The notes under the pieces: generated by a model
Seen by the model: the letters and a program-made list of their open reading frames with translations, nothing else
Database searches by the model: none
What the model was told of the DNA's origin: nothing
Made by a program: the position numbers and the translations under genes
Assembly: GCF_041986965.1 (NCBI RefSeq)
Contig: NZ_JBHIXB010000002.1
Location: 547,501-611,500, forward strand
Length of the DNA: 64,000 nucleotides
Origin: Hyphococcus sp.
GTDB taxonomy: Bacteria > Pseudomonadota > Alphaproteobacteria > Caulobacterales > Parvularculaceae
Reading direction: 5' to 3'
Shown here: positions 1-64,000 of the stretch, piece by piece
Layout of the letters: the number at the start of each line of letters is the position of its first letter
Numbering within the stretch: the first letter of the stretch is position 1

Positions 1-216
1 GGGGACGCTGTCCATAGCGCTGGCGTGCTGCCGGATCTTCGCTATTCGACCATTCCTCATGATGAGGAGCAGTTCGCAGATGTCGTTCTTGGCGGCGCGC
101 TCACGGAAAACGGCATGGTCTCCTTCGCCAGCGTGCTCGATGAAGAAAGCCTTGCGACACTGCGCGCTTACATCATCGCACGGGCGAATGAAGACCTGGA
201 GATTTACGGAGAATAA
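1..216 (+). CDS. Partial CDS (3' end): C-terminal cytochrome c domain of a quinohemoprotein (PQQ-dependent, type II) alcohol dehydrogenase
   Basis: Frame +1 is open from base 1: GDAVHSAGVLPDLRYS...VLGGALTENGMVSFASVL...LRAYIIARANED. This is the typical segment after CxxCH in type II quinohemoprotein ADHs. The CxxCH itself lies outside the window. Confidence 0.7.
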   Translation, partial: GDAVHSAGVLPDLRYSTIPHDEEQFADVVLGGALTENGMVSFASVLDEESLATLRAYIIARANEDLEIYGE

Positions 217-278
217 CGCTTTTTATGTGCATAGCTGGCGCGCCTCGTTAAAAGACTGGCTGCAATGAGGCCGCCCAT

Positions 279-1166
279 CTATGCGTCATTGATCTCATCA
301 AAAATCGGATTTCGCAGGAGAAAGGCGATGGCCTTCGCGCGCTCCTCGTTGATGGGCTCGTCGGGGAAGGACTTCAAGATCGCGTTGAACTTCTCTTCAG
401 CGCCCTTTTTGAACTCCGGATGCGTAAGAATATAAAGATCATTGTTGAGAACGCCCTTTAGAACGCGCTCCCCGCACTCTTCCGCGCTCATCCACAGATC
501 CGAAACCGGACGTTCGGAAAGTTGCTGTTCTGTTTCCAGAAGGCCTGTGTTCTTTTTAAATTTTTCCGGCCGGATTTTTCCCGTTTCGCCGATATTTGAC
601 TGAACGGGTCCCGGACAAAAGGCTGACACGCCGATATTGTCGGGCGCCAGCTCACCCCGAATGGACTCAGAAAGGCCCAGCATGGCGGCTTTGGCCGTGC
701 CGTATATCGAAAAAGCGGTCACCGGCACCAGCGCCGCCTTGGAGGCGGTGTTGACGATATGGCCGCCTTCGCCATGCTTGCGAATATAAGGCAGCACGAT
801 CTGAAGTCCGTTGATGACCCCGCCGATCATGACGCCAAGCCCCCAGTCCCAGTCGTCAAAGCCGAGCTTTGCGAGCGGGCCGCCAACCCCCATGCCGGCG
901 TTGTTAAAGAGCATGTGGATCTTACCGAATTTCTCTTCGGCCTGGCTTGCCGCCGCGGCATAGGCTTCACGGTCAGTGACGTCGAGCTTCAGACATAACA
1001 CGCGATCGGGATCATCGAAAAACGCCGCAGCGCTCTTCAAATGATCGTCGCGAATATCGGCGAGAACCAGATTGGCGCCGGCTTCATAAAACGCCTTTGC
1101 GATGCCAAGTCCGATGCCGCTGGCGCCGCCGGTGATGAACGCCGTCTTTCCCTCTACATCTTTCAT
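279..1166 (-). CDS. SDR of the LigD/L/N/O C-alpha dehydrogenase family (most like LigL/LigN)
   Basis: Start re-assigned to MKDVEGKTAFITGGASGIG (ATG at 1166). Has TGGxxGIG, NNAG and YxxxK (YGTAK). The C-terminal RPEKFKKNTGLLETEQQL...WM resembles recalled LigL. Confidence 0.8.
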   Translation of the reverse strand: MKDVEGKTAFITGGASGIGLGIAKAFYEAGANLVLADIRDDHLKSAAAFFDDPDRVLCLKLDVTDREAYAAAASQAEEKFGKIHMLFNNAGMGVGGPLAKLGFDDWDWGLGVMIGGVINGLQIVLPYIRKHGEGGHIVNTASKAALVPVTAFSIYGTAKAAMLGLSESIRGELAPDNIGVSAFCPGPVQSNIGETGKIRPEKFKKNTGLLETEQQLSERPVSDLWMSAEECGERVLKGVLNNDLYILTHPEFKKGAEEKFNAILKSFPDEPINEERAKAIAFLLRNPIFDEINDA

Positions 1167-1402
1167 GAACGTCCCTGTCCTTTTAGGTCTTACTACTGTG
1201 AAGCATTTGCAATTATTGCGATGTCGCGTCGCTTTTTTACGCCAGCGAAAGTACGGTTGTTGGCGTTTGGACCTGACTGTCATTTGAGCCAAACAGCCAA
1301 TCGCCACCCATGGCGAAACGCGTCCCAACGAACGGTGAAAACGCGGGGCTGACGGCGTTTCGCCCCCTTTTCAATCGCCGCCGGTAAAGTCAGACTATCC
1401 CA

Positions 1403-2203
1403 ATGAGCAACAATGTGCGGGCCGAGATAAACTATGCTGCGCCGATGGCGGGGAAGCCGCGGTTTCACGCCAACGATCAGTCTCGCGATGTTCTAAATCT
1501 CGACCCGCAGACGGTGGAGTTCGTGGATGGTCGTGCGTCGCCGCCGGCGCTTGATCGTGAAGGATTTGCGCTTGTTTCGCATCGCAGCAAAGTGAAGGAT
1601 TTTCGCGACCCGGCTTTTCACGATCTGCACAAAAAAGAGATTGAAGAACTGATCGTCGAACTGACGGGCGCAGACATGGCGATTGTCAATTCACCGGGCG
1701 TCCTGCGGTTTGGCGAAAAATCCGCCGACAGCGGAAGGCTCAACAATTCCCGGCCGGCGCGTTTTATTCATATCGACATCAATGACGAGACTGCGGCGCA
1801 GTTTGCAAAAGCCTCCGCGCCGGAAGGCGCAAAAATAAAACGCACCGCACAGTACAATGTCTGGCGCGTACTCACCCCGCCGCCGCAGGATGTGCCGCTC
1901 GCTGTTTGCGATGCGCGCACCTTGTCGGCTGAAGACCTGATCGAAGCGGATGCCATTTTCGATCAGGAAGGGCAGCCCGACTGGACATTCACAGCGCTCC
2001 TGATCAAAGCGTCGCCACGCCATCGCTGGATCTGGTTCCCGGAGATGACGCCGGATGAGGCGCTGGTTTTTATTACCAATGACAGCGATCCGGCGCAGCC
2101 TCATCACGCCCCGCACAGCGCCTTCAACAATCCTCTTTGCCCGCCGGATGCGCCGCCCCGCGCCAGCATCGAGATGCGCGCCATCGCCTACTGGTTCGAG
2201 TAG
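1403..2203 (+). CDS. CmcJ/NvfI (AsaB-like) family Fe(II)/2-oxoglutarate-type oxidoreductase
   Basis: Motifs HID, YNVWR, PLAVCDA, PHSAF and RASIEMR are characteristic of this family. Confidence 0.65.
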   Translation: MSNNVRAEINYAAPMAGKPRFHANDQSRDVLNLDPQTVEFVDGRASPPALDREGFALVSHRSKVKDFRDPAFHDLHKKEIEELIVELTGADMAIVNSPGVLRFGEKSADSGRLNNSRPARFIHIDINDETAAQFAKASAPEGAKIKRTAQYNVWRVLTPPPQDVPLAVCDARTLSAEDLIEADAIFDQEGQPDWTFTALLIKASPRHRWIWFPEMTPDEALVFITNDSDPAQPHHAPHSAFNNPLCPPDAPPRASIEMRAIAYWFE

Positions 2204-2226
2204 TCATCGCACGAAGGAGCTTCGAC

Positions 2227-3693
2227 ATGGGAGAGTTTCCCAAAACCGTGGACTTCATGTTCCTCAACACGCCGATCGGCGAGGAATATTCTCTCAAAGG
2301 GCTCGAGGTGGAGGGCGATATTCCCGATGATATTCGGGGGGCGTTCTTTCGCGCCGTCCCCGACCCTGCTTTCCCGCCTCTCTTCATTGACGACACGGCG
2401 ATCTCCGGTGACGGTATGGTCTCCCGCCTATGGTTCAAAGAGGACGGCTCGGTTGATTTCGACATTCGCTATGTGCAAACCGCCCGCCACAAAGCTGAAA
2501 TTGAGGCAGGCAAGGCGCTGTTCGGACGCTACAGAAATCCCTATACCGACGATCCCTCCGTAAAAGGCGTCGACCGCACGGTCTCCAACACAACGCCGAT
2601 CTGGCATGGCGGAAAACTGTTGATGGCGAAGGAAGACGGCCGCGCCTATCGCGTCGATCCGATCACGCTTGAGACAGTCGGGTCTTATGATTTCGGCGGC
2701 AAGCTGAAATCGGAAACCATGACCGCTCATGCCCGTGTCGACCCGGAGACTGGCGAGCTTTTCTTTTTTGGATATGAAGCCGACGGCCTCGCCTCCACCA
2801 AAGTCGCCTACTGCATCGCCGATAAAAATGGTGAGCTAATTAAAGAACAGTGGTTTGACGCGCCCTATTGCGGCTTGATGCACGATTTCGTCATCACCAA
2901 AAACTATGCGGTCTTTCCTGTCTTTCCGACGACAGCTGATCTCGCCCGGTTAAAGGACGGCGGCGTTCACTGGGTTCATGAGCAGGACCGGGAAAGCTGG
3001 ATAGGCATCATGCCGCGCTATGGCGACGTCAAGGAAATGCACTGGATCAAAGGACCGAAAGGCGTTTCCGTCTTCCACTTCATGAACTGCTTCGAGGACG
3101 ACGATGGCCGCATTCACCTCGATCAGCATCTGACGGAAACAAACGCGTTTGAATTTATCCGCCGCCCGTCGGGGATTGACATCCCGCAATCTGAAATCAA
3201 GGGCGGTCTGGTGCGCTGGTCGTTCGATCCCAAAGGCGATGAAATCACCGAAACGCCGCTCGGGCCTCCGGGCGATCTCTGCCGTATTCGCGACGCCGAT
3301 CAGGGCCGCCCTTACACAGTCGGCTGGTATCTCAGCATGGACCCTGAAATGAAGGGCCCGCCCATGCTTGGCGGCCCGGTCGGCGTCGCCTTCAACGCTC
3401 TCATTGCCATCAATCCGCAAAGCGGGGCGATGAAAATGCTCGGACTGCCGCCGGGACACGCGATCAGCGAACCGGCGCATATCGTATCATCACAAGCGGA
3501 TCATCCCGGCTGGCTTTTGTTCATTATCGACCGGCAAACCGGCGAAGATCAGTTCGAACACGAAGCATGGATCGTGAATGCGGGCGAAATTCAAGAAGCG
3601 CCCGTCGCGAAAGTCAAAATCCCGCATCGCTTGCGCCCGCAGGTGCATGGCTGGTGGGCGTCCCAAGAAACGCTCGACAAGGCCGCCGCCTAA
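2227..3693 (+). CDS. lsdD: Lignostilbene alpha,beta-dioxygenase (carotenoid oxygenase family), LsdD/NOV2-like
   Basis: RBS GAAGGAG, then ATG at 2227. Motifs FFRAVPDP, GDGM, YRNPYTDD, KEDG, TAH, MHDF, FH and EPAH...QVHGWW supply the four Fe-His ligands. Closely resembles recalled NOV2. Confidence 0.85.
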   Translation: MGEFPKTVDFMFLNTPIGEEYSLKGLEVEGDIPDDIRGAFFRAVPDPAFPPLFIDDTAISGDGMVSRLWFKEDGSVDFDIRYVQTARHKAEIEAGKALFGRYRNPYTDDPSVKGVDRTVSNTTPIWHGGKLLMAKEDGRAYRVDPITLETVGSYDFGGKLKSETMTAHARVDPETGELFFFGYEADGLASTKVAYCIADKNGELIKEQWFDAPYCGLMHDFVITKNYAVFPVFPTTADLARLKDGGVHWVHEQDRESWIGIMPRYGDVKEMHWIKGPKGVSVFHFMNCFEDDDGRIHLDQHLTETNAFEFIRRPSGIDIPQSEIKGGLVRWSFDPKGDEITETPLGPPGDLCRIRDADQGRPYTVGWYLSMDPEMKGPPMLGGPVGVAFNALIAINPQSGAMKMLGLPPGHAISEPAHIVSSQADHPGWLLFIIDRQTGEDQFEHEAWIVNAGEIQEAPVAKVKIPHRLRPQVHGWWASQETLDKAAA

Positions 3694-3702
3694 GTTAGAA
3701 CA

Positions 3703-4617
3703 TCACGTCAGATCATCGAGGCTGATCTTGCGGCCCGCCGCTGCAGCCTTGTTGCCTTCGCGTCTCAGGCGCTCAATCTCCAGACGGCCTTCCGGCGCTT
3801 GTTCCTGTGGCAGCGCCGCCATGGTCGTTTCGTAGATTTCCTGAATGTCAGGCCCATGTTCCGGATGCGTAAGGATCAGCCCGTGATTTTCCGTCATGCC
3901 CTTGAGGATCTTCTCACCGACTTCCAGCGGATCCATGCCCAAGTCGAACGCGCCGCCGAATTTTTCAAGCTCCGCCTTGTCCACCTCGCCAAGCCCGCTG
4001 TCCTTGAAATTGTCCGGACGTTTGAGGGCGGAATCCCAGGCGTTCGTTTTCGTCAGGCCGGGACAGCAGAGCGACACGCCAATATTGTAAGGCGCCAGAT
4101 TGTAGCGCAGGCATTCGGTGAGGCCGCGAACGGCAAACTTGCTCGCCGTATAAATGCCCGCCTGCGGCCCCGCAATAAACGCCGCCATGCTCGCCACATT
4201 GACGATATGCCCGCCCTCGCCATGGGACTTGATCTTCGGAATGAAGCTGACGATCCCGTTGACGTTGCCGCCGAAATTGACGCCCATGATCCAGTCAAAG
4301 TCATCATAGGTCGCCTCGTCCGTGGGGCCGAACACGCTGACGCCGGCATTGTTGACGAGCACATGCACCCTGCCGAAATGCGCCTCAACTTCATCCGCTG
4401 CCTCGGCGAAGCGCGCGCGGTCCTGCACATCTAGCTTTACAAATAGCGGCGCCTCCCGGCCCTGGCTTTCAAACCACTTCGCAGCCTCAGCCTTATAGGC
4501 TTCGTTGCGATAGCTGAGCGCCAGACGCATCCCCGCATTGGAGAAGGCCCGCGCGACGCCGAACCCAATGCCGGAGACTCCGCCGGTGATGAACGCCGTT
4601 TTTCCCTGCCAGTCCAT
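3703..4617 (-). CDS. SDR of the LigD/L/N/O C-alpha dehydrogenase family
   Basis: Start MDWQGKTAFITGGVSGIG with RBS GGGAGG. Has NNAGVSVFGPTDEATYDDFDWIMGVN and YTASK. Confidence 0.8.
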   Translation of the reverse strand: MDWQGKTAFITGGVSGIGFGVARAFSNAGMRLALSYRNEAYKAEAAKWFESQGREAPLFVKLDVQDRARFAEAADEVEAHFGRVHVLVNNAGVSVFGPTDEATYDDFDWIMGVNFGGNVNGIVSFIPKIKSHGEGGHIVNVASMAAFIAGPQAGIYTASKFAVRGLTECLRYNLAPYNIGVSLCCPGLTKTNAWDSALKRPDNFKDSGLGEVDKAELEKFGGAFDLGMDPLEVGEKILKGMTENHGLILTHPEHGPDIQEIYETTMAALPQEQAPEGRLEIERLRREGNKAAAAGRKISLDDLT

Positions 4618-4699
4618 GAATGCCTCCCGCCGATAGTGGTTTGCCGCCCCCCTCATGCTATCCATCGGGGGTAGCGGGAATGATAACCGGGAGGACGCC

Positions 4700-5389
4700 G
4701 TGAGTGAACTTGATGATATGAAGTCAGAGCTTGCTGAACTGAAAAATCGCGTCGGCAAGATCGAGGATCTGCACGCCATCCGGAAGCTTCATTATGCTTA
4801 CGGTTACTATATCGACTTCTGCCAGTATGACGAAGTCGTCCAGCTCTTCGCCAAGGATGGCGAAGTCATTTTCCTTTCCGGCATCTATAAAGGCCATGAG
4901 GGCGTCGCGCGTCTTTACAAAACCTGGTTCCAGAATTTCTTCACGCAAGGCAAGCCGGGACCGGAATATGGCTTTCTGCTCGATCACTTCCAGATGCAGG
5001 ACATCATCACCGTCGCAGACGACCGCAAGACGGCGAAAGGCCGGTTTCGCGCCGTCCTCATGGGCGGCAACCATGAAACCCGTGACTACAAGCCCGAAGG
5101 CCTGCCGGAACAGTTCTATGAAGCCGGCATCTATGAAAATGACTATGTGCAAGAAGACGGCGTTTGGAAAATCAAACGTCTTGATTACATGGTCCAATGG
5201 CAAGCGGAATATGAAAAGGGCTGGGCGCATACGGAAGCCCATTTGCAGCCTGCTGTCGAAACCTATCCGAAAAACCCGCTTGGTCCTGACGAGCTTCTGC
5301 CGACACCGCGCCAGACATGGCCGCACCGTCACGACGTCCCCTATCACTACGCCCACCCGGTGATGGGAGCGAAGCTCAATGGCAAATGA
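4700..5389 (+). CDS. ldpA: SnoaL/NTF2-fold gamma-formaldehyde lyase, LdpA-like (diarylpropane lyase)
   Basis: GTG at 4700 after GGGAGGA. Motifs IRKLHYAYGYYID, LLDHFQMQD, EAGIYENDY and TWPHR resemble recalled LdpA. Confidence 0.7.
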   Translation: MSELDDMKSELAELKNRVGKIEDLHAIRKLHYAYGYYIDFCQYDEVVQLFAKDGEVIFLSGIYKGHEGVARLYKTWFQNFFTQGKPGPEYGFLLDHFQMQDIITVADDRKTAKGRFRAVLMGGNHETRDYKPEGLPEQFYEAGIYENDYVQEDGVWKIKRLDYMVQWQAEYEKGWAHTEAHLQPAVETYPKNPLGPDELLPTPRQTWPHRHDVPYHYAHPVMGAKLNGK

Positions 5390-6518
5390 GCTTTTGCCCG
5401 ACGGCAGCGAAAAAGGCCTGCGCGGTTATATGGTCGAACGCGGCGTCAGGCGCCGCATCGGCATGGCGCCGCCCGCTGGCGAGATAGACCGCAACGCGCC
5501 GTATAAGCGCATCGCCACGGAAGAAGCCTGGACATTTCCGGAACTGGTCGAGGCTCAGGTTAAATTTCTAAAAAGCGCTAATGCGCCAAACGATCCTGCG
5601 CTACGCATGGGCGGCATGTTCGCCTCCATGCCGGAATTACAGAAAATGCTGTGTGATCTCGGCGATCTCAGGATCGCGCATATGGATGAATACGGCATCG
5701 ACCGCCAACTGCTGTTGCTAACTGCGCCAGGTCCGCAAGTGCTGGAGCCCGAAGAGGGAACACGCCTCGCCGCAAAATCGAACGATATCGCGGCAGAGGC
5801 TTGCGCGAAACGGCCCGACCGCTTCTCCGCCCTCGCCGCTTTTCAGCCGCAGGACCCGGACAAAGCCGCGCGGGAAATCGAACGCGCCATGAAAGAGCTG
5901 AAGCTCAACGGCGCTGTGTTGAATTCACATTTTCGGGGACATTTTCTCGACGAGCCGCAATGCGATCCCATTCTGGCCGCGCTCGAGGAAAATGACGCGG
6001 CCCTTTATATTCACCCAACGGCGCCATTTGACGACCGGGTTTATTCAGCCCGCGCAACGACGGGCGCTCTTGGCGGTTTCCCGCACGATGTGTGGAATCA
6101 CACTATGGGGCTGATCCTTTCGGGCGCCTTCGACAAATACCCGAAGCTCCGGCTTGTGATCGGCCATCTCGGCGAATGTATGCCGTTGCATCTTTATCGC
6201 TTCGACTGGATGCAATCGAACGCCGACGGCGTGCCCGGACTTCGCGGCGGCCAGCCCGCGGTGACGTTGAAACATCCCATGAGCCATTACTTCCACAACA
6301 ATATCTGGATCACCACAAGCGGCGTCGGCTGGGAGCCGGGAATCAAATTTTGCATGGACGTGATGGGGCCGGAGCGCGTCCTCTACGCCATGGACTATCC
6401 CTATCAGCAGTCATCGGACGAAGTCGCCGCTTATGACCGGATGGATATTCCGCCGGCTCACAAGAAAATGTTGATGCAGGAAAACGCCGAGCACGTCTTC
6501 CGGCTGCCCAAAGATTAA
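5379..6518 (+). CDS. Amidohydrolase-2 non-oxidative aromatic decarboxylase, LigW/LigW2 paralog
   Basis: Metal-ligand motifs RIATEE, YIHP, IGHLGE and MDYPYQ. Has a roughly 40-aa N-terminal extension and overlaps the upstream gene. Confidence 0.75.
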   Translation: MANELLPDGSEKGLRGYMVERGVRRRIGMAPPAGEIDRNAPYKRIATEEAWTFPELVEAQVKFLKSANAPNDPALRMGGMFASMPELQKMLCDLGDLRIAHMDEYGIDRQLLLLTAPGPQVLEPEEGTRLAAKSNDIAAEACAKRPDRFSALAAFQPQDPDKAAREIERAMKELKLNGAVLNSHFRGHFLDEPQCDPILAALEENDAALYIHPTAPFDDRVYSARATTGALGGFPHDVWNHTMGLILSGAFDKYPKLRLVIGHLGECMPLHLYRFDWMQSNADGVPGLRGGQPAVTLKHPMSHYFHNNIWITTSGVGWEPGIKFCMDVMGPERVLYAMDYPYQQSSDEVAAYDRMDIPPAHKKMLMQENAEHVFRLPKD

Positions 6519-7351
6519 GCCTTCGCGGTCACGATCCAGGCGGCGGCGTCGAGGCGGATTGAACCGTTTTTGTGAAACGGCGTTAACGCCTCGATGACGT
6601 CGGCGCGCGCCTTGTCCTTGACGCCTGGCCCGGCTTCTTCAAGCGGCTCACCAATGGCGAGCGCATCCATGACAAAATCCGCTGCGCTTTCCGGTGTCGC
6701 CCCCTCGCCGCCAAGCAATTGCTCACCCTGCCAGAGCTTGCATTCGACATCCTTCCAGCCCGCGCGTTCAAGCAAGGCCTTGGTGGCGTCCGGATCCGCC
6801 ATCCGGAACGGTCCCGGTCCATCCGGTTCACGCTCCGGCATCTCCACATATTTACCGGCGATGGCGCCGACCATTCCGATCCAGGGATTTTTCTCTGGCG
6901 GGCCCCAACAGGAGAAGGTGAAATCGCCGCCGGGCTTCACCCAGCTTCTGATATTGGCGAAAGCCTTGTCGGGGTCTTCGAAGAACATAATCCCGAAGCT
7001 GGAAAAGGCGCGATCGCGCAGTGCATCAAGGCTCGCCGTCTGAGCGTCGGCGCATTTGAAATCGACATTGTCAACGCCCGCATCCGCCGCCCGCTTTTTC
7101 GAATGCTCGATCAGGATTTCCGCAATATCAACGCCAAGAACGCCCCCCGAAGGTGCAACCGCCCGCGCGATCTCGATGACGTTTTTGCCGCCGCCAGAAC
7201 CGATCTCCACCACCTGCTCACCCGGCTTGAACGCCGCAGCCTTCATAAGCGAGGCATTGATCGGCGAAATCATGGATTCAAATGGAACGAGATATTTGAG
7301 CCAGCGTTCGCCGACTTCGCCATTCCAGTCTTCAACGGCCTGATCCGTCAT
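6515..7351 (-). CDS. Class I SAM-dependent methyltransferase
   Basis: Motif I VEIGSGGG, then GVD, DA and SSFGIMFF. Confidence 0.85.
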   Translation of the reverse strand: MTDQAVEDWNGEVGERWLKYLVPFESMISPINASLMKAAAFKPGEQVVEIGSGGGKNVIEIARAVAPSGGVLGVDIAEILIEHSKKRAADAGVDNVDFKCADAQTASLDALRDRAFSSFGIMFFEDPDKAFANIRSWVKPGGDFTFSCWGPPEKNPWIGMVGAIAGKYVEMPEREPDGPGPFRMADPDATKALLERAGWKDVECKLWQGEQLLGGEGATPESAADFVMDALAIGEPLEEAGPGVKDKARADVIEALTPFHKNGSIRLDAAAWIVTAKA

Positions 7352-7614
7352 ATTCTTCTTCTCCCTTTCACATCACCGCATTGTTGCTCAGGAACTATGC
7401 TTTTGCGACGCCAAATGGGAAGGCGCAATCGCAGGAAATGCGAGAGCGGTTAAGGTGCAGCGCACAATGTGAACAGCGCTTCACCGAACGAGTTCTGGGT
7501 CTGATTTTGTTTCCTTTTGCGGCATCCGGCGCCTGACGGCGTCGGCTACGATCAAAATTAAAGGCCGGACCGGTTGCTCGCGCCGGTCATGAGGATAACG
7601 ATGAGAAGCGCAAT

Positions 7615-8376
7615 ATGAGCAATGTCACGCTTTATCACTGGGAGCCGAACGCCAATTCCGGCAAACCGATGCTGGCGTTGATGGAAAAAGGCGTTGAGTT
7701 CGAAAGTCACTATCTCGACCTGTTGAATTTCGACCAGCACCAGCCCGATTATCTCGCGATCAATCCCCAGGGGACAATCCCCGCCATGACGCATGGCGAT
7801 CGGGTGCTGACAGAATCGACAGCGATCATGGAATATGTGGACGCCGCTTTTCCGGGTCCGAACTTGATGCCCGAAGATCCAAGGGATCAGTGGCGCGTCA
7901 GATGGTGGATGAAGTTCATGGATCAATGGCTGGCGCCCTCCTTCTCCATGATCGGCTGGAGCGTCTTTGTGGGACCTATGGTGCGCAGCAAAGACCCGGA
8001 AGAATTGAAAGCCGCTATTGACCGTATTCCTCTGCCGGAACGCCGTGTCGCCTGGCGTAAGGCGATTTACGGAACCTTCGGCGAGGAAGAAATGAAAGAA
8101 TCGCAGCGACGCGTGGCGCTCGGCATTCGCATGCTTGAAGAGGAGCTTTCCAAACGGGAATGGCTCGCCAGCGACCAATACAGTCTCGCCGACGTAAACG
8201 GTTTCAACATCGCTTACGCTCTGCCCCTGTCGCAGCCGGATCTGTCCAACGACGAAAAGACGCCGCATATTCTCGAATGGCTGCGCAAAATCTACGAACG
8301 CCCGGCGGCTAAAAAGACCTGGGCCATGGGAAAAACCGATATGGTCAAACGCGTGCAAATTCTGGAGCGTTCATAA
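7615..8376 (+). CDS. baeA: GST, BaeA-like subunit of a heterodimeric beta(R)-etherase
   Basis: LYHWEPNANSGKP with Asn14/Ser15, INPQGTIP, LTESTAI, and LigF-like IPLPERRVAW. Coupled to the next GST by a TAATG overlap. Confidence 0.75.
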   Translation: MSNVTLYHWEPNANSGKPMLALMEKGVEFESHYLDLLNFDQHQPDYLAINPQGTIPAMTHGDRVLTESTAIMEYVDAAFPGPNLMPEDPRDQWRVRWWMKFMDQWLAPSFSMIGWSVFVGPMVRSKDPEELKAAIDRIPLPERRVAWRKAIYGTFGEEEMKESQRRVALGIRMLEEELSKREWLASDQYSLADVNGFNIAYALPLSQPDLSNDEKTPHILEWLRKIYERPAAKKTWAMGKTDMVKRVQILERS

Positions 8377-9158
8377 TGGCTTTGACGCTCTATCACGGCG
8401 ACCCTAACGGCCCTTCATTTACCGTCCTGGCGGCGCTTTTTGAAACCGGTCATGACGCGGCGCTGCATCCCATAGACCTGACCATGGGCGAACGTCACAG
8501 CGATAAGGTTCCACGCAGTGTGGAAGTTGAAATGAGCATTGAAGGCGAAGGGCCGGTCCTTGTGGCCGATGGTGAGCCGATGGCGGATTCGGTGTTTCTC
8601 GCCTGCTACCTCAACGATTTGGCGGCTGACTCTCCCATCGCACCCACCGATCCTTTCGCCCGTTGGGAGATGATGACCTGGTGTCGCCAGATTATCGAAC
8701 GCGCGGCGCCGGCAGCCGCCTATCTCGGCGTAAAAACCCATCTGGCTGACAAACTGTCAGCGCTGAACGATGCGGCGTTCGAAAAGCTGACGGCGCCAAT
8801 CAAAAGCGAGGATTTAAAAGCGCGCTGGCGTGATACTCGCGCCAACTCCTTCCCTGAAGATAAAATCGAGGACTCCAGGGCTAAAATCGCAACAGCCGTC
8901 CAAAAAGTTGAAACTCAACTCAGTGACGGGCGCGACTGGCTGCTTGGCGACTTTTCTATCGCCGATCTCGAAACCTATGCCTGGCTTTCAGGAATGCGTG
9001 ACCTCGAACCTGCGGCGTTTGAAGGCGCAAAACAAACAAGCGCGTGGATCGATCGCATAGAGGCCCGCCCCTCCGTTATCCGCACGCTTTCGCTGGCGAA
9101 AACACCTACGCCACACCAGGTCTGGGCGCCGGGCCCGGAAATCAATCGCTGGGGCTGA
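8376..9158 (+). CDS. baeB: Degenerate GST, BaeB-like partner subunit
   Basis: LYHGDPNGPS (Ser14), a degenerate GSH-site loop (MSIEGEGPVL), FSIADLETY and GPEINRWG end. Overlaps baeA by 1 nt. Confidence 0.7.
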   Translation: MALTLYHGDPNGPSFTVLAALFETGHDAALHPIDLTMGERHSDKVPRSVEVEMSIEGEGPVLVADGEPMADSVFLACYLNDLAADSPIAPTDPFARWEMMTWCRQIIERAAPAAAYLGVKTHLADKLSALNDAAFEKLTAPIKSEDLKARWRDTRANSFPEDKIEDSRAKIATAVQKVETQLSDGRDWLLGDFSIADLETYAWLSGMRDLEPAAFEGAKQTSAWIDRIEARPSVIRTLSLAKTPTPHQVWAPGPEINRWG

Positions 9159-9172
9159 TTTCCTGCGTTTGC

Positions 9173-10063
9173 TTATTTTCCACGGGCGGCGGCGCGAGCC
9201 TTGCGATAATTCTCGCGCCGTCCCCGCTCAAAAGCGAGCCGTTCCACCGGGGCGTCTCCTTTCGGATAATCCGCAATGATTTCGTCAAAGACTTCGCGAA
9301 GCTCGTCCCTGAATTCCGGATGCGGAAAGATATAAAACTTGTTCTCGCGAATCGCCTCGATCGTCTTCGCCGCTACTTCTTCAGGCTCCATGCCTGCTTC
9401 ATGCACTTTCGCCAATTGCGCGTTAAAGGCCGCGTCTACAGGTTTGCCGCGCGACGCCAGGGCTTCCGGCCGGACATCGTCGCTCGCGTAGATATGGCTC
9501 TTTACAAGGCCGGGACATAGCGCTGAAACGCCGATCCGGTGCGGTGCCAGGGAATAACGCAAGGATTCCGACAAGCCCCGAACGGCGAATTTCGAACAAT
9601 TATAGATACCCGGCACGGGGCCCGCGAGAAAGCTCGCCATCGAGGCGGTGTTCACAACATGCCCGCCCTTGCCGCGCTCCTTCATCCGGGGAACGAAGGT
9701 CTGAACGCCGTTAATGACGCCATGAAGATTGACGCCCAGCACCCAGTCCCAGTCGTCATAGCTGCTCTCATCTATAGTCTGGAACAGATTGATGCCGGCA
9801 TTGTTGAAGACAAGGGAAACGGGCCCCAGACGGCGCTCAGCCTCGTCCGCCGCCTCTGCAAACTCCGTTCTGGAGGAGACATCCATGCAAAGGCCTGTCG
9901 CCTCATGACTGTCAAGCGCGTCCAGCGCGGCGTCGATAGCATCCTGACGGATGTCGGCGATCGCGACCTTGACGCCCTCAGCGAGCAAGGCCCGCGCAAG
10001 CCCCAGCCCAATGCCATTGGCGCCGCCCGTGATAAACGCGGTTCGCCCGGCGAAATCCTTCAT
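9173..10063 (-). CDS. SDR of the C-alpha dehydrogenase family (resembles the recalled N. aromaticivorans LigO-type Saro_0793)
   Basis: MKDFAGRTAFITGGANGIG, NNAGINLFQ...SSYDDWDWVLGVNLHGV, YNCSK and YASDDVRP. Confidence 0.8.
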   Translation of the reverse strand: MKDFAGRTAFITGGANGIGLGLARALLAEGVKVAIADIRQDAIDAALDALDSHEATGLCMDVSSRTEFAEAADEAERRLGPVSLVFNNAGINLFQTIDESSYDDWDWVLGVNLHGVINGVQTFVPRMKERGKGGHVVNTASMASFLAGPVPGIYNCSKFAVRGLSESLRYSLAPHRIGVSALCPGLVKSHIYASDDVRPEALASRGKPVDAAFNAQLAKVHEAGMEPEEVAAKTIEAIRENKFYIFPHPEFRDELREVFDEIIADYPKGDAPVERLAFERGRRENYRKARAAARGK

Positions 10064-10260
10064 TGTTCCTCCCAGACCCGTGAAGGCAGGTTCTTTTCAT
10101 CCCGGCGCGCGTTATCCTGCATAGGCATCTTTTCGCAACGCTTCTCGATTGATGTTATATTCACTACCATATCAGCGCGAATTGCCTATCGGCATTCGGC
10201 TACATTTCGCCTGCGGAAACGATTTACCGCCCACTAGCAATAGAGAGTTCCGGAGGACGA

Positions 10261-10989
10261 ATGACCGACGCCGACCGCATTGCACAACTTGAAGCGCAAG
10301 TCGCTGCGCTGACCGACCGCATAACGCGCACCGAGGATGAACAGGCGGTCCGCAAGCTTCACCATCTATACGGCTATTTTATCGATAAATGTTTATATAG
10401 AGAGGTCGTTGATCTGTTCACCGACGATTGCGAAGTGCATTTCTTCGGCGGCATCTTCAAAGGAAAGGCCGGGGCGGCGCGACTCTATATTGAACGTTTT
10501 CAAAAACAGTTCGTGCATGGCAATAATGGCCCGGTGGACGGCTTTCTGCTCGACCACCCCCAGCATCAGGATGTAGTTGATATCCTCGATGACGGCGTCA
10601 CCGGGCTCGCCCGCTTCCGGTGCACCATGCAGGCCGGGCGGCACAAATCCTTTGGCGAGATCCGGCAATGGTGGGAAGGCGGCCTATACGAGAACACCTA
10701 CAAGAAAGTGGACGGCGTATGGCGCATTCACATTCTGAACTATGTGCCCCAATGGCATGCTGATTTTGAAACCGGTTGGGGGCATACGCGTCCCAATTAT
10801 GTACCGTTTTTGAATACACCATATCCGGAAGACCCGGTGGGCCCAGACGAAATCAATGAAGATGTATGGCTCTGGCCGACCCACAAGGTTGTGCCGTTTC
10901 ACAACAAGCACCCGGTCACCGGCAAGGACATCAAGCCAGAGCGCTGGCAGGGCGACATCGACCGTGAAAAGGAAGCGAAACAGAAATGA
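10261..10989 (+). CDS. pcfL: SnoaL/NTF2-fold gamma-formaldehyde lyase, PcfL-like (phenylcoumaran beta-5)
   Basis: VRKLHHLYGYFID, LLDHPQHQD and WEGGLYENTY. First gene of an ALDH-ligW run, as in the known pcfL-ferD-ligW neighbourhood. Confidence 0.7.
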   Translation: MTDADRIAQLEAQVAALTDRITRTEDEQAVRKLHHLYGYFIDKCLYREVVDLFTDDCEVHFFGGIFKGKAGAARLYIERFQKQFVHGNNGPVDGFLLDHPQHQDVVDILDDGVTGLARFRCTMQAGRHKSFGEIRQWWEGGLYENTYKKVDGVWRIHILNYVPQWHADFETGWGHTRPNYVPFLNTPYPEDPVGPDEINEDVWLWPTHKVVPFHNKHPVTGKDIKPERWQGDIDREKEAKQK

Positions 10990-12416
10990 CAGCTTATCCT
11001 GAACTTTACATGATCATTGATGGCGAGCGCATCCACAAAGGAAGCCGCCGCACCCATCGTGTCGTCAATCCAGCGACGGAGGAAACGCTGGGCGAGTTGC
11101 CGCTTGCCGACGCGGCGGATCTCGACCGGGCGCTGGAGACAGCTGAGAAAGGCTTCAAAATCTGGCGCAATTCAACGCCACAGGAGCGCGCCGCCGTCTT
11201 GCAGGGCGCGGCGCGACTAATGATGGAGCGCGCTGACGACATGGCGCGCATCGCCACCATGGAAGAAGGAAAGCCCTTTCCCGAAGCCCGCATCGAAGTG
11301 ATGATGAATGTGGGGCTTTTCAATTTCTACGCCGGCGAATGCCAACGTCTTTATGGCCGCACACTGGTGCGGCCGGCGGGCATGCGCTCAACCGTAACCA
11401 AAGAACCTGTCGGCCCCGTCGCCGCTTTTTCGCCCTGGAACTTCCCGATCGGCAATCCCGGCCGCAAACTCGGCGCGCCCATCGCCGCCGGCTGTTCCGT
11501 CATCATGAAATCGGCGGAGGAAACGCCCGCTTCGGCGCTCGCTGTTCTGCAGGCGCTGCTTGATGCAGGACTTCCCAAAGAAGTGGCGCAAGCCGTGTTC
11601 GGCGTGCCCGATGAGGTCTCGCGCCACCTCCTCGCCTCGCCGATTATCCGCAAGCTCTCCTTTACCGGGTCCACCGTCGTCGGCAAGCATCTGGCGAAAC
11701 TCGCCGCCGAAGATATGAAACGCACAACGATGGAGCTTGGCGGGCACGGACCGGTGCTGGTCTTCAAGGATGTCGACCTCGACAAGGTGCTCGACACCGT
11801 CGTGCCGCAGAAATTCCGCAATGCCGGACAGGTCTGCGTCTCGCCGACCCGCTTCATGATTCAGGAAGAGATCTATGACGATTTCGTCGCCGGTTACACG
11901 AAACGCGCCAAGACCTTGAAAGTCGGCAATGGCCTCGACGATGGCGTACAGATGGGGCCCATGGCCAATCCGCGCCGCCCCGACGCCATGGAACAGCTTA
12001 TTGGCGACGCTGTGTCGAAAGGCGCGAAGCTTCATACCGGCGGCGAACGCATCGGCAATCAGGGCTTCTATTACGCCCCGACCGTTCTCTCCGACGTCCC
12101 GCAAGCCAGCGAGATCATGAATACTGAACCTTTCGGGCCTGTAGCCTTGTGCAATCCGTTCAAGTTAGAGGAAGACGCCATCGTCGAAGCGAACCGCCTG
12201 CCCTATGGCCTCGCCGCTTATGCCTGGACGCAGGATGCGGCACGTCAGAAGCGCCTCGCCCATGAAGTCGAAACCGGCATGCTGGGCATCAACACGGTGA
12301 TGATCGGCGGCGCGGACTCGCCTTTCGGCGGCGTCAAATGGTCAGGACACGGCGCTGAAGACGGGCCGGAAGGCGTCGAAGCCTGCCTCGTCACCAAAGT
12401 CGTTCACGAAGGATAA
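10986..12416 (+). CDS. ferD: NAD-dependent aromatic aldehyde dehydrogenase (SSADH-like), FerD-like
   Basis: FSPWNFP, FTGST, MELGGH, GQVCVSP (catalytic Cys) and EPFGP. ATGA overlap with pcfL. The name comes mainly from synteny. Confidence 0.65.
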   Translation: MTAYPELYMIIDGERIHKGSRRTHRVVNPATEETLGELPLADAADLDRALETAEKGFKIWRNSTPQERAAVLQGAARLMMERADDMARIATMEEGKPFPEARIEVMMNVGLFNFYAGECQRLYGRTLVRPAGMRSTVTKEPVGPVAAFSPWNFPIGNPGRKLGAPIAAGCSVIMKSAEETPASALAVLQALLDAGLPKEVAQAVFGVPDEVSRHLLASPIIRKLSFTGSTVVGKHLAKLAAEDMKRTTMELGGHGPVLVFKDVDLDKVLDTVVPQKFRNAGQVCVSPTRFMIQEEIYDDFVAGYTKRAKTLKVGNGLDDGVQMGPMANPRRPDAMEQLIGDAVSKGAKLHTGGERIGNQGFYYAPTVLSDVPQASEIMNTEPFGPVALCNPFKLEEDAIVEANRLPYGLAAYAWTQDAARQKRLAHEVETGMLGINTVMIGGADSPFGGVKWSGHGAEDGPEGVEACLVTKVVHEG

Positions 12417-12419
12417 TCC

Positions 12420-13472
12420 ATGACCCATGAGTTAAAGATCGGCGGCGATCGCGGATATTTGCGCATCGCGACCGAAGAAGCCTTCGCCACGCAGGAGCAG
12501 ATCGACGCCTATCTGAGCATGGTGAAGGACGGAACCGCCGACAAGGGTATGGTTTCGCTCTGGGGTTTTTACGCGACCTCGCCTTCTGAGCGCGCGACCC
12601 ACATTATGGAGTGTCTTCTCGATCTCGATGATCTGCGTCTGAAACACATGAATGAGACGGGGATCGACATCGCAATCCTGTCGCTCACTTCGCCCGGCGT
12701 GCAACCGCTGCCGACGGAAGAAGCCAAAGGCATGGTCTCCCGCGCCAATGATTATCTGGAAGCCGCCGTCGCGCGCCATCCGACACGGTTTGTCGGCATG
12801 ACCTCGATCGCGCCCCAGGACCCCGAATGGAGCGCAAAAGAAATCCATCGCGGCGCAGAAATGGGGTTCAAGGGCGTGATGGTGAACAGCCACACGCAAG
12901 GCGAATATCTCGACGATCCTAAATACGATCCCATCTTCAAAGCGCTCGAGGCGACCGGACAGCCGCTCTACATCCACCCGCAGACGCCGCCGGATGCGAT
13001 GATCGACCCCATGCTGGAAGCGGGCCTCGACGGCGCCATTTTCGGCTTCGGCGTCGAGACGGGGATGCATCTCTTACGTCTCCTCACCATCGGCATCTTC
13101 GACCGATACCCGAACTTGCAGATCATTGTCGGCCATATGGGCGAAGCTCTTCCCTATTGGCTTTATCGTCTCGACTACATGCACCAGGCCGGCGTGCGCG
13201 CGAAGCGTTACGAGCGCATGAAGCCGCTGAAAAAGACGATCACCGACTATATGCGCTCAAACGTCTATATCACATCGAGCGGCATGGCCTGGGAGCCGGC
13301 GATCAAGTTCGCGCAATCCGTTCTCGGCGAGGATCGCGTCATGTATGCGATGGACTATCCTTATCAGTTTGTCGCTGACGAGGTGCGCACCCATGACCTT
13401 CTCGACATATCGCCCGAAACCAAGAAAAAACTAATGCAAACAAACGCCGAACGAGCGTTCAAGCTAATATAA
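12420..13472 (+). CDS. ligW: 5-carboxyvanillate/5-carboxyferulate decarboxylase LigW
   Basis: GYLRIATEEAF...DKGMVSLWGFY...SERAT, LEAGLDGAIFGFGVETGMHLLRL and AMDYPYQ are nearly identical to the recalled N. aromaticivorans LigW. Confidence 0.9.
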   Translation: MTHELKIGGDRGYLRIATEEAFATQEQIDAYLSMVKDGTADKGMVSLWGFYATSPSERATHIMECLLDLDDLRLKHMNETGIDIAILSLTSPGVQPLPTEEAKGMVSRANDYLEAAVARHPTRFVGMTSIAPQDPEWSAKEIHRGAEMGFKGVMVNSHTQGEYLDDPKYDPIFKALEATGQPLYIHPQTPPDAMIDPMLEAGLDGAIFGFGVETGMHLLRLLTIGIFDRYPNLQIIVGHMGEALPYWLYRLDYMHQAGVRAKRYERMKPLKKTITDYMRSNVYITSSGMAWEPAIKFAQSVLGEDRVMYAMDYPYQFVADEVRTHDLLDISPETKKKLMQTNAERAFKLI

Positions 13473-13494
13473 CCGGGACGAGGAACAGCACATC

Positions 13495-15129
13495 ATGGCC
13501 GCCAAAGATGTAGAGAACGCCGGCGCGACAAAGCTTGGCGGCCGCGCCGCCTGGTATGCGCTATTTCTGGTGACGCTGACGACCGCCATGTCCATGGTGG
13601 ACCGGCAAATTCTTGCTATTCTGGCCCCGCAGATCAAAGCCGATCTCAATATTGGCGACGCCGAGATGGGCGTTCTTTACGGCGCCGTATTCGGATTATT
13701 TTACTCTGTTTTCTCTCTTCCCCTGGGACGCCTCGCTGACGGCTGGGTGCGCACCAGACTTTTGAGCATTTCCATTTTCGGCTGGTCGATCATGACCGGT
13801 CTCGCCGGGTTTGCGAATGGCTTCGGCATGCTTGCCCTCTCGCGACTGGGCGTTGGCATTGGCGAGGCGAGTTCTCAACCCGCGGGCATGTCGCTATTGT
13901 CCGATCTCTTCCCAAAGAGCCAGCGCGGCACTATCACGGCGGCCATGTCGATCGCCGTTGCGCTCGGCGTCGGCGGCGCCCTGATGCTTGGCGGGGCGGT
14001 CGCCGACGGATGGGATGGCGCCTACGCCAATGGCGGGGCGCCGCTCGGGCTCAAGGGCTGGCAAGCGGCTTTCCTTGTCGCCGCCGCGCCCGGAATTGTT
14101 TTAAGCCTGCTGCTGTTGCGCCTGCCAGAGCCTGTACGCGGCGCAGCTGACGGCGTGCTCGCCAAGCCCGACCCGGCGCCGTTCCGTGCGAGTTTCGATA
14201 CATTGATCGGCATGCTTCCAGGCTTTGCCTGGCTTGAATTCGTGCGACGCAAAGCAACGCCGAAATTATGGGCTATCAACATCACAGCCGCGGTCGTAAT
14301 CATCACCCTCAGCATCTTCATGACGCAGTGGACAAACGGCCTGCGCCCCGTAAATCCCGTCGCACTGAGACTCGGCGCCCTGGAGCTGACCGGCAACGCC
14401 TTACAATGGGCGATAACCGGCGTCGGCGCCTATATTGTCATCTGCTGGATGCAGTCGCTTTATTTACGCGACAAACCTGCCTTCGCCGTTATCGTCAAAC
14501 AGCCGTCGCTGGCGCTCCTCATCGGCATCGCTTCGCTCCAGTCCGTGTTGAATTATGGCGTCATGTCATGGGCGGCCGTTTACGGCATCCAGCACTTCAA
14601 TCGTTCCGCAGCGGAGATCGGCGCCACTTTTGGCCCCATCATCACGGTTTTAGGCATTATCGGCCCCCTGATCGCCGGCCCTGTGTCCGACTGGGCGCAT
14701 CAACGCATCAAGGGCGGACGCATTTATGTCACACTTCTCGCTCTCGGCGTTTCGCCATTCCTCGCCATCGGGGTTTTCAATGCGCAAACCCTTGGCGGTT
14801 ACTATGCCTGGTTTGTCATCTATTCACTCGTATTGACCATGTGGCTGCCGCCTGTCTACGCCTCGCTGATCGATCTCGTCTTACCGCGCATGCGCGGCAT
14901 GGTGATGAGTTATTATATTCTGATGATGACGATCACCGGGATGGGGCTTGGCCCCTATGCCGTCGGGATGATGAGCGACATCAATGGCGGCAATCTTGGC
15001 GAGGCGATCCTGACCCTTTACTGGGTGGCGCCAATCATTGTGGTGCTGATTGTGCTTCTCATCCGTCGCATGCCGAAGGATGAAGTTATTCTGTTAGAAC
15101 GCGCAAAGGCCGCCGGCGAACCGGTTTAA
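13495..15129 (+). CDS. MFS transporter (spinster-like) with extra central hydrophobic segments
   Basis: MVDRQIL, LGRLADGWVRTRLL (motif A) and GVGIGEA. 544 aa with many transmembrane stretches. Confidence 0.85.
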   Translation: MAAKDVENAGATKLGGRAAWYALFLVTLTTAMSMVDRQILAILAPQIKADLNIGDAEMGVLYGAVFGLFYSVFSLPLGRLADGWVRTRLLSISIFGWSIMTGLAGFANGFGMLALSRLGVGIGEASSQPAGMSLLSDLFPKSQRGTITAAMSIAVALGVGGALMLGGAVADGWDGAYANGGAPLGLKGWQAAFLVAAAPGIVLSLLLLRLPEPVRGAADGVLAKPDPAPFRASFDTLIGMLPGFAWLEFVRRKATPKLWAINITAAVVIITLSIFMTQWTNGLRPVNPVALRLGALELTGNALQWAITGVGAYIVICWMQSLYLRDKPAFAVIVKQPSLALLIGIASLQSVLNYGVMSWAAVYGIQHFNRSAAEIGATFGPIITVLGIIGPLIAGPVSDWAHQRIKGGRIYVTLLALGVSPFLAIGVFNAQTLGGYYAWFVIYSLVLTMWLPPVYASLIDLVLPRMRGMVMSYYILMMTITGMGLGPYAVGMMSDINGGNLGEAILTLYWVAPIIVVLIVLLIRRMPKDEVILLERAKAAGEPV

Positions 15130-15584
15130 ACGACCCGCCAGACCCAAAGCTTGATGCCGAGCTTGTAGCGCGCCCCAGCGCACACAAAGACCGATTTGTT
15201 GAGCCAGTCATACTTTCCGGTCGGTGCGATAAATTCGGGGATCGTGCGGAAGTAATATTCTGCAGGATCGACGTCATCACCCGCCATCAGGCGCTTCATC
15301 ACGTCCGGCGGCCCATGGCGCAAACCGCGATTGCGGATTTGAATAACAACCCCGTCATCAGTGCGCATGGCGTAAATCGCATCGGCAACCGTGACGCCGT
15401 CATGACGGGTCAACTGCCAGTCGGCAGCATTGCCCAAAAGCTCGCCTTTGATTTTTGGTCCTTCGACGGGCCCGGAGAAAATGGGAATGATCCGGCGCGT
15501 TCCATCCGGCGTATCACCGATAGAAATCGGCTCGCCAAGATCACCACCCGCTTCGTAGACGAATTCAAGTTCCGGTTTGATCAT
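15126..15584 (-). CDS. DUF3237 family beta-barrel protein
   Basis: Start MIKPELEFVY. Has RRIIPIFSG, ADWQ, YAMRTDDG, YYFRTIPEF and YDWLNKSVFV. Confidence 0.8.
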   Translation of the reverse strand: MIKPELEFVYEAGGDLGEPISIGDTPDGTRRIIPIFSGPVEGPKIKGELLGNAADWQLTRHDGVTVADAIYAMRTDDGVVIQIRNRGLRHGPPDVMKRLMAGDDVDPAEYYFRTIPEFIAPTGKYDWLNKSVFVCAGARYKLGIKLWVWRVV

Positions 15585-15588
15585 TTTT

Positions 15589-17055
15589 TCAAGCCGCCAT
15601 ACCAATGTCGCCAGCATTCGCCCAATTGCCATGAAGGCCGAACCGCAAGCGCACAGGTATCTTCGCAGTGGCGATGGGACCCTTGGCGATGTCGAGCGCA
15701 TCGAACACCAGCAAGTCGCTGCGATGCTCTTCAAGACGATTGCAGACCATTACGATCCAACCATCGCCTTCCGGCGCATCTTTGGAACGCGGGACAAAAC
15801 AAGGCTCCTGTAAGGTCGATACAGGCCCGCACCACCATTTTTGCTCCTCGCCTGTTTCATGATCGACCTTGCCCAGCGTGTTCATCAGGAATCCGCCGGC
15901 GCTGCCGCCTTTCAGCTCGCAGGGCCGCTCCATATCCACCACCAGCATCCAGCCATGACGGTATTTCTTACCTGTAAAGCGGTCATCGATGCGCGGGAAT
16001 TCACCGAACATGTCGGTGAGCTTCGTCTGGCTTTCGAACGCTTCAGAGTTCGACGCCATATTGACGGTCCAGCGGGTCAGATAGCTCGACGCCTCCATGG
16101 GATTGAACGGCGCGCCGTGAACATCAGGGAAGAAGGGGAACATATTGTTCTTCGCTTGCGGCGTGTCGAAATGGATGCGGTCTCCTTCCTGATAGGCGTT
16201 CATCACATGGCTGGCGAAGCAATTGTCGGTCTTGAACCAGCGGACATCGTCCTTGGTCGCGCCTTTGCGCCGGGGCAAAACGCCGAAATAAACCGGCATG
16301 GTGGTGTCGAAGCCGAAATGCGGCATGCCTTTTTCAAGACGCTCCCAGTTTGACGTCGAGGGAACCACATGGAAGAGCGCGTAATCATCCGTAATCGCGA
16401 AATCATGCATCATCGCGTAATAGGGATTTTCAAACCACACTTCGTAGAGAAGCTTCCCGTCAGGCCCGATCTCGTAATAGGTCATGTCCAGCGTCAGAAT
16501 GCCTTTTGAGGCATAGCCAAAGGCCGCCATATTGCCCGTATTCGGATCAATCTTCGGATGCGCCGTGAATGTCTGGCCCGTCATGCCGTCAAACTTGGTG
16601 TAGCCCACGGTCTCAAGCGTCACCGGATCCATGACAAGCGCCGGTGAATCCTCCTTCAGCGCATAGAGCTTGCCGCCATAGATCCAGGCGTTTGTATTGG
16701 CTGTGCCGCGAATCTGTCCTTTCACGGACGGATCGTCAAAAAGCGGATTGCGGTAGGCGCCGAAAAGAGCCTTTTCAGCCTTGTTTTCAAGCTTCCATTT
16801 ATCGGTCTTGGCCCAGCGCTGGCGGAAGCTGATCTTGCCGTCCTCAAAGCGGAACTGCGTGATCATGCCGTCGCCGTTAAATGCAATATCGTCGCCTAAA
16901 AGCGGCGGAAACTGGGGATCGGGCTGCACCCGATAAAAAGCCCCATGCATCTCCTTGGGGACCTCCCCCTCAACGTCAAGATCGTATATATCGGCCTCGA
17001 TCCGCGAGGGAGTGTTGAAGCCCGTGAAACTCACCGTATCAGGGAAATGAACCAT
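15589..17055 (-). CDS. lsdA: Lignostilbene alpha,beta-dioxygenase, LsdA/NOV1-like
   Basis: RBS AAAGGAGG, then ATG at 17055. FTGFNTPSRIEAD, FYRVQPDPQFPP, TFTAHPK, MMHDF, FASHV and RFGLHGNW closely match recalled NOV1. Confidence 0.9.
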   Translation of the reverse strand: MVHFPDTVSFTGFNTPSRIEADIYDLDVEGEVPKEMHGAFYRVQPDPQFPPLLGDDIAFNGDGMITQFRFEDGKISFRQRWAKTDKWKLENKAEKALFGAYRNPLFDDPSVKGQIRGTANTNAWIYGGKLYALKEDSPALVMDPVTLETVGYTKFDGMTGQTFTAHPKIDPNTGNMAAFGYASKGILTLDMTYYEIGPDGKLLYEVWFENPYYAMMHDFAITDDYALFHVVPSTSNWERLEKGMPHFGFDTTMPVYFGVLPRRKGATKDDVRWFKTDNCFASHVMNAYQEGDRIHFDTPQAKNNMFPFFPDVHGAPFNPMEASSYLTRWTVNMASNSEAFESQTKLTDMFGEFPRIDDRFTGKKYRHGWMLVVDMERPCELKGGSAGGFLMNTLGKVDHETGEEQKWWCGPVSTLQEPCFVPRSKDAPEGDGWIVMVCNRLEEHRSDLLVFDALDIAKGPIATAKIPVRLRFGLHGNWANAGDIGMAA

Positions 17056-17068
17056 GGCTTCCTCCTTT

Positions 17069-17083
17069 GTAAGAATTGTATAT
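17069..17083. promoter_or_regulatory. Possible MarR operator between divergent lsdA and marR
   Basis: GTAAG-AATTG-TATAT is a degenerate version of the GTAWG-N5-YWTAC inverted repeat seen upstream of ligM. Confidence 0.3.
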
Positions 17084-17114
17084 GGTAGGCCCAAGGGAGC
17101 CAAGGGACAGGGGC

Positions 17115-17603
17115 GTGACAAAACGCAATCAGAATAAGAGAAAAACGCAGTCCGGAATTGACCAACATCAAGACGCCGAATTGGATGACATCGGGGAAAT
17201 CGACGACATCGTCGGCTTCCATATCCGCCTCGCCTATACGGCCGTGTACCGGCATTTTATGGACACGTTTTCCGAGTTGGACATGACCCAGAAACAGGTC
17301 TCGGTCTTGTGGCTCGTGGACGACCATCCGGGCATTGCGCAGACTGATCTCGCCAAGCGGCTGCGCATGGATCGCGCGACGGTGATGGCGATTATCAATC
17401 GGCTCGAAGGCCGGCGCCTCCTGCGACGCGGCCAGTCAACCAGTGACGGCCGCAAGCAGACGCTAAAATTGACGCCGACAGGACAGAAGATCCTCATCGA
17501 CGCCAAGAAAGCGGTCCTCGAACATGAAGAATGGCTGAAAAGCCGCTTCACCAAACAGGAAGTGCGCACATTGATTGATTTCCTGCGGCGCATTCACGAC
17601 TAG
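17115..17603 (+). CDS. MarR family regulator divergent from lsdA
   Basis: GFHIRLA, GIAQTDLAKRLRMDRATVMAIINRLE and DGRK. Likely GTG start at 17115. Confidence 0.9.
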   Translation: MTKRNQNKRKTQSGIDQHQDAELDDIGEIDDIVGFHIRLAYTAVYRHFMDTFSELDMTQKQVSVLWLVDDHPGIAQTDLAKRLRMDRATVMAIINRLEGRRLLRRGQSTSDGRKQTLKLTPTGQKILIDAKKAVLEHEEWLKSRFTKQEVRTLIDFLRRIHD

Positions 17604-17634
17604 GACGTCACGCTGCAAAAGCACCAATCTCTGG

Positions 17635-18279
17635 TTATTTGTCGACAGGCGGCATCTTCTCTGCGCCAATCGTCAAGGCGCGCTGAACCGCCGAGCGCGC
17701 CTCAATGCGGGCATACCACGCTTTGACATTGGGATAGTCGTCAATGTCGACCCCTTGCCACGCATAACGGCGCACCCAGGGAAAAGCTGCGATGTCCGCA
17801 ATGGAATAATCGCCTGCAAGAAAATCCCTGTCGGCAAGACGCTTGTTCATAACGCCGTAAAGCCGGTTGGTCTCCTTTGAAAACCGCTCAACTGCGTAAG
17901 GGATTTTGTTTTCCGCATAATGGACGAAGTGATGCGCCTGACCGGCCATAGGGCCGAGGCCGCCGACCTGCCAGAATAACCATTGCTCCACTTCAACGCG
18001 GTCCCGTTCTTCCGAGGGATAAAATTTTCCGCTCTTGCGTCCAAGATATTGCAGGATGGCGCCTGATTCAAAAACGGAAAGAGGGCCGCCCTCCCCCGGA
18101 TCCTGATCGACGATGGCGGGCATCTTGTTGTTGGGCGAGATTTTCAGGAATTCTTCCTTGAACTGATCGCCTTCGAATATGTTCACCCATTTGATGTCGT
18201 AATCGAGCCCGCACTCTTCCAGCATGATAAGGATTTTGTAGCCGTTTCCCGTCGGCCACATATGCAGGTCGATTGCCAT
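17635..18279 (-). CDS. Nu-class (YfcG-like) glutathione S-transferase; candidate glutathione lyase
   Basis: WPTGNGYKI (the TPNG motif with Pro replaced by Gly), ISPNNKMPAI, FESGAIL and WLFWQVGGLGPMAGQAHHF. Confidence 0.85.
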   Translation of the reverse strand: MAIDLHMWPTGNGYKILIMLEECGLDYDIKWVNIFEGDQFKEEFLKISPNNKMPAIVDQDPGEGGPLSVFESGAILQYLGRKSGKFYPSEERDRVEVEQWLFWQVGGLGPMAGQAHHFVHYAENKIPYAVERFSKETNRLYGVMNKRLADRDFLAGDYSIADIAAFPWVRRYAWQGVDIDDYPNVKAWYARIEARSAVQRALTIGAEKMPPVDK

Positions 18280-18292
18280 CTACCGCTTAACC

Positions 18293-19612
18293 TCAGGCAG
18301 CTTGCGCGGCCGATTTCCTGGGGTTCCCTAAAAGCACAAGCGCAAGCGCTGCGCAGATCGAGCCGGCGGCCATAATCACCGCTACGATTTCCAGGCCATA
18401 GCCGCTCTTGAAGAGGAAACCGGCGATGATCGGCCCCAGCGCCGCGCCGCCGCGGCCGACCCCAATGACAAAACCTGTGCCGCCTGCACGCACCTCTGTG
18501 GGGAAGGCGTGCGCGAAAATGGCGTAGAGGCCGACAATGGCTGCATTGGTGAAGAACCCCGCAACACAGGCGATCATGGACAGTTTCGCAAGATCCGCCG
18601 GCGCCTGGCCGAAAAGCGTCACCATCACGCCGCCGAATAGCATTGCGCCAATCACGAGACCCCTGATGCCGAACTTCATAGCGAGAAGGCCCAGAAGAAT
18701 AGCGCCGCTGGCGCCGCCGACATTCGCCCAGACAAGCACACTGCCGGCAAGCGACGGCTCGAAACCAAGGTCAACAACGATCTTCGGAATCCATTTCAGG
18801 TAGAAATAGAACGTCATGATATGCGCGAAATAAGCGAAGGTAAGGATCGCCGTGGTGCGGGCGAGATCCGGCCCAAAGAGGCGGCCGACGCCAATCTTCT
18901 TTGGCGCCTCTTTCACAGGCGGCAATTCCGCCACCGTCTCGTGGCCCATACGTTTCAGCGTTGAATTGATTTTCTCAAGCGCTCCCGGCACGCGCTTTTG
19001 CGCAAGAAACTCGATCGATTCCGGCAGGAAGTACCAGATGAGCGGAATGAAAACTGTTGTCATCACGGCGCCAAAGATAAACACCGAACGCCAGTCATAA
19101 TGGGCCAGCAACATGGAGGCGATTGTGCCCCCCACAATGGCGCCGATAGGATAGCCGGCAGCCATCGTCGTCACGGCAAGACTCTTGCGTTTTACGTTGG
19201 CGTATTCGGCGACCATCGCATTTGTGGCGGCGAGAACCCCGCCAATGCCAAGACCGGTGGCGAAACGGTAAGCGGAAAGAATTTCCACGCCGTTCGCTGT
19301 CGCGGCAAGCCCCATGCCCACGGCCATCACAATGAGACAGGAAAGAATTGTCGGACGACGCCCAATCACGTCTGCAATGCTGCCGATGACGACGGAGCCG
19401 ATCGCCATGCCAATAAGCTCCATTGAAAGAACGATGCCGAGCGCAGCGCGGTCGACCCCCCATTCATTGGCGATGCCCGGCGCGGCGAAACTGATGGAAA
19501 GAACATCAAAACCATCCAGCGCGTTGAGCAAAACGCACATGCCCACGGCGATTATCTGAAAGGTCCCCATGGGCGCTTGCGCGAGAATCTCGCGAGGGTC
19601 TTTTGAGCTCAT
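18293..19612 (-). CDS. Aromatic acid:H+ symporter (AAHS family MFS, PcaK/VanK-like)
   Basis: LDGFD in TM1, ADVIGRRP, RFATGLGIGG, EY, and FPTEVRAGG. Confidence 0.85.
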   Translation of the reverse strand: MSSKDPREILAQAPMGTFQIIAVGMCVLLNALDGFDVLSISFAAPGIANEWGVDRAALGIVLSMELIGMAIGSVVIGSIADVIGRRPTILSCLIVMAVGMGLAATANGVEILSAYRFATGLGIGGVLAATNAMVAEYANVKRKSLAVTTMAAGYPIGAIVGGTIASMLLAHYDWRSVFIFGAVMTTVFIPLIWYFLPESIEFLAQKRVPGALEKINSTLKRMGHETVAELPPVKEAPKKIGVGRLFGPDLARTTAILTFAYFAHIMTFYFYLKWIPKIVVDLGFEPSLAGSVLVWANVGGASGAILLGLLAMKFGIRGLVIGAMLFGGVMVTLFGQAPADLAKLSMIACVAGFFTNAAIVGLYAIFAHAFPTEVRAGGTGFVIGVGRGGAALGPIIAGFLFKSGYGLEIVAVIMAAGSICAALALVLLGNPRKSAAQAA

Positions 19613-19644
19613 TTCTGATTTTTCCCTGTCAGGCTTTTTTGTAG

Positions 19645-20121
19645 TTATATCTTGTTCAGCAAACGCAGCAATGTTTTGCGCTCGCTATCGGTCAGCCTCT
19701 CCAGAGCCCGGCGCTCATGGGCCATGATACGAGCCTTGCAGTTTTTTAGCGTCGCCTGGCCGTTTTTGGTCAAGTAAACGGAAACAGCCCGCCGGTCCGC
19801 CTCATCGGGAATACGTTCCAGAAGTCTTGCCGCTTCGAGCTCTGCCATCAATGGGGCCATATTCGCCCGGGCCACGCCTAGCGCCCGCCCGATTTCTCCT
19901 TGCCGGATGCCCGGATTCTCATCGGCGACAGATAAAATGGATATCTGAACGGGCCGCATGCCCGTGCCCACCATTGCGGCTGCGAAATCCGACATAAAGG
20001 CGTTTGAAATCTGTCTCAGACGATAGCCGGCGAGATTGTTCAAAAATTCTGTTCGAACATTCGGGGATTGATCATCGAGAAATTGCAGAACGGGCTTGTT
20101 CTCTAGACTCGTCACAGACAT
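19645..20121 (-). CDS. MarR family regulator (FerC/CouR-like by position)
   Basis: GYRLRQ, NPGIRQGEIGRALGVARANM and DRRA. Start is either ATG 20121 or TTG 20184. Confidence 0.85.
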   Translation of the reverse strand: MSVTSLENKPVLQFLDDQSPNVRTEFLNNLAGYRLRQISNAFMSDFAAAMVGTGMRPVQISILSVADENPGIRQGEIGRALGVARANMAPLMAELEAARLLERIPDEADRRAVSVYLTKNGQATLKNCKARIMAHERRALERLTDSERKTLLRLLNKI

Positions 20122-20180
20122 GACGCCATCCCCCGGCTCGCATACCAGCACCGAAAAATTAGCATTTTCAGCCAATTCCC

Positions 20181-20909
20181 TCAATCACGGCTTGTCCCAA
20201 CCGGCTCTGAAAACCATTCCGCAAGTGCAGCATTAACAGACTCCGGCGCTTCATAAGGGGCCATGTGACCAGCATCCTCAAAGATCACTAGCTTCCCGCG
20301 CCCGCCGAGCCGCGCTAGAATATCTTCGTGCTGATCAATGGGGCTCCATTCATCCTGCCTGCCGACGCCGATCAAAATCGGCGATTTGATCGCCGCGAGC
20401 GCTGGAGCTGTATCGGGCCGGGTCAGGAGGGCGTGGATCTGCGCTGCAAAATGCGCAGGCGTCAAACGCTCAACCATCTCGCGCAGCGGCTTCATGAAAG
20501 CCTTATCAGTGCGTAAATCCGGATGCACCATTGGCGGCAACCACGCATCGCATAGCGCGCCCATGCCGTCTTCTTCCGCAAGCTTTACAAGGCGCATGCG
20601 CTTGCCTTGCTCGTCCGGTTTCACGTCGTGCACGCCTGTGTCGAGCATGGCGATGCGCTCAACTTTCTCCGGCGCCATGCGCACGACTTCGAGCGCAACG
20701 CGCGCGCCCATGGAGTGACCAACAAGCGAGAACCGCTCCGGCGCCTTGCTCAAGGCGATCTTCGCCATCTCGGTGATGCTGTCCGCATCGCCGTAATCGG
20801 GAACGATGACGTCAGCAATTGGCGAGAAGCGATCAAGCTGCGCACGCCAAACCGTCTCGTCGCACAGAAGCCCGGGCAACAATAACAGCGCAGGCTTTGC
20901 AGCGCTCAT
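20181..20909 (-). CDS. Alpha/beta hydrolase
   Basis: LLPGLLCD, nucleophile elbow GHSMG, acid GRQD and GHM histidine. Confidence 0.85.
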   Translation of the reverse strand: MSAAKPALLLLPGLLCDETVWRAQLDRFSPIADVIVPDYGDADSITEMAKIALSKAPERFSLVGHSMGARVALEVVRMAPEKVERIAMLDTGVHDVKPDEQGKRMRLVKLAEEDGMGALCDAWLPPMVHPDLRTDKAFMKPLREMVERLTPAHFAAQIHALLTRPDTAPALAAIKSPILIGVGRQDEWSPIDQHEDILARLGGRGKLVIFEDAGHMAPYEAPESVNAALAEWFSEPVGTSRD

Positions 20910-20923
20910 CGCTTTACTCCCGG

Positions 20924-21763
20924 TTACTTCTTCTGTTTGCTGAGGTCATAAGAGCCAAGACCCGGCTTATAGGTCTTGTCATCAAGGAACTGGCGCATGC
21001 CTTCCTTGCGCGCTTCGCCATCGAAGAAGTTCAAGGCCTCCTGCGCGCGGATCAGATAGTCTTCCGCATTCTCATAGGTCATTTCGCCGACCCGGCGCAT
21101 GGCGTCTTTCGTCGCCTTGAGAGTCCACTGGTTTTTCTCAAGCAGTTTCTTGGCGACTTCGGTGACGCGGGCTTTCAGCTTGTCCGCCGGCAAGGCTTCG
21201 TTGACGAGGCCCGCCTCCGCCGCCTCTTTGCCGTCGAGATTTTCGCCCAGCATTGCGTGATACATAGCCTTACGGAACGGCATCAGTTCAAATGCAACTT
21301 TTGTGGCGCCGCCGCCTGGCAGGATCCCCCAATTGACTTCAGACAAACCGAACTGCGCATCTTCCGCGGCATAAGCAAGGTCACAAGCGTAAAGCGGACC
21401 GTAGCCGCCGCCGAAACACCAGCCATTGACCATGGCGATGGTCGGTTTTTGATACCAGCGAAGGCGCTTCCACCAGGCATAGGCTTCGCGCTGCGCCTCT
21501 CTTGTTCCCCGGAGACCGAGCGCCTCGGTTTCACGGAAATATTCCTTGAGGTCCATCCCGGCCGACCATGCCGTCCCCTCACCTGTCAGGATGAGGACAC
21601 CCACATTGTCATCGAACTCCAGCTCTTCAAGAACGCGCAACATCTGCCGGTTGAGCTTGGGGCTCATGCAGTTGCGCTTTTCCGGGCGGTTGAATTTCAC
21701 CCACGCGATACGGTCCACAATCTCGTAGGAAACGGTGTCTTCTTCTTTGCGTTCTTCCGCCAT
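20924..21763 (-). CDS. ferB: Hydroxycinnamoyl-CoA hydratase/lyase (HCHL)
   Basis: NRPEKRNCMSP, WSAGMDLKEYFRE, GWCFGGG, GLSEVNWGILPGGG and QFLDDKTYKPGL. Confidence 0.92.
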   Translation of the reverse strand: MAEERKEEDTVSYEIVDRIAWVKFNRPEKRNCMSPKLNRQMLRVLEELEFDDNVGVLILTGEGTAWSAGMDLKEYFRETEALGLRGTREAQREAYAWWKRLRWYQKPTIAMVNGWCFGGGYGPLYACDLAYAAEDAQFGLSEVNWGILPGGGATKVAFELMPFRKAMYHAMLGENLDGKEAAEAGLVNEALPADKLKARVTEVAKKLLEKNQWTLKATKDAMRRVGEMTYENAEDYLIRAQEALNFFDGEARKEGMRQFLDDKTYKPGLGSYDLSKQKK

Positions 21764-21850
21764 GTCAGATCCCCAAATTCTTCGGACCCGGCTCCCGGGC
21801 GCCGTTTTAAGGCCAAAATTGAAGCGCAGGCGGTTTTTCCGCCGGACGCT

Positions 21851-21873
21851 GATAGTTATGTGGCATTACTATC
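21851..21873. promoter_or_regulatory. MarR-type operator upstream of ferB
   Basis: GATAGTTATG-TGG-CATTACTATC is a 23-bp inverted repeat with one mismatch. The GTTAT...ATxAC core resembles recalled CouR-type sites. Confidence 0.6.
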
Positions 21874-22003
21874 TCTGGTTATCACCGTAGCAAACCCCCT
21901 TTCGCGCGCTACCGGCGCGAAAATTTGCGCTTTTTTGCGAACTCGAAAGAAAAAAGGCGCGCCATTTCAGGCGCGCCTCCGGATTGTCGATGATCGGGCC
22001 CGA

Positions 22004-23515
22004 TCAGAGCGCGATGATGACCGATTTCGTTTCCATATAGGCTTCAACGCCTGTGCTCGATTGTTCGCGCCCAATACCCGATTGCTTGTAGCCGCCAAAG
22101 GGCAGTGCCGGGTCAATCATGGAATGGCAATTGCCCCAGACCGAACCTGACTTAATCTTGGCCGCGAGCTGGTGCATCTTCGAAAGATCCTTTGTCCAGA
22201 TGCTGGCGCCAAGACCATAAAGCGTGTCGTTCGCAGCCTTCGCCACTTCGTCAAGATCGTCATAGCGCTGAGCGACGAGAACCGGGCCGAAGATCTCTTC
22301 GCGAACCACCTGCATATTCGGATTAACGTCAACCAGAATGGTTGGATTGACGAAATACCCGAGATCGGACGGCGAGTCGCCGCCCTTGACGACAGAGGCG
22401 CCTTCTTTTTTGCCGGACTCAATGAAGCCCATCACACGTTTTTGCTGCTCGTCGGAAACAAGCGGGCCCATGCGATATTCCGGGCAAAGCGATGGGCCGG
22501 GCGCCCAGTCATCGGCGTGCTTCGCAACACCCTCGACCACTTTGTCGAAAACGGACTTATGCGCGAAAAGACGGGACCCTGCGACACAGATCTGTCCGGC
22601 GTTAAAGAAAATCGCGCCGGCGGCGCCGGCGGAAACCTCTTCCACATCCACATCAGGCAACACCACTACAGGCGACTTGCCGCCAAGTTCGAGCGTGACG
22701 CGCTTCAAGGAGTCAGTTGCAGCGCGGTTGATAATCTTGCCCACTTCGGTGGAGCCAGTGAACGCAACCTTATCCACATCCGGATGCGTCGTCAGACGCG
22801 AACCGGCGGTTTCGCCAAGACCGGTGACGACATTGATGACGCCCGGCGGGAACCCCGCCATGGCCACAAAATCAGCAAGGCGCAGCGCCGTCAGCGAGGT
22901 CTGCTCCGCCGGCTTCAGGACAATGGTGCAGCCCGCCGCAAGCGCCGGAGCGATCTTGCCGGTCGCCATGATGAGCGGAAAGTTCCATGGCACGATCTGC
23001 GCCGCAACGCCGATCGGCTCCTTGCGCACATAGGCATGGAAGGCGCCCGAAGGAGCGGCCATGGGATCGATGTGGGAGCCGCTGACTTTTGTCGCCCAGC
23101 CCGCCATATAATGAAGCATGCCTGCCGACGCCGGAATATCCATCCCAGCTGCGACGCCCGCATTCTTGCCGTTGTCGATGGCTTCAAGCTCGGCCAGCTC
23201 CTCGGCGTGTTCGGTAATAAGATCAGCAAGCTTGTGGATCATCTGCTCGCGCGCAATGGGTGGTAACCCGGTCCAACGACCGTCATCAAAGGCCTGGCGT
23301 GCGGCGGCGACGGCGCGGTCGATCTCTTCATTGGTCGCATCGGCGAGCTGGCTGACGACCTTGCAGGTGGAAGGGTCGATCACGTCAATGGTCTTGCCGG
23401 ATTTCGACTCGATCCATTCATTGTTGATGAAATGCGCCGGCGGCCGCGCCAGGGCCTTTTTCGCGGCGTTTGAATATTCAGGCTGAACCATCGAGTTTTT
23501 TGGCATGACGTTCAT
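22004..23515 (-). CDS. Aromatic aldehyde dehydrogenase (phenylacetaldehyde/vanillin dehydrogenase-like)
   Basis: IVPWNFP, KPAEQT, FTGSTEVG, LELGGKSP, GQICVAGSR and EEIFGP. Confidence 0.9.
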   Translation of the reverse strand: MNVMPKNSMVQPEYSNAAKKALARPPAHFINNEWIESKSGKTIDVIDPSTCKVVSQLADATNEEIDRAVAAARQAFDDGRWTGLPPIAREQMIHKLADLITEHAEELAELEAIDNGKNAGVAAGMDIPASAGMLHYMAGWATKVSGSHIDPMAAPSGAFHAYVRKEPIGVAAQIVPWNFPLIMATGKIAPALAAGCTIVLKPAEQTSLTALRLADFVAMAGFPPGVINVVTGLGETAGSRLTTHPDVDKVAFTGSTEVGKIINRAATDSLKRVTLELGGKSPVVVLPDVDVEEVSAGAAGAIFFNAGQICVAGSRLFAHKSVFDKVVEGVAKHADDWAPGPSLCPEYRMGPLVSDEQQKRVMGFIESGKKEGASVVKGGDSPSDLGYFVNPTILVDVNPNMQVVREEIFGPVLVAQRYDDLDEVAKAANDTLYGLGASIWTKDLSKMHQLAAKIKSGSVWGNCHSMIDPALPFGGYKQSGIGREQSSTGVEAYMETKSVIIAL

Positions 23516-23981
23516 GGGAGCGGCTCTTTCCTTTTGCTCAATTTCCACACAGGCTCAGACCCAAAAGGGGCCGGCAGTCAGCATGTAGCGCCTGCAGGAC
23601 AGAATTTCAGCGACAAAATCACCGGCTTAATATCACAAGCGCAAGTACGTATGAAAGGCGCAGGGGCCGATTGCCTTTCTGGAGCGAAATCGGCGCCCTT
23701 ACGGTGGAACGGGCCTGCCCCTTGCGCCGCTCGAAATTTGTGCAACGCAAAAAGGCCGGCCGTAAAATTTTAGCCATTTCTGCCGCGTTCAAGCAATAAA
23801 GCTTATTTTCAATTGCAAAATTAGGTCCTCGCAGTTCGGTTTCAGAGCCTGGCGGGGCATGATTCTCAAAACAGGTAAGAATGGCTCCGGCTCCTGCGCC
23901 GGTGACACGGAGCGATGAAACCAAAACAAAGATCGTGTATAATAGCACGGGCACCGATACGCTTTGCGCGCTGACGACGGA

Positions 23982-24932
23982 ATGGACCACTCAACAATGG
24001 CGCATCAAATCGAACATTTCGCAACGAACGAAGTCATCCAGCAAGAACGGCTGGAGTTCTGGAACAGGATTGCAAGCGAGACATTCTGCGGACTTAGCAT
24101 CGATTCCGAAAGAGAGATTTTCGACGCCGAAATGTGGCGCTGGTCCATGGGCGACATTACGATGATCCGCCCAAGATCGCCGAACGCCGTCGTGCAGCGA
24201 AATGCACGCATCGCGCGCGCCGGCGGCGACCGCGTGATGCTTCATTTTCAGCATGCTGGCAGTTGCCTCCACACCCAGGCCAACAAAATTTACCATCTGC
24301 GCGCCGGCGACGCGATCCTCACTGACAGCAACGAGGATTATCGCGTCGATCTGTCCAGCGACAATGTCATGCTTGTGGTTGAGATGCCGCGCGACGCCAT
24401 ATCCGAACGCATGCAGGGTCTCAATGACGCATTGTCACACAAGATCGCCGGCGAAACGCCGTCGAGCCGCCTGCTCCACGATTTTGTCCTGTCGCTATGG
24501 CGCCAGGGCGACCAGAGTCATGCAGATCCGGAGCGTGCCAAAGGCGTCGCCGACATTTTCTACAATCTTCTGGCGATGGCGCTCACCGACAAGAATGTCA
24601 GCGTTCAAAATGACTCGCTTTTAATCAATCGCCTCACTGCACTCGTCAACGCCCGCATTTGCGACCCTGACTTTCGGCCATCCGATCTGGCGGACGAACT
24701 CGGCGTATCCATTCGCACCGTACAGAACGCATTTGCTGCAATCGGTGAAACGCCGTCAGCCTACATCCTGAACAAAAGGCTGGCCCATGCAGCAGATCGC
24801 CTTATCGCAGCGCCGCAGCTGAGCGTCACCAGCATCGCATATGAATCCGGATTCAATGATTGCAGCTATTTCACCCGCTGCTTCAAACACAAATACGGTG
24901 CGGCGCCGACAGCCTACCGCGCCGCACACTAA
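23982..24932 (+). CDS. AraC family regulator (FeaR-like)
   Basis: N-terminal ERLEFW...F, C-terminal double HTH (LADELGVSIRTVQNAF; IAYESGFNDCSYFTRCFK). Divergent from the ALDH. Start at 23982 or 23997. Confidence 0.9.
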   Translation: MDHSTMAHQIEHFATNEVIQQERLEFWNRIASETFCGLSIDSEREIFDAEMWRWSMGDITMIRPRSPNAVVQRNARIARAGGDRVMLHFQHAGSCLHTQANKIYHLRAGDAILTDSNEDYRVDLSSDNVMLVVEMPRDAISERMQGLNDALSHKIAGETPSSRLLHDFVLSLWRQGDQSHADPERAKGVADIFYNLLAMALTDKNVSVQNDSLLINRLTALVNARICDPDFRPSDLADELGVSIRTVQNAFAAIGETPSAYILNKRLAHAADRLIAAPQLSVTSIAYESGFNDCSYFTRCFKHKYGAAPTAYRAAH

Positions 24933-24954
24933 GATTGTCTCCGCCTCTGCGCCT

Positions 24955-24998
24955 ATTATTATGGGGCAAGACCAAAATTATTATGGGGCAAGACCAAA
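24955..24998 (+). repeat. Perfect 2 x 22-bp tandem direct repeat ATTATTATGGGGCAAGACCAAA
   Basis: Read directly: copies at 24955-24976 and 24977-24998. Confidence 0.9.
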
Positions 24999-25375
24999 AC
25001 ATTTTTGGGGATTGCGCAAATCTCCACCCTGCTTTCGTAATTGTCCAAGACGCCGCACGCAAATAGAGCGACGCTCTCATCAAACAAGAAACTCAAATCC
25101 GCTGACAATTATAACAAGGCGGAAATGGGAGGGAGTGTCCGACGGCCGCACGATTGATGCGCCGGCGGTAGGACGTTGCGTGCCTTTACGAACCCAGTGC
25201 ATTCGAGAAAACGCCGCGTCAACATCTCCTGATAATACGCATCGGCGCCTATTCGCGCACCATCTCTGACGGTGATGCGAACTGCGCCAAACGGTGATTG
25301 CCGGTGCGTAGAGACCAAGCGAAATCCCCGCCAGCAGGCGGGAATTAGGCAACGCATGCCGGGAGGTAAATCAAG

Positions 25376-27865
25376 ATGAACTACAAATTATCTGTGAGTA
25401 TCGGAGCTATGGCGATCGCCCTGACGGGAATCGCGCAGGCTCAGGTCGACACCATTACGGTGACGGCGCAAAAGCGCGAAGAAAACGTTCAGGACGTTCC
25501 TATCGCCGTTTCGGCCTTTGACGGCCAGTCGCTTCAGGAGCGCGCGGTGACGAGCGTCGCCGGCTTGTCGAATATTACGCCGAACGTTTCGCTCGACGCC
25601 GGCACGCCCTTTTCTGGAGATACAGCGGTCATCTCCGCTTACATCCGCGGCATCGGCGCCAATGACTTCGCCTTCAATATCGACCCGGGCGTCGGCGTTT
25701 ATCTCGACGGCGTCTATCTCGCCCGCTCCATCGGCGCAAACCAGGACCTTCTCGATGTTGAACGCATTGAAGTCTTGAAAGGCCCGCAAGGAACGCTTTT
25801 TGGCCGGAACACGATCGGCGGCGCGATCTCTATCGTCACGCATACGCCGGGCGATGAATTTTCGTTTTCCGGAGATGTCACCACAGGCAGTTTCGAACTG
25901 CTTCAAGTTCGCGGCACTGTCGATGTTCCGCTGACCGACTCGCTGAAATCTTCGGTCAGCTTCTCGCTCAAGGATCGCCGCGGCTACATGAAGCGCATGC
26001 CATATCCGGGCTTCGAAAATTACAATGTCGAGCCCATCCAGACGATGCGCGCCGCGATATACGGCAATGAAGGCGATTATGAAGGCGGCACCGACGCCAA
26101 GAACGCCCGCATCAAACTGCTTTACGATAATGGCGGGCCTTTCAGGGCAACACTTTCTGGCGACTACGCCTATTCCAAGCAAAGCCAGCTCGCGAACAAG
26201 GTGATCGCAACGAATGGCGCCGTCTTCGCCGGCACCTATAATTGCGCCATCGAAGGCGTCCAGCCGCCGGCGGGCGACATGTCCTGCGGCGGCGGCCCAC
26301 CGCCGATCGCTTATGCAGGCGGCATTGGCGGTCTTAATTGGGTGGCCGACAATCCTCCGATCTTCGGGGTCAATGTGGACGCCGATCCCTATAATGACCG
26401 GTTGCCATATGATGACAGGTTCGTGACGGACGATATCGACACCACCTACGCCAACGGCAACAATGTTGCACGGCTTGAAAACTACGGCGTTCACCTGACG
26501 CTCGACTTCGATATTACTGAAAGCGCCGTCCTGAAGTTCATTTCCGCCTATCGTCATCTCGATTGGGATGTCGGCATGGACATCGACGGATCGCCGCTGA
26601 ATTTCCTTCACACCAGCTTCACGACTGACCAGTGGCAGTTCAGCCAGGAAGTTCAGTTGACGGGCTCGGCGCTTGACGATCGCATCAACTATGTCATCGG
26701 CGGCTATTACTTTGTCGAAGAAGGCGATCTGCATGACTACGTCACCTTCGCCGAAGGCCTCTTGCAGGTCGACGGGCCGAACTATCTGAAGACGAAGAAC
26801 TATGCAGGCTTCGGGCAGATCGACTTTGATGTGACGGAGTGGCTGACGATTTCGGCCGGCGGCCGCTACACCCACGAAAAGAAACAGTTTGAGGGCGCGC
26901 AGTCTGACCGCAACGGCCTCAACTATAAAATCGCCCAGCAATTCGGCGATCCGGATTGCATGACGCTCGTCCCAACCATCTCCGAGGCTTGCCGTATTGC
27001 GCAAGGCTTCCCGGTTCCGGGCGAGCCGCTGCGTTACTATATCGCCGGCATTCAGGAGAAGAGCTTCAACAACTTCTCGCCGAAAGTCAGCCTTCAGGTG
27101 AAACCGGCCGACGGCATCATGGTCTATGGCAGCTACTCCGAAGGCTATCGCACCGGCGGCTGGACAACGCGTCTGTCGAACCCGCTGCCCACGGCGCCGG
27201 ATTTCGACGAGGAAGAAGCGACAAGTTGGGAGGTCGGCTACAAGTCGACGCTCTTTGACAATCGCGTCCTGTTCAATGTGGCCGCCTTCACGACCAAATA
27301 TGAAGGCATCCAGCTGAACTTCCAGCAAGGCGTTTCGCCGACCGTGCAGAACGCCGGCGACGCGCGCATCAAGGGGCTTGAAGTCGAAACCGTCTTCGCG
27401 CCCGGCAACGGCTTGTCGGTCAACGCCTCGGTCGGTCTGATCGATGCGGAATATATCGACGTTCTCGGCCCCGCGCAGGTGCCCGCCAACCCGCTTCAGG
27501 GCGGCATCTTCCCGGGCGCAGACCTGCCGAAAACGCCGGACTTCAAGTTCAATGTCAGCCCGCGTTTCGAGTTCGATCCCGGCAATGGCGCCACGATCGT
27601 GCTGCTCGCGGATTACACACACACGTCGTCCATGTGGAACGACACCGAACGGACCTTCCTGCTTGAGCGTCCGTCTACGGATATTCTCAACCTCAGCGCC
27701 TCTTACGAGGAGCCGAACGGCCGCTGGAACATCACGGTCGGCGGCACAAATATTACCGACGAACGCTACCTGACTACCGGTCAGGCGCAAATCGCCGGCG
27801 GCCAGATCTACGGCACCTACAGCCGTCCGGCCGAATGGTATGCGCGTTTGGGCGTTAATTTCTAA
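25376..27865 (+). CDS. TonB-dependent outer-membrane receptor
   Basis: Signal peptide, TonB box DTITVTAQKREE, plug IEVLKGPQGTLFGRNTIGGAI and C-terminal ...GVNF. RBS GGGAGG. Confidence 0.95.
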   Translation: MNYKLSVSIGAMAIALTGIAQAQVDTITVTAQKREENVQDVPIAVSAFDGQSLQERAVTSVAGLSNITPNVSLDAGTPFSGDTAVISAYIRGIGANDFAFNIDPGVGVYLDGVYLARSIGANQDLLDVERIEVLKGPQGTLFGRNTIGGAISIVTHTPGDEFSFSGDVTTGSFELLQVRGTVDVPLTDSLKSSVSFSLKDRRGYMKRMPYPGFENYNVEPIQTMRAAIYGNEGDYEGGTDAKNARIKLLYDNGGPFRATLSGDYAYSKQSQLANKVIATNGAVFAGTYNCAIEGVQPPAGDMSCGGGPPPIAYAGGIGGLNWVADNPPIFGVNVDADPYNDRLPYDDRFVTDDIDTTYANGNNVARLENYGVHLTLDFDITESAVLKFISAYRHLDWDVGMDIDGSPLNFLHTSFTTDQWQFSQEVQLTGSALDDRINYVIGGYYFVEEGDLHDYVTFAEGLLQVDGPNYLKTKNYAGFGQIDFDVTEWLTISAGGRYTHEKKQFEGAQSDRNGLNYKIAQQFGDPDCMTLVPTISEACRIAQGFPVPGEPLRYYIAGIQEKSFNNFSPKVSLQVKPADGIMVYGSYSEGYRTGGWTTRLSNPLPTAPDFDEEEATSWEVGYKSTLFDNRVLFNVAAFTTKYEGIQLNFQQGVSPTVQNAGDARIKGLEVETVFAPGNGLSVNASVGLIDAEYIDVLGPAQVPANPLQGGIFPGADLPKTPDFKFNVSPRFEFDPGNGATIVLLADYTHTSSMWNDTERTFLLERPSTDILNLSASYEEPNGRWNITVGGTNITDERYLTTGQAQIAGGQIYGTYSRPAEWYARLGVNF

Positions 27866-27883
27866 ACTTCCCATGACGCCCCT

Positions 27884-27915
27884 GGCGGGACCTTCGGGTC
27901 CCGCCTCTTTTTTTT
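27884..27915 (+). terminator. Rho-independent terminator after the receptor gene, inside the apparent operon
   Basis: GGCGGGACC-TTCG-GGTCCCGCC followed by a T tract. Confidence 0.85.
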
Positions 27916-27942
27916 GCTTTGTCAAACAGTGAGGTCCAACAG

Positions 27943-28341
27943 GTGATCAAACGGCGCGACACAATCAAGACCCTGTCTCTGGCGCCCTTCGCGGCCGCCT
28001 TTCCCGCTACCGTGCTGGCTGAAGAATTTCCGGCCGCGCCGCCAGCGCTTTTTATCTATGACAAGCGCCTTCCGGCGGCCCGCGATCTGGCGCTTATGGC
28101 CATGAAAGCCGGCCATGCGCCGCACCCTGCTGACTTTGACGAGACCGGTTTCTGGCGCAGCGGCGAAAAGCCCGATTTGCGCGCCTACAGCACGGTCTTC
28201 GGCGCCACCACTCGCCGCGCCTATTTTGTATTCGAACAATTGTCCCGGCTCCACCGGAGCCGTAGACTGAGCGACGCCGCTATCCTTCATGACGATCGCG
28301 CCTTCAGTTTCTGGACCCTTCGCTTCCAACCCGTGCATTAG
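27943..28341 (+). CDS. Small hypothetical protein with Tat-like signal
   Basis: GTG after GAGG. KRRDTIKTLSLAPFAAAFPATVLA resembles a twin-arginine leader with an AxA-like cleavage site. Confidence 0.55.
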   Translation: MIKRRDTIKTLSLAPFAAAFPATVLAEEFPAAPPALFIYDKRLPAARDLALMAMKAGHAPHPADFDETGFWRSGEKPDLRAYSTVFGATTRRAYFVFEQLSRLHRSRRLSDAAILHDDRAFSFWTLRFQPVH

Positions 28342-28350
28342 GAGAAGACT

Positions 28351-28884
28351 ATGCCTGAAGCCGCCACCACCGAATTCTGGAAAGACATCAAGCCGATCAA
28401 GGATGTCTTCAAACCGGAATCCCTGGGCGACGCCTATGCGTCGAAAATCGCCGAGGGCGATGAGCGCTATTTCGTTCCGATTTCGGAAACCGTTTCGTCG
28501 AAACCCGTCTGGATTTCGCCGCAACGGAACATGTGGGCCGATGTTTTGATGTCGAAATCGGCCGGTCTTGTGAACCGGCATTATCACCCGCATCAAATTT
28601 TCGCCTATACGATCTCCGGAAAATGGGGCTATCTCGAACATGACTGGACCGCGACCGCAGGCGATTTCGTCTATGAATCGCCCGGCGAAGGCCATACGCT
28701 GATCGCCTATGACAGCCCCGAGCCCATGAAAGTCTTTTTTGTCGTCACCGGTCCCCTGATCTGGCTCGATGATGACGGCAATGGCGTCGGCCATTACGAT
28801 GTTCACGATTACATCGCCGCTGCGCGCGAGCATTACGAGAAAGTCGGCATCGGCGCGGACTATGTGAAAACCCTGTTCCGGTAG
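28351..28884 (+). CDS. dad: 2,4'-dihydroxyacetophenone dioxygenase (cupin)
   Basis: WISPQRNMWADVL, AGLVNRHYHPH, YTISGKWGYLEHDWTAT, GEGHTL and HYEKVGIGAD match recalled Alcaligenes 4HAP DAD. 177 aa. Confidence 0.85.
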   Translation: MPEAATTEFWKDIKPIKDVFKPESLGDAYASKIAEGDERYFVPISETVSSKPVWISPQRNMWADVLMSKSAGLVNRHYHPHQIFAYTISGKWGYLEHDWTATAGDFVYESPGEGHTLIAYDSPEPMKVFFVVTGPLIWLDDDGNGVGHYDVHDYIAAAREHYEKVGIGADYVKTLFR

Positions 28885-28887
28885 ATT

Positions 28888-29295
28888 ATGCGCGTCAACG
28901 CTCTCGATCATGTCAACATCCAGACGCTCGACATTGCGGCAACGGTAAAGTTTTACGCCGAGGTTCTCGATCTCGAAGCGCGCGACCCGCCGCCGCCGCT
29001 CGATCCAAAACTGGTGCAGTGGATGTATGACGCGGATGAGCGCGCGATCTTTCACCTGACGACGCCGGGCTCCATCATGGGGGATGGCGGAAAAAGGCAC
29101 CTGCCGCGCGACACAGGCCCCGTACATCATGTGGCGCTGAACTGTTCCGGCCATGACGCCATGGTGGACCGCCTCACCTCGCTGGGGCTCGACCACAAGC
29201 TCAATCATGTGACGGCGATCGATCTGAAGCAGATCTTTGTTCGCGATCCGAACGGCGTGCTTCTGGAACTCAACTATTTTTCGGGAAACCATTAG
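28888..29295 (+). CDS. VOC/glyoxalase family protein
   Basis: LDHVNI, FYAEVL, HHVAL and FVRDPNGVLLEL. Confidence 0.85.
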   Translation: MRVNALDHVNIQTLDIAATVKFYAEVLDLEARDPPPPLDPKLVQWMYDADERAIFHLTTPGSIMGDGGKRHLPRDTGPVHHVALNCSGHDAMVDRLTSLGLDHKLNHVTAIDLKQIFVRDPNGVLLELNYFSGNH

Positions 29296-29307
29296 GGAGG
29301 ACCGCCA

Positions 29308-29841
29308 ATGTCCGGGATGAAAGCGCCGCCCTCCGGCGCGTATAAAATTGTCGAGGTCGAGGAGCTTTACGGCGACCTCATCAAACAGCGAGGCCTTGAG
29401 GGCACCTATGTCGGCAAATCGGAGGAAGAGAGCCCCTGGGTTCCCTTTGGCGACAACGCCGCCATCCGTCACCTCGCCTTTGACGTTCGCCAGAATGTTT
29501 ATTGCAATATTCTCTGGATCAAATCGCCGGGCGTGATCGGCACCCACAAACATCGCGGGCCCGTCTGGGCGGTCGGTCTTGAGGGGACGTTCCGCTATCT
29601 CGAATATGACTGGGTCTGCGGGCCGGGCGAGTTCATCACCGAAATGCCCGGCACGGCGCACACGCTCGTCACCGATGATCCGAACGGCATGAAGGCGCTC
29701 TTCTGGATGCAGGGCGCCAATGAATTTTACAATGAACAGGGCGAGTTTGTCGAAACGCTCGACGTGTGGTGGTTCATGAATCACTATGAGAGCTACTGCA
29801 AAGAAAAAGGCCTTCCCATCAATAAGCAACTGTATCTGTGA
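29308..29841 (+). CDS. Second DAD-family (ChrR-like) cupin
   Basis: GTHKHRG, FRYLEYDW, EMPGTAHTL and HYESYC. Same three-His layout as DAD but divergent. Confidence 0.75.
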   Translation: MSGMKAPPSGAYKIVEVEELYGDLIKQRGLEGTYVGKSEEESPWVPFGDNAAIRHLAFDVRQNVYCNILWIKSPGVIGTHKHRGPVWAVGLEGTFRYLEYDWVCGPGEFITEMPGTAHTLVTDDPNGMKALFWMQGANEFYNEQGEFVETLDVWWFMNHYESYCKEKGLPINKQLYL

Positions 29842-29844
29842 GCC

Positions 29845-30669
29845 ATGAAAGCACTTGAACAATTTGACATTAAAGGCCGTTCCGCGATTGTCACCGGCGC
29901 CGCCTCGGGCATTGGCCTCTGCTATGCGGAAGCCATGGCGGAAGCCGGCGCCGGCGTTACGCTGACGGATGTTGATCTCGAAGGCGCTGAGCGCGAGGCC
30001 AAGCGACTGCGCGAGGAAGGCTATGACGCGCGCGCGGCGCATCTCGACGTCGTCGACCGCGCCGAAACGACGAAAGTCTTCGATGAACATGTCAAACATT
30101 ATGGCGGGCTCGACATCGCCTTCGCCAATGCCGGGATTGATCCTGGCGACGGCTTCGCCGCGCCGGAAGGCGGGCGCAACCCGAAAGGACAGGTCGACGC
30201 GTATAACCCGGAAGCCTGGGACCGCTGCATCGCCATCAATCTCACCGGCATTTACAACACCATGCGCGAGGCGGCGCGGGTGATGAAGGCCGGCGGCAAG
30301 CCGGGCTCCATCATTGCCACGTCTTCCAACGCCGGGCTTGTCGTCGAGCCGATTGTCGGCATGCCCTATCACCCGGCGAAGGCGGGCGTTACGCATATGG
30401 TTCATTATCTCGCCATGGAGCTCGCCGAATACAAGATCCGTGTGAACGCCATCGCGCCCGGCCCCTTCGTCACCAATATCGGCGGCGGCTGGCTGCAGGA
30501 TCCGGTTGTGCGCGAAGCGTGGGACCATGTGGTGCCGCTGGGACGCATCGCGGAGACCTATCAGATGAAACCGCTGGCGCATTACCTTGCTTCTGACGCG
30601 TCGAATTACGTTACCGGCTCGCAGATGCTGATCGACGGCGGCATGGCGCTCGGAGGCTTCAAGCAGTAA
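29845..30669 (+). CDS. SDR oxidoreductase
   Basis: TGAASGIG, ANAG, YHPAK, VNAIAPG and IDGG. Confidence 0.9.
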   Translation: MKALEQFDIKGRSAIVTGAASGIGLCYAEAMAEAGAGVTLTDVDLEGAEREAKRLREEGYDARAAHLDVVDRAETTKVFDEHVKHYGGLDIAFANAGIDPGDGFAAPEGGRNPKGQVDAYNPEAWDRCIAINLTGIYNTMREAARVMKAGGKPGSIIATSSNAGLVVEPIVGMPYHPAKAGVTHMVHYLAMELAEYKIRVNAIAPGPFVTNIGGGWLQDPVVREAWDHVVPLGRIAETYQMKPLAHYLASDASNYVTGSQMLIDGGMALGGFKQ

Positions 30670-31791
30670 ATGTCCGTACACGCGAAAGCCGCCATCTGCC
30701 GCGGGTCCGACGAGCCTTTCACTATTGAGGACGTCACACTTGACGCGTTGCGGCCCGATGAGTTGCAAGTGCGCATCATCGCCTGCGGCGTGTGTCATAC
30801 GGATATGGCGGTGCGCGATCAGCAGGTGCCGGTGCCCCTTCCCGCCGTGCTCGGTCATGAAGGCGCCGGCATTGTCGAAGCGGTCGGCTCGGCGGTGACG
30901 GCGGCGAAACCGGGCGACCGGGTGATCCTCAGCTTCAACAGCTGCGGCGATTGCCCGAGCTGCGAAATCGATGCGCCGACCTATTGCTACAATTTCTTTC
31001 CCTATAACTGGACCGGCATGCGCGCAGACGGCTCGCCGACGCTGATGCAGGACGGGGAGAAACTGAACGCCAACTTCTTCGGACAGTCGAGCTTTGCGAC
31101 GCAGGTGATTTCTCATGAACGCAATACGGTCCGCGTGCCGGACGAGGCGGCAGATTTGCCCTTGGAACGACTTTGCCCGCTTGGCTGCGGCCTGATGACC
31201 GGGGCCGGCGCCGTTCTTCGTAGCATGGACGTGCGCGCCGGGCTGCCCATTGCGGTATTCGGCGCCGGCACGGTCGGCATGGCGGCGATCATGGCGGCGA
31301 AGATCGCCGGCGCCGATCCGATCATCGCCGTCGATGTCAATGACGACCGCCTCGCGATGGCCAAAGATCTGGGCGCGACCCACATTTTCAATGCGAAAGA
31401 TGATGCGGTCGCCAAAATCCAGACGTTGTGTCCCACAGGACTCGGCTACGCCTTCGATACAACCGGTATCAACAAGGTGATCGAGGATGCGTGGAGCCTT
31501 CTTGCACCCAAAGGGATATGTGGGATCGTCGGCGCCTCCGATCCGGAGGACAACCTCACCTTTAACGAAGCGGCCTTTATGGGCGGCGGGCGCCGTGTCA
31601 TGGGCATTCTCGGCGGAGACAGCGATTTGAAAACCTTTCTGCCGGAGCTGATCGGCTATCACTTGAAAGGACAATTCCCGTTCGAAAAACTGATCGGCTA
31701 TTTCGACTTCGATCAAATCAATGACGCCATCGCAGCCAGTGAAAACGGATCGGTCGTAAAACCGGTGCTGCGGATCGGCGCGGAAGGCTGA
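30670..31791 (+). CDS. Zn-dependent aryl-alcohol dehydrogenase (XylB/AreB-like)
   Basis: CGVCHTD, GHEGAG, CGDCPSC...C, FFGQSSFA, PLGCGLMTGAG and GAGTVG. Confidence 0.85.
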   Translation: MSVHAKAAICRGSDEPFTIEDVTLDALRPDELQVRIIACGVCHTDMAVRDQQVPVPLPAVLGHEGAGIVEAVGSAVTAAKPGDRVILSFNSCGDCPSCEIDAPTYCYNFFPYNWTGMRADGSPTLMQDGEKLNANFFGQSSFATQVISHERNTVRVPDEAADLPLERLCPLGCGLMTGAGAVLRSMDVRAGLPIAVFGAGTVGMAAIMAAKIAGADPIIAVDVNDDRLAMAKDLGATHIFNAKDDAVAKIQTLCPTGLGYAFDTTGINKVIEDAWSLLAPKGICGIVGASDPEDNLTFNEAAFMGGGRRVMGILGGDSDLKTFLPELIGYHLKGQFPFEKLIGYFDFDQINDAIAASENGSVVKPVLRIGAEG

Positions 31792-31796
31792 CACAA

Positions 31797-32804
31797 ATGC
31801 GCGCAGTTGTTCATCAGGGGCTTCACGAAAAGCTCGCCGTCGAAACCCTCGCTGATCCGACCCCCGGCCTGGGCGAAGTTGTCCTGTCGGTCGAACGCTG
31901 CGGCATTTGCGGCTCCGATCTGCACATGACCGAGGACCCGGCCTTTGGCGCGGACAAAGGCTCCATCCTTGGTCATGAATTCGCCGGCGAAGTGATCGGC
32001 CTCGGCAAAGGCGTTGAACGCCTGAAAAAAGGCGATCTCGTCTCTGTCGTGCCCATCGCCAGTTGCGGCCAATGCCCGACTTGTCTCGCAGGCGAACCGG
32101 CCTGGTGCGAAAAGATGCAGCTTCAGGGCGGCGGCTATGGCGAATTCGCCGTCACCAATGAAAACCAGTGCGTCGCGCTGCCGAAATCGGCGAGCATGGA
32201 AGACGGCGCCATTATTGAACCCCTCGCCGTCGCCCTTCATGGCGTGATGACCGGCGAGCAAAAGCCTGGCGACAAGGTGTTGATCCTCGGCGCCGGCCCT
32301 ATCGGTCTCGGCGTCGCCTTCTGGGCCCGCCGGTTCGGCGCATCGAAAGTCGTGGTGCAGGACATCAACCGTTTTCAGGAACAACGCGCGCGGGAAATGG
32401 GCGCAACGGATTTCATTGTCGATCTCGAAGACCCTGTCGGCGCCGCCGAACGCGCCCTCGGCGGCAAAGCCGACATTGTTTATGAATGCGTCGGCGTGCC
32501 GGGCCTTATACCGCAGGCCGTCGACCAGGTGCGCATCAAGGGGACGGTGCTGATCCTCGGCCTTTGCACAAGGCCCGAGACTTTCGTTCCTTTCGTGGCG
32601 CTCTCGAAAGAGGTGCGGCTTCAAACCTCGGCCTTTTTCAAGCGCCAGGAATATGAGGCGGCGCTTGATGCTCTTGACGCCGGCGCGGCGGAGCCGCGCG
32701 CGCTCATCACCGACACAATCAGCCTCGATGCTGTGCCGGAGGTTTTTGAATCGCTTAAAAAACGCACGCATCAGTGCAAAGTGCTGATTAACCCGAAAGG
32801 CTGA
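31797..32804 (+). CDS. Zn-dependent alcohol dehydrogenase (MDR)
   Basis: CGICGSDLH, GHE, CGQCPTC...C, EPLAV and GAGPIG. Confidence 0.85.
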   Translation: MRAVVHQGLHEKLAVETLADPTPGLGEVVLSVERCGICGSDLHMTEDPAFGADKGSILGHEFAGEVIGLGKGVERLKKGDLVSVVPIASCGQCPTCLAGEPAWCEKMQLQGGGYGEFAVTNENQCVALPKSASMEDGAIIEPLAVALHGVMTGEQKPGDKVLILGAGPIGLGVAFWARRFGASKVVVQDINRFQEQRAREMGATDFIVDLEDPVGAAERALGGKADIVYECVGVPGLIPQAVDQVRIKGTVLILGLCTRPETFVPFVALSKEVRLQTSAFFKRQEYEAALDALDAGAAEPRALITDTISLDAVPEVFESLKKRTHQCKVLINPKG

Positions 32805-32807
32805 TCC

Positions 32808-33557
32808 ATGCGGTATGAAAACAAATCCGTTCTTGTCACCGGCGCGGCCACCGGCATCGGCCGCGCGACAGCGATCGCTTTCGCCCGGGAAGGCGCGAAA
32901 GTGATGATCGGCGATTACAATGACGCCGCCGAAGACACCGTCGCTGAGATCAAGGGCGGAGGCGGAACGGCGGCGTTCCTTCATTGTGACGTTTCCAAAC
33001 GCGATCAGGTCGACGCTCTGGTCGCCGCTGCTGTCAAAGCCCATGGCGGCCTTGACGCCGCCTTCAATAACGCCGGCGTCTTTCCGCCGGAACAAATGTT
33101 CGCCGATTTCGATGAAGAGACGTTCGACCGCACGATTGCAATCAACCTCAAGGGCGTTTTTCTGTGCATGAAGGCGCAGCTTCCCGTCATGGTGAAACAG
33201 GGAAAAGGCGCCATCGTCAACACGTCTTCCGTCGGCGGCGTCATCGCCAATCCCGGCATGGCGCCCTATATCGCATCGAAGCATGGCGTTCTGGGACTGA
33301 CAAAAACTGCGGCGATTGAATATGTGAAACTCGGCGTGCGGATTAACGCCATCTGCCCGGGCTTCGTTCGCACGCCCATGACAGAGCCCTGGTTCCAGCG
33401 CGAAGGCTTTCTCGAAGCGTTTCTGCCCACCTCGCCCATTGGCCGCCATGCGCAGCCCGAAGAGATGGCCGGAACGGTTCTGCATCTTTGCTCCGACGAG
33501 GCAAGCTTCACTAACGGCGCCGTCATTCTCGTCGACGGCGGGCAAACCGCAATCTGA
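32808..33557 (+). CDS. SDR oxidoreductase
   Basis: TGAATGIG, FNNAG, YIASKHG and RINAICPG. Confidence 0.9.
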   Translation: MRYENKSVLVTGAATGIGRATAIAFAREGAKVMIGDYNDAAEDTVAEIKGGGGTAAFLHCDVSKRDQVDALVAAAVKAHGGLDAAFNNAGVFPPEQMFADFDEETFDRTIAINLKGVFLCMKAQLPVMVKQGKGAIVNTSSVGGVIANPGMAPYIASKHGVLGLTKTAAIEYVKLGVRINAICPGFVRTPMTEPWFQREGFLEAFLPTSPIGRHAQPEEMAGTVLHLCSDEASFTNGAVILVDGGQTAI

Positions 33558-33605
33558 TTGGCTGCGATCTAAACGACCGCGGATATAACCGCAGACAGGG
33601 AGGAC

Positions 33606-34493
33606 ATGATGAAACTTTTCACCCGCGCGCTCGCCGCGCTGCTCTTTTTCACGTCGCCGGCATTCGCGGCAGACGCGCCGCTGGAGGTCGAAGTCCTCCA
33701 GACCAGCGCAGGTTCGCTCTACTCCAATGTGGTTCTGATCAAGGGCGAAGAAAAAGCCGTGCTTGTCGATCCGCCCTTCACCATGGCGGACGCGCACCGC
33801 GCCGCCGCCATGGTGCTCGACAGCGGCAAGGAGCTCGAAACCATCTTCGTCACCCACGATCATCCTGACCATTTCTTCGCCATGGAAGTGCTCACCGACG
33901 CCTTCCCAAATGCAAAAGTCGTTGCGCATCCGACCGTCGTCGCTGACATCTGGCGCTCCATGCCCTTCAAGGTGAAACGCTGGGGCCCGATGCTCGGCGC
34001 GAACGGCCCCAAAACACCCACGGCGCCCGCCGCGCTCGACGGTGATGTCATCATGCTCGAAGGCCATGAGTTGAAAGTGCTGGGGCCCATGCAGGGCGAT
34101 CATCATCATGCGACGGCGCTTTACGCTCCTTCTATCGACGCCCTTTTTGCGGGCGATCTTCTTTTCAACGAGATGTATCTCTGGCTCGGCGAGCACGGCC
34201 GCAAGGAAACACGCGAATGGGGCGAGGCCGTTGACGATCTCGCCGCCCTGGAGCCGGAGATTGTCGTTCCGGGACACGCAAAGCCCGGCATGCCCAACGA
34301 CGCCTCTAGCCTCGCCTATACCGGCGGCTTTATCGAGTTCTGGCTCGACGCGACGCGCAAGGCAAAGAACAGCGAAGAATTGCGCGCCATGGTGATCGAA
34401 CAATATCCGAACTCGATCGATGTGCTCGGCGATTTCCTGCTCGGCAATTCATCCAAGGTCGCCATGGGCGAAGAACCGCGCTGGGAGGAATAA
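33606..34493 (+). CDS. Exported metallo-beta-lactamase-fold hydrolase
   Basis: Sec signal (...SPAFA|AD), THDHPDH, GDHH, GDLL and VPGH. Confidence 0.8.
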   Translation: MMKLFTRALAALLFFTSPAFAADAPLEVEVLQTSAGSLYSNVVLIKGEEKAVLVDPPFTMADAHRAAAMVLDSGKELETIFVTHDHPDHFFAMEVLTDAFPNAKVVAHPTVVADIWRSMPFKVKRWGPMLGANGPKTPTAPAALDGDVIMLEGHELKVLGPMQGDHHHATALYAPSIDALFAGDLLFNEMYLWLGEHGRKETREWGEAVDDLAALEPEIVVPGHAKPGMPNDASSLAYTGGFIEFWLDATRKAKNSEELRAMVIEQYPNSIDVLGDFLLGNSSKVAMGEEPRWEE

Positions 34494-34618
34494 ACTCCTT
34501 GTGGCTTCAACATCGCGAAGCATAAGGCAGGTTGAGAGGTGGTGGATAACTCTTCACCAAACCTCAAAAAACCGGCCTTTTTCATCTGATTTGAGGTGTT
34601 TTTCGCCTTTTGCGGGCG

Positions 34619-35383
34619 CTAGCGCACATGCCCCGAAAAAGTCCGCAGGCGCGGGTCGGTTTTGTCCGGCCCCGCAAGCGCCTTCGCCATGCCCGGCAAT
34701 TCCGTGACGCGGTCGCGCCATTTAATCATATGCGGCGCGCGGTTGGCGACATCCATATCCGGGAACATACGCTCCACCATGGCGCCGCAGTGAGAATAGA
34801 AATTGATATCTGCGAGCGAGAACATATCGCTCACGAACCACTCATTCTCTGATAAGTGCTTCTCGATCTTATCGACGGCGTATTCGATCTTTTCGGTAGC
34901 GTAGGCCAACTGCTCTTCAGAGAACCCGGAACGCGCCGTCATCCATTTTTTGCGCTGATCGGGCAGCGGAATATTTTCCATCAGTTTTTCAAAATCGCCG
35001 CTTTCTATGTTGCGCGCGATAACGCCAACCATGCGGTGCCAGCCATGCATGGAGACATAGTTCATGACATGCTCATCAACGAACTTGTTCCAGTAGCGCA
35101 TCCGCGCCTTGCCCTCCGGGTCGGCGGGCCGCAGCGAAGGGTAATCGGGAAACGCGTCTTCGAGATATTCGTTGATCACCGTCGAATGCGTGATGATGAC
35201 GCCGTCATGATCAAGAACCGGCACCTGGCCTTCCGGGTTGATGGCGACGAACCATGGCTGATGTTGTTCGAACTTATGAAGATCGACATAAATCCCTTCG
35301 AAAGGGATGCCCCGGCAATGCAAAGGCGCAAGCGACTTCAGTGAATTGGCGAGCGGTTCAGCGTGATAGAGTTTGAGCGTCAT
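34619..35383 (-). CDS. ligF: beta(S)-etherase, LigF (LigF-2 clade)
   Basis: Start MTLKLYHAEPLANSLK. DLHKFEQHQPWF, INPEGQVP, YVSMHGWHRM, IPLPDQRKKW and YSHCGAMVERMFP match recalled NaLigF-2. Confidence 0.88.
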   Translation of the reverse strand: MTLKLYHAEPLANSLKSLAPLHCRGIPFEGIYVDLHKFEQHQPWFVAINPEGQVPVLDHDGVIITHSTVINEYLEDAFPDYPSLRPADPEGKARMRYWNKFVDEHVMNYVSMHGWHRMVGVIARNIESGDFEKLMENIPLPDQRKKWMTARSGFSEEQLAYATEKIEYAVDKIEKHLSENEWFVSDMFSLADINFYSHCGAMVERMFPDMDVANRAPHMIKWRDRVTELPGMAKALAGPDKTDPRLRTFSGHVR

Positions 35384-35390
35384 TGTCACC

Positions 35391-36182
35391 TCAGCTTCGC
35401 ATGATCCCCAGCATCCCGCCGTCCACGGCGATGGACTGCGCATTGATATATTGCCCGGCGTCCGACAACAGGAAGGCGGCGAGCCAGCCCGCCTCCTCCG
35501 GCGTTCCGACACGTCCCTGCGGCACCATGCCGTTCAGGATTTTGAGCGTCGCATCCATGTCGCCGCCCGCAAGATGATCGGCCAGCGGCTCCAGCAGCGG
35601 CGTCTTGATCAGGCCGGGGATCAGGCAGTTGATACGGATATTGTGTTTGGCGACCTCAGCCGCCGTCGCGCGCACGAGCCCCAGCACCGCATGTTTCGAC
35701 ATGACGTAAGCGGGCGTCATGGGCGCGCCAAGTTTCGACGTCAACGAGCCGGTGCAGACGATCGACCCGCCGCCTTGTTCGATCATGCCGGGCAGGACTT
35801 GCTGAATAAGGATGAACATCGATTTCAGATTGACGTTCATCACTTCATCATAGGCGCCGAGCGAATAATCCGGGATCGGCGCCGCAGGACCGGACATGCC
35901 GGCATTAGCGAAAACGCCGTCAACACCGCCCCACAATTCCTTCGCCTTGTCCGCAAGCGCCGTAATATCCGTTTCGGCGCCCATATCGGCGGCGAGATAG
36001 CGTCCTTCCCCGCCTGCTTTCGTGACGGCGTCGGCGACTTTTTTCAGTTTGTCTTCGGACCGCGCAGCGACAAGAACTTTCGCGCCGAGCGAGCCCATGA
36101 TTTCCGCCGACGCTGCGCCGATGCCGGTCGAGGCGCCGGTGACGATAATGCGCTTTCCGGCAAGCGAAATGGCGTTCTTCAT
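35391..36182 (-). CDS. SDR oxidoreductase
   Basis: TGASTGIG, ANAG, YVMSKH and VDGG. ATGA overlap with the upstream amidohydrolase. Confidence 0.9.
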   Translation of the reverse strand: MKNAISLAGKRIIVTGASTGIGAASAEIMGSLGAKVLVAARSEDKLKKVADAVTKAGGEGRYLAADMGAETDITALADKAKELWGGVDGVFANAGMSGPAAPIPDYSLGAYDEVMNVNLKSMFILIQQVLPGMIEQGGGSIVCTGSLTSKLGAPMTPAYVMSKHAVLGLVRATAAEVAKHNIRINCLIPGLIKTPLLEPLADHLAGGDMDATLKILNGMVPQGRVGTPEEAGWLAAFLLSDAGQYINAQSIAVDGGMLGIMRS

Positions 36183-37048
36183 TTCAGGCCCAAAAGCTTC
36201 GCCGCATTGTCTTTCATGATCATGGGCATCACTTCTTCACGGAAACCGGCGTTCTGCGCAGCGGCCATCCATTTGTCCGGCTTGATCAGCGGGAAGTCGG
36301 AGCCGAACAGCATTTTGTGTTTCAGTTGCGTGTTGGCGTAGTGAATGACCTGTTTCGGAAAATATTTCGGCGACCAGCCCGACAGGTCGATGTAAACATT
36401 CTCCTTGTGGAGCGCCATCGACAGCGATTCATCCGTCCATGGCCATGACGGGTGCGCGAGAATGATTTTCATGTCGGGGAAGTCGACCGCCACATCATCC
36501 ACCATCATCGGCTGACCGTATTTGAGGCGAATGCCGCCGCCGCCTCTCATGCCGGTGCCCATGCCCGAATGGCCCGTATGGAAGATCGCCGGAAGACCAT
36601 ATTCGGCGATCACTTCATAGATCGGCCAGGCCATGGGGTCGTTGGGGTGAAAATTCTGGATCGGCGGATGGAACTTGAAGCCCTTGACGCCATAGTCCTC
36701 GATCATCCGCCGCGCTTCGATGGCGCCGAATTTCGACTTGTGCGGGTCGATGGAGGCGAACGCCATCATGATGTCGTCATTGTCGTTGGCGAACTGGGCG
36801 ATTTCTTCATTCCGGATGCGTTTGATGCCCGTGCCGGATTCCATGTCCACCGTGAACATGACAAACGCGATCTGCTGTTCGCGGTAATATTCAATCGTCT
36901 CGGGAATGGTCGGGCGCTTGCGGTCCGCCTTGAAATAGATCGACGCCGCGTCGAGAAACTTGCCCATGATCGGGTCTTCCGGGTCGTTGCACGACACCTC
37001 CGCATGGGTGTGAATATCGATGGCTTTGATCTTGTTGAGGTCGATCAC
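36179..37048 (-). CDS. 4-hydroxyphenyl-beta-ketoacyl-CoA hydrolase (CouO-like amidohydrolase)
   Basis: GTG at 37048 after AAGGAG. IDIHTHAE, KFHP, FHTGHSGMG...GGGIRLKY, LAHPSWPW, IDLSGWSPKYFP and FGSDFP. Confidence 0.75.
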   Translation of the reverse strand: MIDLNKIKAIDIHTHAEVSCNDPEDPIMGKFLDAASIYFKADRKRPTIPETIEYYREQQIAFVMFTVDMESGTGIKRIRNEEIAQFANDNDDIMMAFASIDPHKSKFGAIEARRMIEDYGVKGFKFHPPIQNFHPNDPMAWPIYEVIAEYGLPAIFHTGHSGMGTGMRGGGGIRLKYGQPMMVDDVAVDFPDMKIILAHPSWPWTDESLSMALHKENVYIDLSGWSPKYFPKQVIHYANTQLKHKMLFGSDFPLIKPDKWMAAAQNAGFREEVMPMIMKDNAAKLLGLK

Positions 37049-37121
37049 GAGAGACTCCTTTGACGCACGCCGCCGTTTTAAGCCAATTCCGGCCCCAAAG
37101 GACAGCCTAGCGGGAAAGGTT

Positions 37122-37973
37122 TCACGCCCCTTCGCGAAGCATCGTGGCCAGCTTGTCGATCCCTGAAAGCAGGAGTTCCGGGCGCTCCACCGGATCTTCA
37201 CGCGATTTGAACGCCGCTTCGTCATAGATGCCGGTCGTCACGCCCACCGAATAGGCGCCGCCGAGATTGGCCATTTTCGGCTCCAGCTGCGGATCGTCGC
37301 CGACAACGACAACGGATGCGTCCGGGGAAAGCCCCATGCGGGACTTTGCAACCGCGAGCGCATCCAGCGAAGGTTTACCGAGGACATGCGCCTCGGCGCC
37401 GGTCAGCGCTTTCAGCATGGCGTTGATCGCGAAACTCGTGCCGATGCCGCGTTTATCGGCGCCGGCGGCCGCGAAGAACGGCACATCCGACGCCGTGGTC
37501 AGATGCGCGCCCGCCCAGATCGCATGCACCGCCGCTTCGAGGTCCGGAAAGGTGAACTCCCGGAACCAGCCCACATAGATCGCATCATAAGGCCCGCCGT
37601 CGCCCGGCGCCTCGACGACATTGAGGCCGAGATCGGCGAGCGGCTTCCACACCGGCTCCTTGCCGAGCACGAGAATGCGCTCCGCGCCTTTTTCTTTCAG
37701 ATAATGCGCCGCCGCGGTCGAAGGCGTCATGAACTCCTCGTCGCGCACATCAAGGCCGGTCGCGCGCATGGCGTTCGCATACCATTCGGGCGTTCGCGCC
37801 GTGCCGTTCGTGAAGACCTGATAAGGAACGCCGCGCTCACGTAGAATGCTGAGTGTTTCAACGGCGCCCGGCAACGCTTTCTGGCCGGCGCTCGCCTTGT
37901 CGCCAAGGACGAGCGTGCCGTCCATGTCGAAGATGAACCCTTCGGCTTTGTGTAATCGTTCAGGTCCACTCAT
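37122..37973 (-). CDS. acvF: HAD-IIA phosphatase, AcvF/HpeD-like
   Basis: FDMDGTL, FTN, GKPS and VGDD. Last gene of the kinase-carboxylase run. Confidence 0.8.
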   Translation of the reverse strand: MSGPERLHKAEGFIFDMDGTLVLGDKASAGQKALPGAVETLSILRERGVPYQVFTNGTARTPEWYANAMRATGLDVRDEEFMTPSTAAAHYLKEKGAERILVLGKEPVWKPLADLGLNVVEAPGDGGPYDAIYVGWFREFTFPDLEAAVHAIWAGAHLTTASDVPFFAAAGADKRGIGTSFAINAMLKALTGAEAHVLGKPSLDALAVAKSRMGLSPDASVVVVGDDPQLEPKMANLGGAYSVGVTTGIYDEAAFKSREDPVERPELLLSGIDKLATMLREGA

Positions 37974-39451
37974 CAGGACAGTCCCGCTCCTTTGTAAAGC
38001 GCCATGCGGAAGCCGGGACGCTCCACGGCGATGTCCGGCGCGTCAGGCCGCGCGGCCAGTTGTTTCAGCAAGTTGAAAATCGGCGCCGCCTCGGGCGTAT
38101 AGGTCGCGCGGCTGCGCCCAGAGGCTAACATCGCCTCCACCTGATCTTCCGGCATGACGGCGCGGAAAAGAAATTCTTCATCGTCCATGTCTTCGCCGAA
38201 CTGCTTGCGCAGGTCTTTGTACGCCGGGAACATGGGTTCGTTCTGGATTTCCTTCATTCGCGGGCGGTCGAGAATGGTCTCCTTGACCGCTGCGTCGATG
38301 GGGCTTGTGGGTCGCCCGAACTTGCCCATGACATAACGCAGGATCTGATCGGAAACCTGCGCATAGCGCTTCGTCCCGATAACGTTAAAGAGCGCCTGGC
38401 TCATCACCATTTGCGGGAACGGCGTCACCATGATCGGATGGCCGAGTTCGGCGCGCACGCGCTCGGTCTCTTCGATCACTGCATCGAACTTATGACCAAG
38501 ATTGAGCTCATCGAGCTGGCGCCGGGTCGTGGTCATGACGCCGCCGGCGATCTGATGTCGGAGAAAGCTGGCGTCAAAACTTTGCGGGCGGCCGGGCGGC
38601 AATCCTTCAGCTTGCGCCAGCCGCGTCCAGTAATTCTTGACAGTCGACAACGCCGCATCATTGACGTTCACCGTATGACCGGCCTCGCGCAAATTCGCCA
38701 CCATGCGCGTCGCTTCCGGCAGGGACGAGCCGTCGCCAAGCGGCCCGACACCCACATGCACCGCGTCGATAATCCCGAGATCGGCGGCGGCGAGCGAGGT
38801 GAGCGGTCCGTAGCCGATGGTGCAATGCGCGTGGATTTCAAGAGGCTTGGCGCCGATGGCGGCCTTTACCGCCGGCGCCAGCGTCTTCACGCGATCAGGC
38901 GACATCAGCCCGCCCGGATCTTTCAGATAAAAAAGATCGACGTGATTGCTCTTGGCCAGCTTGGCCGCAAAGTCCGCGTAAAACTCGTCGGTGTGAATAT
39001 CCGAGAGCGTAAAGGTCAGCGCGCCCATGACGTCGGCGTCGCCCTCTTCCTTGATAATGCGCGCCGCTTCGATCACCGCGTCGACGTCATGCATGGGATC
39101 GAGGACGATGAAGCGGCGAATGCCCGCCATCTGCAGCCGGCGATAGGCGAGCCGCATGAATTCCGGGTCCGCCTGTTGCCATGCCACAAAGCGAAGCCCG
39201 GTTGTAATGAATTGCAAGGGCACACTCGGCATCGCCGCGCGCATACGCTTGATGCGCTCCCAGGGGTTGTTCTGGAAATAGCGGATCGCGACCGCCATGG
39301 TCGTCGACGAGGTGAAATCGCAGGCGTGAAAGCCGACGCGCTCCATCGCCCCGGCGATTTCCAAAATCTGCGCGGTGTTGAGGCCCGTAGCGCCCCAAAG
39401 CGACTGGTTGCCGTCGCGGATCGACACATCGACGAGCTTGATCTCAGCCAT
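37973..39451 (-). CDS. acvE: Carboxyltransferase subunit (pyruvate carboxylase-like) of acetovanillone carboxylase
   Basis: DVSIRDGNQS, YLKDPGG, HAHCT, HQIAGG and MVTPFPQ. Start at 39451. Confidence 0.8.
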   Translation of the reverse strand: MAEIKLVDVSIRDGNQSLWGATGLNTAQILEIAGAMERVGFHACDFTSSTTMAVAIRYFQNNPWERIKRMRAAMPSVPLQFITTGLRFVAWQQADPEFMRLAYRRLQMAGIRRFIVLDPMHDVDAVIEAARIIKEEGDADVMGALTFTLSDIHTDEFYADFAAKLAKSNHVDLFYLKDPGGLMSPDRVKTLAPAVKAAIGAKPLEIHAHCTIGYGPLTSLAAADLGIIDAVHVGVGPLGDGSSLPEATRMVANLREAGHTVNVNDAALSTVKNYWTRLAQAEGLPPGRPQSFDASFLRHQIAGGVMTTTRRQLDELNLGHKFDAVIEETERVRAELGHPIMVTPFPQMVMSQALFNVIGTKRYAQVSDQILRYVMGKFGRPTSPIDAAVKETILDRPRMKEIQNEPMFPAYKDLRKQFGEDMDDEEFLFRAVMPEDQVEAMLASGRSRATYTPEAAPIFNLLKQLAARPDAPDIAVERPGFRMALYKGAGLS

Positions 39452-40790
39452 GTTTGAGCCCCTCAAAGAAGCGCGTATCGACGCCGCCCTTTTGAAAGCG
39501 CGCATCGTCCATGATCCGCGCATGGAGCGGCGCCGTTGTTTTGACGCCTTCTACATTGAGCGTGGCGAGCGCCGCAGCGGTCCGTGCGATCGCCTCCTCG
39601 CGCGTCGCGCCATGAACGATCAGCTTGCCCATCAGCGAGTCGTAAGTCGGCGGAATGGAATCGCCTGAGCGGATATGCGTGTCGACGCGCACGCCCTCGC
39701 CCGCCGGCCACTCCGCTTTTTGCACCAATCCCGGCGACGGCCGGAAATCGGCGTCCGGGTCTTCGGCGTTGATCCTGACTTCGATGGCGGCCCCGAGAAA
39801 TCCGATATCGCGTTGTTCGTAACCAAGGGCCGCGCCGCTGGCGATCAGCAATTGCTGCTCGACAATATCGACGCCGGTGACCTCTTCCGTCACCGGATGT
39901 TCGACCTGAATGCGGGCGTTCATTTCAAGGAAATAGAAATCGAACGTCTCGGCGTCGACGAGAAATTCAACGGTGCCTGCGCCTTTGTAATGTAGATGTT
40001 CGGCGATCTTCACCGCCGCATTTTCGATGGCGCGGTGTTTGTCATCAGGGATGTTCGGCGCCGGCGCTTCTTCAACGAGTTTCTGGAACCGCCGCTGGAT
40101 GGAACAGTCGCGCGTGCCCAAATGAATGGCGCGCTTGCCGTCGCCGATCACCTGCACTTCGACATGGCGCCCCGAGGCGATGAACCGCTCCACATAAATG
40201 CGTGGATCGCCAAAGGCGGCTTCGGCTTCCGACATGGCGAGGCCGATCTGGGATTTCAGGTCCTCCGGCTTGTCCACGCGCTTCATGCCGCGCCCGCCGC
40301 CGCCAGAGACAGCTTTGATGAGCAGCGGATAACCGGTCTTTTTGGCGATTTTCGCGGCGTCTTCAGCGGCTTGCGCCTCACCGCCCGGCACGACGGGCAG
40401 CCCCGCTTCAATCGCGACAGCGCGCGCTTTCAGCTTGTCGCCCATGGCGTCGAGGGCTTTCGGATCGGGGCCGACAAAGACCATTCCGGCGTCGGCGATG
40501 GCGCGCGCGAACCGGATATTCTCCGACAAAAAGCCGTAGCCCGGATGCACCGCATCAGCGCCGGCTTCCTTTGCCGCGGCCACCACCTTTTCGATATTGA
40601 GATAGGATTGTGACGACGGCGCGGGCCCAAGGCGCACAACCTCATCCGCTTCCGCCGCGCCACGCGATGTCGCGTCCGCATCCGAAACGCCTAACACAGT
40701 CTTCATACCCAATCGCCGCGCCGTCCTGATAACGCGCAGCGCGATCTCGCCGCGATTGGCGATGAAGAGCGTGTTGATAGGATTGCGCAT
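39444..40790 (-). CDS. acvD: Biotin carboxylase subunit
   Basis: ANRGEIA, HPGYGFLSEN, GGGGRGM, RDCSIQRR, EMNARIQVEH and RINAED. Confidence 0.85.
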   Translation of the reverse strand: MRNPINTLFIANRGEIALRVIRTARRLGMKTVLGVSDADATSRGAAEADEVVRLGPAPSSQSYLNIEKVVAAAKEAGADAVHPGYGFLSENIRFARAIADAGMVFVGPDPKALDAMGDKLKARAVAIEAGLPVVPGGEAQAAEDAAKIAKKTGYPLLIKAVSGGGGRGMKRVDKPEDLKSQIGLAMSEAEAAFGDPRIYVERFIASGRHVEVQVIGDGKRAIHLGTRDCSIQRRFQKLVEEAPAPNIPDDKHRAIENAAVKIAEHLHYKGAGTVEFLVDAETFDFYFLEMNARIQVEHPVTEEVTGVDIVEQQLLIASGAALGYEQRDIGFLGAAIEVRINAEDPDADFRPSPGLVQKAEWPAGEGVRVDTHIRSGDSIPPTYDSLMGKLIVHGATREEAIARTAAALATLNVEGVKTTAPLHARIMDDARFQKGGVDTRFFEGLKHG

Positions 40791-40800
40791 GCCTGTTCGC

Positions 40801-41262
40801 CTACTCCGGCTTCACCTTCATCAGGATCGATGTCGCCTCGATAGGTTCGGCATTCTCCGGAACAATCTCGACGATCTCGCCTTCGACGCCCGCATGAACA
40901 GGGTTCATCAACTTCATGGTTTCGATGATCGCAACCACGGTGTCAGGCTTCACCTTGTGGCCAACCTCTACAAAGGGCGGGGCGCCCGGCTGCGGCGCGC
41001 GATAGAAGGTGCCCGGCAGCGGCGGTTTGATAATGAGCAGACCGTCCTCTTCCGGGACAACATCCGGTTCGACGGCGGACGCGACGGTCTTCGCGGCCTC
41101 GCCGCCAATCGGCGTCCATTCCTGCGTAAACCCGTCGCCGGAGCGTTTCACGCGCAGGCGAAAACGCGCGGTTTCAATATCGAGCACGTCATAAGATGAC
41201 TTCGCAAGAATTGAGGCGATTTCCTCAACATCTTCGGGGCTTAGCGGTAGATCATGGCTCAT
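40801..41262 (-). CDS. acvC: Biotin carboxyl carrier protein
   Basis: GTFYRAP and IETMKLMN (biotinylated Lys). Confidence 0.85.
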   Translation of the reverse strand: MSHDLPLSPEDVEEIASILAKSSYDVLDIETARFRLRVKRSGDGFTQEWTPIGGEAAKTVASAVEPDVVPEEDGLLIIKPPLPGTFYRAPQPGAPPFVEVGHKVKPDTVVAIIETMKLMNPVHAGVEGEIVEIVPENAEPIEATSILMKVKPE

Positions 41263-41265
41263 GAC

Positions 41266-42318
41266 TTAGGATCGCTTTCCGCCGAAAATGTTCATGACGT
41301 GCTTCATGGGATTGTCCTGCGCTGCGGCAACCGGCGCAGCGTCTTTGGCGGACCAGACCGTTTCCGGCCGGCTTTGAAGCAAGAGGATTTTGCCCGTGCC
41401 GCTTTCGACCGCCCATTCGATATCCTGCGGTTTGCCGTAGTGTTTTTCGGTCTTGCGCGCGATGTCTTTCAATTGAATGAGCTCTTCATCGCTGAGGCAG
41501 GGCGCCGTGCGTTCCGCCTCAGGCAATTCCACATCCTCGATGCCGCCGCCCGGTTTCGGCGATTGCCGGATATGCTTGTCGGAAATATCGCGCGTCGTGA
41601 TTTCACCGGTGAGCTTGCCGACCACCCAGCGGTCGGGCGTCACCTCGCCGGAGACAACGGAGGACCCAAGCCCCCAGGCGCCTTCGATAGTGATGACCGA
41701 GCGGTCGCCGGTTAAGGGGCTGCGCGTGAACATGACGCCCGCCGTCCTCGCATCGACCATCTTTTGAACGACGACGCCCATGGCGACGCCGCTTTCAGGA
41801 AAGTTCTGCCGACGGCGATAGCAAACCGACTCGACGGAATAGAGCGACGCCCAACAGGAGCGCACCATCTTCATGGTTTCTTCCGCGCCAAGCACCCAGA
41901 GATAGGTGTCCTGCAATCCGGCGAAGGAGGCGTCATCGGCGTCTTCCGTCGTCGCCGATGACCGCACGGCGACCGGCGATTGTGCATCGTCGCCGCACAG
42001 CGTTGCGTAAGCCGACTTGATTTCATTTTCGACGTCGGCGGGCATAGGTTCTTTTACAATGCGCGCGCGGATCGCCTTTGTGACGTCAGCGACCTTGTCG
42101 AGATCATCCGGATCGAGGGCTTCCACGGGCGCGCGCAGAGGCTCTTCCCTGTCGAGTTTCTGAACGAACTCTTCAAACGCTTCGGTGCGCACGACAAAGC
42201 CCGGCGGCACCTCGATGCCCGCTTTTGTCAGCTCGCCGAGACTGCCGCCCTTGCCGCCGACGCTCGGACGATCTTCCAGTCCAATATCGGCGAACCATGA
42301 AATGTTTTTCGTCGTCAT
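41266..42318 (-). CDS. acvB: Phenylphosphate-synthase-like kinase, ATP-binding subunit
   Basis: VGGKGGSLGEL, AVRSSATTED, SFAGLQDTYL, GLGSSVVSG, DIEWA and LQSRP. Confidence 0.85.
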   Translation of the reverse strand: MTTKNISWFADIGLEDRPSVGGKGGSLGELTKAGIEVPPGFVVRTEAFEEFVQKLDREEPLRAPVEALDPDDLDKVADVTKAIRARIVKEPMPADVENEIKSAYATLCGDDAQSPVAVRSSATTEDADDASFAGLQDTYLWVLGAEETMKMVRSCWASLYSVESVCYRRRQNFPESGVAMGVVVQKMVDARTAGVMFTRSPLTGDRSVITIEGAWGLGSSVVSGEVTPDRWVVGKLTGEITTRDISDKHIRQSPKPGGGIEDVELPEAERTAPCLSDEELIQLKDIARKTEKHYGKPQDIEWAVESGTGKILLLQSRPETVWSAKDAAPVAAAQDNPMKHVMNIFGGKRS

Positions 42319-42327
42319 CTCGTAAAC

Positions 42328-44142
42328 CTAAAGCAGTGTGACGACGCCCCGGGCGCCGTCGACGCGAATGCGCTGGCCGTCCTCGATGCGCGCCGTCGCC
42401 TGGCCGGTGCCCACCACAGCAGGAAGGCCATATTCGCGCGCCACAATGGCCGCGTGGCTCATAGAACCGCCAATGTCGGAAACAGCGGCGGAGATTTTCT
42501 GGAAAACCGGCGCCCAGGTAGGGTTCGTGACCTGACAGACGAGAATGTCGCCCTCTTCGAGCCGGTTGATTTCCTGCACCGACTTGATGACGCGCGCCGT
42601 GCCTTCTGCAATGCCTGATGACGCCGCGAACCCACGGATCTCTTTTGAGTCCGCATCGGCGGGACCGGAAAGCCAGATATCGAGATTTTCTCGCGTGATG
42701 CCCCAGAGCATGACAATCGCCGGATCGTCGATCATATCGGGCACCGGACCCAGCGCCGGCGCGGAGTCCATCTCGGCCCAGATCTTTATCGCTTTTTTGC
42801 GCTCGGCGATCATCGCGCGAAAACGTTTTCCGCCTCGCGTCGGCGAACCGTTGGACCAGCTGGTCATCACATCGATGATGCCCTGCTCCACTTCATAGCG
42901 CGTGAGATGGAAGATGTCTTCGGCGTCGTCGATCAGGCCATGTTCGACAAAGAGCCCGCCATAATCGCGAATCTTGTTGAAGAAGAGATTAGTGTACCAG
43001 TGCTCGCAGTAAAATTTGTGACCCTCCACATAGGGAAAGACGCGGCAGGCGAGCTCGATCATCTGGTCATAGGCGGCGCGTTCTTCATCCGTGCCCAGAA
43101 GGTCGCGATAGCCGTCAATCAGCTCCTGGCGTTCCTCTTTGAGTTTCTCCATAGGCCGGTCGAGATTTTCACCCGCCTTGATTTTCGCCGCATAGCCGGG
43201 AATGGCTGAGAGCGGCAAAGACAAATCGTCATTCCAGGAACGGTGATAGTGATAGAAACCGTCGCCGACATTGACGTTGAACCAGGGGTTGCGCGAGGCC
43301 TCCAGCTCTTTCAGCCATTCCTTGCCGGGCTCGCCCATCTGTTCCAGCGACGCCAGCACATCCTCCGCCGAAACATCGCCGGCGAACTTGCCCTCAAGGC
43401 CCAGTTCCACGGCCTTGCGCGCCAGACGCTTCACCTCATCATCGGGTTTGAAAATCTCCGCCTCGAAACCGGCGACCATGCGCGCAATCGTCTGGTCGGT
43501 GATTTCCGGAAACGCTTTCTTGCAGAAATCGAAGAACACCATATAGGCGCCGTATCCGAGCAGCAAAAACTCGAAATGGTGGTGCCACATGCGGAAATAG
43601 CCTTCGAGCGTCTTGTGATAGGTCTCGAGAAGGTAATGGTTCGATGCAACGCCCTTGCCCGCATGAACATTTTCCAGCGGCTCGAATTCAGGCAAGTCCA
43701 GTGACGGCAATTCCTGCGCATCGGCGATGAGCTTGCGCATCTTGTCTTTCCACTGGTCGTAAAGCCGCTCCCAGTGTTCGTAATAATAAAATGCGCGTTT
43801 TTGAAACTCTTCCGTACGCCGCTCAATCTCGGCGGGATCCGTCACCGCATTGCCGCCAATATAAACCCGGCCGTTGATCACGCGGTAATCAATGCCAAGG
43901 GTCGTCGGCAAGGAGTGAACCCGGGTGTTGGAAGACCCAAGCGCGCAATAGGCCGCTTCCGCCGTCACCATGTCGAAATGATGCATGGGCTCCGGGAAGT
44001 GCATGGAGTTATAAAACCAGAACCGTTCATCATCCTCCGGCGCAAATTGCATGTAATAGGGATAGGCCGCTTGCGCGGCTTCCGTGCCTTTGGCGACGTC
44101 GATGGAGCTTGGGTTGGGAAAGCCGGCTGGCTTGTCTGACAT
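42328..44142 (-). CDS. acvA: Phenylphosphate-synthase-like kinase, phospho-His subunit
   Basis: C-terminal swivel domain GGSMSHAAIVAREYGLPAVVG. 604 aa. Confidence 0.85.
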   Translation of the reverse strand: MSDKPAGFPNPSSIDVAKGTEAAQAAYPYYMQFAPEDDERFWFYNSMHFPEPMHHFDMVTAEAAYCALGSSNTRVHSLPTTLGIDYRVINGRVYIGGNAVTDPAEIERRTEEFQKRAFYYYEHWERLYDQWKDKMRKLIADAQELPSLDLPEFEPLENVHAGKGVASNHYLLETYHKTLEGYFRMWHHHFEFLLLGYGAYMVFFDFCKKAFPEITDQTIARMVAGFEAEIFKPDDEVKRLARKAVELGLEGKFAGDVSAEDVLASLEQMGEPGKEWLKELEASRNPWFNVNVGDGFYHYHRSWNDDLSLPLSAIPGYAAKIKAGENLDRPMEKLKEERQELIDGYRDLLGTDEERAAYDQMIELACRVFPYVEGHKFYCEHWYTNLFFNKIRDYGGLFVEHGLIDDAEDIFHLTRYEVEQGIIDVMTSWSNGSPTRGGKRFRAMIAERKKAIKIWAEMDSAPALGPVPDMIDDPAIVMLWGITRENLDIWLSGPADADSKEIRGFAASSGIAEGTARVIKSVQEINRLEEGDILVCQVTNPTWAPVFQKISAAVSDIGGSMSHAAIVAREYGLPAVVGTGQATARIEDGQRIRVDGARGVVTLL

Positions 44143-44288
44143 GGGCGTCCTCTTTTCCTCCCGAGACGCCCGCCTCTTTCGGGTCTTAGCGCCTCAAAGC
44201 GCGGAAATAAGCCGTTTTCCGCCCTGCCGCGCGCTCTATGGACAGGATCATAAGGCGCCCGTATCTTCTCGAAAAGCGGAATATTCGG

Positions 44289-44303
44289 ATCACATCATTC
44301 GAT
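44289..44303. promoter_or_regulatory. LysR recognition box between divergent acvA and lysR
   Basis: ATCACATCATTCGAT is ATC-N9-GAT (T-N11-A), ending 7 nt before the lysR start. Confidence 0.5.
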
Positions 44304-44310
44304 TTTTATT

Positions 44311-45234
44311 ATGAACCTCGGAACGCGGGATTTCAGACTTCTGACCGTGCTGGCGAACGAACTTCACTTCGGGCGCGCGGCCGACGCGCTTGGCATGCGC
44401 CAGCCCCAGCTCTCGACCCGCCTCGCCCAGATTGAACGCACCCTCGGCGTTACGTTGTTTGTGCGCCGGCCGCGCGTCGCCATGACGCCCGCAGGCCGCA
44501 CCATTATCGATGCGGCGCGGCGCGCCTTCAGTGACTTTGAAACCGCCGTCGAGCAGGCGCGGCTGGTGGAGCGCGGCCAGATCGGCGCCATCGTGACGGC
44601 GATCGGGTCCAGCGTCATGCTCACCGACATTCCAAACTCGATACAACGCTTTCGCGGTCAATATCCGGATGTGGGCCTGACCTTGCGCGACATGCACTCA
44701 CGCCAGCAATGGGAAGCCTTGAGCGCGGGACAGATCGATGTCGCCATCACGCGGGAAATCGGCGTCGGGCGGTCGCTGAAAAGCGAAATCATTGGCCGCC
44801 AGCGTTTCGTGGTGCTGATGCCGTCGGACCACCCTTTGTCGAACCGCAAAAAGATCGCGCTTGAGGAACTGAAGGATGAGTCATTCGTCCTCTTTCAACC
44901 CGTCATTGCGCCCGGCCTCCATCATCAGATCAATGCGCTGTGTATCCGGGCCGGGTTTTCGCCGAAAATCGTTCAGGAAGCGGAGGAATGGTACACAGTG
45001 CTGGGCTTCGTGCGGGCGGGCTTCGGGATCACCATCACGCTCGATATGCCCGGCGCGCCGGTGCTGGCGGATGTCACCTCCTGCCCGCTTGAAGGCCTTG
45101 AGACGCACTCGCCGATTTTCCTGTGCTGGGACGAGGATCGCGATTCTGCATCGCGCGACCTCTTTCTCGACTGGTTGCGCCACGATTCCGAAATGGCGGG
45201 CGATAAGAAGCGCCGGAAAACACAAACACAATAG
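44311..45234 (+). CDS. LysR family regulator divergent from the acv operon
   Basis: ELHFGRAADALGMRQPQLS HTH followed by a substrate-binding domain. Confidence 0.92.
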   Translation: MNLGTRDFRLLTVLANELHFGRAADALGMRQPQLSTRLAQIERTLGVTLFVRRPRVAMTPAGRTIIDAARRAFSDFETAVEQARLVERGQIGAIVTAIGSSVMLTDIPNSIQRFRGQYPDVGLTLRDMHSRQQWEALSAGQIDVAITREIGVGRSLKSEIIGRQRFVVLMPSDHPLSNRKKIALEELKDESFVLFQPVIAPGLHHQINALCIRAGFSPKIVQEAEEWYTVLGFVRAGFGITITLDMPGAPVLADVTSCPLEGLETHSPIFLCWDEDRDSASRDLFLDWLRHDSEMAGDKKRRKTQTQ

Positions 45235-45285
45235 CGCCGTCAGACTGAATGAAAGTCTTACTGAAAGCGAACTCGCGCCTCTTTG

Positions 45286-45300
45286 ATCGATTTCATCGAA
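45286..45300. promoter_or_regulatory. Second LysR-type box upstream of the MDR gene
   Basis: ATCGATTTCATCGAA contains the TCGAT-N3-ATCGA palindrome (T-N11-A). Confidence 0.5.
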
Positions 45301-45374
45301 ACTTATCGCTATGATGCCGCAAAACCCGGATCGTCAGGGCGCAAAGCCAACGCAATATAAACGGACCTCTCCTC

Positions 45375-46388
45375 ATGAAAAAATATGTTTTGAAAGCCGG
45401 CTCCACGTCGCTTGAAAGTCTCGTCATCATCGAAGAGGACGAACCGAAAGTTAAACCAGGCGAAGTCCTGATCCGCGTTCATGCCTGTTCCCTCAACTTC
45501 CGCGATCAGGCCGTCGTTACCGGCAATTATTTTGGCGGCGTCCTGACCGAAGACACGGTGCCCTTGTCCGACGGCGCTGGCGAAGTCGTGGCGGTTGGCG
45601 ACGGCGTCACGAAGTTCAAGGCGGGCGACCGCGTCGCGGGGCTCTTTTTTCAGAACTGGCATGACGGCCCGCCGAACCCAAACGCGGGGATGGCCCTCGG
45701 CGCCTCAGGGTGCAACGGCATGCTCGCGGAATATGTGGCGTTGCCCGAACGCGGCGTCGTTAAAATCGCAGACAGTCTATCTTTTGAAGAAGCCGCGACG
45801 CTCCCTTGCGCCGGCGTCACCGCGTGGAATGCGCTGATGTGCGGTCGCAATCCGATCAAGGTTGGCGATTGCGTTTGCGTTCTCGGGACTGGCGGCGTTT
45901 CCATGATCGCGCTCGGCATCGCCCATGCGGCGGGCGCCCATGTGGTCGTCACCTCGTCATCGGATGAAAAACTCGACCGCGCCAAAAAGCTCGGCGCGTC
46001 AGGTTTTGTGAATTACCGCAACACGCCGGAATGGGGCCCGGCGGCGGCGGCGGCAAGCAACAAAGGCGGCGCCGATGTGGTCGTCGAAGTCGGCGGCGCG
46101 GGCACGCTCGCCCAATCCATGCAGGCCGTGAATTTCAACGGAGAGATCGCCCTGATCGGCGTCTTGACGCGCGACGGCGATACGACGCCCCATCCCCTGA
46201 TGATGAAAGGCTCCAGCATTCGCGGCATCTTTGTCGGCAACAAAACGATGGCCCGCGATCTCGCCGCCGCGATCGACGTCAACGGCATGAAACCGGCCAT
46301 CGACAAGGTGTTTGACTTCAAGGACGCCGCCGAAGCCTATCGCTATCAAACGCGCGGCGCATTCGGCAAGGTGGTGATCAAACTCTAG
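45375..46388 (+). CDS. MDR/quinone-oxidoreductase-like NAD(P)-dependent dehydrogenase
   Basis: SLNFRD, SDGAGEV, CAGVTAWNAL and GTGGVS. Lacks the Zn-Cys cluster. Confidence 0.8.
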   Translation: MKKYVLKAGSTSLESLVIIEEDEPKVKPGEVLIRVHACSLNFRDQAVVTGNYFGGVLTEDTVPLSDGAGEVVAVGDGVTKFKAGDRVAGLFFQNWHDGPPNPNAGMALGASGCNGMLAEYVALPERGVVKIADSLSFEEAATLPCAGVTAWNALMCGRNPIKVGDCVCVLGTGGVSMIALGIAHAAGAHVVVTSSSDEKLDRAKKLGASGFVNYRNTPEWGPAAAAASNKGGADVVVEVGGAGTLAQSMQAVNFNGEIALIGVLTRDGDTTPHPLMMKGSSIRGIFVGNKTMARDLAAAIDVNGMKPAIDKVFDFKDAAEAYRYQTRGAFGKVVIKL

Positions 46389-46400
46389 CGCAAAGCAGCG

Positions 46401-46967
46401 TTAGTCCTTCGCCGCTGCGGCCGCTTTTTCATCCATGGCGCGAACCGGATTGATAGGACCTGATTTGCGGCCGTCGAGAAACTCATTGCGGATCGACCGC
46501 CGCGAAAACAGCCATTCGCCGTCCACGCGTTGAAGCTCATCCTCATAGTGCCCGAACGTGCCGATCTTCGGCGCGCCGTCCGGCCCGTCATTGGCCATCT
46601 CATACCAGAAGGACGTCGCCCAGGCGCGATCGCCCTCAACCCGGATCACCTTGTGCGCGATGACATGGCGCAAGGCCGCCGGATCGCCGTTTTGATCCGT
46701 ATAGATCTTCCCGATGCTTTCCTTGAACGCCTTGACCGTCTCCCCGATCTTCTCGCGCCCCACCGCCGAGCCGCGCGCGAATTCAAGCTCGCCATCTTCC
46801 GTAAACATCGCGGCATAGGCGTCGAAATCGTTCCAGTCCATGGCGAAGAGATACCGCGCCATCAAATCCTCAATGGCGGCGCGGTCATCAGCATAGCCCG
46901 GTTTTCTGGCGTCGGCGGCGGAAACGGACATGAACACGAGAAAGCAGGCTAAAAACAGGTTTCTCAT
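46401..46967 (-). CDS. Exported SnoaL/NTF2-like protein
   Basis: Signal peptide (...SVSA|ADA), DRAAIEDLMARY...D, FTEDG, RH and GHYEDELQRVDGEWLFSRR. Confidence 0.75.
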   Translation of the reverse strand: MRNLFLACFLVFMSVSAADARKPGYADDRAAIEDLMARYLFAMDWNDFDAYAAMFTEDGELEFARGSAVGREKIGETVKAFKESIGKIYTDQNGDPAALRHVIAHKVIRVEGDRAWATSFWYEMANDGPDGAPKIGTFGHYEDELQRVDGEWLFSRRSIRNEFLDGRKSGPINPVRAMDEKAAAAAKD

Positions 46968-47012
46968 GACATTTCTTTCCGCTGCTTTTTTCTACTGGCC
47001 TTTCAGCGGCGC

Positions 47013-57732: not shown

Positions 57733-58883
57733 TGGCTGACGGCGCGGACAAACTTGTCGGCCGCACCCTTTCCGCCATCAGTGAGATTGATGCGGACCAG
57801 TGGAACCGCCTCGCCAACCCGTCCCCTGAAACCTACAATCCGTTCGTCTCCCACGAATTTCTGAGTGCGCTTGAAACCTCGAAATCGGTTGCGCCCGAAA
57901 CAGGGTGGGCGCCCATGCATCTTATCGTTGAAGAAGCGGGCGATATCATCGGCGCGGCGCCGCTCTACGCCAAAGGCCACAGCCAGGGCGAATATGTGTT
58001 CGACCATCACTGGGCTGACGCCCTTCACCGCGCTGGCGGGCGGTATTATCCAAAGCTCCTTTCCGCCGCGCCGTTCACGCCCGTGCCGGGACCGCGCCTC
58101 CTCGCCAAAACCCACGCCGCCAAAGCCACCATCGCCGCCCTGCTTCGGGAGGCCGCAGCGCAAACCGGCGCATCCTCGGCGCATGTGAATTTCATCACCG
58201 ATGACGACCGCTCGATATTGGAGGCGGCCGGCTTTCTGCCGCGCATGGGCGAACAATATCACTGGTTCAATCGCGGCTATGAAACATTCGAGGACTTCCT
58301 CGGCGAACTCGCATCGCGAAAAAGGAAACAGATCCGGCGCGAACGGCGCGAGGCGGCGGATGGACTGACAATCCGCAGGCTCATCGGCGCGGAGATCACC
58401 GAGCGCCACTGGGACGCCTTTTGGTTGTTCTATCAGGACACCGGCGCGCGCAAATGGGGCCACCCTTATCTCACGCGCACATTCTTCCGGCTTGTCGCTG
58501 ACAGCATGAGCGACCGCCTTCTCTTCATCGTCGCTGAGAGAGACGGCGAACCGGTCGCCGGCGCCCTCAACTTCATCGGCGGTGATGCGCTATACGGCCG
58601 CTACTGGGGGTGTACGGAGGATCTGCCGTTCCTCCATTTCGAGCTTTGCTATCATCAGGCTGTGGACTTCGCCATCGAACATGGACTTAATCGCGTCGAG
58701 GCGGGCGCTCAGGGCCAGCACAAGATCGCCCGCGGTTATGAGCCTGTTTCCACCTGGTCGGCGCACTGGATCGAGAATGACAGTTTCCGGGACGCCATTG
58801 ATCGCTATCTGCAATCGGAAAGAGAGCAAACAGGCATGGAAATTGACACATTGAAAGACTATACACCATTCCGGAAATCTTAA
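57732..58883 (+). CDS. GNAT/FemAB-like protein (DUF482)
   Basis: HSQGEYVFDHHWA, PFTP, LYGRYWG, HFELCYHQA and EAGAQGQHK. Confidence 0.85.
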   Translation: MADGADKLVGRTLSAISEIDADQWNRLANPSPETYNPFVSHEFLSALETSKSVAPETGWAPMHLIVEEAGDIIGAAPLYAKGHSQGEYVFDHHWADALHRAGGRYYPKLLSAAPFTPVPGPRLLAKTHAAKATIAALLREAAAQTGASSAHVNFITDDDRSILEAAGFLPRMGEQYHWFNRGYETFEDFLGELASRKRKQIRRERREAADGLTIRRLIGAEITERHWDAFWLFYQDTGARKWGHPYLTRTFFRLVADSMSDRLLFIVAERDGEPVAGALNFIGGDALYGRYWGCTEDLPFLHFELCYHQAVDFAIEHGLNRVEAGAQGQHKIARGYEPVSTWSAHWIENDSFRDAIDRYLQSEREQTGMEIDTLKDYTPFRKS

Positions 58884-58905
58884 GCGCGAGAAACAGGACG
58901 GACCC

Positions 58906-59343
58906 ATGTCGCTCGAAAACCAGTATGATTCCGACAATATTTTCGCCAAAATCATTCGCGGCGAGATGCCAAGCGTGAAAATTCTGGAGACGGACAAAAT
59001 TCTCGCTTTCATGGATGTGTTCCCGCAAAGCAAGGGGCATTGCCTTATCATCCACAAGAAAAGCGAGGCCGTAAATTTTCTCGATGTGGAGCCTGAAGCG
59101 CTGTCGGAATTGATGGAGGCGACACAAAAAATCGCCCGCGCCGTCAATGATGGTCTCAAGCCTGACGGCATTCGTATCCTGCAATTTTCAGGCGCGCGCG
59201 CAGGCCAGACCGTCTTTCACCTGCATTTTCATGTGCTGCCGGTATATGAGGGCGTCGTTGTCGCTGCACACGCCAGCGGCAAACCCGCCGACGCCGAAAG
59301 CCTTGAACCAATCGCTGCAGATATTCGGGCGGCGCTCAGCTAA
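58906..59343 (+). CDS. HIT family nucleotide hydrolase
   Basis: NIFAKIIRGE and GQTVFHLHFHV. Confidence 0.92.
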   Translation: MSLENQYDSDNIFAKIIRGEMPSVKILETDKILAFMDVFPQSKGHCLIIHKKSEAVNFLDVEPEALSELMEATQKIARAVNDGLKPDGIRILQFSGARAGQTVFHLHFHVLPVYEGVVVAAHASGKPADAESLEPIAADIRAALS

Positions 59344-59632
59344 TTACGCATCACATTAGAGTGTGATTTTATCTCGTCACTTTTGCTCGCGCAGACGTGT
59401 CTTGCGTGACGTTTCGCCAAAATATTATCTTGAAATCTGTAAGGGCGTTGCGCCGCCAATCGTCCCCACATTGCATGGCGGCATAACCAGCGCCTTTGCA
59501 AGTTACGATCTCTTGTAGCGTCTTAACATCATGCGTTCACGCAAGAGACCCGCAGAAGCGCGCCGGATCCCCCTTGCCGCATGGCGCGCTCAAAGAAAGG
59601 CCGCCGCGAACCCCTTCCCTCGCGGCGGTCTT

Positions 59633-60307
59633 TTATTGTTGCGAAACTGTTTCCGGAAATTTGAAATCTCCCATGGGCGGAAATTGCTGGCGGTCGAACG
59701 CCCACTCCTTGAAGGGGCCGTCAAGATCGACCCAATGCAAAAAGAGATGCGCGGACCAGCGGTTCGGATTGGGGATCGTGCGGCCGTGGCGATAATTACA
59801 TCCCTGATAGAGAATCGCGTCGCCCGGATTGAGCATGACTTCTTTTGACGACTCATCGCCAAAATCATCCGCCTTTTGTAACTCACAGGCGTCTTCAAAC
59901 TCATAGCGCCGTTCGCCAATTTCAAACGGCCAGACAATATCGTCGCAATAGCCAAGCGGCATGGAGAGCGAATGCTCACAAGATTCGCGATCCGAATGCA
60001 CCGTGCAGACATCGCCCTTCTGGTAGACGCGGAAAAACGCGTAGCTCGGCGCGAGACGCTTGCCCGTCAGATCGACCATTCTGGAGGTCAAACCCCAGTG
60101 CAGCCCCATGGTCGTGTGATGGCGGTAGCTGTAATACTCATAGGCCGGCTTGGCGTTGACCCGCGGCGCCGACATATAGGCGTCCGGCCGCTGATTGAGC
60201 TGCGCGCAGACGATAGCCAGGAAGTGCTGCACCATCGGGGCCGGCGCAACGCCCGGAACCACGGCGTAACCGTTTGATTCGTAGGATGTTCTGAAATCTT
60301 CGCTCAT
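59633..60307 (-). CDS. Putative 2OG-Fe(II) oxygenase
   Basis: PSYAFFRVY, HSDRESCE (HxD), PGDAILYQG, HGR and LFLHW. Start likely 60307. Confidence 0.6.
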   Translation of the reverse strand: MSEDFRTSYESNGYAVVPGVAPAPMVQHFLAIVCAQLNQRPDAYMSAPRVNAKPAYEYYSYRHHTTMGLHWGLTSRMVDLTGKRLAPSYAFFRVYQKGDVCTVHSDRESCEHSLSMPLGYCDDIVWPFEIGERRYEFEDACELQKADDFGDESSKEVMLNPGDAILYQGCNYRHGRTIPNPNRWSAHLFLHWVDLDGPFKEWAFDRQQFPPMGDFKFPETVSQQ

Positions 60308-60441
60308 GGGGCTAAATTCCCCCATCGCCGCGGCGGGGTCAATCGCGACCAAACGCCCCTGAGAAGCGATAAACCGAGCTGTGCCGCCCCCGCGGCGGCT
60401 GCGACACTGGTCGTCAGGGATGAAATTTCAAAGGACCGGAC

Positions 60442-61719
60442 ATGAAAAAATTCATCAGTGCCCTTGCGGCTGCGGCTTTTGTGGGGGCGCCGGTCCTGGC
60501 GCCCGCCTCAGCCGAAAACGGTCTTTCCGGCTATCGCGCTGGAATGGAGCGCGCCGCGGCGGCGTTTGAGGCGGAAGACTGGCCAGCCCTCGACACCGCG
60601 CTGGAGGACGCCCAGGCGGCGGCCCCCGGCTCTTTATATGTCTACCGCAACCGGATCCTTTCCCGGATGCTGACCGGGCGGCCCGGCGAAGCGCTCGCCC
60701 TCGCCGCCGCCGCCGCCAGGCGCGGATTGACGCTGAACCTGTCTGGCCACCCGGCCTTTGAGGCGCTCACCGCCATGCCGGATTTCGTTCCCGTCGCCGC
60801 GCAGATGGAGGCCAATGCAGCTTCGCTTGGCGCCCCATCGCAGACGAGAGAGTTCGAGGACACCGGCCTCCTGCCCGAAGCCATCGCCTATGACGGCAAG
60901 AACAAACTCTACATCGGATCGGTGCGCACTGGTGCGATCCTGAAAGCGAAACAAATGGATGAAGCGTTGACGCTAATCTCCCAAGCATCCGGCGGTGTTT
61001 TCGATCTTGAAGTGCGCAACGGAACCCTTTGGGCGGCCGTCAACAATCAGCTCGCTTATGAAAAGACCGGAGAAGAAGACGCCTTCGCCGCTGTCATGGC
61101 GTTTAATGCAAAAACGGGCGCCCCCATCCGCGAAATCCGGGTGACGCAGGAAGACGCCATGCTGGGCGATCTTGAAGTCGCCAAAGACGGAACCGTTTAC
61201 GCCAGCGATTCCATTACGCCGCGCCTCTTTCGCATGGCGCCGGACGGCCAAACGCTTGAGATTTTTTCCGCTGATCCGAGATTTGCAAATCCCCAAGGGA
61301 TCGCGCTCGATGAAAAAGCAGGCAAGCTCTATATGGCCGATTACCTCGCCGGGCTTTTCGTTATTGACGTTGAAACCGGCGAAGCGACGCTGTTGACAAA
61401 TGAGGCGGACGCCTGGCTGGGCGGGATTGACGGGCTGTATCTCTATGAGGACGGCCTCATCGGCATTCAAAACGGTTCGACCCCGCAGCGCGTTGTCTAT
61501 ATCGGCCTCAATGACGACAAGACCGCCATCACCAGCTTTGTCACCATGCATCGCAGCCTCGCAGGCTGGAATGAACCGACCCACGGCGCTGTCATCGGCA
61601 AGGACTTCCACTATATCGCCACGTCCAACTGGCCATCCTATAATGACGATGGGACGGTGAAGGATAAACCGGCGCTTCAGCCTCTCCGCATCATGACCTT
61701 GCCGCTTGAATCGAAGTAG
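60442..61719 (+). CDS. Exported SMP-30/gluconolactonase-like beta-propeller with N-terminal helical domain
   Basis: Signal peptide; repeated blades PEAIAYD, NPQGIALD and GIDGL. Confidence 0.65.
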   Translation: MKKFISALAAAAFVGAPVLAPASAENGLSGYRAGMERAAAAFEAEDWPALDTALEDAQAAAPGSLYVYRNRILSRMLTGRPGEALALAAAAARRGLTLNLSGHPAFEALTAMPDFVPVAAQMEANAASLGAPSQTREFEDTGLLPEAIAYDGKNKLYIGSVRTGAILKAKQMDEALTLISQASGGVFDLEVRNGTLWAAVNNQLAYEKTGEEDAFAAVMAFNAKTGAPIREIRVTQEDAMLGDLEVAKDGTVYASDSITPRLFRMAPDGQTLEIFSADPRFANPQGIALDEKAGKLYMADYLAGLFVIDVETGEATLLTNEADAWLGGIDGLYLYEDGLIGIQNGSTPQRVVYIGLNDDKTAITSFVTMHRSLAGWNEPTHGAVIGKDFHYIATSNWPSYNDDGTVKDKPALQPLRIMTLPLESK

Positions 61720-61748
61720 CATCAGCGGCGCAGCAACAAGGCGCGCCC

Positions 61749-62576
61749 GTGACCGCCATATCCGCAGGAAAGATAAAAGCCGTTCTGGCGCCGGATCTGG
61801 GCGGCGCCGTCATGTCGCTGTCTTTTGAGGGCAAGAACATCTTTCGTCCGGCCAGCTCACGCGACGCTGTCGCCGTCGACCCGCGCGAAGCGGCCTGTTA
61901 CCCTTGCGTCCCCTGGTTTAGCCGGCTTTTCGGCGGCCTCGATTTCGGCGGGCGGCATTACGAGCTGGCGCCGACCTTGCCCGCCTGCGATCCCGATCAC
62001 GCGCTTCATGGGCATGGCTGGGTCAATCCCTGGACGATAACGGATCAACGCGAAGACCATCTCACCTGCCGTTTCGATCATGCGCCCGCGCCCGGTCTGT
62101 TTCCCTTTCGTTTTTTCGCGACGCAGGAATTTTCCGTCTCGCAAGACGCCTTTCAGATCGTTTTGTCGCTTACCAACGATAGCAGCGCCGGCATGCCCGC
62201 CGGGCTGGGGCTTCACCCCTTCTTTCCCAACACAAAAACAACCGAGCTCAATTTCACGGAATATTTTGGCCAGCCAAAGCTTCCTTCAGCCCTGACGCCA
62301 CCGGAAAAAATCGACCACCGCGGACCGGTGACCGATGATCCTGTCGACTACACCGTCAAGCGCTGGGACGGAACGGCTGAAATCGTTCATGACGGCATGA
62401 AGATAGCCATGCGCAGCAACGCCCGTATCCTTCACCTCTATTCGCCGGAAGACGCCGATTTCTATTGCGCCGAACCGGTCAGCCATTGGCCCGGCCATTT
62501 CGGCCAGGACATCCTTGCGCCGCAGGAAACCATGGACCTTGTGCTGTCGCTGAAGATTATTAAGCAGGCAAGTTGA
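61749..62576 (+). CDS. Aldose 1-epimerase family protein
   Basis: YPCVPW, ALHGHGW, GLGLHPFF and YCAEPVSH. Confidence 0.85.
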   Translation: MTAISAGKIKAVLAPDLGGAVMSLSFEGKNIFRPASSRDAVAVDPREAACYPCVPWFSRLFGGLDFGGRHYELAPTLPACDPDHALHGHGWVNPWTITDQREDHLTCRFDHAPAPGLFPFRFFATQEFSVSQDAFQIVLSLTNDSSAGMPAGLGLHPFFPNTKTTELNFTEYFGQPKLPSALTPPEKIDHRGPVTDDPVDYTVKRWDGTAEIVHDGMKIAMRSNARILHLYSPEDADFYCAEPVSHWPGHFGQDILAPQETMDLVLSLKIIKQAS

Positions 62577-62764
62577 ACAAGGATAATCCGGATTAACCCT
62601 GTTTGCATTTGAAAAAGCTCGCTGACTGCTTTTCTTGCGGCGCAGGCGCGGCTCCAACTTTGTCGTTCAGCGCTTCAAACAGAGGCGTGAGTTAAGATTC
62701 CATACACACTTATCTGTAAAATTTGAACTTTATGAGGGAGGCCGCGTTTCCGGCCTGAGTAAGC

Positions 62765-63472
62765 ATGTGTGTACATAGTCTTTATACAGACCGTTCCGGT
62801 TCAACGGCGGTCGAATACGCCCTGATTGCCGCCCTGATTGCGGTCGCCATCTTCGCGGCGCTCGAAGTGACGGGCGAAAGCACAAAGTCAAAATTCCTCA
62901 GTGTGGAGTCCTCGCTTCTCAACGATGATGACAACGCGGGCAATGCAGGCGGCAGCAGCGGTTCCGGCGGCGGAGGCGGCTCTCCGTCCAGCAATGGCGG
63001 CGCATCCGCTGGCGGCGGAGGCGGCGGCTCGCCGTCTTCATCCGGCGGCGGTCTCGGTGGAAGCGCAGGCGCGCCATCGGCGCCCGCTGACCCGTCAAAC
63101 GGACAAGCAAATGGCCAAGGCAGCGGTCAGGGTAACGGTCAATCAGGCAATGCAGGCGCATCAGGCTCTGCCGGCGCCTCCGGGTCCGCCAGTGGCGGCG
63201 GCTCCTCTTCCGGAGGCGGCTCATCAGGCGGCGGATCGTTTTCTGTCGGCGGCGGCGTCAGCGCCCCGGGATCAGGCGCAGGCGGGACCACACCGGGGCC
63301 GACAACGCCCGCAACGCCGGCGCCCGGCGCCTCTAATCCTGTTGTTACAGATCCGGCGACTGACCCCACCGCCAATCCGGCGACGCCCGGCAATAACAAT
63401 GGAAACAGCAACGGCAATAACGGCAACAACGGAAATAAGAAAAACAAAAAGAAGAAAAAGAAGAAGAAATAA
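62765..63472 (+). CDS. flp: Flp (type IVb) prepilin with a long low-complexity C-terminal extension
   Basis: G|STAVEYALIAALIAVAI (E+5, Y+6), then about 180 aa of G/S/A-rich, P/T-rich and N-rich sequence ending in poly-K. Confidence 0.8.
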   Translation: MCVHSLYTDRSGSTAVEYALIAALIAVAIFAALEVTGESTKSKFLSVESSLLNDDDNAGNAGGSSGSGGGGGSPSSNGGASAGGGGGGSPSSSGGGLGGSAGAPSAPADPSNGQANGQGSGQGNGQSGNAGASGSAGASGSASGGGSSSGGGSSGGGSFSVGGGVSAPGSGAGGTTPGPTTPATPAPGASNPVVTDPATDPTANPATPGNNNGNSNGNNGNNGNKKNKKKKKKKK

Positions 63473-63493
63473 CGTCGCTGAAACCAACCCAAT

Positions 63494-63528
63494 AAAAAAC
63501 GCCGGGCTCAACACCCGGCGTTTTCTTT
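63494..63528. terminator. Bidirectional terminator between flp and clpA
   Basis: AAAACGCCGGG-CTCAACA-CCCGGCGTTTT. Confidence 0.85.
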
Positions 63529-63544
63529 GTGAATCTGTTGACGT

Positions 63545-64000
63545 CTATTCCATCAAGGCCGGAACGCTGGAGCCGTCACCGCCGTCTTTCGGTTTGTCGA
63601 CTTTGTCCGGATCGGGAAGATATTCAAAGGCGAGCTTGGTGGTGTCGTCGGCGTCCAGTAACACGCGAACGATGCCGCCCTCTTTGAGACTGCCGAACAG
63701 GATTTCATCCGCGATCGGCTTTTTGACATATTCCTGAATGACACGCGAAAGCGGACGGGCGCCCATCTCATCATCAAAGCCGCGCTCCGCAAGCCATTGC
63801 GTCGCCTCTTCGCTAAGCTCGAAGGTGACGCCGCGATCGGCGAGCTGGGCTTCCAGTTGCAGAACGAATTTCTCAACGATGCGGTTGATGATCGCTTGCG
63901 ACAGACCCGCAAACTGAATGACCGCATCGAGACGATTGCGAAACTCCGGCGTGAACATCTTCTTGATGGCCGCTTCGGTCTCGTCGGTCTTCTTGCCGCC
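63545..64000 (-). CDS. clpA: Partial CDS (3' end): ATP-dependent Clp protease ATP-binding subunit
   Basis: FTPEFRNRLDAVIQF, GARPLSRVIQ and IADEILFG. The frame continues off the window edge. Confidence 0.9.
   Translation of the reverse strand, partial: GGKKTDETEAAIKKMFTPEFRNRLDAVIQFAGLSQAIINRIVEKFVLQLEAQLADRGVTFELSEEATQWLAERGFDDEMGARPLSRVIQEYVKKPIADEILFGSLKEGGIVRVLLDADDTTKLAFEYLPDPDKVDKPKDGGDGSSVPALME

Follow-up and report, generated by a model that had tools for sequence, protein, structure and literature searches.

The window analysed here is a stretch of 64,000 nucleotides from the genome of a marine alphaproteobacterium, Hyphococcus sp. It contains a gene for a CmcJ/NvfI-family Fe(II)/2-oxoglutarate (2OG) oxygenase, referred to below as A after its subfamily, and, next on the same strand, a gene for a lignostilbene-alpha,beta-dioxygenase (LSD). 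The features discussed are listed in Table 1.

Table 1. Positions of the oxygenase-dioxygenase pair and related features in the window
Feature	Position	Strand	Evidence
SDR-family (C-alpha-dehydrogenase-like) dehydrogenase gene, transcribed divergently from the oxygenase gene	279-1328	-	adh_short 158.6 bits, domain from residue 61 of the long ORF
Two short inverted repeats 5' of the oxygenase gene: TCGCCA-N4-TGGCGA (1301-1316), AAACGC-N10-GCGTTT (1339-1360)	1301-1360		sequence
CmcJ/NvfI-family Fe(II)/2OG oxygenase, subfamily A	1403-2203	+	266 aa, ATG start
23-bp spacer with ribosome-binding site GAAGGAG (2213-2219)	2204-2226	+	read from sequence
LSD, NOV2/LsdA(SYK-6)/PinU type, 488 aa	2227-3693	+	NF053780 852.5 bits; Pfam RPE65/carotenoid-oxygenase 378 bits
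ldpB-like SDR gene; converges on the dioxygenase gene, diverges from ldpA	3703-4779	-	adh_short 163 bits
ldpA orthologue (diarylpropane gamma-formaldehyde lyase, NTF2/SnoaL_4 fold)	4700-5389	+	GTG start at 4700 after GGGAGGA
Amidohydrolase_2 gene (LigW-like decarboxylase fold), 11-nt overlap with ldpA	5379-6518	+	PF04909 118 bits
NOV1/LsdD-type LSD gene	15589-17121	-	NF053778 896.4 bits

The initial annotation had described a CmcJ/NvfI-type oxygenase with an HxD...H motif, and this assignment holds. The protein scores 258.8 bits against the NCBIfam model NF041278 (CmcJ/NvfI; cut-off 80 bits), with residues 6-264 aligned to profile positions 1-263, and PF27522 is the precomputed annotation on all of its close homologues. 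The iron triad H123-x-D125...H238 is invariant in alignments of 35 and 61 homologues that include both paralogue types described below, and it aligns with the H-x-D and H of NvfI. R253, S255 and R259 are invariant in the 35 aligned homologues and match the segment P-R-E-S-I-D-V-R of NvfI, which makes them candidate residues of the 2OG motif. The dN/dS ratio against Hyphococcus orthologues is 0.045-0.14, similar to that of the neighbouring LSD gene, and indicates that the gene is intact and under strong purifying selection.

The AlphaFold2 model of the oxygenase (pLDDT 93.7, pTM 0.92) retrieves NvfI or CTB9 as all of its best ten Foldseek matches (TM 0.79-0.84, E ~1e-21); the next match, PtlH, has a TM of 0.39. 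NvfI (PDB 7DE2, 7EMZ, 7ENB) is an Fe(II)/2OG-dependent endoperoxidase from Aspergillus novofumigatus. It belongs to this family and shares the fold (phmmer E = 5e-18; Foldseek TM 0.81, prob 1.00), the triad and a C-terminal R-x-S-x-x-x-R motif. However, it is only 22-24% identical and serves fungal meroterpenoid biosynthesis, whereas the enzyme studied here is bacterial and its gene lies in a putative operon for catabolism, together with one for a stilbene dioxygenase. CTB9, a 2OG dioxygenase of cercosporin biosynthesis (PDB 7EUS, 7EUT, 7EUU; TM 0.84, 25% identity), is likewise a fungal biosynthetic enzyme, but according to the PDB title it binds the polycyclic aromatic pre-cercosporin, so that the fold can accept methoxylated phenolics. 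The family namesake CmcJ, the cephalosporin 7-alpha-hydroxylase of cephamycin producers, can be likened to the oxygenase through the shared model NF041278 only. CmcJ acts on the beta-lactam together with the methyltransferase CmcI, and a CmcI-like partner is absent at the Hyphococcus locus. Members of the family carry out hydroxylation, endoperoxidation and methoxy C-H oxidation, and the fold singles out no one reaction.

The neighbouring dioxygenase gene had been named lsdD, a name that has to be given up. It reaches only 396.6 bits with NF053778, for which the cut-off is 800, and well exceeds the 650-bit cut-off of NF053780 ("lignostilbene dioxygenase NOV2"). Its four histidines (H168, H219, H284, H474) are invariant in 59 LSD sequences. 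It is 57-66% identical to sphingomonad NOV2-type genes. Its scores with LSD proteins of solved structure are only ~290-310 bits; one of these proteins is PDB 5j53, which by its sequence we take to be NOV1 (= LsdD). NOV1 is LsdD and NOV2 is LsdA (PMC11323797). As the partner gene is of the NOV2/LsdA type, the pair is placed in the module for beta-1 (diarylpropane) dimers.

The reported position of the oxygenase gene, 23 bp upstream of the LSD gene on the same strand, is confirmed: its TAG stop lies at 2201-2203 and the next ATG is at 2227. The dioxygenase gene is preceded by a ribosome-binding site of its own, GAAGGAG, which ends 7 nt before this ATG. Within the 23 bp no terminator-like site was called, and a promoter and terminator scan gave no signal above shuffled expectation. 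The position of the two genes indicates a two-gene operon, and we infer their co-transcription from spacing and strand only. The divergent SDR gene probably starts near 1168, at an ATG with a plausible upstream region, which would leave ~230 bp of upstream region shared with the oxygenase gene. The inverted repeats at 1301-1360 are possible operator sites; a search for an operator common to the dimer modules found no 12-mer convincingly shared upstream and no match to these repeats.

On gene content, the pair is inside a beta-1 module. The convergent ldpB-like SDR gene lies 9 bp past the LSD stop, and its start is probably near 4617. The ldpA orthologue scores 328 bits against PDB 8abv/8abt (deposited as SnoaL-like proteins), which are presumably the LdpA structures of PMC9942872; two paralogues in the same genome score 175-195 bits. 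The ORF at 4794-5363 is an alternative frame of the same gene and was rejected as the LdpA sequence: neither Pfam nor PDB gave a match to it, and its tblastn matches are in the right places and the wrong frame. Copies of the ldpB-like SDR gene, 65-78% identical, adjoin ldpA orthologues in sphingomonads, and in SYK-6 ldpB is directly upstream of ldpA (bioRxiv 10.1101/2023.01.24.525472). The LigW-like amidohydrolase gene is 95-96% identical in Hyphococcus relatives and 71-80% identical in Emcibacter and sphingomonads, always with ldpA adjacent. The set of ldpA orthologue, adjacent ldpB-like SDR gene and NOV2-type LSD gene is complete in the window and is found again in two other genomes, where the order A, LSD, SDR, LdpA, amidohydrolase is also the same. 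This layout agrees with SYK-6 and with the reviewed beta-1 pathway of Sphingobium sp. SYK-6 and Novosphingobium aromaticivorans, LigD/L - LdpB/C - LdpA - LsdA (NOV2). That pathway consists of SDRs, LdpA and one LSD only (PMC12997858); as it includes no other oxygenase, A would not be a core step. In the Hyphococcus-type module, by contrast, the oxygenase and amidohydrolase genes are both conserved. The beta-5 module of the window (pcfL-like, ALDH, LigW-like and NOV1-type LSD genes) is separate, at 10261-17121, and no CmcJ gene was found within it. Since the LSD partner belongs to the beta-1 module and the beta-5 module is apart and without such a gene, the beta-5 substrates suggested in the initial annotation, DC-C and 5-formylferulate, are now less likely.

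Conservation of the neighbourhood with lsd genes, which had been proposed as a check, was found. The A gene recurs beside a NOV2-type LSD gene or ldpA/ldpB in Hyphococcus, Emcibacter and many sphingomonads. It directly precedes a NOV2-type LSD gene at five Hyphococcus loci, at three loci in Sphingomonas metagenome-assembled genomes and at three in sampled sphingomonads; other genomes have the orders LdpA-SDR-A-AKR or AKR-A-LSD-PinZ-like. Three distinct tight arrangements with LSD, LdpA/SDR and PinZ-like genes can be told apart across Hyphococcus/Parvularculaceae, Emcibacter and sphingomonads, and BaeAB-type etherase and TonB receptor genes are often near. The PinZ-like gene of Hyphococcus (65% identity) is on a different contig. 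Adjacency to the LSD gene requires at least four changes on the A tree, which indicates that the pairing is not a single inherited block. A is directly upstream of only 6 of 24 sampled NOV2-type LSD genes, and the other 18 have no A gene within 1.5 kb; judged from these gene neighbourhoods, the dioxygenase clearly functions without the oxygenase. The clade nearest the Hyphococcus A genes, with weak support (90/82), comes from Gammaproteobacteria and Rhizomicrobium, where unrelated genes (for MdoG, GGDEF/EAL proteins, TonB receptors and malate synthase) are the neighbours.

The phyletic pattern points in the same direction as the gene order. Among 301 Sphingomonadales genomes, 24 have an A-type oxygenase, 23 an ldpA orthologue (62-86% identical) and 22 a NOV2-type LSD gene, and every genome with either of the latter two falls within the 24. 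The etherase gene baeA, co-located in the same islands, occurs in only 13 of the 301. Genomes that share an island co-inherit its genes, so these counts are not independent events. Together, the gene order and the distribution tie the A subfamily physically and phyletically to the beta-1 module across Alphaproteobacteria, a linkage that is not attributable to chance. As A is, in sphingomonads, almost confined to genomes with the beta-1 pathway, it is probably an overlooked enzyme for beta-1-linked lignin fragments. In a homologue search with a Novosphingobium query, neither SYK-6 nor N. aromaticivorans DSM 12444 was named among the best 120 matches.

The genome encodes a second oxygenase of the family, paralogue B. 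Its gene is outside the window, 11 kb upstream, and immediately follows an ldpA paralogue; formaldehyde-detoxification genes are near it. A and B are 31-35% identical, and the iron sites of both are intact. They occur together in nearly every genome with a beta-1 module, sometimes in A-B-LSD-PinZ-like operons. The neighbours of a further subfamily, B2, were found not to be conserved among the sphingomonad copies.

A literature search found no paper linking the CmcJ/NvfI family with lignin catabolism, in agreement with the initial annotation, which knew of no such role. It returned no paper with both "CmcJ" and "lignostilbene" and no bacterial catabolic paper for CmcJ/NvfI/AsaB-like enzymes, and the lignin and sphingomonad papers found do not mention a 2OG-dependent enzyme. 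The RB-TnSeq screen of strain LY on pinoresinol gave 8 hits without such an oxygenase gene (PMC12607616). When locus tags around lsdA and ldpA were guessed and looked up, the sole match in the literature was Saro_2808, which is pinZ; none of these genes appears in the paper on the LigR regulon.

It had been suggested that the oxygenase may generate stilbenes, and making stilbenes, or substrates for stilbene formation, is plausible. In the reading that we prefer, at a probability of roughly 40%, it is an accessory enzyme of stilbene-forming dimer pathways that hydroxylates or desaturates the bridge C-H of dimers without a C-alpha hydroxyl, feeding the lyase and then the dioxygenase. Such a dedicated role would be dispensable for the textbook substrate erythro-DGPD and would widen the substrate range of the module. 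With O2 and 2OG, the enzyme would hydroxylate (or desaturate) a benzylic or aliphatic bridge C-H in a diaryl-propane or diaryl-butane; candidate substrates include alpha-deoxy beta-1 dimers, bibenzyls and the imperanene- or lariciresinol-type compounds that PinZ-like reductases produce. The oxidation would yield an alpha-hydroxy, gamma-hydroxymethyl motif, which an LdpA-type lyase would dehydrate and deformylate to a stilbene or diene, and the dioxygenase, taken as co-transcribed, would then cleave this to aldehydes.

There are precedents for such chemistry. Stilbenes form through a quinone methide, which LdpA reaches by dehydrating and PinVW by oxidising the substrate (PMC12997858), and the benzylic CH2 groups left by PinZ-type reduction need re-oxidation (PMC12607616). 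In Novosphingobium rhizosphaerae LY, the NOV2/LsdA-like dioxygenase PinU is translationally coupled to the reductase PinZ, and PinVW performs a benzylic oxidation leading to deformylation (PMC12607616). Several genomes have A-LSD-PinZ-like operons, and the oxygenase and the LdpA-type lyase together would do the same job as the PinVW flavocytochrome, although PinW is an FAD enzyme of the p-cresol-dehydrogenase type with a fold unrelated to that of the oxygenase. A tentative extension, which we consider rather improbable, is that A and B are benzylic hydroxylases that handle the enantiomers of racemic alpha-deoxy lignin dimers and products of lignan breakdown, working as a stereo-complementary pair or as a hetero-oligomer; combined with LdpA-type lyases, the two would provide an O2/2OG-driven entry to stilbene cleavage parallel to PinVW. 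Such a pair would mirror the enantiomer pairs LigD/LigL, LdpB/LdpC and PhcF/PhcG.

Three other explanations have to be weighed against the accessory role. The oxygenase might be an oxidative O-dealkylase that hydroxylates the O-CH3 or ether carbon of a dimer or stilbene (e.g., a 4-O-methyl or 4-O-alkyl group), the hemiacetal then collapsing to free the para-hydroxyl needed by LdpA-type lyases and LSDs and releasing formaldehyde or a carbonyl compound. The structural neighbour CTB9, with its aromatic polyketide ligand, converts an aryl methoxy group into a methylenedioxy bridge by C-H oxidation, and sphingomonads have Fe/2OG dioxygenases that cleave ethers, among them TfdA, SdpA and RdpA; the etherase and TonB receptor genes often near A and the formaldehyde-detoxification genes near B would also fit. 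However, the window already has a gene for a LigM-like THF-dependent demethylase (GCV_T match at contig positions 596621-597337, 474-aa frame), natural lignin fragments are 4-O-aryl-alkyl ethers opened by the SDR/GST route and not 4-O-methyl ethers, and the profile of A tracks ldpA (23/24) and the NOV2-type LSD (22/24), not baeA (13). We therefore regard dealkylation as unlikely, and about the same holds for a passenger gene whose substrate is unrelated to lignin dimers and which only travels with an aromatic-catabolism island in Alphaproteobacteria. The family is very large (>3300 matches, with at least four subfamilies inside single sphingomonad genomes), and in Steroidobacteraceae, other Gammaproteobacteria and Rhizomicrobium homologues at 57-61% identity stand beside unrelated genes. 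Yet five such genomes all have 2-8 LSD-family matches and LdpA-like genes elsewhere, and the purifying selection, the three tight arrangements and a phyletic match to ldpA and the NOV2-type LSD closer than that of baeA, a genuine island gene, all argue against a mere passenger.

Less likely still is a downstream or protective role, in which the enzyme, with the aldo-keto reductase (AKR) that precedes A in many sphingomonads, acts on the aldehydes released by the LSD, namely vanillin, coniferaldehyde and syringaldehyde, or on a reactive side product, for instance a stilbene quinone or dimer. We know of no Fe/2OG oxygenase that serves as an aldehyde-detoxifying enzyme. At least 10 sampled genomes do have AKR and A closely paired on one strand, every described NOV2-type LSD reaction gives vanillin-type aldehydes (PMC12997858, PMC12607616), and stilbene intermediates dimerise abiotically (PMC11323797). 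Against this, Hyphococcus has no AKR gene adjoining A, aldehyde dehydrogenase genes are present nearby, and the partner of paralogue B is a gene for a lyase, which stands for an upstream step and not for product handling.

The almost one-to-one tracking of the oxygenase with ldpA and the NOV2-type LSD suggests that the natural substrates of the beta-1 module are wider than erythro- and threo-DGPD. Reduced (alpha-deoxy) dimers of the kind released by reductive lignin depolymerisation may be among the additional substrates, as may lignan metabolites. If the accessory role is correct, the oxygenase gene would be a concrete and readily testable candidate for broader biological funnelling. To our knowledge, it would also provide the first catabolic role in a family otherwise described only from the biosynthesis of antibiotics and fungal natural products.

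The oxygenase gene (gene 1, A) and the lignostilbene dioxygenase (LSD) gene that follows it (gene 2) lie in a region of about 56-59% G+C. They are 23 bp apart on the same strand, as the initial annotation had it and the coordinates confirm (see table). The terminator scan called no terminator-like site within this gap, and 9 bp separate the end of gene 2 from that of a convergent SDR gene, so that on paper the transcription unit consists of exactly these two genes; from this layout we infer that they are co-transcribed. Gene 2 belongs to the NOV2 equivalog (852.5 bits; cut-off 650), has the four invariant histidines and scores 396.6 bits on the other LSD equivalog, under its cut-off of 800. 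Since NOV1 is LsdD and NOV2 is LsdA (PMC11323797), the name lsdD first given to gene 2 is incorrect; in this window it is 15589-17121 that is of the NOV1/LsdD type.

The gene 1 product scores 258.8 bits on NCBIfam NF041278 (CmcJ/NvfI family; cut-off 80), and its relatives of solved structure are the fungal NvfI and CTB9. An AlphaFold2 model from 35 homologues (pLDDT 93.7) superposes on both with a TM of about 0.8, against less than 0.4 for the next fold. H123, D125, H238, R253, S255 and R259 are invariant among the aligned homologues; the iron triad H123/D125/H238 and the NvfI/CTB9-like model uphold the HxD...H oxygenase fold originally proposed. dN/dS against Hyphococcus orthologues is 0.045-0.14, with the LSD gene in the same range, the values being approximate because dS is near saturation.

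The surroundings of the pair are the beta-1 (diguaiacylpropanediol) module described for SYK-6 and N. aromaticivorans, from which this module differs by two extra genes unmentioned in the literature, the oxygenase and an amidohydrolase_2. Against PDB 8abv/8abt, which we take to be LdpA structures, the two ldpA paralogues of the genome score 175-195 bits, compared with 328 for the orthologue. The organism is related to Hyphococcus, and the same cluster is found in named Hyphococcus records at 83-89% protein identity. The amidohydrolase_2 gene is the best conserved of the module (identity of 95-96% among the Hyphococcus relatives and 71-80% for Emcibacter and sphingomonads) and always adjoins ldpA; the published beta-1 pathway requires no decarboxylase. 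ORF 4794-5363 (+) was rejected as a gene, being an open alternative frame inside ldpA; its tblastn matches of 40-72% in relatives arise only because the underlying ldpA is conserved, a pitfall for ORF-based annotation. Further along, 10261-17121 looks like a complete beta-5 module resembling the published one.

Features of the window and of L052, the stretch directly before it (G000:C2:527501-547500; G000, this genome)
Feature	Position	Strand	Remarks
Oxygenase gene (gene 1, A)	1403-2203	+	266 residues; stop codon ends at 2203
Spacer	2204-2226	+	23 bp; GAAGGAG 7 nt before ATG 2227
LSD gene (gene 2)	2227-3693	+	488 residues; ATG at 2227
ldpB-like SDR	3703-4779	-	adjoins oxygenase/LSD pair
ldpA orthologue	4700-5389	+	genome's best; 328 bits to PDB 8abv/8abt
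Amidohydrolase_2 gene	5379-6518	+	11-nt overlap with ldpA
PcfL-like LdpA paralogue	10261-10989		beta-5-like set
Aldehyde dehydrogenase gene	10986-12416		beta-5-like set
LigW-like gene	12420-13472		beta-5-like set; no NCBIfam match
MFS transporter gene	13495-15129		beta-5-like set
NOV1/LsdD-type dioxygenase gene	15589-17121	-	opposite to rest of beta-5-like set; 896 bits on NF053778
Full MetE-like gene	L052 3531-4658	-	close to lyase genes
S-formylglutathione-hydrolase-type esterase gene	L052 4880-5725	-	close to lyase genes
Zinc alcohol dehydrogenase gene	L052 6891-8003	-	close to lyase genes
Partial MetE-like ORF after B	L052 8635-9321		N-terminal part of Meth_synt_2 domain only; possibly split gene
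B gene	L052 9342-10172 (about G000:C2:536842-537654)	-	directly downstream of LdpA paralogue
LdpA paralogue next to B	L052 10189-10908	-	divergent from SDR gene
SDR gene near B	L052 11131-12042	+	divergent from LdpA paralogue

The scan across species-representative genomes gave 49 loci, and the linkage to lsd genes that the initial annotation proposed to check does recur. In L001-L005 (Hyphococcus and Parvularculaceae) and in L022, L026 and L035 (Sphingomonas MAGs) the oxygenase gene has a NOV2-type LSD gene directly behind it; in L010, L024 and L031 (Emcibacter and two further lineages) a second paralogue comes between the two. In many Sphingomonas and Novosphingobium genomes the oxygenase gene is flanked by a TonB receptor gene on one side and by divergent ldpB-like and ldpA genes on the other, and BaeAB-type GST genes are found at a distance of 3 kb. 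The oxygenase gene is directly upstream of 6 of the 24 NOV2-type LSD genes fetched from 301 Sphingomonadales genomes (one with B, the second paralogue, between), and the gene order of the window recurs exactly in two genomes (G094, G036). Adjacency is recurrent but not obligatory, and needs at least four changes on the oxygenase tree.

The association of A with the module is much tighter at the genome level than as LSD adjacency. With the A subfamily called at 46% identity or more and ldpA orthologues at 62% or more, A is present in 24 of the 301 genomes, and every genome with a NOV2-type LSD (22) or an ldpA orthologue (23) is among them; the counts are not phylogenetically independent and are inflated by island co-inheritance. 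Only 13 genomes carry baeA orthologues, which lie in those islands too; this control shows the pattern of A to be module-specific despite co-inheritance. In about 18 of the 24, A lies within 5 kb of an ldpA, ldpB-like or NOV2-type LSD gene. One sampled sphingomonad ldpA (G260:C1:1528790-1529467) has an in-frame TAA, either a pseudogene or a sequencing error.

B, which shares 31% identity with A, is located 11 kb before the start of the window. The iron and 2OG residues are conserved in B-type genes, which in several genomes adjoin A in tandem or lie no more than about 16 kb from it. Of the 24 sphingomonad genomes with A, 23 also have a B-like copy; orthology among the B-like copies is uncertain because at least four subfamilies exist. 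The esterase and zinc alcohol dehydrogenase genes nearby look like formaldehyde detoxification beside formaldehyde-releasing enzymes. A further block (L052 13482-20000), conserved in Hyphococcus relatives about 2-8 kb before the oxygenase gene (L002-L007), encodes a PQQ dehydrogenase with a cytochrome c domain, an AraC regulator, a thiamine-diphosphate enzyme that could cleave benzoin-type (vanilloin) dimers, an AMP-forming ligase and an MFS transporter.

According to a review of the dimer pathways (PMC12997858), all sphingomonad routes pass through a quinone methide on the way to the stilbene; LdpA and PcfL arrive at it by dehydration, PhcF/G and PinX by decarboxylation and PinVW by oxidation. 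The Fe/2OG oxygenase would oxidise a C-H bond in the aliphatic bridge of dimers whose oxidation state is "wrong". This role best fits the coupling of B to a lyase and of A to a stilbene dioxygenase, frequently alongside a PinZ-like benzylic-ether reductase and an aldo-keto reductase (AKR). That A belongs to the beta-1 module is highly probable; the specific chemistry is a tentative assignment, and to module membership and bridge oxidation combined we give a probability of about 0.4. Oxidative O-dealkylation by A, for which CTB9 and TfdA-type enzymes are precedents, is unlikely; the LigM-like demethylase gene within the window makes a monomer O-demethylase role unnecessary. It is less probable still that A handles the LSD products together with the AKR.

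That A is a passenger gene is improbable, set beside its genome-level association with the module. A-type genes also form a well-supported clade (57-61% identity) in Steroidobacteraceae, other Gammaproteobacteria and Rhizomicrobium, where the neighbours are unrelated (MdoG, GGDEF/EAL, TonB receptors, malate synthase). However, LSD-family matches (2-8 per genome) and LdpA-like genes are present elsewhere in all five such genomes tested, in some cases as lyase arrays beside LSD genes. In Steroidobacteraceae and gammaproteobacterial MAGs, three or four LdpA-like lyase genes stand in tandem arrays beside LSD-family genes (G305:C572:4957-8727, G306:C93:8972-12641, G307:C10:23867-27682), and a single genome has as many as 8 LSD-family and 14 LdpA-like matches. 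These arrays point to large stilbene-forming dimer pathways, as yet undescribed, beyond the sphingomonads.

The published beta-1 pathway involves only SDRs, LdpA and an LSD (PMC12997858), and the pinoresinol RB-TnSeq screen of strain LY reported no CmcJ/NvfI-type oxygenase gene (PMC12607616); A is therefore an accessory rather than a core step. Our literature search returned no paper tying the CmcJ/NvfI family to the breakdown of lignin or stilbenes. As a protein, A is an unremarkable representative of a known enzyme family; the novelty lies in the conserved position that it occupies within a well-studied catabolic module.

Follow-up and report, generated by a model that had tools for sequence, protein, structure and literature searches.

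A conserved cupin and dehydrogenase gene cluster of Hyphococcus sp. with a proposed role in the O2-dependent cleavage of phenolic side chains

Ten open reading frames (ORFs) at positions 25376-34493 of the window, the 64,000-nucleotide stretch of Hyphococcus sp. DNA analyzed here, include genes for two cupins and four dehydrogenases. On balance, we lean towards regarding them as an accessory catabolic module for phenolics with vicinally oxygenated C2 or C3 side chains, acting by ketol formation followed by cleavage with O2. Under this reading the target compounds are most likely aryl-glycols, aryl-glycerols, aryl-propanediols and the matching diketones, and α-hydroxyacetovanillone and Hibbert ketones are plausible candidate substrates. 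The original prediction, made from the DNA sequence, was borne out regarding the identity of the cupins, the types of dehydrogenases and the lignin context, but not regarding the host, the novelty, the receptor-led operon and the membership of all ten genes.

As had been predicted, all ten ORFs are located on the plus strand and most gaps between them fall within 0-12 nt; in the order from the receptor gene to the MBL gene they measure 53, 9, 3, 12, 3, 0, 5, 3, and 48 nt. Searches of Pfam and NCBIfam confirmed the predicted family for nine of the ORFs, whereas the 140-aa ORF matched none, although its N-terminus (KRRDTIK, a hydrophobic stretch and VLA) is consistent with a Tat signal. The catalytic motifs are intact in all enzymes of the cluster. 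The features are as follows.

23964..24932, plus strand: AraC-family regulator (Pfam AraC_binding_2 and HTH_18), the probable regulator of the module
25376..27865, plus strand: TonB-dependent receptor (TBDR; Pfam Plug and TonB_dep_Rec_b-barrel) with signal peptide and 22-strand barrel
27884..27915, plus strand: terminator-like hairpin (9 bp, 8 of them GC) followed by T8
27919..28341, plus strand: 140-aa ORF with Tat-like signal, no assigned family, a lineage-specific accessory gene
28351..28884, plus strand: DAD1, Fe(II) 3-His cupin, ortholog of 2,4'-dihydroxyacetophenone dioxygenase (DAD)
28888..29295, plus strand: VOC/glyoxalase-fold protein of 135 aa (Pfam Glyoxalase), accessory
29308..29841, plus strand: DAD2, divergent DAD-family cupin of a separate, widely conserved subfamily
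29845..30669, plus strand: SDR1, NAD-type short-chain dehydrogenase (Pfam adh_short_C2)
30670..31791, plus strand: ADH1, Zn-dependent, NAD-type aryl (benzyl) alcohol dehydrogenase (PDB matches 1f8f and 5tnx)
31797..32804, plus strand: ADH2, Zn-dependent dehydrogenase of the polyol/2,3-butanediol/threonine dehydrogenase group (PDB matches)
32808..33557, plus strand: SDR2, classical NAD-type SDR (Pfam match), accessory
33606..34493, plus strand: exported MBL-fold metallo-hydrolase (Pfam Lactamase_B, Sec signal, HDHPDH), accessory

The original prediction had assumed a sphingomonad setting, but the host belongs to the marine genus Hyphococcus (Parvularculales), within which the cluster has a patchy distribution; the module was probably acquired horizontally. 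Genes for the catabolism of lignin aromatics are abundant in the window, including acvABCDEF-like, lignostilbene dioxygenase, GST, ferulate-type and LigM-like genes. No monooxygenase for the module was found in the Hyphococcus genome, and therefore acetophenones cannot feed the module directly.

The two cupins and the dehydrogenases

DAD1 matched DAD (PDB 4p9g) with an E value of 1e-90 and 69% identity over the aligned residues, and the alignment showed conservation of H76, H78, H114, Y93, E108, W61, D63, S49 and Y153. By these measures, DAD1 is clearly a true ortholog of DAD, and its active site is intact, as had been proposed. In the case of DAD2, the E value was 1e-18 and the identity ~30%. 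The iron ligands H76, H78 and H114 as well as Y93 and E108 are retained in this protein, supporting its designation as a second, DAD-like cupin, whereas the pocket differs from that of DAD by the substitutions S49I, W61Y, D63N, L135N, W137F and Y153F. DAD2 orthologs of sphingomonads show 75-88% identity, and DAD2 is an old paralog. Tyr93 and Glu108 are invariant in DADs; Tyr93 has a key role in stabilizing peroxy intermediates, and Glu108 was suggested to shuttle O2 into the active site (PMC4219425).

DAD1 has the same 3-His iron site as the DAD of Alcaligenes sp. 4HAP (EC 1.13.11.41; PDB 4P9G, 5BPX) and agrees with it in Tyr93, Glu108 and every pocket residue; DAD2 shares its fold and catalytic residues. 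In Alcaligenes, however, the ketol originates from hydroxylation of 4-hydroxyacetophenone, whereas the Hyphococcus module has four NAD-type dehydrogenases in place of a monooxygenase and additionally comprises the second cupin with its changed pocket, the receptor and the AraC regulator. The acetylacetone dioxygenase Dke1 resembles the DAD-type cupins by description, being likewise a mononuclear 3-His Fe(II) cupin that performs O2-dependent C-C cleavage beside a carbonyl group; Dke1 cleaves β-diketones, however, and DAD2 retains the DAD-specific Tyr and Glu residues.

The dehydrogenases belong to families suited to the predicted function, namely a carbonyl-reductase-like SDR, a benzyl alcohol dehydrogenase and a butanediol/polyol dehydrogenase, and all four (SDR1, ADH1, ADH2, SDR2) possess the Asp residue typical of NAD-type enzymes. 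SDR1, with the motifs TGxxxGIG and YxxxK and the Asp after β2, has the carbonyl reductases 3ctm and 7dld of Candida parapsilosis as its best PDB relatives. ADH1 matched benzyl alcohol dehydrogenase 1f8f (E value 5e-93) and 5tnx (4e-104). The relatives of ADH2, at E values of ~1e-40, were 4ej6, 6ie0 ((R,R)-butanediol dehydrogenase) and sorbitol dehydrogenases, and NCBIfam polyol dehydrogenase families matched below cutoff. In the case of SDR2, the PDB relatives were generic.

Conservation and accessory genes

Related loci were compared in two sets, one of 55 full-length loci anchored on DAD1 and one of 16 loci anchored on DAD2 and found via the cupin alone. Since the order TBDR-DAD1-DAD2-SDR1-ADH2 recurs in about 40 (39-42) of the 55 DAD1-anchored loci, the arrangement is not due to chance, and the set of AraC, receptor, DAD, DAD2, SDR and Zn-ADH genes is present in dozens of sphingomonad genomes. 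Judged from these comparisons, the invariant unit consists of a DAD2-type cupin and the SDR, joined by one or two Zn-ADHs. SDR1 follows the DAD2-type cupin in 15 of the 16 DAD2-anchored loci, ADH2 is present in 13 of these and in 40 of the 55 DAD1-anchored loci, and ADH1 in 10/16 DAD2-anchored loci. Most related loci carry an AraC homolog with 40-53% identity in the corresponding place, and the regulator, although just outside the range considered originally, belongs to the conserved set.

The receptor, DAD1, the VOC protein, SDR2, the MBL protein and the Tat-type protein are optional. Among the DAD1-anchored loci, VOC was found in 7/55, SDR2 in 26/55, mostly adjoining MBL, and MBL in 24/55, the order of MBL and SDR2 being variable. 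The 140-aa Tat-type protein, VOC, SDR2 and MBL, counted as members in the original prediction, are accessory. The 140-aa protein shows 55% identity to its H. aureus counterpart, with conservation in the C-terminal half, and its slot holds a sulfotransferase-like ORF in H. luteus and is empty in sphingomonads. A PDB search gave no informative relative for the VOC protein and no match for the MBL protein, whose score against the NCBIfam Vmh family was 164 bits (cutoff 430). Some sphingomonad versions of the cluster additionally contain a VanA-type Rieske oxygenase and a VAO-type flavoprotein, which suggests that the entry substrates differ between lineages.

Related clusters in other bacteria

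The cluster had been presented as undescribed, which was overstated, since clusters of this kind were already reported for Erythrobacter sp. SG61-1L (2015) and Novosphingobium sp. MBES04 (2023), and in part for Sphingobium lignivorans SYK-6, beside the vceA-position gene. By annotation and gene order, the MBES04 cluster (G-II/L-III, MBENS4_1158-1161) shares with Hyphococcus the core order DAD, DAD2-type cupin, SDR and Zn-ADH and an adjacent AraC gene (MBENS4_1157). Lignin, GGGE and hydroxypropiovanillone (HPV, also termed GHP) raised the expression of its core genes 3- to 89-fold. With GGGE, induction was 45-fold for 1161 (DAD), 16-fold for 1160, 8-fold for 1159 (SDR) and 3-fold for 1158 (Zn-ADH), with lignin 89-, 35-, 18- and 8-fold, respectively, and with vanillin near 1-fold for all four. 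2,4'-DHAP (DHA) was also an inducer, and the promoter responded more strongly to GHP than to GGGE, MPHPV and DHA (PMC10866074). As inducibility by lignin-derived compounds had been named as a test of the original prediction, the response of this homologous core points in its favor. MBES04 accumulates GHP, its best inducer, and cannot grow on it; therefore, the inducer is not the substrate. The authors treated three of the four core genes as hypothetical and reported no enzymology (PMC10866074); the annotation of 1160 as 'tRNA modification GTPase' is a misnomer also found on DAD2 homologs. Beyond this core, Hyphococcus, a member of a different order of Alphaproteobacteria, possesses the VOC, aryl-ADH, SDR2, MBL, Tat-type and receptor genes.

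In SG61-1L, SZ64_16365 (SDR '474') is described as having two DAD genes immediately before it and a benzyl alcohol dehydrogenase gene after it; with NAD+, the enzyme oxidized αS GGE weakly at the benzylic Cα (kcat/Km 0.013-0.08 per µM per s) (PMC4651090). This neighborhood equals the arrangement DAD1-(VOC)-DAD2-SDR1-ADH1, and the published description of the neighbors suggests orthology of SDR 474 and SDR1. SDR 474, assayed on the dimer GGE alone, falls outside the LigD/L/N/O clade (PMC4651090).

SYK-6 shares the order VOC-cupin-SDR-aryl ADH-Zn ADH (SLG_24900-24940 position; bioRxiv 10.1101/2020.07.27.224295); locus tags other than SLG_24930 and SLG_24970/desX were counted back from desA (SLG_25000). 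The proteins of this SYK-6-type block show 43%, 60-62%, 76%, 67% and 67% identity, respectively, to those of the window, the counterpart of ADH1 occupying the SLG_24930 (SpADH2) position; SpADH2 oxidizes benzyl and syringyl alcohol with NAD+ (PMC12052742). A DAD1 ortholog is missing from the SYK-6-type genome, as is a receptor gene next to the block, which is followed by a TPP enzyme gene and a BKACE gene. The AcvABCDEF-VceAB route of SYK-6 for acetovanillone and acetosyringone is another means of removing a C2 keto side chain, yielding vanillate or syringate; immediately downstream, the window contains an acv-like cluster (36179-44142, minus strand). That route starts from a methyl ketone and involves ATP, biotin-dependent carboxylation and acetyl-CoA, whereas the proposed DAD route would start from a ketol and need only O2.

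Proposed role and alternative explanations

From the gene content, the residues and synteny described above and the published data on homologs, we infer the following scheme. The receptor would import the compound, either free or conjugated, through the outer membrane, and the exported MBL protein, if present, may trim the conjugated form in the periplasm. The cytoplasmic NAD-dependent dehydrogenases, whose individual directions are assumed, would bring the side chain to the α-hydroxyketone state, SDR1 acting at the benzylic Cα, ADH2 as a polyol/butanediol-type enzyme at Cβ, and ADH1 on primary aryl alcohols and aldehydes. The Fe(II) cupins would then split the Cα-Cβ bond with O2, requiring neither CoA nor ATP, to give 4-hydroxybenzoate, vanillate or syringate plus formate, acetate or glycolate. 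DAD1 would cleave the primary ketol ArCO-CH2OH and DAD2 a different, probably secondary or bulkier ketol, and AraC would turn on the enzyme genes upon phenylpropanone- or phenylethanone-type signals.

Alternatively, the DAD2-SDR-ADH unit could serve the breakdown of HPV. In this case, HPV would be oxidized to vanilloyl acetaldehyde by ADH1 or a different dehydrogenase, DAD2 would cleave this β-dicarbonyl with O2 in the manner of Dke1, and the resulting aryl-glyoxal or ketol would be handed on to the VOC protein and DAD1. The MBES04 promoter responds most strongly to HPV, the enzymes acting after vanilloyl acetaldehyde are unknown in N. aromaticivorans F199 (PMC11837543), and a glyoxal product would suit a glyoxalase-fold protein. 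Moreover, the SYK-6-type block lies two genes from the vceA-position BKACE gene and desX, and a second Hyphococcus locus has the order BKACE-SDR-cupin-cupin, its BKACE being 70% identical to that vceA-position gene. We nevertheless regard this reading as unlikely, as MBES04 accumulates HPV despite strong induction of the cluster, DAD2 keeps the Tyr93 and Glu108 of ketol chemistry, the HpvZ-ALDH-VceA-VceB route is already complete in SYK-6, and VOC is rare. It appears decidedly unlikely that the lignin link is incidental and that the module serves other phenolics yielding 4-hydroxyphenacyl alcohol, such as bisphenol A metabolites, tyrosol/phenylethanoid derivatives, octopamine/catecholamine glycols or styrene-glycol-type diols. 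The DAD1 pocket is indeed nearly identical to that of an enzyme characterized on the unsubstituted 4-hydroxy substrate, DHA itself is an inducer in MBES04, 4-hydroxyphenacyl alcohol is a bisphenol A metabolite whose conversion was assigned to a DAD gene in a Sphingomonas genome (PMC6366072), and the VAO-type flavoprotein of some Novosphingobium versions would hydroxylate 4-alkylphenols. However, a eucalyptus lignin preparation and guaiacyl compounds induce more strongly than DHA in MBES04 (PMC10866074), guaiacyl/syringyl catabolic genes are neighbors in the window, SYK-6 and SG61-1L, and syringyl alcohol is a substrate of the ADH1 ortholog of SYK-6.

The ten genes might also not constitute one system; cooperation would then be limited to the cupin-SDR-ADH unit, either alone or together with DAD1, and the receptor, Tat-type protein, SDR2 and MBL would be neighbors of unrelated or loosely related function. 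This possibility, which we consider improbable, draws on the same observations that speak against a single receptor-led operon, as originally proposed. A strong hairpin (stem 27884-27905, then T8) separates the receptor gene from the enzyme genes, and one of differing sequence is present in this spacer in nearly all of the ~60 related loci; the MBES04 gene upstream of DAD, a candidate receptor gene, was not co-induced (PMC10866074); and the receptor, present in 6 of the 16 DAD2-anchored loci, is missing from 10. Roughly half of the DAD1-anchored loci lack SDR2 and MBL, whose order varies, and the slot of the Tat-type protein is filled differently in H. luteus. On the other hand, the gaps from DAD1 to MBL are only 3-48 nt, and no terminator comparable in strength to the hairpin (9 pairs, 8 of them G-C, T8 tail) was listed within this stretch, where weaker matches to the terminator consensus are about as numerous as in shuffled sequence. 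Finally, in 42 of the 55 loci, spread over several genera, a receptor ortholog with 49-69% identity immediately precedes DAD1, a pattern that is difficult to account for unless the two are functionally linked.

Gene content and transcription of the module

As had been predicted, the ten ORFs of the module are all encoded on the + strand, and the gaps between them (53, 9, 3, 12, 3, 0, 5, 3, and 48 nt) are mostly in the expected range of 0-12 nt. The families found with Pfam and NCBIfam are included in the following list, in which DAD stands for 2,4′-dihydroxyacetophenone (2,4′-DHAP) dioxygenase; the 140-amino-acid ORF had no family match in either collection.

23964-24932, +, AraC-family regulator, just 5′ of the module
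25376-27865, +, TonB receptor (Plug and barrel)
27884-27915, 9-bp hairpin (8 of the pairs GC) with T8 tail, 19 nt past the receptor stop codon
27919-28341, +, 140-amino-acid ORF with Tat-like signal
28351-28884, +, DAD1, Cupin_7/Cupin_2
28888-29295, +, VOC protein, glyoxalase fold
29308-29841, +, DAD2, second Cupin_7 protein
29845-30669, +, SDR1, short-chain dehydrogenase
30670-31791, +, ADH1, Zn-ADH, aryl/benzyl type
31797-32804, +, ADH2, Zn-ADH, polyol/butanediol type
32808-33557, +, SDR2, second short-chain dehydrogenase
33606-34493, +, MBL-fold hydrolase

Inspection of the catalytic motifs showed that those of the module enzymes are all intact. Long minus-strand ORFs opposite the cluster genes (e.g., 27922-31794) were treated as G+C artefacts.

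From DAD1 to the MBL gene, the genes share one strand with gaps of 0-12 nt, then 48 nt ahead of the MBL gene, and no strong terminator was found inside this stretch, only weak consensus matches, which is consistent with a single operon. One operon led by the TonB receptor gene was not supported, as the receptor gene is followed by the T8 hairpin, and this feature is conserved. We compared the window spacer (27866-27918) with the spacers of loci L005-L083. In nearly all of the ~60 related loci, the spacer between receptor and DAD1, mostly 57-90 nt long, contains a strong GC-rich hairpin, which is followed by a T run in many cases and varies in sequence by lineage. In Novosphingobium sp. MBES04 the transcript start of the homologous DAD cluster was placed ~100 bp upstream (PMC10866074), and the hairpin could therefore belong to the leader of the enzyme operon instead of merely ending the receptor transcript. 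Coregulation of the receptor with the enzymes was not supported either, since the MBES04 gene 5′ of the DAD gene showed a 1.0-fold response compared to 45- to 89-fold for the DAD gene itself. Because of the hairpin in the spacer, we regard the receptor gene as a conserved neighbour of the enzyme genes and as only a putative part of the same transcript.

The slot between receptor and DAD1 seems to be an insertion site for unrelated genes. The 140-amino-acid ORF occurs there only in the closest relatives and is 55% identical in Hyphococcus aureus, compared to 93-98% for its neighbours. In Hyphococcus luteus the slot is occupied by a sulfotransferase-family ORF, and in sphingomonads it is empty. 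The Tat protein was therefore rejected as a core part, being restricted to the closest Hyphococcus strains and replaced by another gene in H. luteus.

L008:5116-6240 and L010:8950-9909, Sulfotransfer_2-family ORFs in the receptor-DAD1 slot of H. luteus and a related MAG

The two cupins and the accompanying dehydrogenases

DAD1 matched the crystallised DAD of Alcaligenes sp. 4HAP (PDB 4p9g) over its whole length (residues 5-177, E value 1e-90) with 69% identity. The iron ligands His76, His78, and His114 (Alcaligenes numbering) all align, and DAD1 also retains Tyr93, Glu108, and the pocket residues Ser49, Trp61, Asp63, Trp137, and Tyr153; the catalytic or pocket-forming roles of these residues were named in the structure paper (PMC4219425). 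Iron site, pocket, and full-length similarity thus confirm the assignment of the first cupin as a DAD, for which O2-dependent cleavage of 2,4′-DHAP into 4-hydroxybenzoate and formate is predicted.

The prediction that the second cupin is DAD-like proved correct in the wider sense of family membership. DAD2 is 30% identical to DAD (E value 1e-18) and keeps the three histidines, Tyr93, and Glu108, but its pocket is altered (S49I, W61Y, D63N, L135N, W137F, and Y153F). Because of the replaced pocket and the low identity, DAD2 should not be named a 2,4′-DHAP dioxygenase. By sequence, it is part of a large, separate subfamily, an uncharacterised paralog of DAD. Homologs with 65-88% identity were found in sphingomonads, Burkholderiaceae, Steroidobacteraceae, Chromohalobacter, and Streptomyces. 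Their annotation reads "DAD family protein" or, erroneously, "tRNA modification GTPase" (proteins P0007, P0045, and P0046). MBES04 gene 1160 carries the same misname, an annotation error that has spread and that concealed the second cupin in the MBES04 study. In the open-access literature, to which our search extended, no assayed DAD-family enzyme from a lignin degrader was found.

Both SDRs contain the TGxxxGIG and YxxxK motifs, and both ADHs possess the catalytic and structural zinc ligands. An Asp residue after strand β2 generally marks NAD-preferring Rossmann-fold enzymes, and as it is present in all four dehydrogenases, these are presumably NAD preferring. Among solved structures, SDR1 was closest to 3ctm and 7dld (E value 6e-36), two carbonyl reductases of Candida parapsilosis, which have been characterised on 2-hydroxyacetophenone and 1-phenyl-1,2-ethanediol; these substrates provide a lead to the activity of SDR1 rather than a test of it. 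For ADH1, the predicted function as aryl alcohol dehydrogenase was supported by its similarity to the XylB-type benzyl alcohol dehydrogenase 1f8f (E value 5e-93) and by the motifs CGVCHTD, GHEGAG, and C-x2-C-x2-C-x7-C, which include both sets of zinc ligands. The relatives of ADH2 are dehydrogenases for (R,R)-butanediol, sorbitol, and threonine, which act on secondary alcohols beside another oxygen function. The MBL protein carries the HxHxDH metal motif (HDHPDH) at residue 84 and matches Pfam Lactamase_B; as it scored below the NCBIfam cutoffs for true beta-lactamases and Vmh, it was given no narrower family. PDB searches with VOC, SDR2, and MBL yielded no informative relatives.

Conserved core, published counterparts and distribution

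A synteny survey, which had been proposed as a check of the module, showed that the gene order recurs. In 55 DAD1-anchored loci with full flanks, the receptor gene was located 5′ of DAD1 in 42 cases, and SDR1 (42), ADH2 (40), and DAD2 (39) were found 3′ of it, accompanied by SDR2 in 26, MBL in 24, VOC in 7, and ADH1 in 2 loci. DAD1 was solitary in 10 loci, mostly of non-sphingomonad origin. As this sample is biased towards DAD1, we drew a second one of 16 loci, made up of the SYK-6-type locus and 15 sphingomonad loci retrieved solely by their DAD2-type cupin. Here, the DAD2-type cupin was followed by SDR1 in 15, ADH2 in 13, and ADH1 in 10 loci, with DAD1 beside it in 9 and the receptor in 6. 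Based on these counts, the invariant unit consists of a DAD2-type cupin, SDR1, and one or two Zn-ADHs, to which DAD1, the receptor, AraC, VOC, SDR2, and MBL are add-ons. An obligate heteromer of DAD1 and DAD2 was rejected in view of the solitary DAD1 genes and of DAD2-type cupins without DAD1 in SYK-6 and 7 of the 16 loci.

The module is real and conserved, and it combines one well-known enzyme with a member of an uncharacterised paralog subfamily. It is not undescribed, as had been assumed, since it was already noticed, without an assigned function, in three lignin-degrading sphingomonads. In MBES04, the strongest induced response to GGGE and a eucalyptus lignin preparation came from a cluster of four genes, the first of them DAD-like, which was not induced by vanillin (Kumagawa et al. 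2023, PMC10866074). A promoter fusion responded best to guaiacylhydroxypropanone (GHP, also named HPV) and also to GGGE, MPHPV, and 2,4′-DHAP; the enzymology of the cluster was announced as still to come (PMC10866074). Matched by annotation and gene order alone, this cluster corresponds to the core DAD1-DAD2-SDR1-ADH2 plus AraC.

Expression of the MBES04 genes with GGGE and lignin (PMC10866074, supplementary table)
Gene; annotation; GGGE; lignin
1157; AraC; unchanged; unchanged
1158; "GroES", i.e., Zn-ADH; 2.9-fold; 7.6-fold
1159; SDR; 7.8-fold; 18.4-fold
1160; "tRNA modification GTPase"; 16.5-fold; 34.6-fold
1161; DAD; 44.6-fold; 88.6-fold
1162; "membrane protein"; unchanged; unchanged

In Erythrobacter sp. 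SG61-1L, an SDR was shown to oxidise two alpha-S isomers of the dimer GGE with NAD+ (kcat/Km of 0.013 and 0.08 per µM per s) (Palamuru et al. 2015, PMC4651090). By the published description, the gene arrangement around it equals that in the window, with the SDR at the SDR1 position; it is 15-20% identical to LigD and falls outside the Lig (LigD/L/N/O) dehydrogenase clade (PMC4651090).

The third counterpart is a VOC-cupin-SDR-aryl ADH-Zn ADH block of Sphingobium lignivorans (GCA_014203955.1) with 43%, 60-62%, 76%, 67%, and 67% identity, respectively, to the window. It is followed by genes for a TPP enzyme, BKACE, and IclR, then desA, a hydrolase, and ferA; DAD1 was not found in this genome. 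The distance between ferA and desA is 930 nt, and in the J Bacteriol map of SYK-6 from 2004, desA reportedly lies 929 bp downstream of ferA. With this distance and the gene order of the DesX preprint map, in which the IclR gene is desX (SLG_24970) and vceA adjoins it (bioRxiv 10.1101/2020.07.27.224295), the locus fits the map of SYK-6. By gene count back from desA, the ADH1 position putatively corresponds to SLG_24930, whose product, expressed as SpADH2, oxidised benzyl, 4-hydroxybenzyl, and syringyl alcohols with NAD+ (PMC12052742); the S. lignivorans gene at this position is the one 67% identical to ADH1.

The host belongs to Hyphococcus (Parvularculaceae, Parvularculales) and is not a sphingomonad. 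The nearest loci are those of H. aureus (98%) and other Hyphococcus strains (93-94%), and the closest relatives beyond the genus are Sphingomonadaceae (~82% for DAD1, 77-85% for DAD2). Within the genus, 5 of 25 genomes carry DAD1, and it was absent from all 16 genomes that represented the other genera of the order. Of 401 alphaproteobacterial genomes drawn evenly, 2 encode DAD2-type cupins, one of them being that of the window; in the family to which S. lignivorans belongs, the count is 25 of 201. The module is thus an accessory trait in Hyphococcus, and the patchy distribution suggests that it was probably exchanged with sphingomonads.

Genomic context and proposed function

Directly 3′ of the module, on the opposite strand, we found genes for a LigF-like GST, an SDR, an amidohydrolase, and an acvABCDEF-like set comprising a HAD phosphatase, a carboxyltransferase, a biotin carboxylase, BCCP, and two phenylphosphate-synthase-like subunits (PPDK_N and PEP-utilizer).

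36179-45234, -, acvABCDEF-like acetovanillone kinase/carboxylase/phosphatase set with amidohydrolase and LysR regulator

On the 5′ side lie genes for an enoyl-CoA hydratase, an aldehyde dehydrogenase, MarR, MFS, and GST proteins, a lignostilbene-dioxygenase-type enzyme, and LigW-like amidohydrolases, and a LigM-like aminomethyltransferase is encoded further along the window. With its acv-like, lignostilbene, and LigF/LigW/LigM-like neighbours, the module is part of a lignin-aromatic catabolic island. The adjoining acv-like set makes two distinct routes for removal of C2-keto side chains neighbours.

As the simplest reading that accommodates these data, we propose, with slightly better than even confidence, that the dehydrogenases would convert oxygenated C2 or C3 side chains to the alpha-hydroxyketone state and that both cupins would then cleave the ketol with O2 to an aromatic acid and a short acid, DAD1 acting on a primary ketol and DAD2 on a different one, and that the AraC protein would respond to phenylpropanone- or phenylethanone-type compounds. 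More tentatively, the DAD2-type cupins may form a new specificity class of Fe(II) dioxygenases for secondary aryl alpha-ketols, with the Hibbert ketones GP-1 and GP-2 and alpha-keto-arylglycerols as candidates. Together with SDR1 and ADH2, they might then provide the missing O2-dependent, CoA-free cleavage between Cα and Cβ of C3 lignin monomers (aryl-glycerols, aryl-propanediols, and G-diketone) directly to vanillate or syringate. In the G-diketone catabolism of Novosphingobium aromaticivorans, "one or more unknown enzymes" take GP-1 or the diol GD onwards (PMC8612281), the step that would be filled in this case, and the enzymes after vanilloyl acetaldehyde are a published gap in strain F199 (PMC11837543). 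A ketol-cleaving enzyme could fill either gap.

A role of DAD2 in beta-dicarbonyl metabolism linked to HPV would explain its linkage to vceA in SYK-6 and a further DAD2-type locus of the Hyphococcus genome, in which BKACE, SDR, and two cupin genes are adjacent. We consider it unlikely, because Tyr93 and Glu108 are conserved in DAD2 and because MBES04 fails to use HPV, accumulating GHP and showing no growth on it (PMC10866074). That the ten genes do not constitute one system at all appears improbable to a similar degree, and least probable is that the module serves 4-hydroxyphenacyl alcohol derived from compounds other than lignin, e.g., bisphenol A or phenylethanoids.

If the proposal of dehydrogenase-fed ketol cleavage is true, bacteria possess a short route requiring only oxygen for the removal of hydroxylated C2 and C3 side chains from lignin monomers, and it bypasses those steps of the acetovanillone and hydroxypropiovanillone routes that depend on ATP, biotin, and CoA. 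The GP-1/GD step of G-diketone catabolism (PMC8612281) would then have its enzymes, the lignin-induced MBES04 cluster (PMC10866074) would be explained, and two small, easily expressed cupins with dehydrogenase partners would be available for strains funnelling mixed lignin streams to vanillate. The window adds a version of the module outside the sphingomonads, the conserved hairpin between receptor and enzyme genes, and evidence that the invariant part consists of a DAD2-type cupin, SDR1, and the Zn-ADHs and not of DAD1 or the receptor. The module is a directly testable lead rather than a surprise.

This second DAD2-type locus (G000:C3:485371-488278, equal to L085:7371-10278) comprises a divergent MmyB-type regulator gene and then genes for BKACE, an SDR, and a tandem pair of cupins with 65-68% identity to DAD2; its BKACE shares 70% identity with the protein encoded at the vceA position in the SYK-6-type genome. 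By this similarity, the locus links DAD2-type cupins again to vanilloyl-acetate metabolism.

Most Novosphingobium versions of the module contain a third cupin and a VanA-type Rieske oxygenase, often also a VAO-type flavoprotein.

L053:11646-12716, VanA-type Rieske oxygenase, Novosphingobium fuchskuhlense
L053:13903-15522, VAO/PCMH-type flavoprotein, N. fuchskuhlense

The Rieske oxygenase gene follows the cupins and the flavoprotein gene follows SDR1. As the window contains neither, the entry substrates may differ between lineages. In Sphingobium, a TPP-dependent enzyme with the benzoylformate decarboxylase/benzaldehyde lyase fold is encoded 3′ of the cupin-SDR-ADH-ADH block (L086:13198-14814; L135 ~17813). 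Cleavage of aryl alpha-hydroxyketones or decarboxylation of aryl-glyoxylates is also within the range of such enzymes, in keeping with the ketol theme.

Follow-up and report, generated by a model that had tools for sequence, protein, structure and literature searches.

The stretch at positions 28351–29841 of the marine Hyphococcus sp. DNA studied here (the window, 64,000 nt) appears to encode three separate metalloenzymes amid a conserved operon for lignin-derived aryl ketols, and in this reading, which we favour with moderate confidence, the second cupin (CUP2) works independently of the first, a dioxygenase of the DAD type (EC 1.13.11.41). On the evidence of sequence, the known part of the stretch is DAD and the new part is its sister enzyme CUP2, in which the catalytic residues are shared and the substrate pocket is rebuilt. 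In bacterial lignin catabolism ring cleavage and β-ether cleavage are well mapped, while the fate of several C6–C2 and C6–C3 ketol and diol monomers, such as the Hibbert ketones of acidolysis and Cα-oxidised end groups, is less settled. An operon in which two or three DAD-family dioxygenases and matching diol dehydrogenases follow a dedicated outer-membrane receptor, and which lignin strongly induces in one strain, is a candidate for the side-chain step of the ketol GP-1 and the diol GD. If the activity is confirmed, mixed lignin ketols could be funnelled without cofactor to vanillate and syringate for valorisation, and database names such as ‘tRNA modification GTPase’, a misnomer carried by relatives of CUP2, could be corrected.

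The locus and its gene calls

The first-pass annotation had described two 177-aa cupins around a VOC protein, and this arrangement was confirmed by the ORFs and by Pfam: a VOC protein of 135 aa is encoded between two cupins of 177 aa each, 3 nt after the first cupin gene and 12 nt before the second, both cupins matching Cupin_7/Cupin_2 and the middle protein PF00903 (Glyoxalase/VOC). Since cupin 1 matches PDB 4p9g, CUP2 and the VOC protein have 491 and 760 homologues, respectively, and the same gene order was found again in dozens of genomes, the three ORFs are real genes and not chance reading frames. The features of the locus are as follows:

23964–24932, + strand, AraC-family regulator (Pfam AraC_binding_2 and HTH_18), the conserved head of the module
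25376–27865, + strand, TonB-dependent outer-membrane receptor (Plug and TonB_dep_Rec_b-barrel)
27884–27915, + strand, terminator-like hairpin just 3′ of the receptor gene, with 9 pairs, 8 of them G-C, and a T-rich tail ending in eight T
27919–28341, + strand, ORF of 140 aa with a twin-arginine-like N-terminus (RRDTIK)
28351–28884, + strand, cupin 1, assigned as DAD orthologue from its PDB 4p9g match, its clade and its residue table
28888–29295, + strand, single-domain VOC (glyoxalase-fold) metalloprotein, 135 aa (PF00903, alignment and model)
29308–29841, + strand, cupin 2 (CUP2), 177 aa, a distinct orthologous group in the DAD family (homologues, tree, residues and model)
29845–30669, + strand, classical SDR (Pfam), the most constant neighbour of CUP2
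30670–31791, + strand, zinc alcohol dehydrogenase of the benzyl-alcohol dehydrogenase type, 373 aa (ADH373; PDB 1f8f, E = 5e-93)
31797–32804, + strand, zinc dehydrogenase of the polyol/butanediol dehydrogenase type, 335 aa (Pfam; PDB 6ie0)
32808–33557, + strand, second SDR, 249 aa (Pfam), a conserved module member
33606–34493, + strand, metallo-β-lactamase-fold (MBL) hydrolase (Pfam), a conserved module member

An AraC homologue lies 5′ of the receptor gene in most related loci, and the TonB receptor upstream of the cupins is likewise conserved in them (46–97% identity). The hairpin after the receptor gene suggests either a separate transcription unit for the enzyme genes or their attenuation. 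The 140-aa ORF matched no Pfam family and is confined to Hyphococcus-like loci (57–77% identity in L001, L005 and L006). Genes for acetovanillone carboxylase also occur near these cupins within the window. The sequencing runs containing the stretch were of marine and seawater metagenome DNA only, and no RNA run containing it was among those listed.

Two cupins of the DAD family

Cupin 1 aligns over its full length with the crystallised Alcaligenes DAD (PDB 4p9g), a protein of the same length, at about 69% identity (E = 9.7e-91), and it falls into the DAD clade of the tree, which has 100% support. Its iron ligands H77, H79 and H115 correspond to His76, His78 and His114 of the Alcaligenes enzyme, the published numbering of which omits Met1, and all named active-site residues of DAD are kept (Trp62/Asp64, Tyr94, Glu109 and Phe130), with Trp62 and Asp64 at the positions that bind the para-hydroxyl group of the substrate in DAD. 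By these sequence measures cupin 1 is a true DAD orthologue, and the degree of identity together with the complete conservation of the site suggests that it converts 2,4′-DHAP to 4-hydroxybenzoate and formate. An ArCO–CH2OH α-hydroxyketone would be held at the three-His Fe(II) with its para-hydroxyl gripped by the Trp/Asp pair, and O2 would split the C–C bond to yield an aromatic acid and formate. Roles of the active-site residues, including Tyr93, Glu108 and the Val82/Phe129 pocket for the peroxo intermediate, have been proposed for DAD (PMC4219425).

CUP2 shares 31% identity with cupin 1 across 134 aligned residues (E = 1e-20). Its homologues, most of them 65–88% identical, are spread across Proteobacteria, and the strict CUP2 sequences form a clade of their own with 100% support, a tight and strongly conserved orthologous group. 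The iron ligands are H80, H82 and H118, and Tyr97, Glu112, Val86 and Phe132 are also kept, that is, Tyr93, Glu108, Val82 and Phe129 of DAD (Alcaligenes numbering, used below unless noted). In an alignment of 67 DAD, 64 CUP3 (third cupin) and 92 CUP2 sequences, H76, H78, H114, Tyr93, Glu108 and Leu94 were invariant, the three-His iron site being unchanged across all 223 DAD-family members. Both cupins of the locus have Tyr, Glu, Val or Ile, and Phe at the catalytic and peroxo-pocket positions 93, 108, 82 and 129. The intact His triads and the differing motifs reported in the first-pass annotation were both verified, RHYHPH being residues 76–81 of cupin 1 and THKHRG residues 79–84 of CUP2.

The pocket itself is different. 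CUP2 carries the replacements Trp61→Tyr, Asp63→Asn, His80→Gly, Ser49→Ile and Tyr153→Phe, and its own pocket residues are Tyr65, Asn67, Gly84, Ile53, Phe156 and His159; the set is fixed by clade, Y/N/G/I/F/H in CUP2 versus W/D/H/S/Y/A in DAD. The phenol-holding and iron-side pocket residues of DAD were replaced in all 92 CUP2 members examined. The phenol binders Trp61/Asp63 are thus absent from CUP2 (Tyr65/Asn67), the Asn being fixed in 92/92 CUP2 and 64/64 CUP3 sequences. From the alternating side-chain pattern of its strand, His80 would line the pocket on the iron side. The AlphaFold model of CUP2 (pLDDT 87.6) had DAD 5bpx as its best PDB match (TM 0.83; 0.81–0.83 for 5bpx/4p9g), and in the predicted structure the cupin barrel, the DAD-type N-terminal arm and the C-terminal helices are shared with DAD. 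After DAD, the acetylacetone dioxygenase Dke1 (3bal) was among the nearest folds (rank 9, TM 0.76).

We consider it likely that CUP2 has dioxygenase activity and, less firmly, more likely than not that its substrate differs from that of DAD. The earlier proposal that the two cupins split substrates is thereby indirectly supported, as the catalytic residues of CUP2 are kept, its pocket is replaced throughout the clade and its inheritance is independent of DAD. Full-text searching of the literature found no characterisation of an enzyme of the CUP2 clade, and neither the cupins nor DAD appear in a 2026 review of lignin-dimer pathways.

Gene neighbourhood, dehydrogenases and the VOC protein

The conserved module consists of AraC, TonB receptor, DAD, VOC or a third cupin, CUP2, SDR, zinc alcohol dehydrogenases, SDR and MBL, and it occurs in Sphingomonadales and Hyphococcus. 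A lack of conservation of CUP2 beside dad had been named beforehand as a sign against the earlier proposal, and no such lack was seen: dad was found adjacent in 64 of 77 close loci (83%) and absent beside CUP2 in the other 13. The SDR adjoins CUP2 in 69/74 loci (93%), and it is the SDR, not DAD, that is the most constant partner of CUP2. The order regulator-MFS-CUP2-SDR-ADH without DAD or VOC was found in the beta- and gammaproteobacteria Paraburkholderia, Paenalcaligenes and Chromohalobacter, the 335-aa dehydrogenase being conserved with CUP2-SDR outside Alphaproteobacteria as well. The 373-aa dehydrogenase is present in a subset of loci, and the order CUP-CUP2-SDR-ADH373 is common to this locus and to Erythrobacteraceae loci. 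A VanA-like Rieske oxygenase gene lies between CUP2 and SDR in 43 of the 74 loci; related cupins adjoin LigAB and an acetyl-CoA-synthetase-type gene, LigM-like genes or acetovanillone carboxylase genes, and some CUP2 operons include a sugar-type MFS transporter and an OprB porin. Among 400 alphaproteobacterial genomes sampled, one further genome had a CUP2-like gene of more than 60% identity, too sparse a distribution for co-occurrence statistics. The middle gene of the 77 genome loci was VOC only in 10, CUP3 only in 58, both in 2 and neither in 7. The idea that VOC and the third cupin are strict alternatives was dropped, as metagenome contigs often pair VOC with a Gly129-type cupin.

The closest solved relative of the SDR is the Candida parapsilosis (S)-carbonyl reductase 3ctm (E = 6e-36), and the 335-aa enzyme resembles the (R,R)-butanediol dehydrogenase 6ie0 and sorbitol dehydrogenases (E about 1e-40). 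By sequence family, both are members of groups that interconvert vicinal diols and α-hydroxyketones. Because its companions are two diol dehydrogenases and not DAD, CUP2 probably cleaves a different lignin-derived hydroxyketone. Sugar dehydrogenases score only a little lower than the best PDB matches of the SDR and the ADH. With these so close and with sugar-type MFS and OprB genes in some operons, the substrate of CUP2 may also be a non-aromatic, polyol-derived ketol.

The VOC protein belongs to a conserved subfamily in which H8, H56, H80, H81, H89 and E127 are invariant. Metal ligands of VOC proteins usually sit on the first and last strands of both modules, and in the model (pLDDT 84; two beta-alpha-beta-beta-beta modules, PF00903 over residues 6–128) these strands carry H8, H56, H80/H81 and E127, which by position are the putative ligands. 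The second ligand position is His, where the His/Glu/His/Glu set of glyoxalase I has Glu, and no NCBIfam glyoxalase I model passed for this protein (best 17–23 bits against cut-offs of 115–320). The fold search gave 354 PDB VOC matches at E ≤ 0.001, the nearest of them unannotated; comparable scores went only to such proteins, to GLOD5 and to proteins of fosfomycin resistance, the PDB sequence search gave weak matches and no characterised close relative, and the ESM Atlas generic VOC clusters only. The gene is optional (12/77 loci), within the operon it nearly always immediately precedes a gene for a CUP2-type cupin, and its family extends beyond the operon in 42 of 69 informative metagenome loci. 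The protein would be an accessory, present in some loci and linked to the CUP2-type cupin, for which metal-assisted enediol chemistry on the ketol, that is, GP-2/GP-1 isomerisation or epimerisation, would be the most plausible role; all the same, we give an isomerase or epimerase function a low probability.

Candidate reactions, alternatives and known systems

In the favoured reading, CUP2 would be an independent iron-dependent enzyme with chemistry as in DAD and an altered pocket that includes a Gly beside the iron. Its ketol substrate would arise when the SDR and the polyol-type zinc dehydrogenase oxidise the vicinal diol of a side chain, the likeliest being a C6–C3 ketol such as a 2-hydroxy-1-arylpropan-1-one (Hibbert ketone GP-1, from the diol GD) or a Cα-oxidised arylglycerol, and the products would be a vanillate-type acid and acetate or glycolate. 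Three observations would fit a split between primary and secondary α-hydroxyketones, one of the options named in the earlier proposal: His80 has become Gly, the dehydrogenases encoded downstream are of the vicinal-diol type, and a study of N. aromaticivorans left unidentified which enzyme cuts the side chain of GP-1 or its diol GD (PMC8612281). Among the entries listed in the transcript table of that paper, as far as it was accessible, there is no DAD-type gene. The assignment of a secondary C6–C3 ketol specifically is tentative. More doubtful still, though possible, is a wider scheme in which DAD, CUP2, the Gly129-type cupins (CUP3 and relatives), the SDR and the polyol-type dehydrogenase constitute a glutathione-independent, O2-driven route from the vicinal-diol and ketol side chains of lignin (arylethanediols, arylpropanediols, arylglycerols and Hibbert ketones) to vanillate-type acids and formate, acetate or glycolate, with the VOC protein as a ketol isomerase/epimerase that copes with regio- and stereoisomers. 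If this holds, a graded set of α-ketol dioxygenases would supply the missing cleavage step for GP-1 and GD.

CUP2-type cupins could also be Dke1-like β-dicarbonyl dioxygenases that cleave vanilloyl acetaldehyde or vanilloyl acetate to vanillate and glyoxal or glyoxylate. The dehydrogenases would make these substrates from hydroxypropiovanillone, or the neighbouring carboxylase would make them from acetovanillone, and the VOC protein and perhaps the MBL protein would detoxify the 2-oxoaldehyde. The position of Dke1, a three-His cupin, among the nearest folds is consistent with this, as are the glyoxalase-fold and MBL-fold proteins of the module, the acetovanillone-carboxylase genes beside CUP2-type genes (L086, L087 and L090) and in the window, the BKACE (VceA-like) gene that CUP2-type genes adjoin elsewhere in the Hyphococcus genome, and the induction of the related operon of Novosphingobium sp. 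MBES04 by hydroxypropiovanillone. However, MBES04 accumulates this inducer without consuming it despite the strong induction of the operon (PMC10866074), and deletion of the GMC oxidase HpvY abolishes the growth of N. aromaticivorans F199, a strain that may or may not carry the operon, on the same compound (PMC11837543); on these grounds hydroxypropiovanillone was also downgraded as a substrate of the operon. Moreover, the ketol-specific Tyr93 of DAD is invariant in CUP2, MBL is retained where VOC is absent, and the acv-linked and BKACE-linked cupins are of the Gly129 type, not strict CUP2. We regard Dke1-like chemistry as improbable, and equally so a split by ring, in which DAD would take the p-hydroxyphenyl ArCO–CH2OH and CUP2 (and, in other genomes, CUP3) the corresponding primary ketols with guaiacyl or syringyl rings. 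The changed para-hydroxyl-binding pair of CUP2, the replacement of the ring-stacking Phe129 by Gly in CUP3 and other relatives, which enlarges the ring pocket, and the frequent neighbourhood of methoxy-group enzymes (VanA-like, LigM-like) argue for such a split, whereas the probable iron-side location of His80→Gly and the association of CUP2 with diol-type dehydrogenases even without DAD argue against it. It overlaps with the favoured reading, and both may hold together.

A DAD:CUP2 hetero-oligomer with CUP2 as a regulatory or specificity subunit, the heteromer of the earlier proposal, would suit two genes that are near, co-oriented and separated by short gaps, frequently adjacent, and similar in the fold of their products, and DAD does oligomerise as a dimer or tetramer (PMC4219425). 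Nevertheless, the CUP2-SDR-ADH operons without DAD or VOC make an obligate heteromer unlikely, and the 13 close loci without DAD point the same way. CUP2 has a complete catalytic site of its own, a VOC or third cupin gene usually lies between DAD and CUP2, and Ile130 at the centre of the DAD dimer interface is a nearly invariant Trp in CUP2, so the DAD-type interface has diverged. The heteromer was thus not supported, and we hold it to be very unlikely. Hardly more probable is a non-oxygenase CUP2, either a metal-dependent ketol isomerase/tautomerase or a ligand-binding protein that readies the substrate for DAD or another enzyme: sugar isomerases, cupins with similar metal sites, are among the weaker fold matches, but all the residues proposed for peroxo stabilisation and O2 shuttling in DAD (Tyr93, Val82, Phe129 and Glu108) are kept in strict CUP2, which also occurs in operons without any other dioxygenase.

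Among published systems, cluster G-II/L-III of MBES04 (MBESNS4_1161–1158) responds to GGGE, a β-O-4 dimer, or to lignin with 3- to 89-fold induction, and its effectors are hydroxypropiovanillone and 2,4′-DHAP (PMC10866074). As matched by annotation and gene order, it has, like the Hyphococcus operon, a DAD-annotated cupin, a CUP2 homologue (‘tRNA modification GTPase’), an SDR, a zinc alcohol dehydrogenase (‘GroES’) and an AraC gene, but it is a four-gene cluster without VOC, and its three non-DAD genes were left hypothetical by the authors. In strain SG61-1L, the gene of SDR ‘474’ (SZ64_16365) directly follows a pair of DAD genes and precedes one for a benzyl-alcohol dehydrogenase; with NAD+ the enzyme weakly oxidised the benzylic alcohol of GGE, its sole test substrate, at low kcat/Km and for α-S isomers only (PMC4651090). 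This order is the CUP-CUP2-SDR-ADH373 order of Hyphococcus, an orthology taken from the description in that paper, which studied the SDR and not the cupins. Dke1 (PDB 3bal), like CUP2, is a monocupin with a three-His Fe(II) site, and it performs O2-driven C–C cleavage beside a carbonyl, but it is 15% identical to CUP2, lacks the DAD-type N- and C-terminal extensions and acts on β-diketones. DAD itself is known from Alcaligenes sp. 4HAP (PDB 4p9g, 5bpx) and Burkholderia sp. AZ11; CUP2 shares with it the three-His iron site and Tyr93/Glu108/Val82/Phe129, and differs from it in overall sequence (29–31% identity), in the replacement of Met156 and in a 7-residue insertion in the N-terminal arm.

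The cupin-VOC-cupin genes and their surroundings

A VOC gene enclosed by two 177-aa cupins with intact His triads and differing pocket motifs had been noted in the first-pass annotation, and this was borne out, as both ORFs and the three Fe-binding His residues are present and the motifs RHYHPH and THKHRG occupy residues 76–81 of cupin 1 and 79–84 of cupin 2, respectively. The three genes are co-oriented, with spacers of 3 and 12 nt.

Features of the region
23964–24932: AraC-type regulator, upstream of the cupins
25376–27865: TonB-dependent receptor, upstream of the cupins
27884–27915: strong terminator-like hairpin, separating the TonB receptor gene from the enzyme genes
27919–28341: 140-aa ORF with twin-arginine-like N-terminus, without Pfam family, 9 nt upstream of dad
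28351–28884, + strand: cupin 1 (DAD), 177 aa, Cupin_7/Cupin_2 match
28888–29295, + strand: VOC protein, 135 aa, PF00903 (VOC) match
29308–29841, + strand: cupin 2 (CUP2), 177 aa, Cupin_7/Cupin_2 match
37122–44142, − strand: acetovanillone/4-hydroxyacetophenone carboxylation-type gene set

Cupin 1 aligned over its full length with the crystallised 2,4'-dihydroxyacetophenone dioxygenase (DAD) of Alcaligenes sp. 4HAP (E 9.7e-91, ~69% identity) and can be regarded from its sequence as a new member of this known enzyme. Cupin 2 matched DAD structures at only E 7e-19 and is 31% identical to cupin 1. The hairpin has a 9-bp stem with eight G-C pairs and a T-rich tail whose last eight bases are T, the look of a canonical intrinsic terminator; the 140-aa ORF starts with TTG 4 nt past this tail and is restricted to Hyphococcus-like loci (57–77% identity). 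Cupin 2 is followed by genes for an SDR, a benzyl-alcohol-dehydrogenase-type Zn-ADH (ADH373; PDB 1f8f match, E 5e-93), a polyol/butanediol-dehydrogenase-type Zn-ADH (ADH335), a second SDR (SDR249) and a metallo-beta-lactamase-fold (MBL) hydrolase, separated by 0–5 nt apart from a single 48-nt gap. Flanking the module on the opposite strand are an acetovanillone-carboxylase-like operon and a GST gene. The carboxylation-type set encodes a PEP-utilizers and PPDK_N dikinase pair, a biotin carrier, a biotin carboxylase, a carboxyltransferase and a HAD phosphatase; the same set adjoins cupin-SDR-ADH genes in the unrelated soil contigs L086 and L087, and in locus L090 it lies directly 3' of a CUP2-like gene.

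Conservation of the module and of the CUP2 group

A scan with one genome per species gave 535 relatives of cupin 2, the closest 80 of which, mostly from Sphingomonadales and Hyphococcus, were analysed. The recurrent order was AraC, TonB receptor, DAD, X, CUP2, (VanA-like Rieske oxygenase), SDR, (ADH373), ADH335, SDR249, MBL, where CUP2 stands for cupin 2 and its orthologues (93–100% identical among the marine Hyphococcus loci L001–L006). Among these closest relatives, X was a third DAD-family cupin, CUP3 (~56% identical to CUP2), in 60 of 77 loci and a VOC protein in 12/77; two of the 77 had both and seven had neither. Thus, the VOC-in-middle arrangement of Hyphococcus is a minority form, and three successive DAD-family cupins are the common one. 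CUP2 adjoined DAD in 64/77 and the SDR in 69/74 loci of the same set. The VanA-like gene (Rieske + VanA_C) was found between CUP2 and SDR in 43/74 related loci (for example, L064:8545–9621 of Novosphingobium), and the Hyphococcus window is without it.

Beyond Alphaproteobacteria, in Paraburkholderia, Chromohalobacter and Paenalcaligenes, a reduced unit of regulator, MFS transporter, CUP2, SDR and ADH335 occurs without DAD and VOC; CUP2 is independent of DAD. A tree inferred by maximum likelihood (quick search) gave 100% support to each of the clades DAD, CUP3 and strict CUP2, and a very long branch set DAD apart from the other two. Basal CUP2-like proteins have neighbours different from those of strict CUP2, namely a LigM-like GCV_T gene in Streptomyces and the acetovanillone carboxylase operon in other loci. 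At L091:6001–10772, a CUP2-like gene of Gly129 type precedes ligA-ligB, which encode protocatechuate 4,5-dioxygenase, together with an AraC gene and the gene for an acetyl-CoA-synthetase-type ligase, a set that fits cleavage into an aromatic acid and acetate. Another contig of the same Hyphococcus genome carries two further basal-type cupins in tandem (C3 487201–488271; locus L093:8190–9278), which share 70% and 67% identity with CUP2 and have Gly in place of Phe129; they follow genes for a BKACE (VceA-like) protein and an SDR and are accompanied by a LigM-like GCV_T gene, an MmyB-type regulator and MFS transporters.

Strict CUP2 collapsed to a single full-length representative at 50% clustering, a CUP2-like gene occurred in just one other genome among 400 evenly sampled from Alphaproteobacteria, and homologues were mostly 65–88% identical across phyla; by these sequence comparisons the group is narrow yet strongly conserved. 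Several CUP2-clade proteins (P0014, P0052, P0053; MBESNS4_1160) bear the UniRef/GenBank name 'tRNA modification GTPase', evidently an annotation error that hides the family; the NCBI label is already 'DAD family protein'.

Active site of CUP2 and the VOC protein

Residue roles from the DAD crystal paper (PMC4219425; Alcaligenes numbering, omitting Met1) were mapped on 67 DAD, 64 CUP3 and 92 CUP2 sequences. His76, His78 and His114 are invariant in the three clades, as are Tyr93, which in DAD hydrogen-bonds the alpha-hydroxyl and stabilises intermediates, and Glu108, the proposed O2 shuttle (PMC4219425); position 82 is Val or Ile throughout. The pocket differs by substitutions fixed within CUP2 and within CUP3: Trp61 to Tyr or Phe and Asp63 to Asn, the pair binding the para-hydroxyl of the substrate in DAD (PMC4219425), His80 to Gly two residues past a metal ligand (presumably on the same strand face as Val82), Ser49 to Ile, Tyr153 to Phe, and a change to His at position 156, where Alcaligenes has Met and this DAD clade has Ala. 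The ring-stacking Phe129 is retained in strict CUP2 and is Gly in CUP3 and every basal member. The CUP2 model (pLDDT 87.6) was nearest to DAD (TM 0.83), followed by two uncharacterised cupins and the 3-His acetylacetone dioxygenase Dke1. On the simplest reading, CUP2 would be an active dioxygenase with DAD chemistry and a different substrate.

The VOC protein is a real, conserved single-domain member (760 homologues; model pLDDT 84) with invariant H8, H56, H80, H81, H89 and E127; no curated family model scored above threshold, and its nearest structures are unannotated proteins. When 80 metagenome loci were searched for the context downstream of the VOC gene, it lay within a cupin operon in 27, elsewhere in 42, and 11 were too short for a call. 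As 26 of the 27 had it directly 5' of a CUP2-type cupin, the VOC protein appears to be an optional accessory tied to this cupin and not to DAD. In the soil contigs L088, L105, L108 and L114, homologues 61–66% identical stand directly 5' of an NAD-dependent formate dehydrogenase operon (Complex1_51K, molybdopterin subunit, FdsD); the contigs being interrelated, this linkage may have arisen just once. DAD releases formate as its C1 product. The role favoured for the VOC protein, put forward as a doubtful guess, is isomerisation or epimerisation of the ketol by enediol chemistry; 2-oxoaldehyde detoxification is possible.

Proposed reactions and comparison with known operons

Among solved structures, the SDR comes closest to the (S)-carbonyl reductase of Candida parapsilosis, which converts 2-hydroxyacetophenone to phenylethanediol, and ADH335 to (R,R)-butanediol and sorbitol dehydrogenases. 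Enzymes of either family turn vicinal diols into alpha-hydroxyketones and back, and alpha-hydroxyketones are exactly the compounds on which DAD acts. We propose that SDR and ADH335 would oxidise a vicinal-diol side chain to a ketol for CUP2, while DAD would take ArCO-CH2OH, each cupin yielding an aromatic acid and a C1 or C2 acid. CUP2 is quite probably a dioxygenase, and its substrate rather likely differs from that of DAD. This would be a ketol bulkier or otherwise substituted than ArCO-CH2OH, most likely C6-C3, such as the Hibbert ketol GP-1 or C-alpha-oxo-arylglycerol; a secondary C6-C3 ketol specifically is a tentative choice.

A division of the cupins by ring substitution, H versus G/S, is a live alternative, which may hold together with the side-chain split. 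The main rival, in which vanilloyl acetaldehyde or vanilloyl acetate would be cleaved in the manner of Dke1, is considered improbable. An obligate DAD:CUP2 heteromer is most unlikely, because CUP2 is found without DAD, has a complete active site of its own, and carries a near-invariant Trp in place of Ile130 at the centre of the DAD dimer interface.

The operon has already been noticed in two papers, its enzymes not being characterised there. In SG61-1L, an SDR directly 3' of two DAD genes and 5' of a benzyl alcohol dehydrogenase gene weakly oxidised the benzylic alcohol of alpha-S GGE isomers with NAD+ (PMC4651090). Four genes of Novosphingobium sp. MBES04, annotated as DAD, 'tRNA modification GTPase', SDR and 'GroES', form an operon whose induction was 3- to 45-fold with GGGE and 8- to 89-fold with lignin; hydroxypropiovanillone, which MBES04 does not consume, proved the strongest effector, and 2,4'-DHAP had an effect as well (PMC10866074). 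Growth of F199 on hydroxypropiovanillone requires the GMC oxidase HpvY (PMC11837543), which argues against the cupin operon as the route for this compound. On G-diketone, N. aromaticivorans forms the ketols GP-1 and GP-2 and the diol GD, and side-chain cleavage was ascribed to an 'as of yet uncharacterized enzyme' (PMC8612281). The main value of CUP2 is as a concrete candidate for this unassigned cleavage of the side chain in the catabolism of lignin monomers. The second MBES04 gene (PMC10866074) shares its misnomer with the CUP2 relatives. Judged by its fold and catalytic residues, CUP2 itself is a DAD-family protein, but it departs from strict DAD at the phenol-binding pair Trp61/Asp63.

Follow-up and report, generated by a model that had tools for sequence, protein, structure and literature searches.

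A Flp prepilin bearing a long low-complexity tail with a polycationic end, encoded away from the tad locus of a Hyphococcus genome

We find that a gene within the analysed window (a stretch of 64,000 nucleotides from a Hyphococcus genome) encodes a canonical Flp prepilin extended in frame by a low-complexity tail of 183 residues, and we tentatively interpret its product as an accessory pilin that is cleaved by CpaA and co-assembled into Tad (type IVc) pili, where it would display a tethered sticky tip. The gene is an intact ORF of 235 aa at positions 62765-63472 of the forward strand, without internal stops and with its TAA stop codon at 63470-63472. Mature Flp/Fap pilins are 40-60 residues long and possess no C-terminal domain (PMC10710030), a textbook rule that the tailed Flp contradicts, given that its mature form would reach 223 residues on account of the appended tail. 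Measured from the cleavage glycine to the C-terminus, the tailed Flp extends over 224 aa versus 32-59 aa in 81 ordinary Flp ORFs, a yardstick derived from a generic Flp pattern search of other genomes that returned ordinary Flps and TadE-like genes only.

The head of the protein comprises a prepilin leader of residues 1-12 (MCVHSLYTDRSG; 62765..62800, forward strand), with predicted cleavage after Gly12, and a Flp pilin helix of residues 13-52 (STAVEYALIAALIAVAIFAALEVTGESTKSKFLSVESSLL; 62801..62920, forward strand), which was delimited by Pfam, AlphaFold2 and alignment to the major Flp of the same genome. Residues 8-50 score 46.5 bits with the Pfam family Flp_Fap (PF04964; cut-off 32.2 bits), covering profile positions 3-45 of 46, and the score is 49.8 bits in the whole-genome scan. 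The prepilin peptidase motif G/xxxxEY is present as RSG/STAVEY, in agreement with the initial annotation, which had described a Flp pilin with an intact prepilin motif. Residues S11, G12, E17 and Y18 are invariant across 10 family members, and residue 1 of mature Caulobacter PilA (PDB 8u1k) aligns with residue 13 of the tailed Flp. AlphaFold2 predicts a helix over residues 15-52 with pLDDT up to 90, and the predicted form, one unbroken helix whose N-terminal half is hydrophobic and whose C-terminal half is polar, is that of the Flp/Fap family. Moreover, a Smith-Waterman alignment of the head with the genome's 56-aa major Flp runs gap-free over residues 5-53 of the latter (the BLASTP alignment spanned 11 residues only). 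Among the 10 family members T36 and G37 are nearly invariant and conservation extends to the second, amphipathic half of the helix, which exceeds what a simple membrane anchor would require. Taken together, these comparisons identify residues 1-52 as a canonical Flp prepilin that is colinear with the whole length of the major Flp.

Assignment to the TadE/TadF/TadG pseudopilins (PF07811) was considered and rejected, as the match reaches 11.9 bits against a cut-off of 22.9 (E = 0.26) and the protein has no folded C-terminal domain. Genuine TadE-like genes of the source genome, situated at three other loci, score 30-58 bits, and TadE-like ORFs of other genomes carry a folded C-terminal domain of ~140 residues that ends in a recurrent ...TAFRNEP motif. 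Matches to the Pfam families 'GRP' and 'SteA-like_C' lie below threshold and are attributable to composition bias, and an NCBIfam search of the tailed Flp gave no match.

The tail (residues 53-235) begins at the point where the 56-aa major Flp ends, and could project outward. Its composition is strongly skewed (G57 S32 A22 N21 P16, with 6 hydrophobic residues in 183), and among all ORFs of at least 50 aa in the genome its K-run and its G/S/N content are the most extreme. Every tail segment named in the initial annotation was located downstream of the pilin head and in frame with it. An acidic linker, NDDDN (residues 53-57; 62921..62935, forward strand), which is replaced by NEDDS or ADDSS in close orthologs, leads into a Gly/Ser/Ala/Asn-rich low-complexity region (residues 58-157; 62936..63235, forward strand) in which pLDDT is below 50 and ortholog indels are multiples of 3. 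There follows a short island, SFSVGGGVSAP (residues 158-168; 63236..63268, forward strand), recognised as conserved by ortholog comparison; its motif GGGFS-x-GGG is kept in G010, G020, G014 and G063 and is partially present in G006 and G058. A Pro/Thr/Asp-rich segment, defined by composition (residues 169-209; 63269..63391, forward strand), includes a nearly invariant P197, and DP repeats are recurrent in it among orthologs. The Asn/Gly repeat NNNGNSNGNNGNNGN (residues 210-224; 63392..63436, forward strand), in which the 9-bp tandem repeat AACGGCAAT is present in 3.2 copies, then gives way to a polycationic tip, KKNKKKKKKKK, in which 10 of 11 residues are lysine (residues 225-235, with the TAA; 63437..63472, forward strand). 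AlphaFold2 predicts no structure beyond residue 52, although its input consisted of 3 sequences only, so that low confidence is by itself weak evidence for disorder. Composition and prediction nonetheless agree in indicating that the tail forms an extended tether, low in complexity and unstructured, whose end is polycationic. With regard to the O-glycosylation raised as a possibility in the initial annotation, a Pfam PglL_A search of the genome for an O-oligosaccharyltransferase gave no match, but control genomes likewise yielded none above the cut-off, so that this negative carries little weight.

A protein of this kind might arise artefactually if a sequencing or assembly frameshift had joined a normal short Flp gene to low-complexity DNA that is non-coding, or if the locus were a decaying pseudogene. 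Low-complexity DNA rich in G+C does keep several frames open, and overlapping ORFs of 278, 117 and 101 aa are present here in other frames. However, the same 235-aa protein is found, identical, on 14 contigs from several assemblies (including two NCBI and two Logan run assemblies), and the frame is kept from Flp head to Lys-rich or Cys-loop end in 17 species. In ortholog alignments, all indels separating the source genome (G000) from G010 (n=5) and G010 from G020 (n=9) are multiples of 3, and dN/dS between ortholog pairs is 0.17-0.34 in the tail and 0.00-0.10 in the head, and thus below 0.35 throughout. Furthermore, a terminator follows the stop codon. We therefore reject the artefact as scarcely credible. 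A stop near codon 55, which had been named in advance as the outcome that would overturn the annotation, is likewise absent, since the frame is real. Judged from sequence comparison, the gene is real and purifying selection acts on it.

Of 50 genomes examined in the genus, 17 keep a long frame open and show a tail match, and most of these orthologs share one location, with an aldose-epimerase gene on one side and clpA on the other. About two thirds of the genus lack the gene, among them the near relatives G065 and G017, in which the epimerase gene directly adjoins clpA, and such widespread absence implies that it is dispensable for piliation. A head-only word search for long proteins returned 17 candidates, among which there was one match. 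Orthologs differ in their tips, which comprise three types: poly-Lys, a Lys-rich loop flanked by cysteines, and a hydrophobic loop flanked by cysteines. Lys-rich C-termini are found in most, and a Cys-x9-15-Cys pair surrounds the tip in G007, G002, G006, G061, G042, G053, G041, P0002 and P0003, the tips of G053 and G041 being hydrophobic and nearly uncharged. The protein of the source genome has no cysteine in its tail and carries the linear poly-Lys instead. The paired cysteines would fit a disulfide, and argue that the tail sits outside the cytoplasm. Across orthologs, the conserved design is a tether plus a short tip peptide that is usually cationic. Consequently, the earlier proposal of a flexible tether with a polycationic tip stands for the tether, and for the poly-Lys of the source genome, but a poly-Lys tip is not a feature of all orthologs; given tips that are not uniformly cationic, the family as a whole cannot have polyanion binding as its function, and nothing ties the gene to the silica, lignin or algal polysaccharide surfaces proposed in the initial annotation.

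The initial annotation also reported no tad genes nearby, which is correct for the window and for 10 kb past its end. A complete cpa/tad locus, flp-cpaABCDEF-tadBC, the only one in the genome, lies on another contig (C1:1034080-1044766) and includes the 56-aa major Flp (C1:1035608-1035775) and cpaA (C1:1035904-1036407), the genome's only A24 prepilin peptidase. The Tad/Cpa machinery and A24 peptidase that accompany Flp/Fap pilins are thus present in trans to the tailed Flp. Other pilin-like genes are dispersed as well, among them a third orphan Flp and the TadE-like genes at their three loci. Throughout the genus, cpaA is found in 48 of 50 genomes, including every carrier of the tailed Flp; being nearly universal, its co-occurrence with the tailed Flp has no discriminating power.

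If the tailed Flp is an accessory Tad pilin, its hydrophobic helix would enter the inner membrane with the N-terminus in and the C-terminus out, CpaA would cut off the 12-residue leader after Gly12, and the CpaF-driven machine encoded on the other contig would build the helix into a common filament with the major Flp, probably as a low-stoichiometry subunit or close to the pilus tip. The tail would then form a flexible line on the outside of the 5-nm filament, with a contour length that we estimate at ~65 nm and a coil size of ~10 nm, presenting a short sticky tip: polycationic here, and so suited to anionic surfaces or polymers, and in other species a Lys-rich or hydrophobic disulfide loop. 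Against this reading, the passage of a pilin with a 183-residue tail through the Tad machine and the CpaC secretin is not known to occur, and the dispensability of the gene, the variable charge of the tips and the lack of any detectable role in transformation for the Lys-rich tail of the S. pneumoniae capping pilin PilX (PMC12040237) likewise count against it. The main competing explanation is that the protein is never assembled and remains a membrane-anchored periplasmic protein, its Flp head serving as a signal-anchor, whether or not CpaA cleaves it; the tip might in that case bind peptidoglycan, anionic lipids or a part of the Tad machine, as a spacer, regulator or competitor of polymerisation. 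Topology and cysteine pairs place the tail outside the cytoplasm, which does not separate periplasm from cell surface, and the absence of the gene from many species, like the unproven passage of a long tail through a secretin, suits a periplasmic location. In addition, the metagenome Flp-headed proteins P0040 and P0104 end in a second transmembrane helix, and since a second anchor ought to keep such a protein in the membrane, Flp heads would seem to be used as anchors on some occasions. Yet no second anchor exists in the tailed Flp, its cleavage motif is invariant, and the whole helix is pilin-like in its conservation and colinear with the major Flp, including the half that forms the filament surface. 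A periplasmic role therefore strikes us as somewhat unlikely.

Two further explanations retain the tail outside the cell and assign it other work. As a released substrate, exported by the Tad machine or shed, the protein could act in the extracellular matrix, for example by cross-linking anionic exopolysaccharide or extracellular DNA, to which a polycation would be suited. Flp pilin modules are reported among the secretion or anchoring modules that are fused to polymorphic toxin domains (PMC12605009), which implies that Flp heads can carry cargo, and metagenome Flp heads are also fused to globular domains (P0020, P0122, P0111, P0116, P0076). However, no cleavage site is evident between head and tail, no release mechanism is known for Tad systems, and the hydrophobic head would have to stay in membrane or filament, making this explanation improbable. 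Alternatively, a poly-Lys tip on a Tad pilus might bind extracellular DNA for uptake or biofilm anchoring. Natural transformation of Micrococcus luteus requires Flp pili (PMC4322843), competence pili bind DNA electrostatically (PMC12040237), and 10 lysines in a tip of 11 residues would be apt for such binding. Against this, transformation does not require the Lys-rich tail of S. pneumoniae PilX (PMC12040237), the tips of G053 and G041 are hydrophobic and nearly uncharged, and no competence genes flank the tailed-Flp gene. We regard DNA capture as very improbable, slightly more so than release into the matrix.

Among known systems, the closest resemblance of the head is to Caulobacter crescentus PilA (PDB 8u1k, 8u2b) and to the genome's own major Flp, with which it shares a short leader, the G/xxxxEY motif and a helix of ~40 residues. 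The tailed Flp differs from ordinary Flp/Fap major pilins in its 183-residue disordered tail and in being encoded away from the tad locus. In type IVa and IVb pilins a C-terminal disulfide-bonded loop, the D-region, is adhesive. The Cys-x9-15-Cys loop at the extreme C-terminus of many orthologs resembles it by analogy only; the D-region loop sits on a globular pilin domain, whereas the ortholog loop would lie at the end of a disordered tether; furthermore, the source protein lacks the two cysteines around a C-terminal loop that define a D-region, while nine relatives carry such a pair.

Extra Flp-type minor or adapter pilins beside a major pilin are also known from the Kil (Tad) pilus of Myxococcus xanthus, in which the genes of KilK and KilO may lie apart from those of the main machinery and the two pilins have been proposed to occur at low abundance near the tip (PMC12075869). 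Unlike the tailed Flp, KilK and KilO are fully helical with no tail described (KilO has 59 aa), and they couple TadE-like tip complexes (PMC12075869), a role of which the tailed Flp shows no sign. CpaL of Caulobacter crescentus and the TadE/TadF/TadG minor pilins likewise combine a pilin-like N-terminus with a displayed C-terminal module (PMC12607857, PMC12075869), yet their heads are TadE-type and their modules are folded domains such as vWA, whereas the tailed Flp has a Flp head and no folded domain. The capping pilin PilX of S. pneumoniae likewise carries, at the tip of its filament, an extended C-terminal tail rich in lysine, but that tail is 37 residues long with K and E intermixed, belongs to a type IV minor pilin that includes a globular part, and has no detectable role in transformation (PMC12040237).

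Outside the genus, similar tailed Flps are rare. A protein of Microvirga arabica (WP_312887513.1; P0019, 172 aa) and the metagenome proteins P0006, P0010, P0027 and P0066 each combine a Flp head with a tail that is rich in Gly, Ser and Thr and ends in a Lys-rich stretch or a Cys loop, as in the genus orthologs, but they are shorter (105-172 aa) and belong to other lineages. The P0019 gene, too, is not adjacent to tad genes. Homology between these tails and those of the genus cannot be shown because the tails are low-complexity. Their sources give them no name beyond 'Flp family type IVb pilin' or 'Flp pilus assembly pilin Flp', and as databases label tailed Flps simply with the former name, existing annotation conceals the class. 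A literature search found no description of tailed Flps.

Tad/Flp pili are widespread organelles for adhesion, surface sensing and biofilm formation, and their adhesion is commonly credited either to the surface of the filament or to tip complexes of the TadE type. A 183-residue tether with a variable terminal peptide on a conserved Flp would represent a third way of giving these pili function. It is possible, if rather doubtful, that tailed Flps constitute an unrecognised class of Tad-pilus adhesins, in which the filament carries disordered 'fishing lines' with exchangeable tip peptides. Were this the case, species could retune the stickiness of their pili by swapping a dozen C-terminal residues, leaving the pilus machine unchanged, and, together with Flp heads fused to acidic or Thr-Pro tails, second anchors, globular domains and toxins, such proteins would overturn the view of Tad pilins as bare helices. 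The tailed Flp would also be a natural test of the cargo capacity of the Tad machine and its secretin, and cysteine labelling and pilus shearing are methods in use in Caulobacter.

The intergenic DNA on either side of the gene contains several putative regulatory elements. Just past the epimerase stop codon lies a CtrA-type motif candidate, TTAACCCT (62593..62600, forward strand), which matches TTAACCAT at 7 of 8 positions; motifs of the TTAACCAT type are recognised by CtrA. The aligned position reads TTAACCAT in G020 and G002, TTAACCAA in G001 and TTAACCAG in G061, and an exact TTAACCAT stands upstream of the major flp gene of the source genome. We consider TTAACCCT a possible regulatory site, and treat it as a lead only. 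Closer to the gene, ortholog alignment reveals a conserved block, TTAA-N19-TGTAAAATTTGAAC (62692..62728, forward strand), within diverged flanks, GTAAAATTTGAA being kept with at most 1-2 changes in most of 12 aligned orthologs; the block is a candidate promoter or operator of the tailed-Flp gene. A scan for the sigma-70 consensus found no promoter for the gene, and no regulon sharing the conserved upstream 14-mer was found, the 14-mer occurring once in the genome. A Shine-Dalgarno-like element, GAGGGAGG (62734..62741, forward strand), is located 23 nt 5' of the ATG, an unusually long spacing, and its AAGGGAG is kept in G020 and G001. Between this element and the start codon, a small 5'-UTR hairpin, GGCCG-N6-CGGCC (62740..62755, forward strand), forms 6 pairs in an RNAalifold analysis of 6 orthologs, with one compensatory change from G-C to A-U in two related sequences, which hints weakly at conservation as a structure. 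Downstream, a consensus scan detected no terminator, but direct folding revealed a bidirectional intrinsic terminator hairpin (63496-63524, both strands), so that the stop followed by a terminator in the earlier description is borne out. The hairpin has an 11-bp G+C-rich stem with a U-run on either side, is shared with the convergent clpA, and folds at -18.4 kcal/mol on the forward strand (z = -3.07) and at -33.5 kcal/mol on the reverse strand (z = -4.88).

We find that the gene at window positions 62765-63472 (+) encodes a Flp pilin head continued by a long tail that ends in a run of lysines, its 235 codons proceeding without interruption to a TAA stop. Residues 8-50 match Flp_Fap (PF04964) in Pfam at 46.5 bits (curated cut-off 32.2); TadE scored only 11.9 bits (E = 0.26) in the same database, and an NCBIfam scan of the protein returned no match. 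The N-terminal part reads MCVHSLYTDRSG/STAVEYALIAALIAVAIFAALEVTGESTKSKFLSVESSLL, comprising a 12-residue leader, a G/xxxxEY prepilin motif and a single helix, and the head can be aligned gap-free with the 56-aa major Flp (its residues 5-53), so that the tail starts at the point where an ordinary pilin stops. In Caulobacter PilA (PDB 8u1k), the first residue of the mature protein aligns, at a weak E-value, to our residue 13, the first of the predicted cleavage product. Every tail segment listed in the initial annotation is present in the sequence, and the tail runs from NDDDN (residues 53-57) through a Gly/Ser/Ala/Asn-rich stretch (58-157), a short island SFSVGGGVSAP (158-168), a Pro/Thr/Asp-rich stretch (169-209) and NNNGNSNGNNGNNGN (210-224) to the tip KKNKKKKKKKK (225-235). 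Only six of its 183 residues are hydrophobic (G57 S32 A22 N21 P16 K10 T9 D6 Q4 V4 L1 F1), and an AlphaFold2 model built from a shallow alignment of 3 sequences has one helix, at residues 15-52, with pLDDT <50 across nearly the whole tail. Among ORFs of at least 50 aa in the window's own genome (G000), this one holds the strongest lysine run and, among plausible genes, the most Gly/Ser/Asn-rich 100-residue window.

Pilus biologists will find such an architecture truly surprising, and it is easily tested. Around some 80 Flp genes from other taxa, all 81 Flp-type ORFs measured 32-59 aa from the cleavage Gly onward, and the only long motif-bearing proteins were folded TadE-like pseudopilins; our protein has the features that define the Flp family by sequence, yet it breaks the family's size rule. 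Searched with a profile, 1.84 billion representative proteins yielded 4469 Flp-like matches, and among the best 150, which were inspected, about a dozen carry Gly/Ser-rich tails. Within the same 150, the ends are Lys-rich in the database or metagenome proteins P0006 and P0010 and Cys-flanked in P0019, P0027 and P0066, a second transmembrane helix follows the Gly/Ser tether in P0040 and P0104, and Flp heads sit on apparently folded globular domains of 100-250 residues in P0020, P0122, P0111, P0116 and P0076. P0019 corresponds to WP_312887513.1 from Microvirga arabica, whose annotation says no more than 'Flp family type IVb pilin'; its gene, like ours, has no adjacent tad genes. It lies (locus L142, JAFBID010000023.1, 6894-11322) among three genes of the SMI1_KNR4/SUKH families, which are typical of immunity proteins, and near an alginate-lyase/RTX-like gene, a setting unlike that found in the window's genus. 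Full-text literature searches for a Flp with a disordered tail found no paper describing one, though one publication (PMC12605009) does name Flp pilins as one of the modules joined to ARC toxin domains. We regard the protein as belonging to a tailed Flp subfamily that part of a single alphaproteobacterial genus conserves and that is echoed in Microvirga and metagenomes.

All ten family members compared have S11, G12, E17 and Y18, and A15, A23, I25, A31, T36 and G37 are nearly invariant. Conservation thus extends to the polar C-terminal half of the helix (T36 and G37), more than a simple membrane anchor would need. Ortholog tails in the genus (G-handles denote its genomes) have a common composition and order, from G/S-rich through P/D-rich and N/G-rich to the tip, and a common small island, GGGFS-x-GGG. 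Tips are linear Lys runs in G000, G010, G020 (NK repeats), G014, G018, G058, G063 and G046; Lys-rich between two Cys in G007 (CKKKKNKNKKKC), G002, G061, P0003, G006, G042 and P0002, those of G002, G061 and P0003 being CIKKNG-IKNNKKC and close variants; and hydrophobic and Cys-flanked in G053 (CSILPFLSAC) and G041 (CSIPVFSNFPAC). Paired Cys at a conserved place suggest a disulfide, and the tail would for this reason be extracytoplasmic, a placement that fits the N-in/C-out topology of type IV prepilins.

That the protein is an artefact is very improbable. The identical 235-aa product occurs on 14 contigs, among them two NCBI assemblies and two Logan run assemblies; 17 of the 50 genus genomes searched keep a long open frame of 140-338 aa that matches beyond the head into the tail; and the metagenome proteins P0002 (187 aa) and P0003 (189 aa) share its build and its neighbours. 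In DNA alignments, indels are multiples of three in 5/5 cases between G000 and G010, in 9/9 between G010 and G020, and in 8/10 between G000 and G020, where the two exceptions (4 nt and 1 nt) resemble alignment noise. By the Nei-Gojobori method, the tail has a dN/dS of 0.17-0.34 and the head one of 0.00-0.10, below 0.35 throughout, in a protein-guided alignment that tends to depress dN. On this evidence the long frame is real, and the assembled sequences show no stop near codon 55, which would have refuted the initial annotation.

The best-supported reading, which we hold tentatively, is that of an accessory Flp pilin co-assembled into Tad pili and presenting a tethered tip. The helix would enter the inner membrane, the prepilin peptidase CpaA would remove the leader, and the Cpa machine would co-polymerise the helix with the major Flp; the tether, with a contour length that we estimate at ~65 nm, would hold out a short tip peptide, in this species a polycation that would suit anionic surfaces or polymers. 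Myxococcus has additional Flp-type pilins in minor or adapter roles (KilK, KilO; PMC12075869), and pilin-like proteins showing functional modules at Tad tips have been proposed in Caulobacter (CpaL; PMC12607857). The main rival, which we consider rather less likely, is a periplasmic protein anchored in the membrane and never assembled. Conservation of the polar helix half goes beyond a simple anchor; our data, which put the tail on the outer side of the inner membrane, do not separate periplasm from cell surface, and some Flp heads elsewhere are clearly double-anchored. Release of the protein as a substrate is improbable, and slightly more so is a role as a DNA-capture pilin, a reading weakened by G053 and G041, whose tips are uncharged, and by S. 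pneumoniae PilX, whose Lys-rich tail is dispensable (PMC12040237). O-glycosylation of the Ser/Ala/Pro-rich tail is possible but unsupported: a search of the G000 genome for the PglL_A signature found none, its control being uninformative. The initial observation is thus confirmed and its interpretation supported in part: the Flp-family features stand, whereas expression, pilus incorporation and function are what we infer for an accessory pilin.

The gene is flanked by an aldose-1-epimerase-family gene (61749-62576) and a convergent clpA-clpS pair, and a search of the window and of the 10 kb past its end found no tad genes, in line with the initial annotation's remark that none lie nearby. The order epimerase, tailed Flp, clpA is kept in metagenome contigs and 12 genus genomes; in 9 others, including G065 and G017, relatively close to G000, the tailed gene is absent and the epimerase gene adjoins clpA directly. 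Carriers are spread over the whole depth of the genus, their CpaA identity to G000 ranging from 99% to 73%; the gene is therefore either old in the genus and repeatedly lost or exchanged between species. Also conserved nearby, and of no clear family, are a 224-239-aa protein without a Pfam match (59633-60352 (-)) and one of 425 aa (60442-61719 (+)) whose N-terminus resembles a signal peptide and whose only match, to DUF6923, is faint. The gene for the 425-aa protein accompanies the epimerase gene in most genus genomes compared.

The window corresponds to C2:547501-611500 of a 3.78-Mb genome in 7 contigs (C1, C2 and so on), which has one complete flp-cpaA-cpaB-cpaC-cpaD-cpaE-cpaF-tadB-tadC locus (C1:1034080-1044766), which encodes the 56-aa major Flp and the genome's only A24 prepilin peptidase. 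A third, orphan Flp of normal size (C1:1739186-1739407, 73-aa ORF, motif ESGATAIEY) lies far from that locus, with a MutT/Nudix-like gene on one side and a ComF-like phosphoribosyltransferase-domain gene on the other, and TadE-like pseudopilin genes occupy three separate clusters (C1:150482-151164, C2:315856-316543 and C3:365064-366957), all apart from it; one possibility is that these are several alternative tip complexes serving one machine. Pilin genes are dispersed as a rule in this genome, so the solitary position of the tailed gene is not odd in itself.

A pattern scan reported no terminator after the gene; RNA folding identified a G+C-rich hairpin with a stem of 11 bp at 63496-63524 (z = -3.1 and -4.9 on the two strands) and a U-run on each strand, a bidirectional terminator common to the gene and convergent clpA. 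Three upstream blocks are kept across diverged orthologs: TTAACC(C/A)T (62593-62600, in several species), TTAA (62692) and TGTAAAATTTGAAC (62715-62728, ~40 nt upstream of the start codon), the last kept in most orthologs although its flanks have diverged. This 14-mer occurs once in the G000 genome and could be assigned to no consensus. The block at 62593-62600 resembles TTAACCAT, which we take to be a CtrA-type motif and which occurs exactly (within GGTTAATTCGGATTAACCAT) upstream of the major flp gene (G000:C1 about 1035470-1035490); since Caulobacter pilA is under CtrA control, this hints at co-regulation with piliation under shared cell-cycle control, an idea and a lead, not a result. The Shine-Dalgarno-like GAGGGAGG is unusually distant from the ATG (23 nt), and between them lies a 5'-UTR hairpin of 5-6 bp (62740-62755), with one compensatory pair change in relatives, that might move the Shine-Dalgarno sequence nearer the start codon or gate translation.
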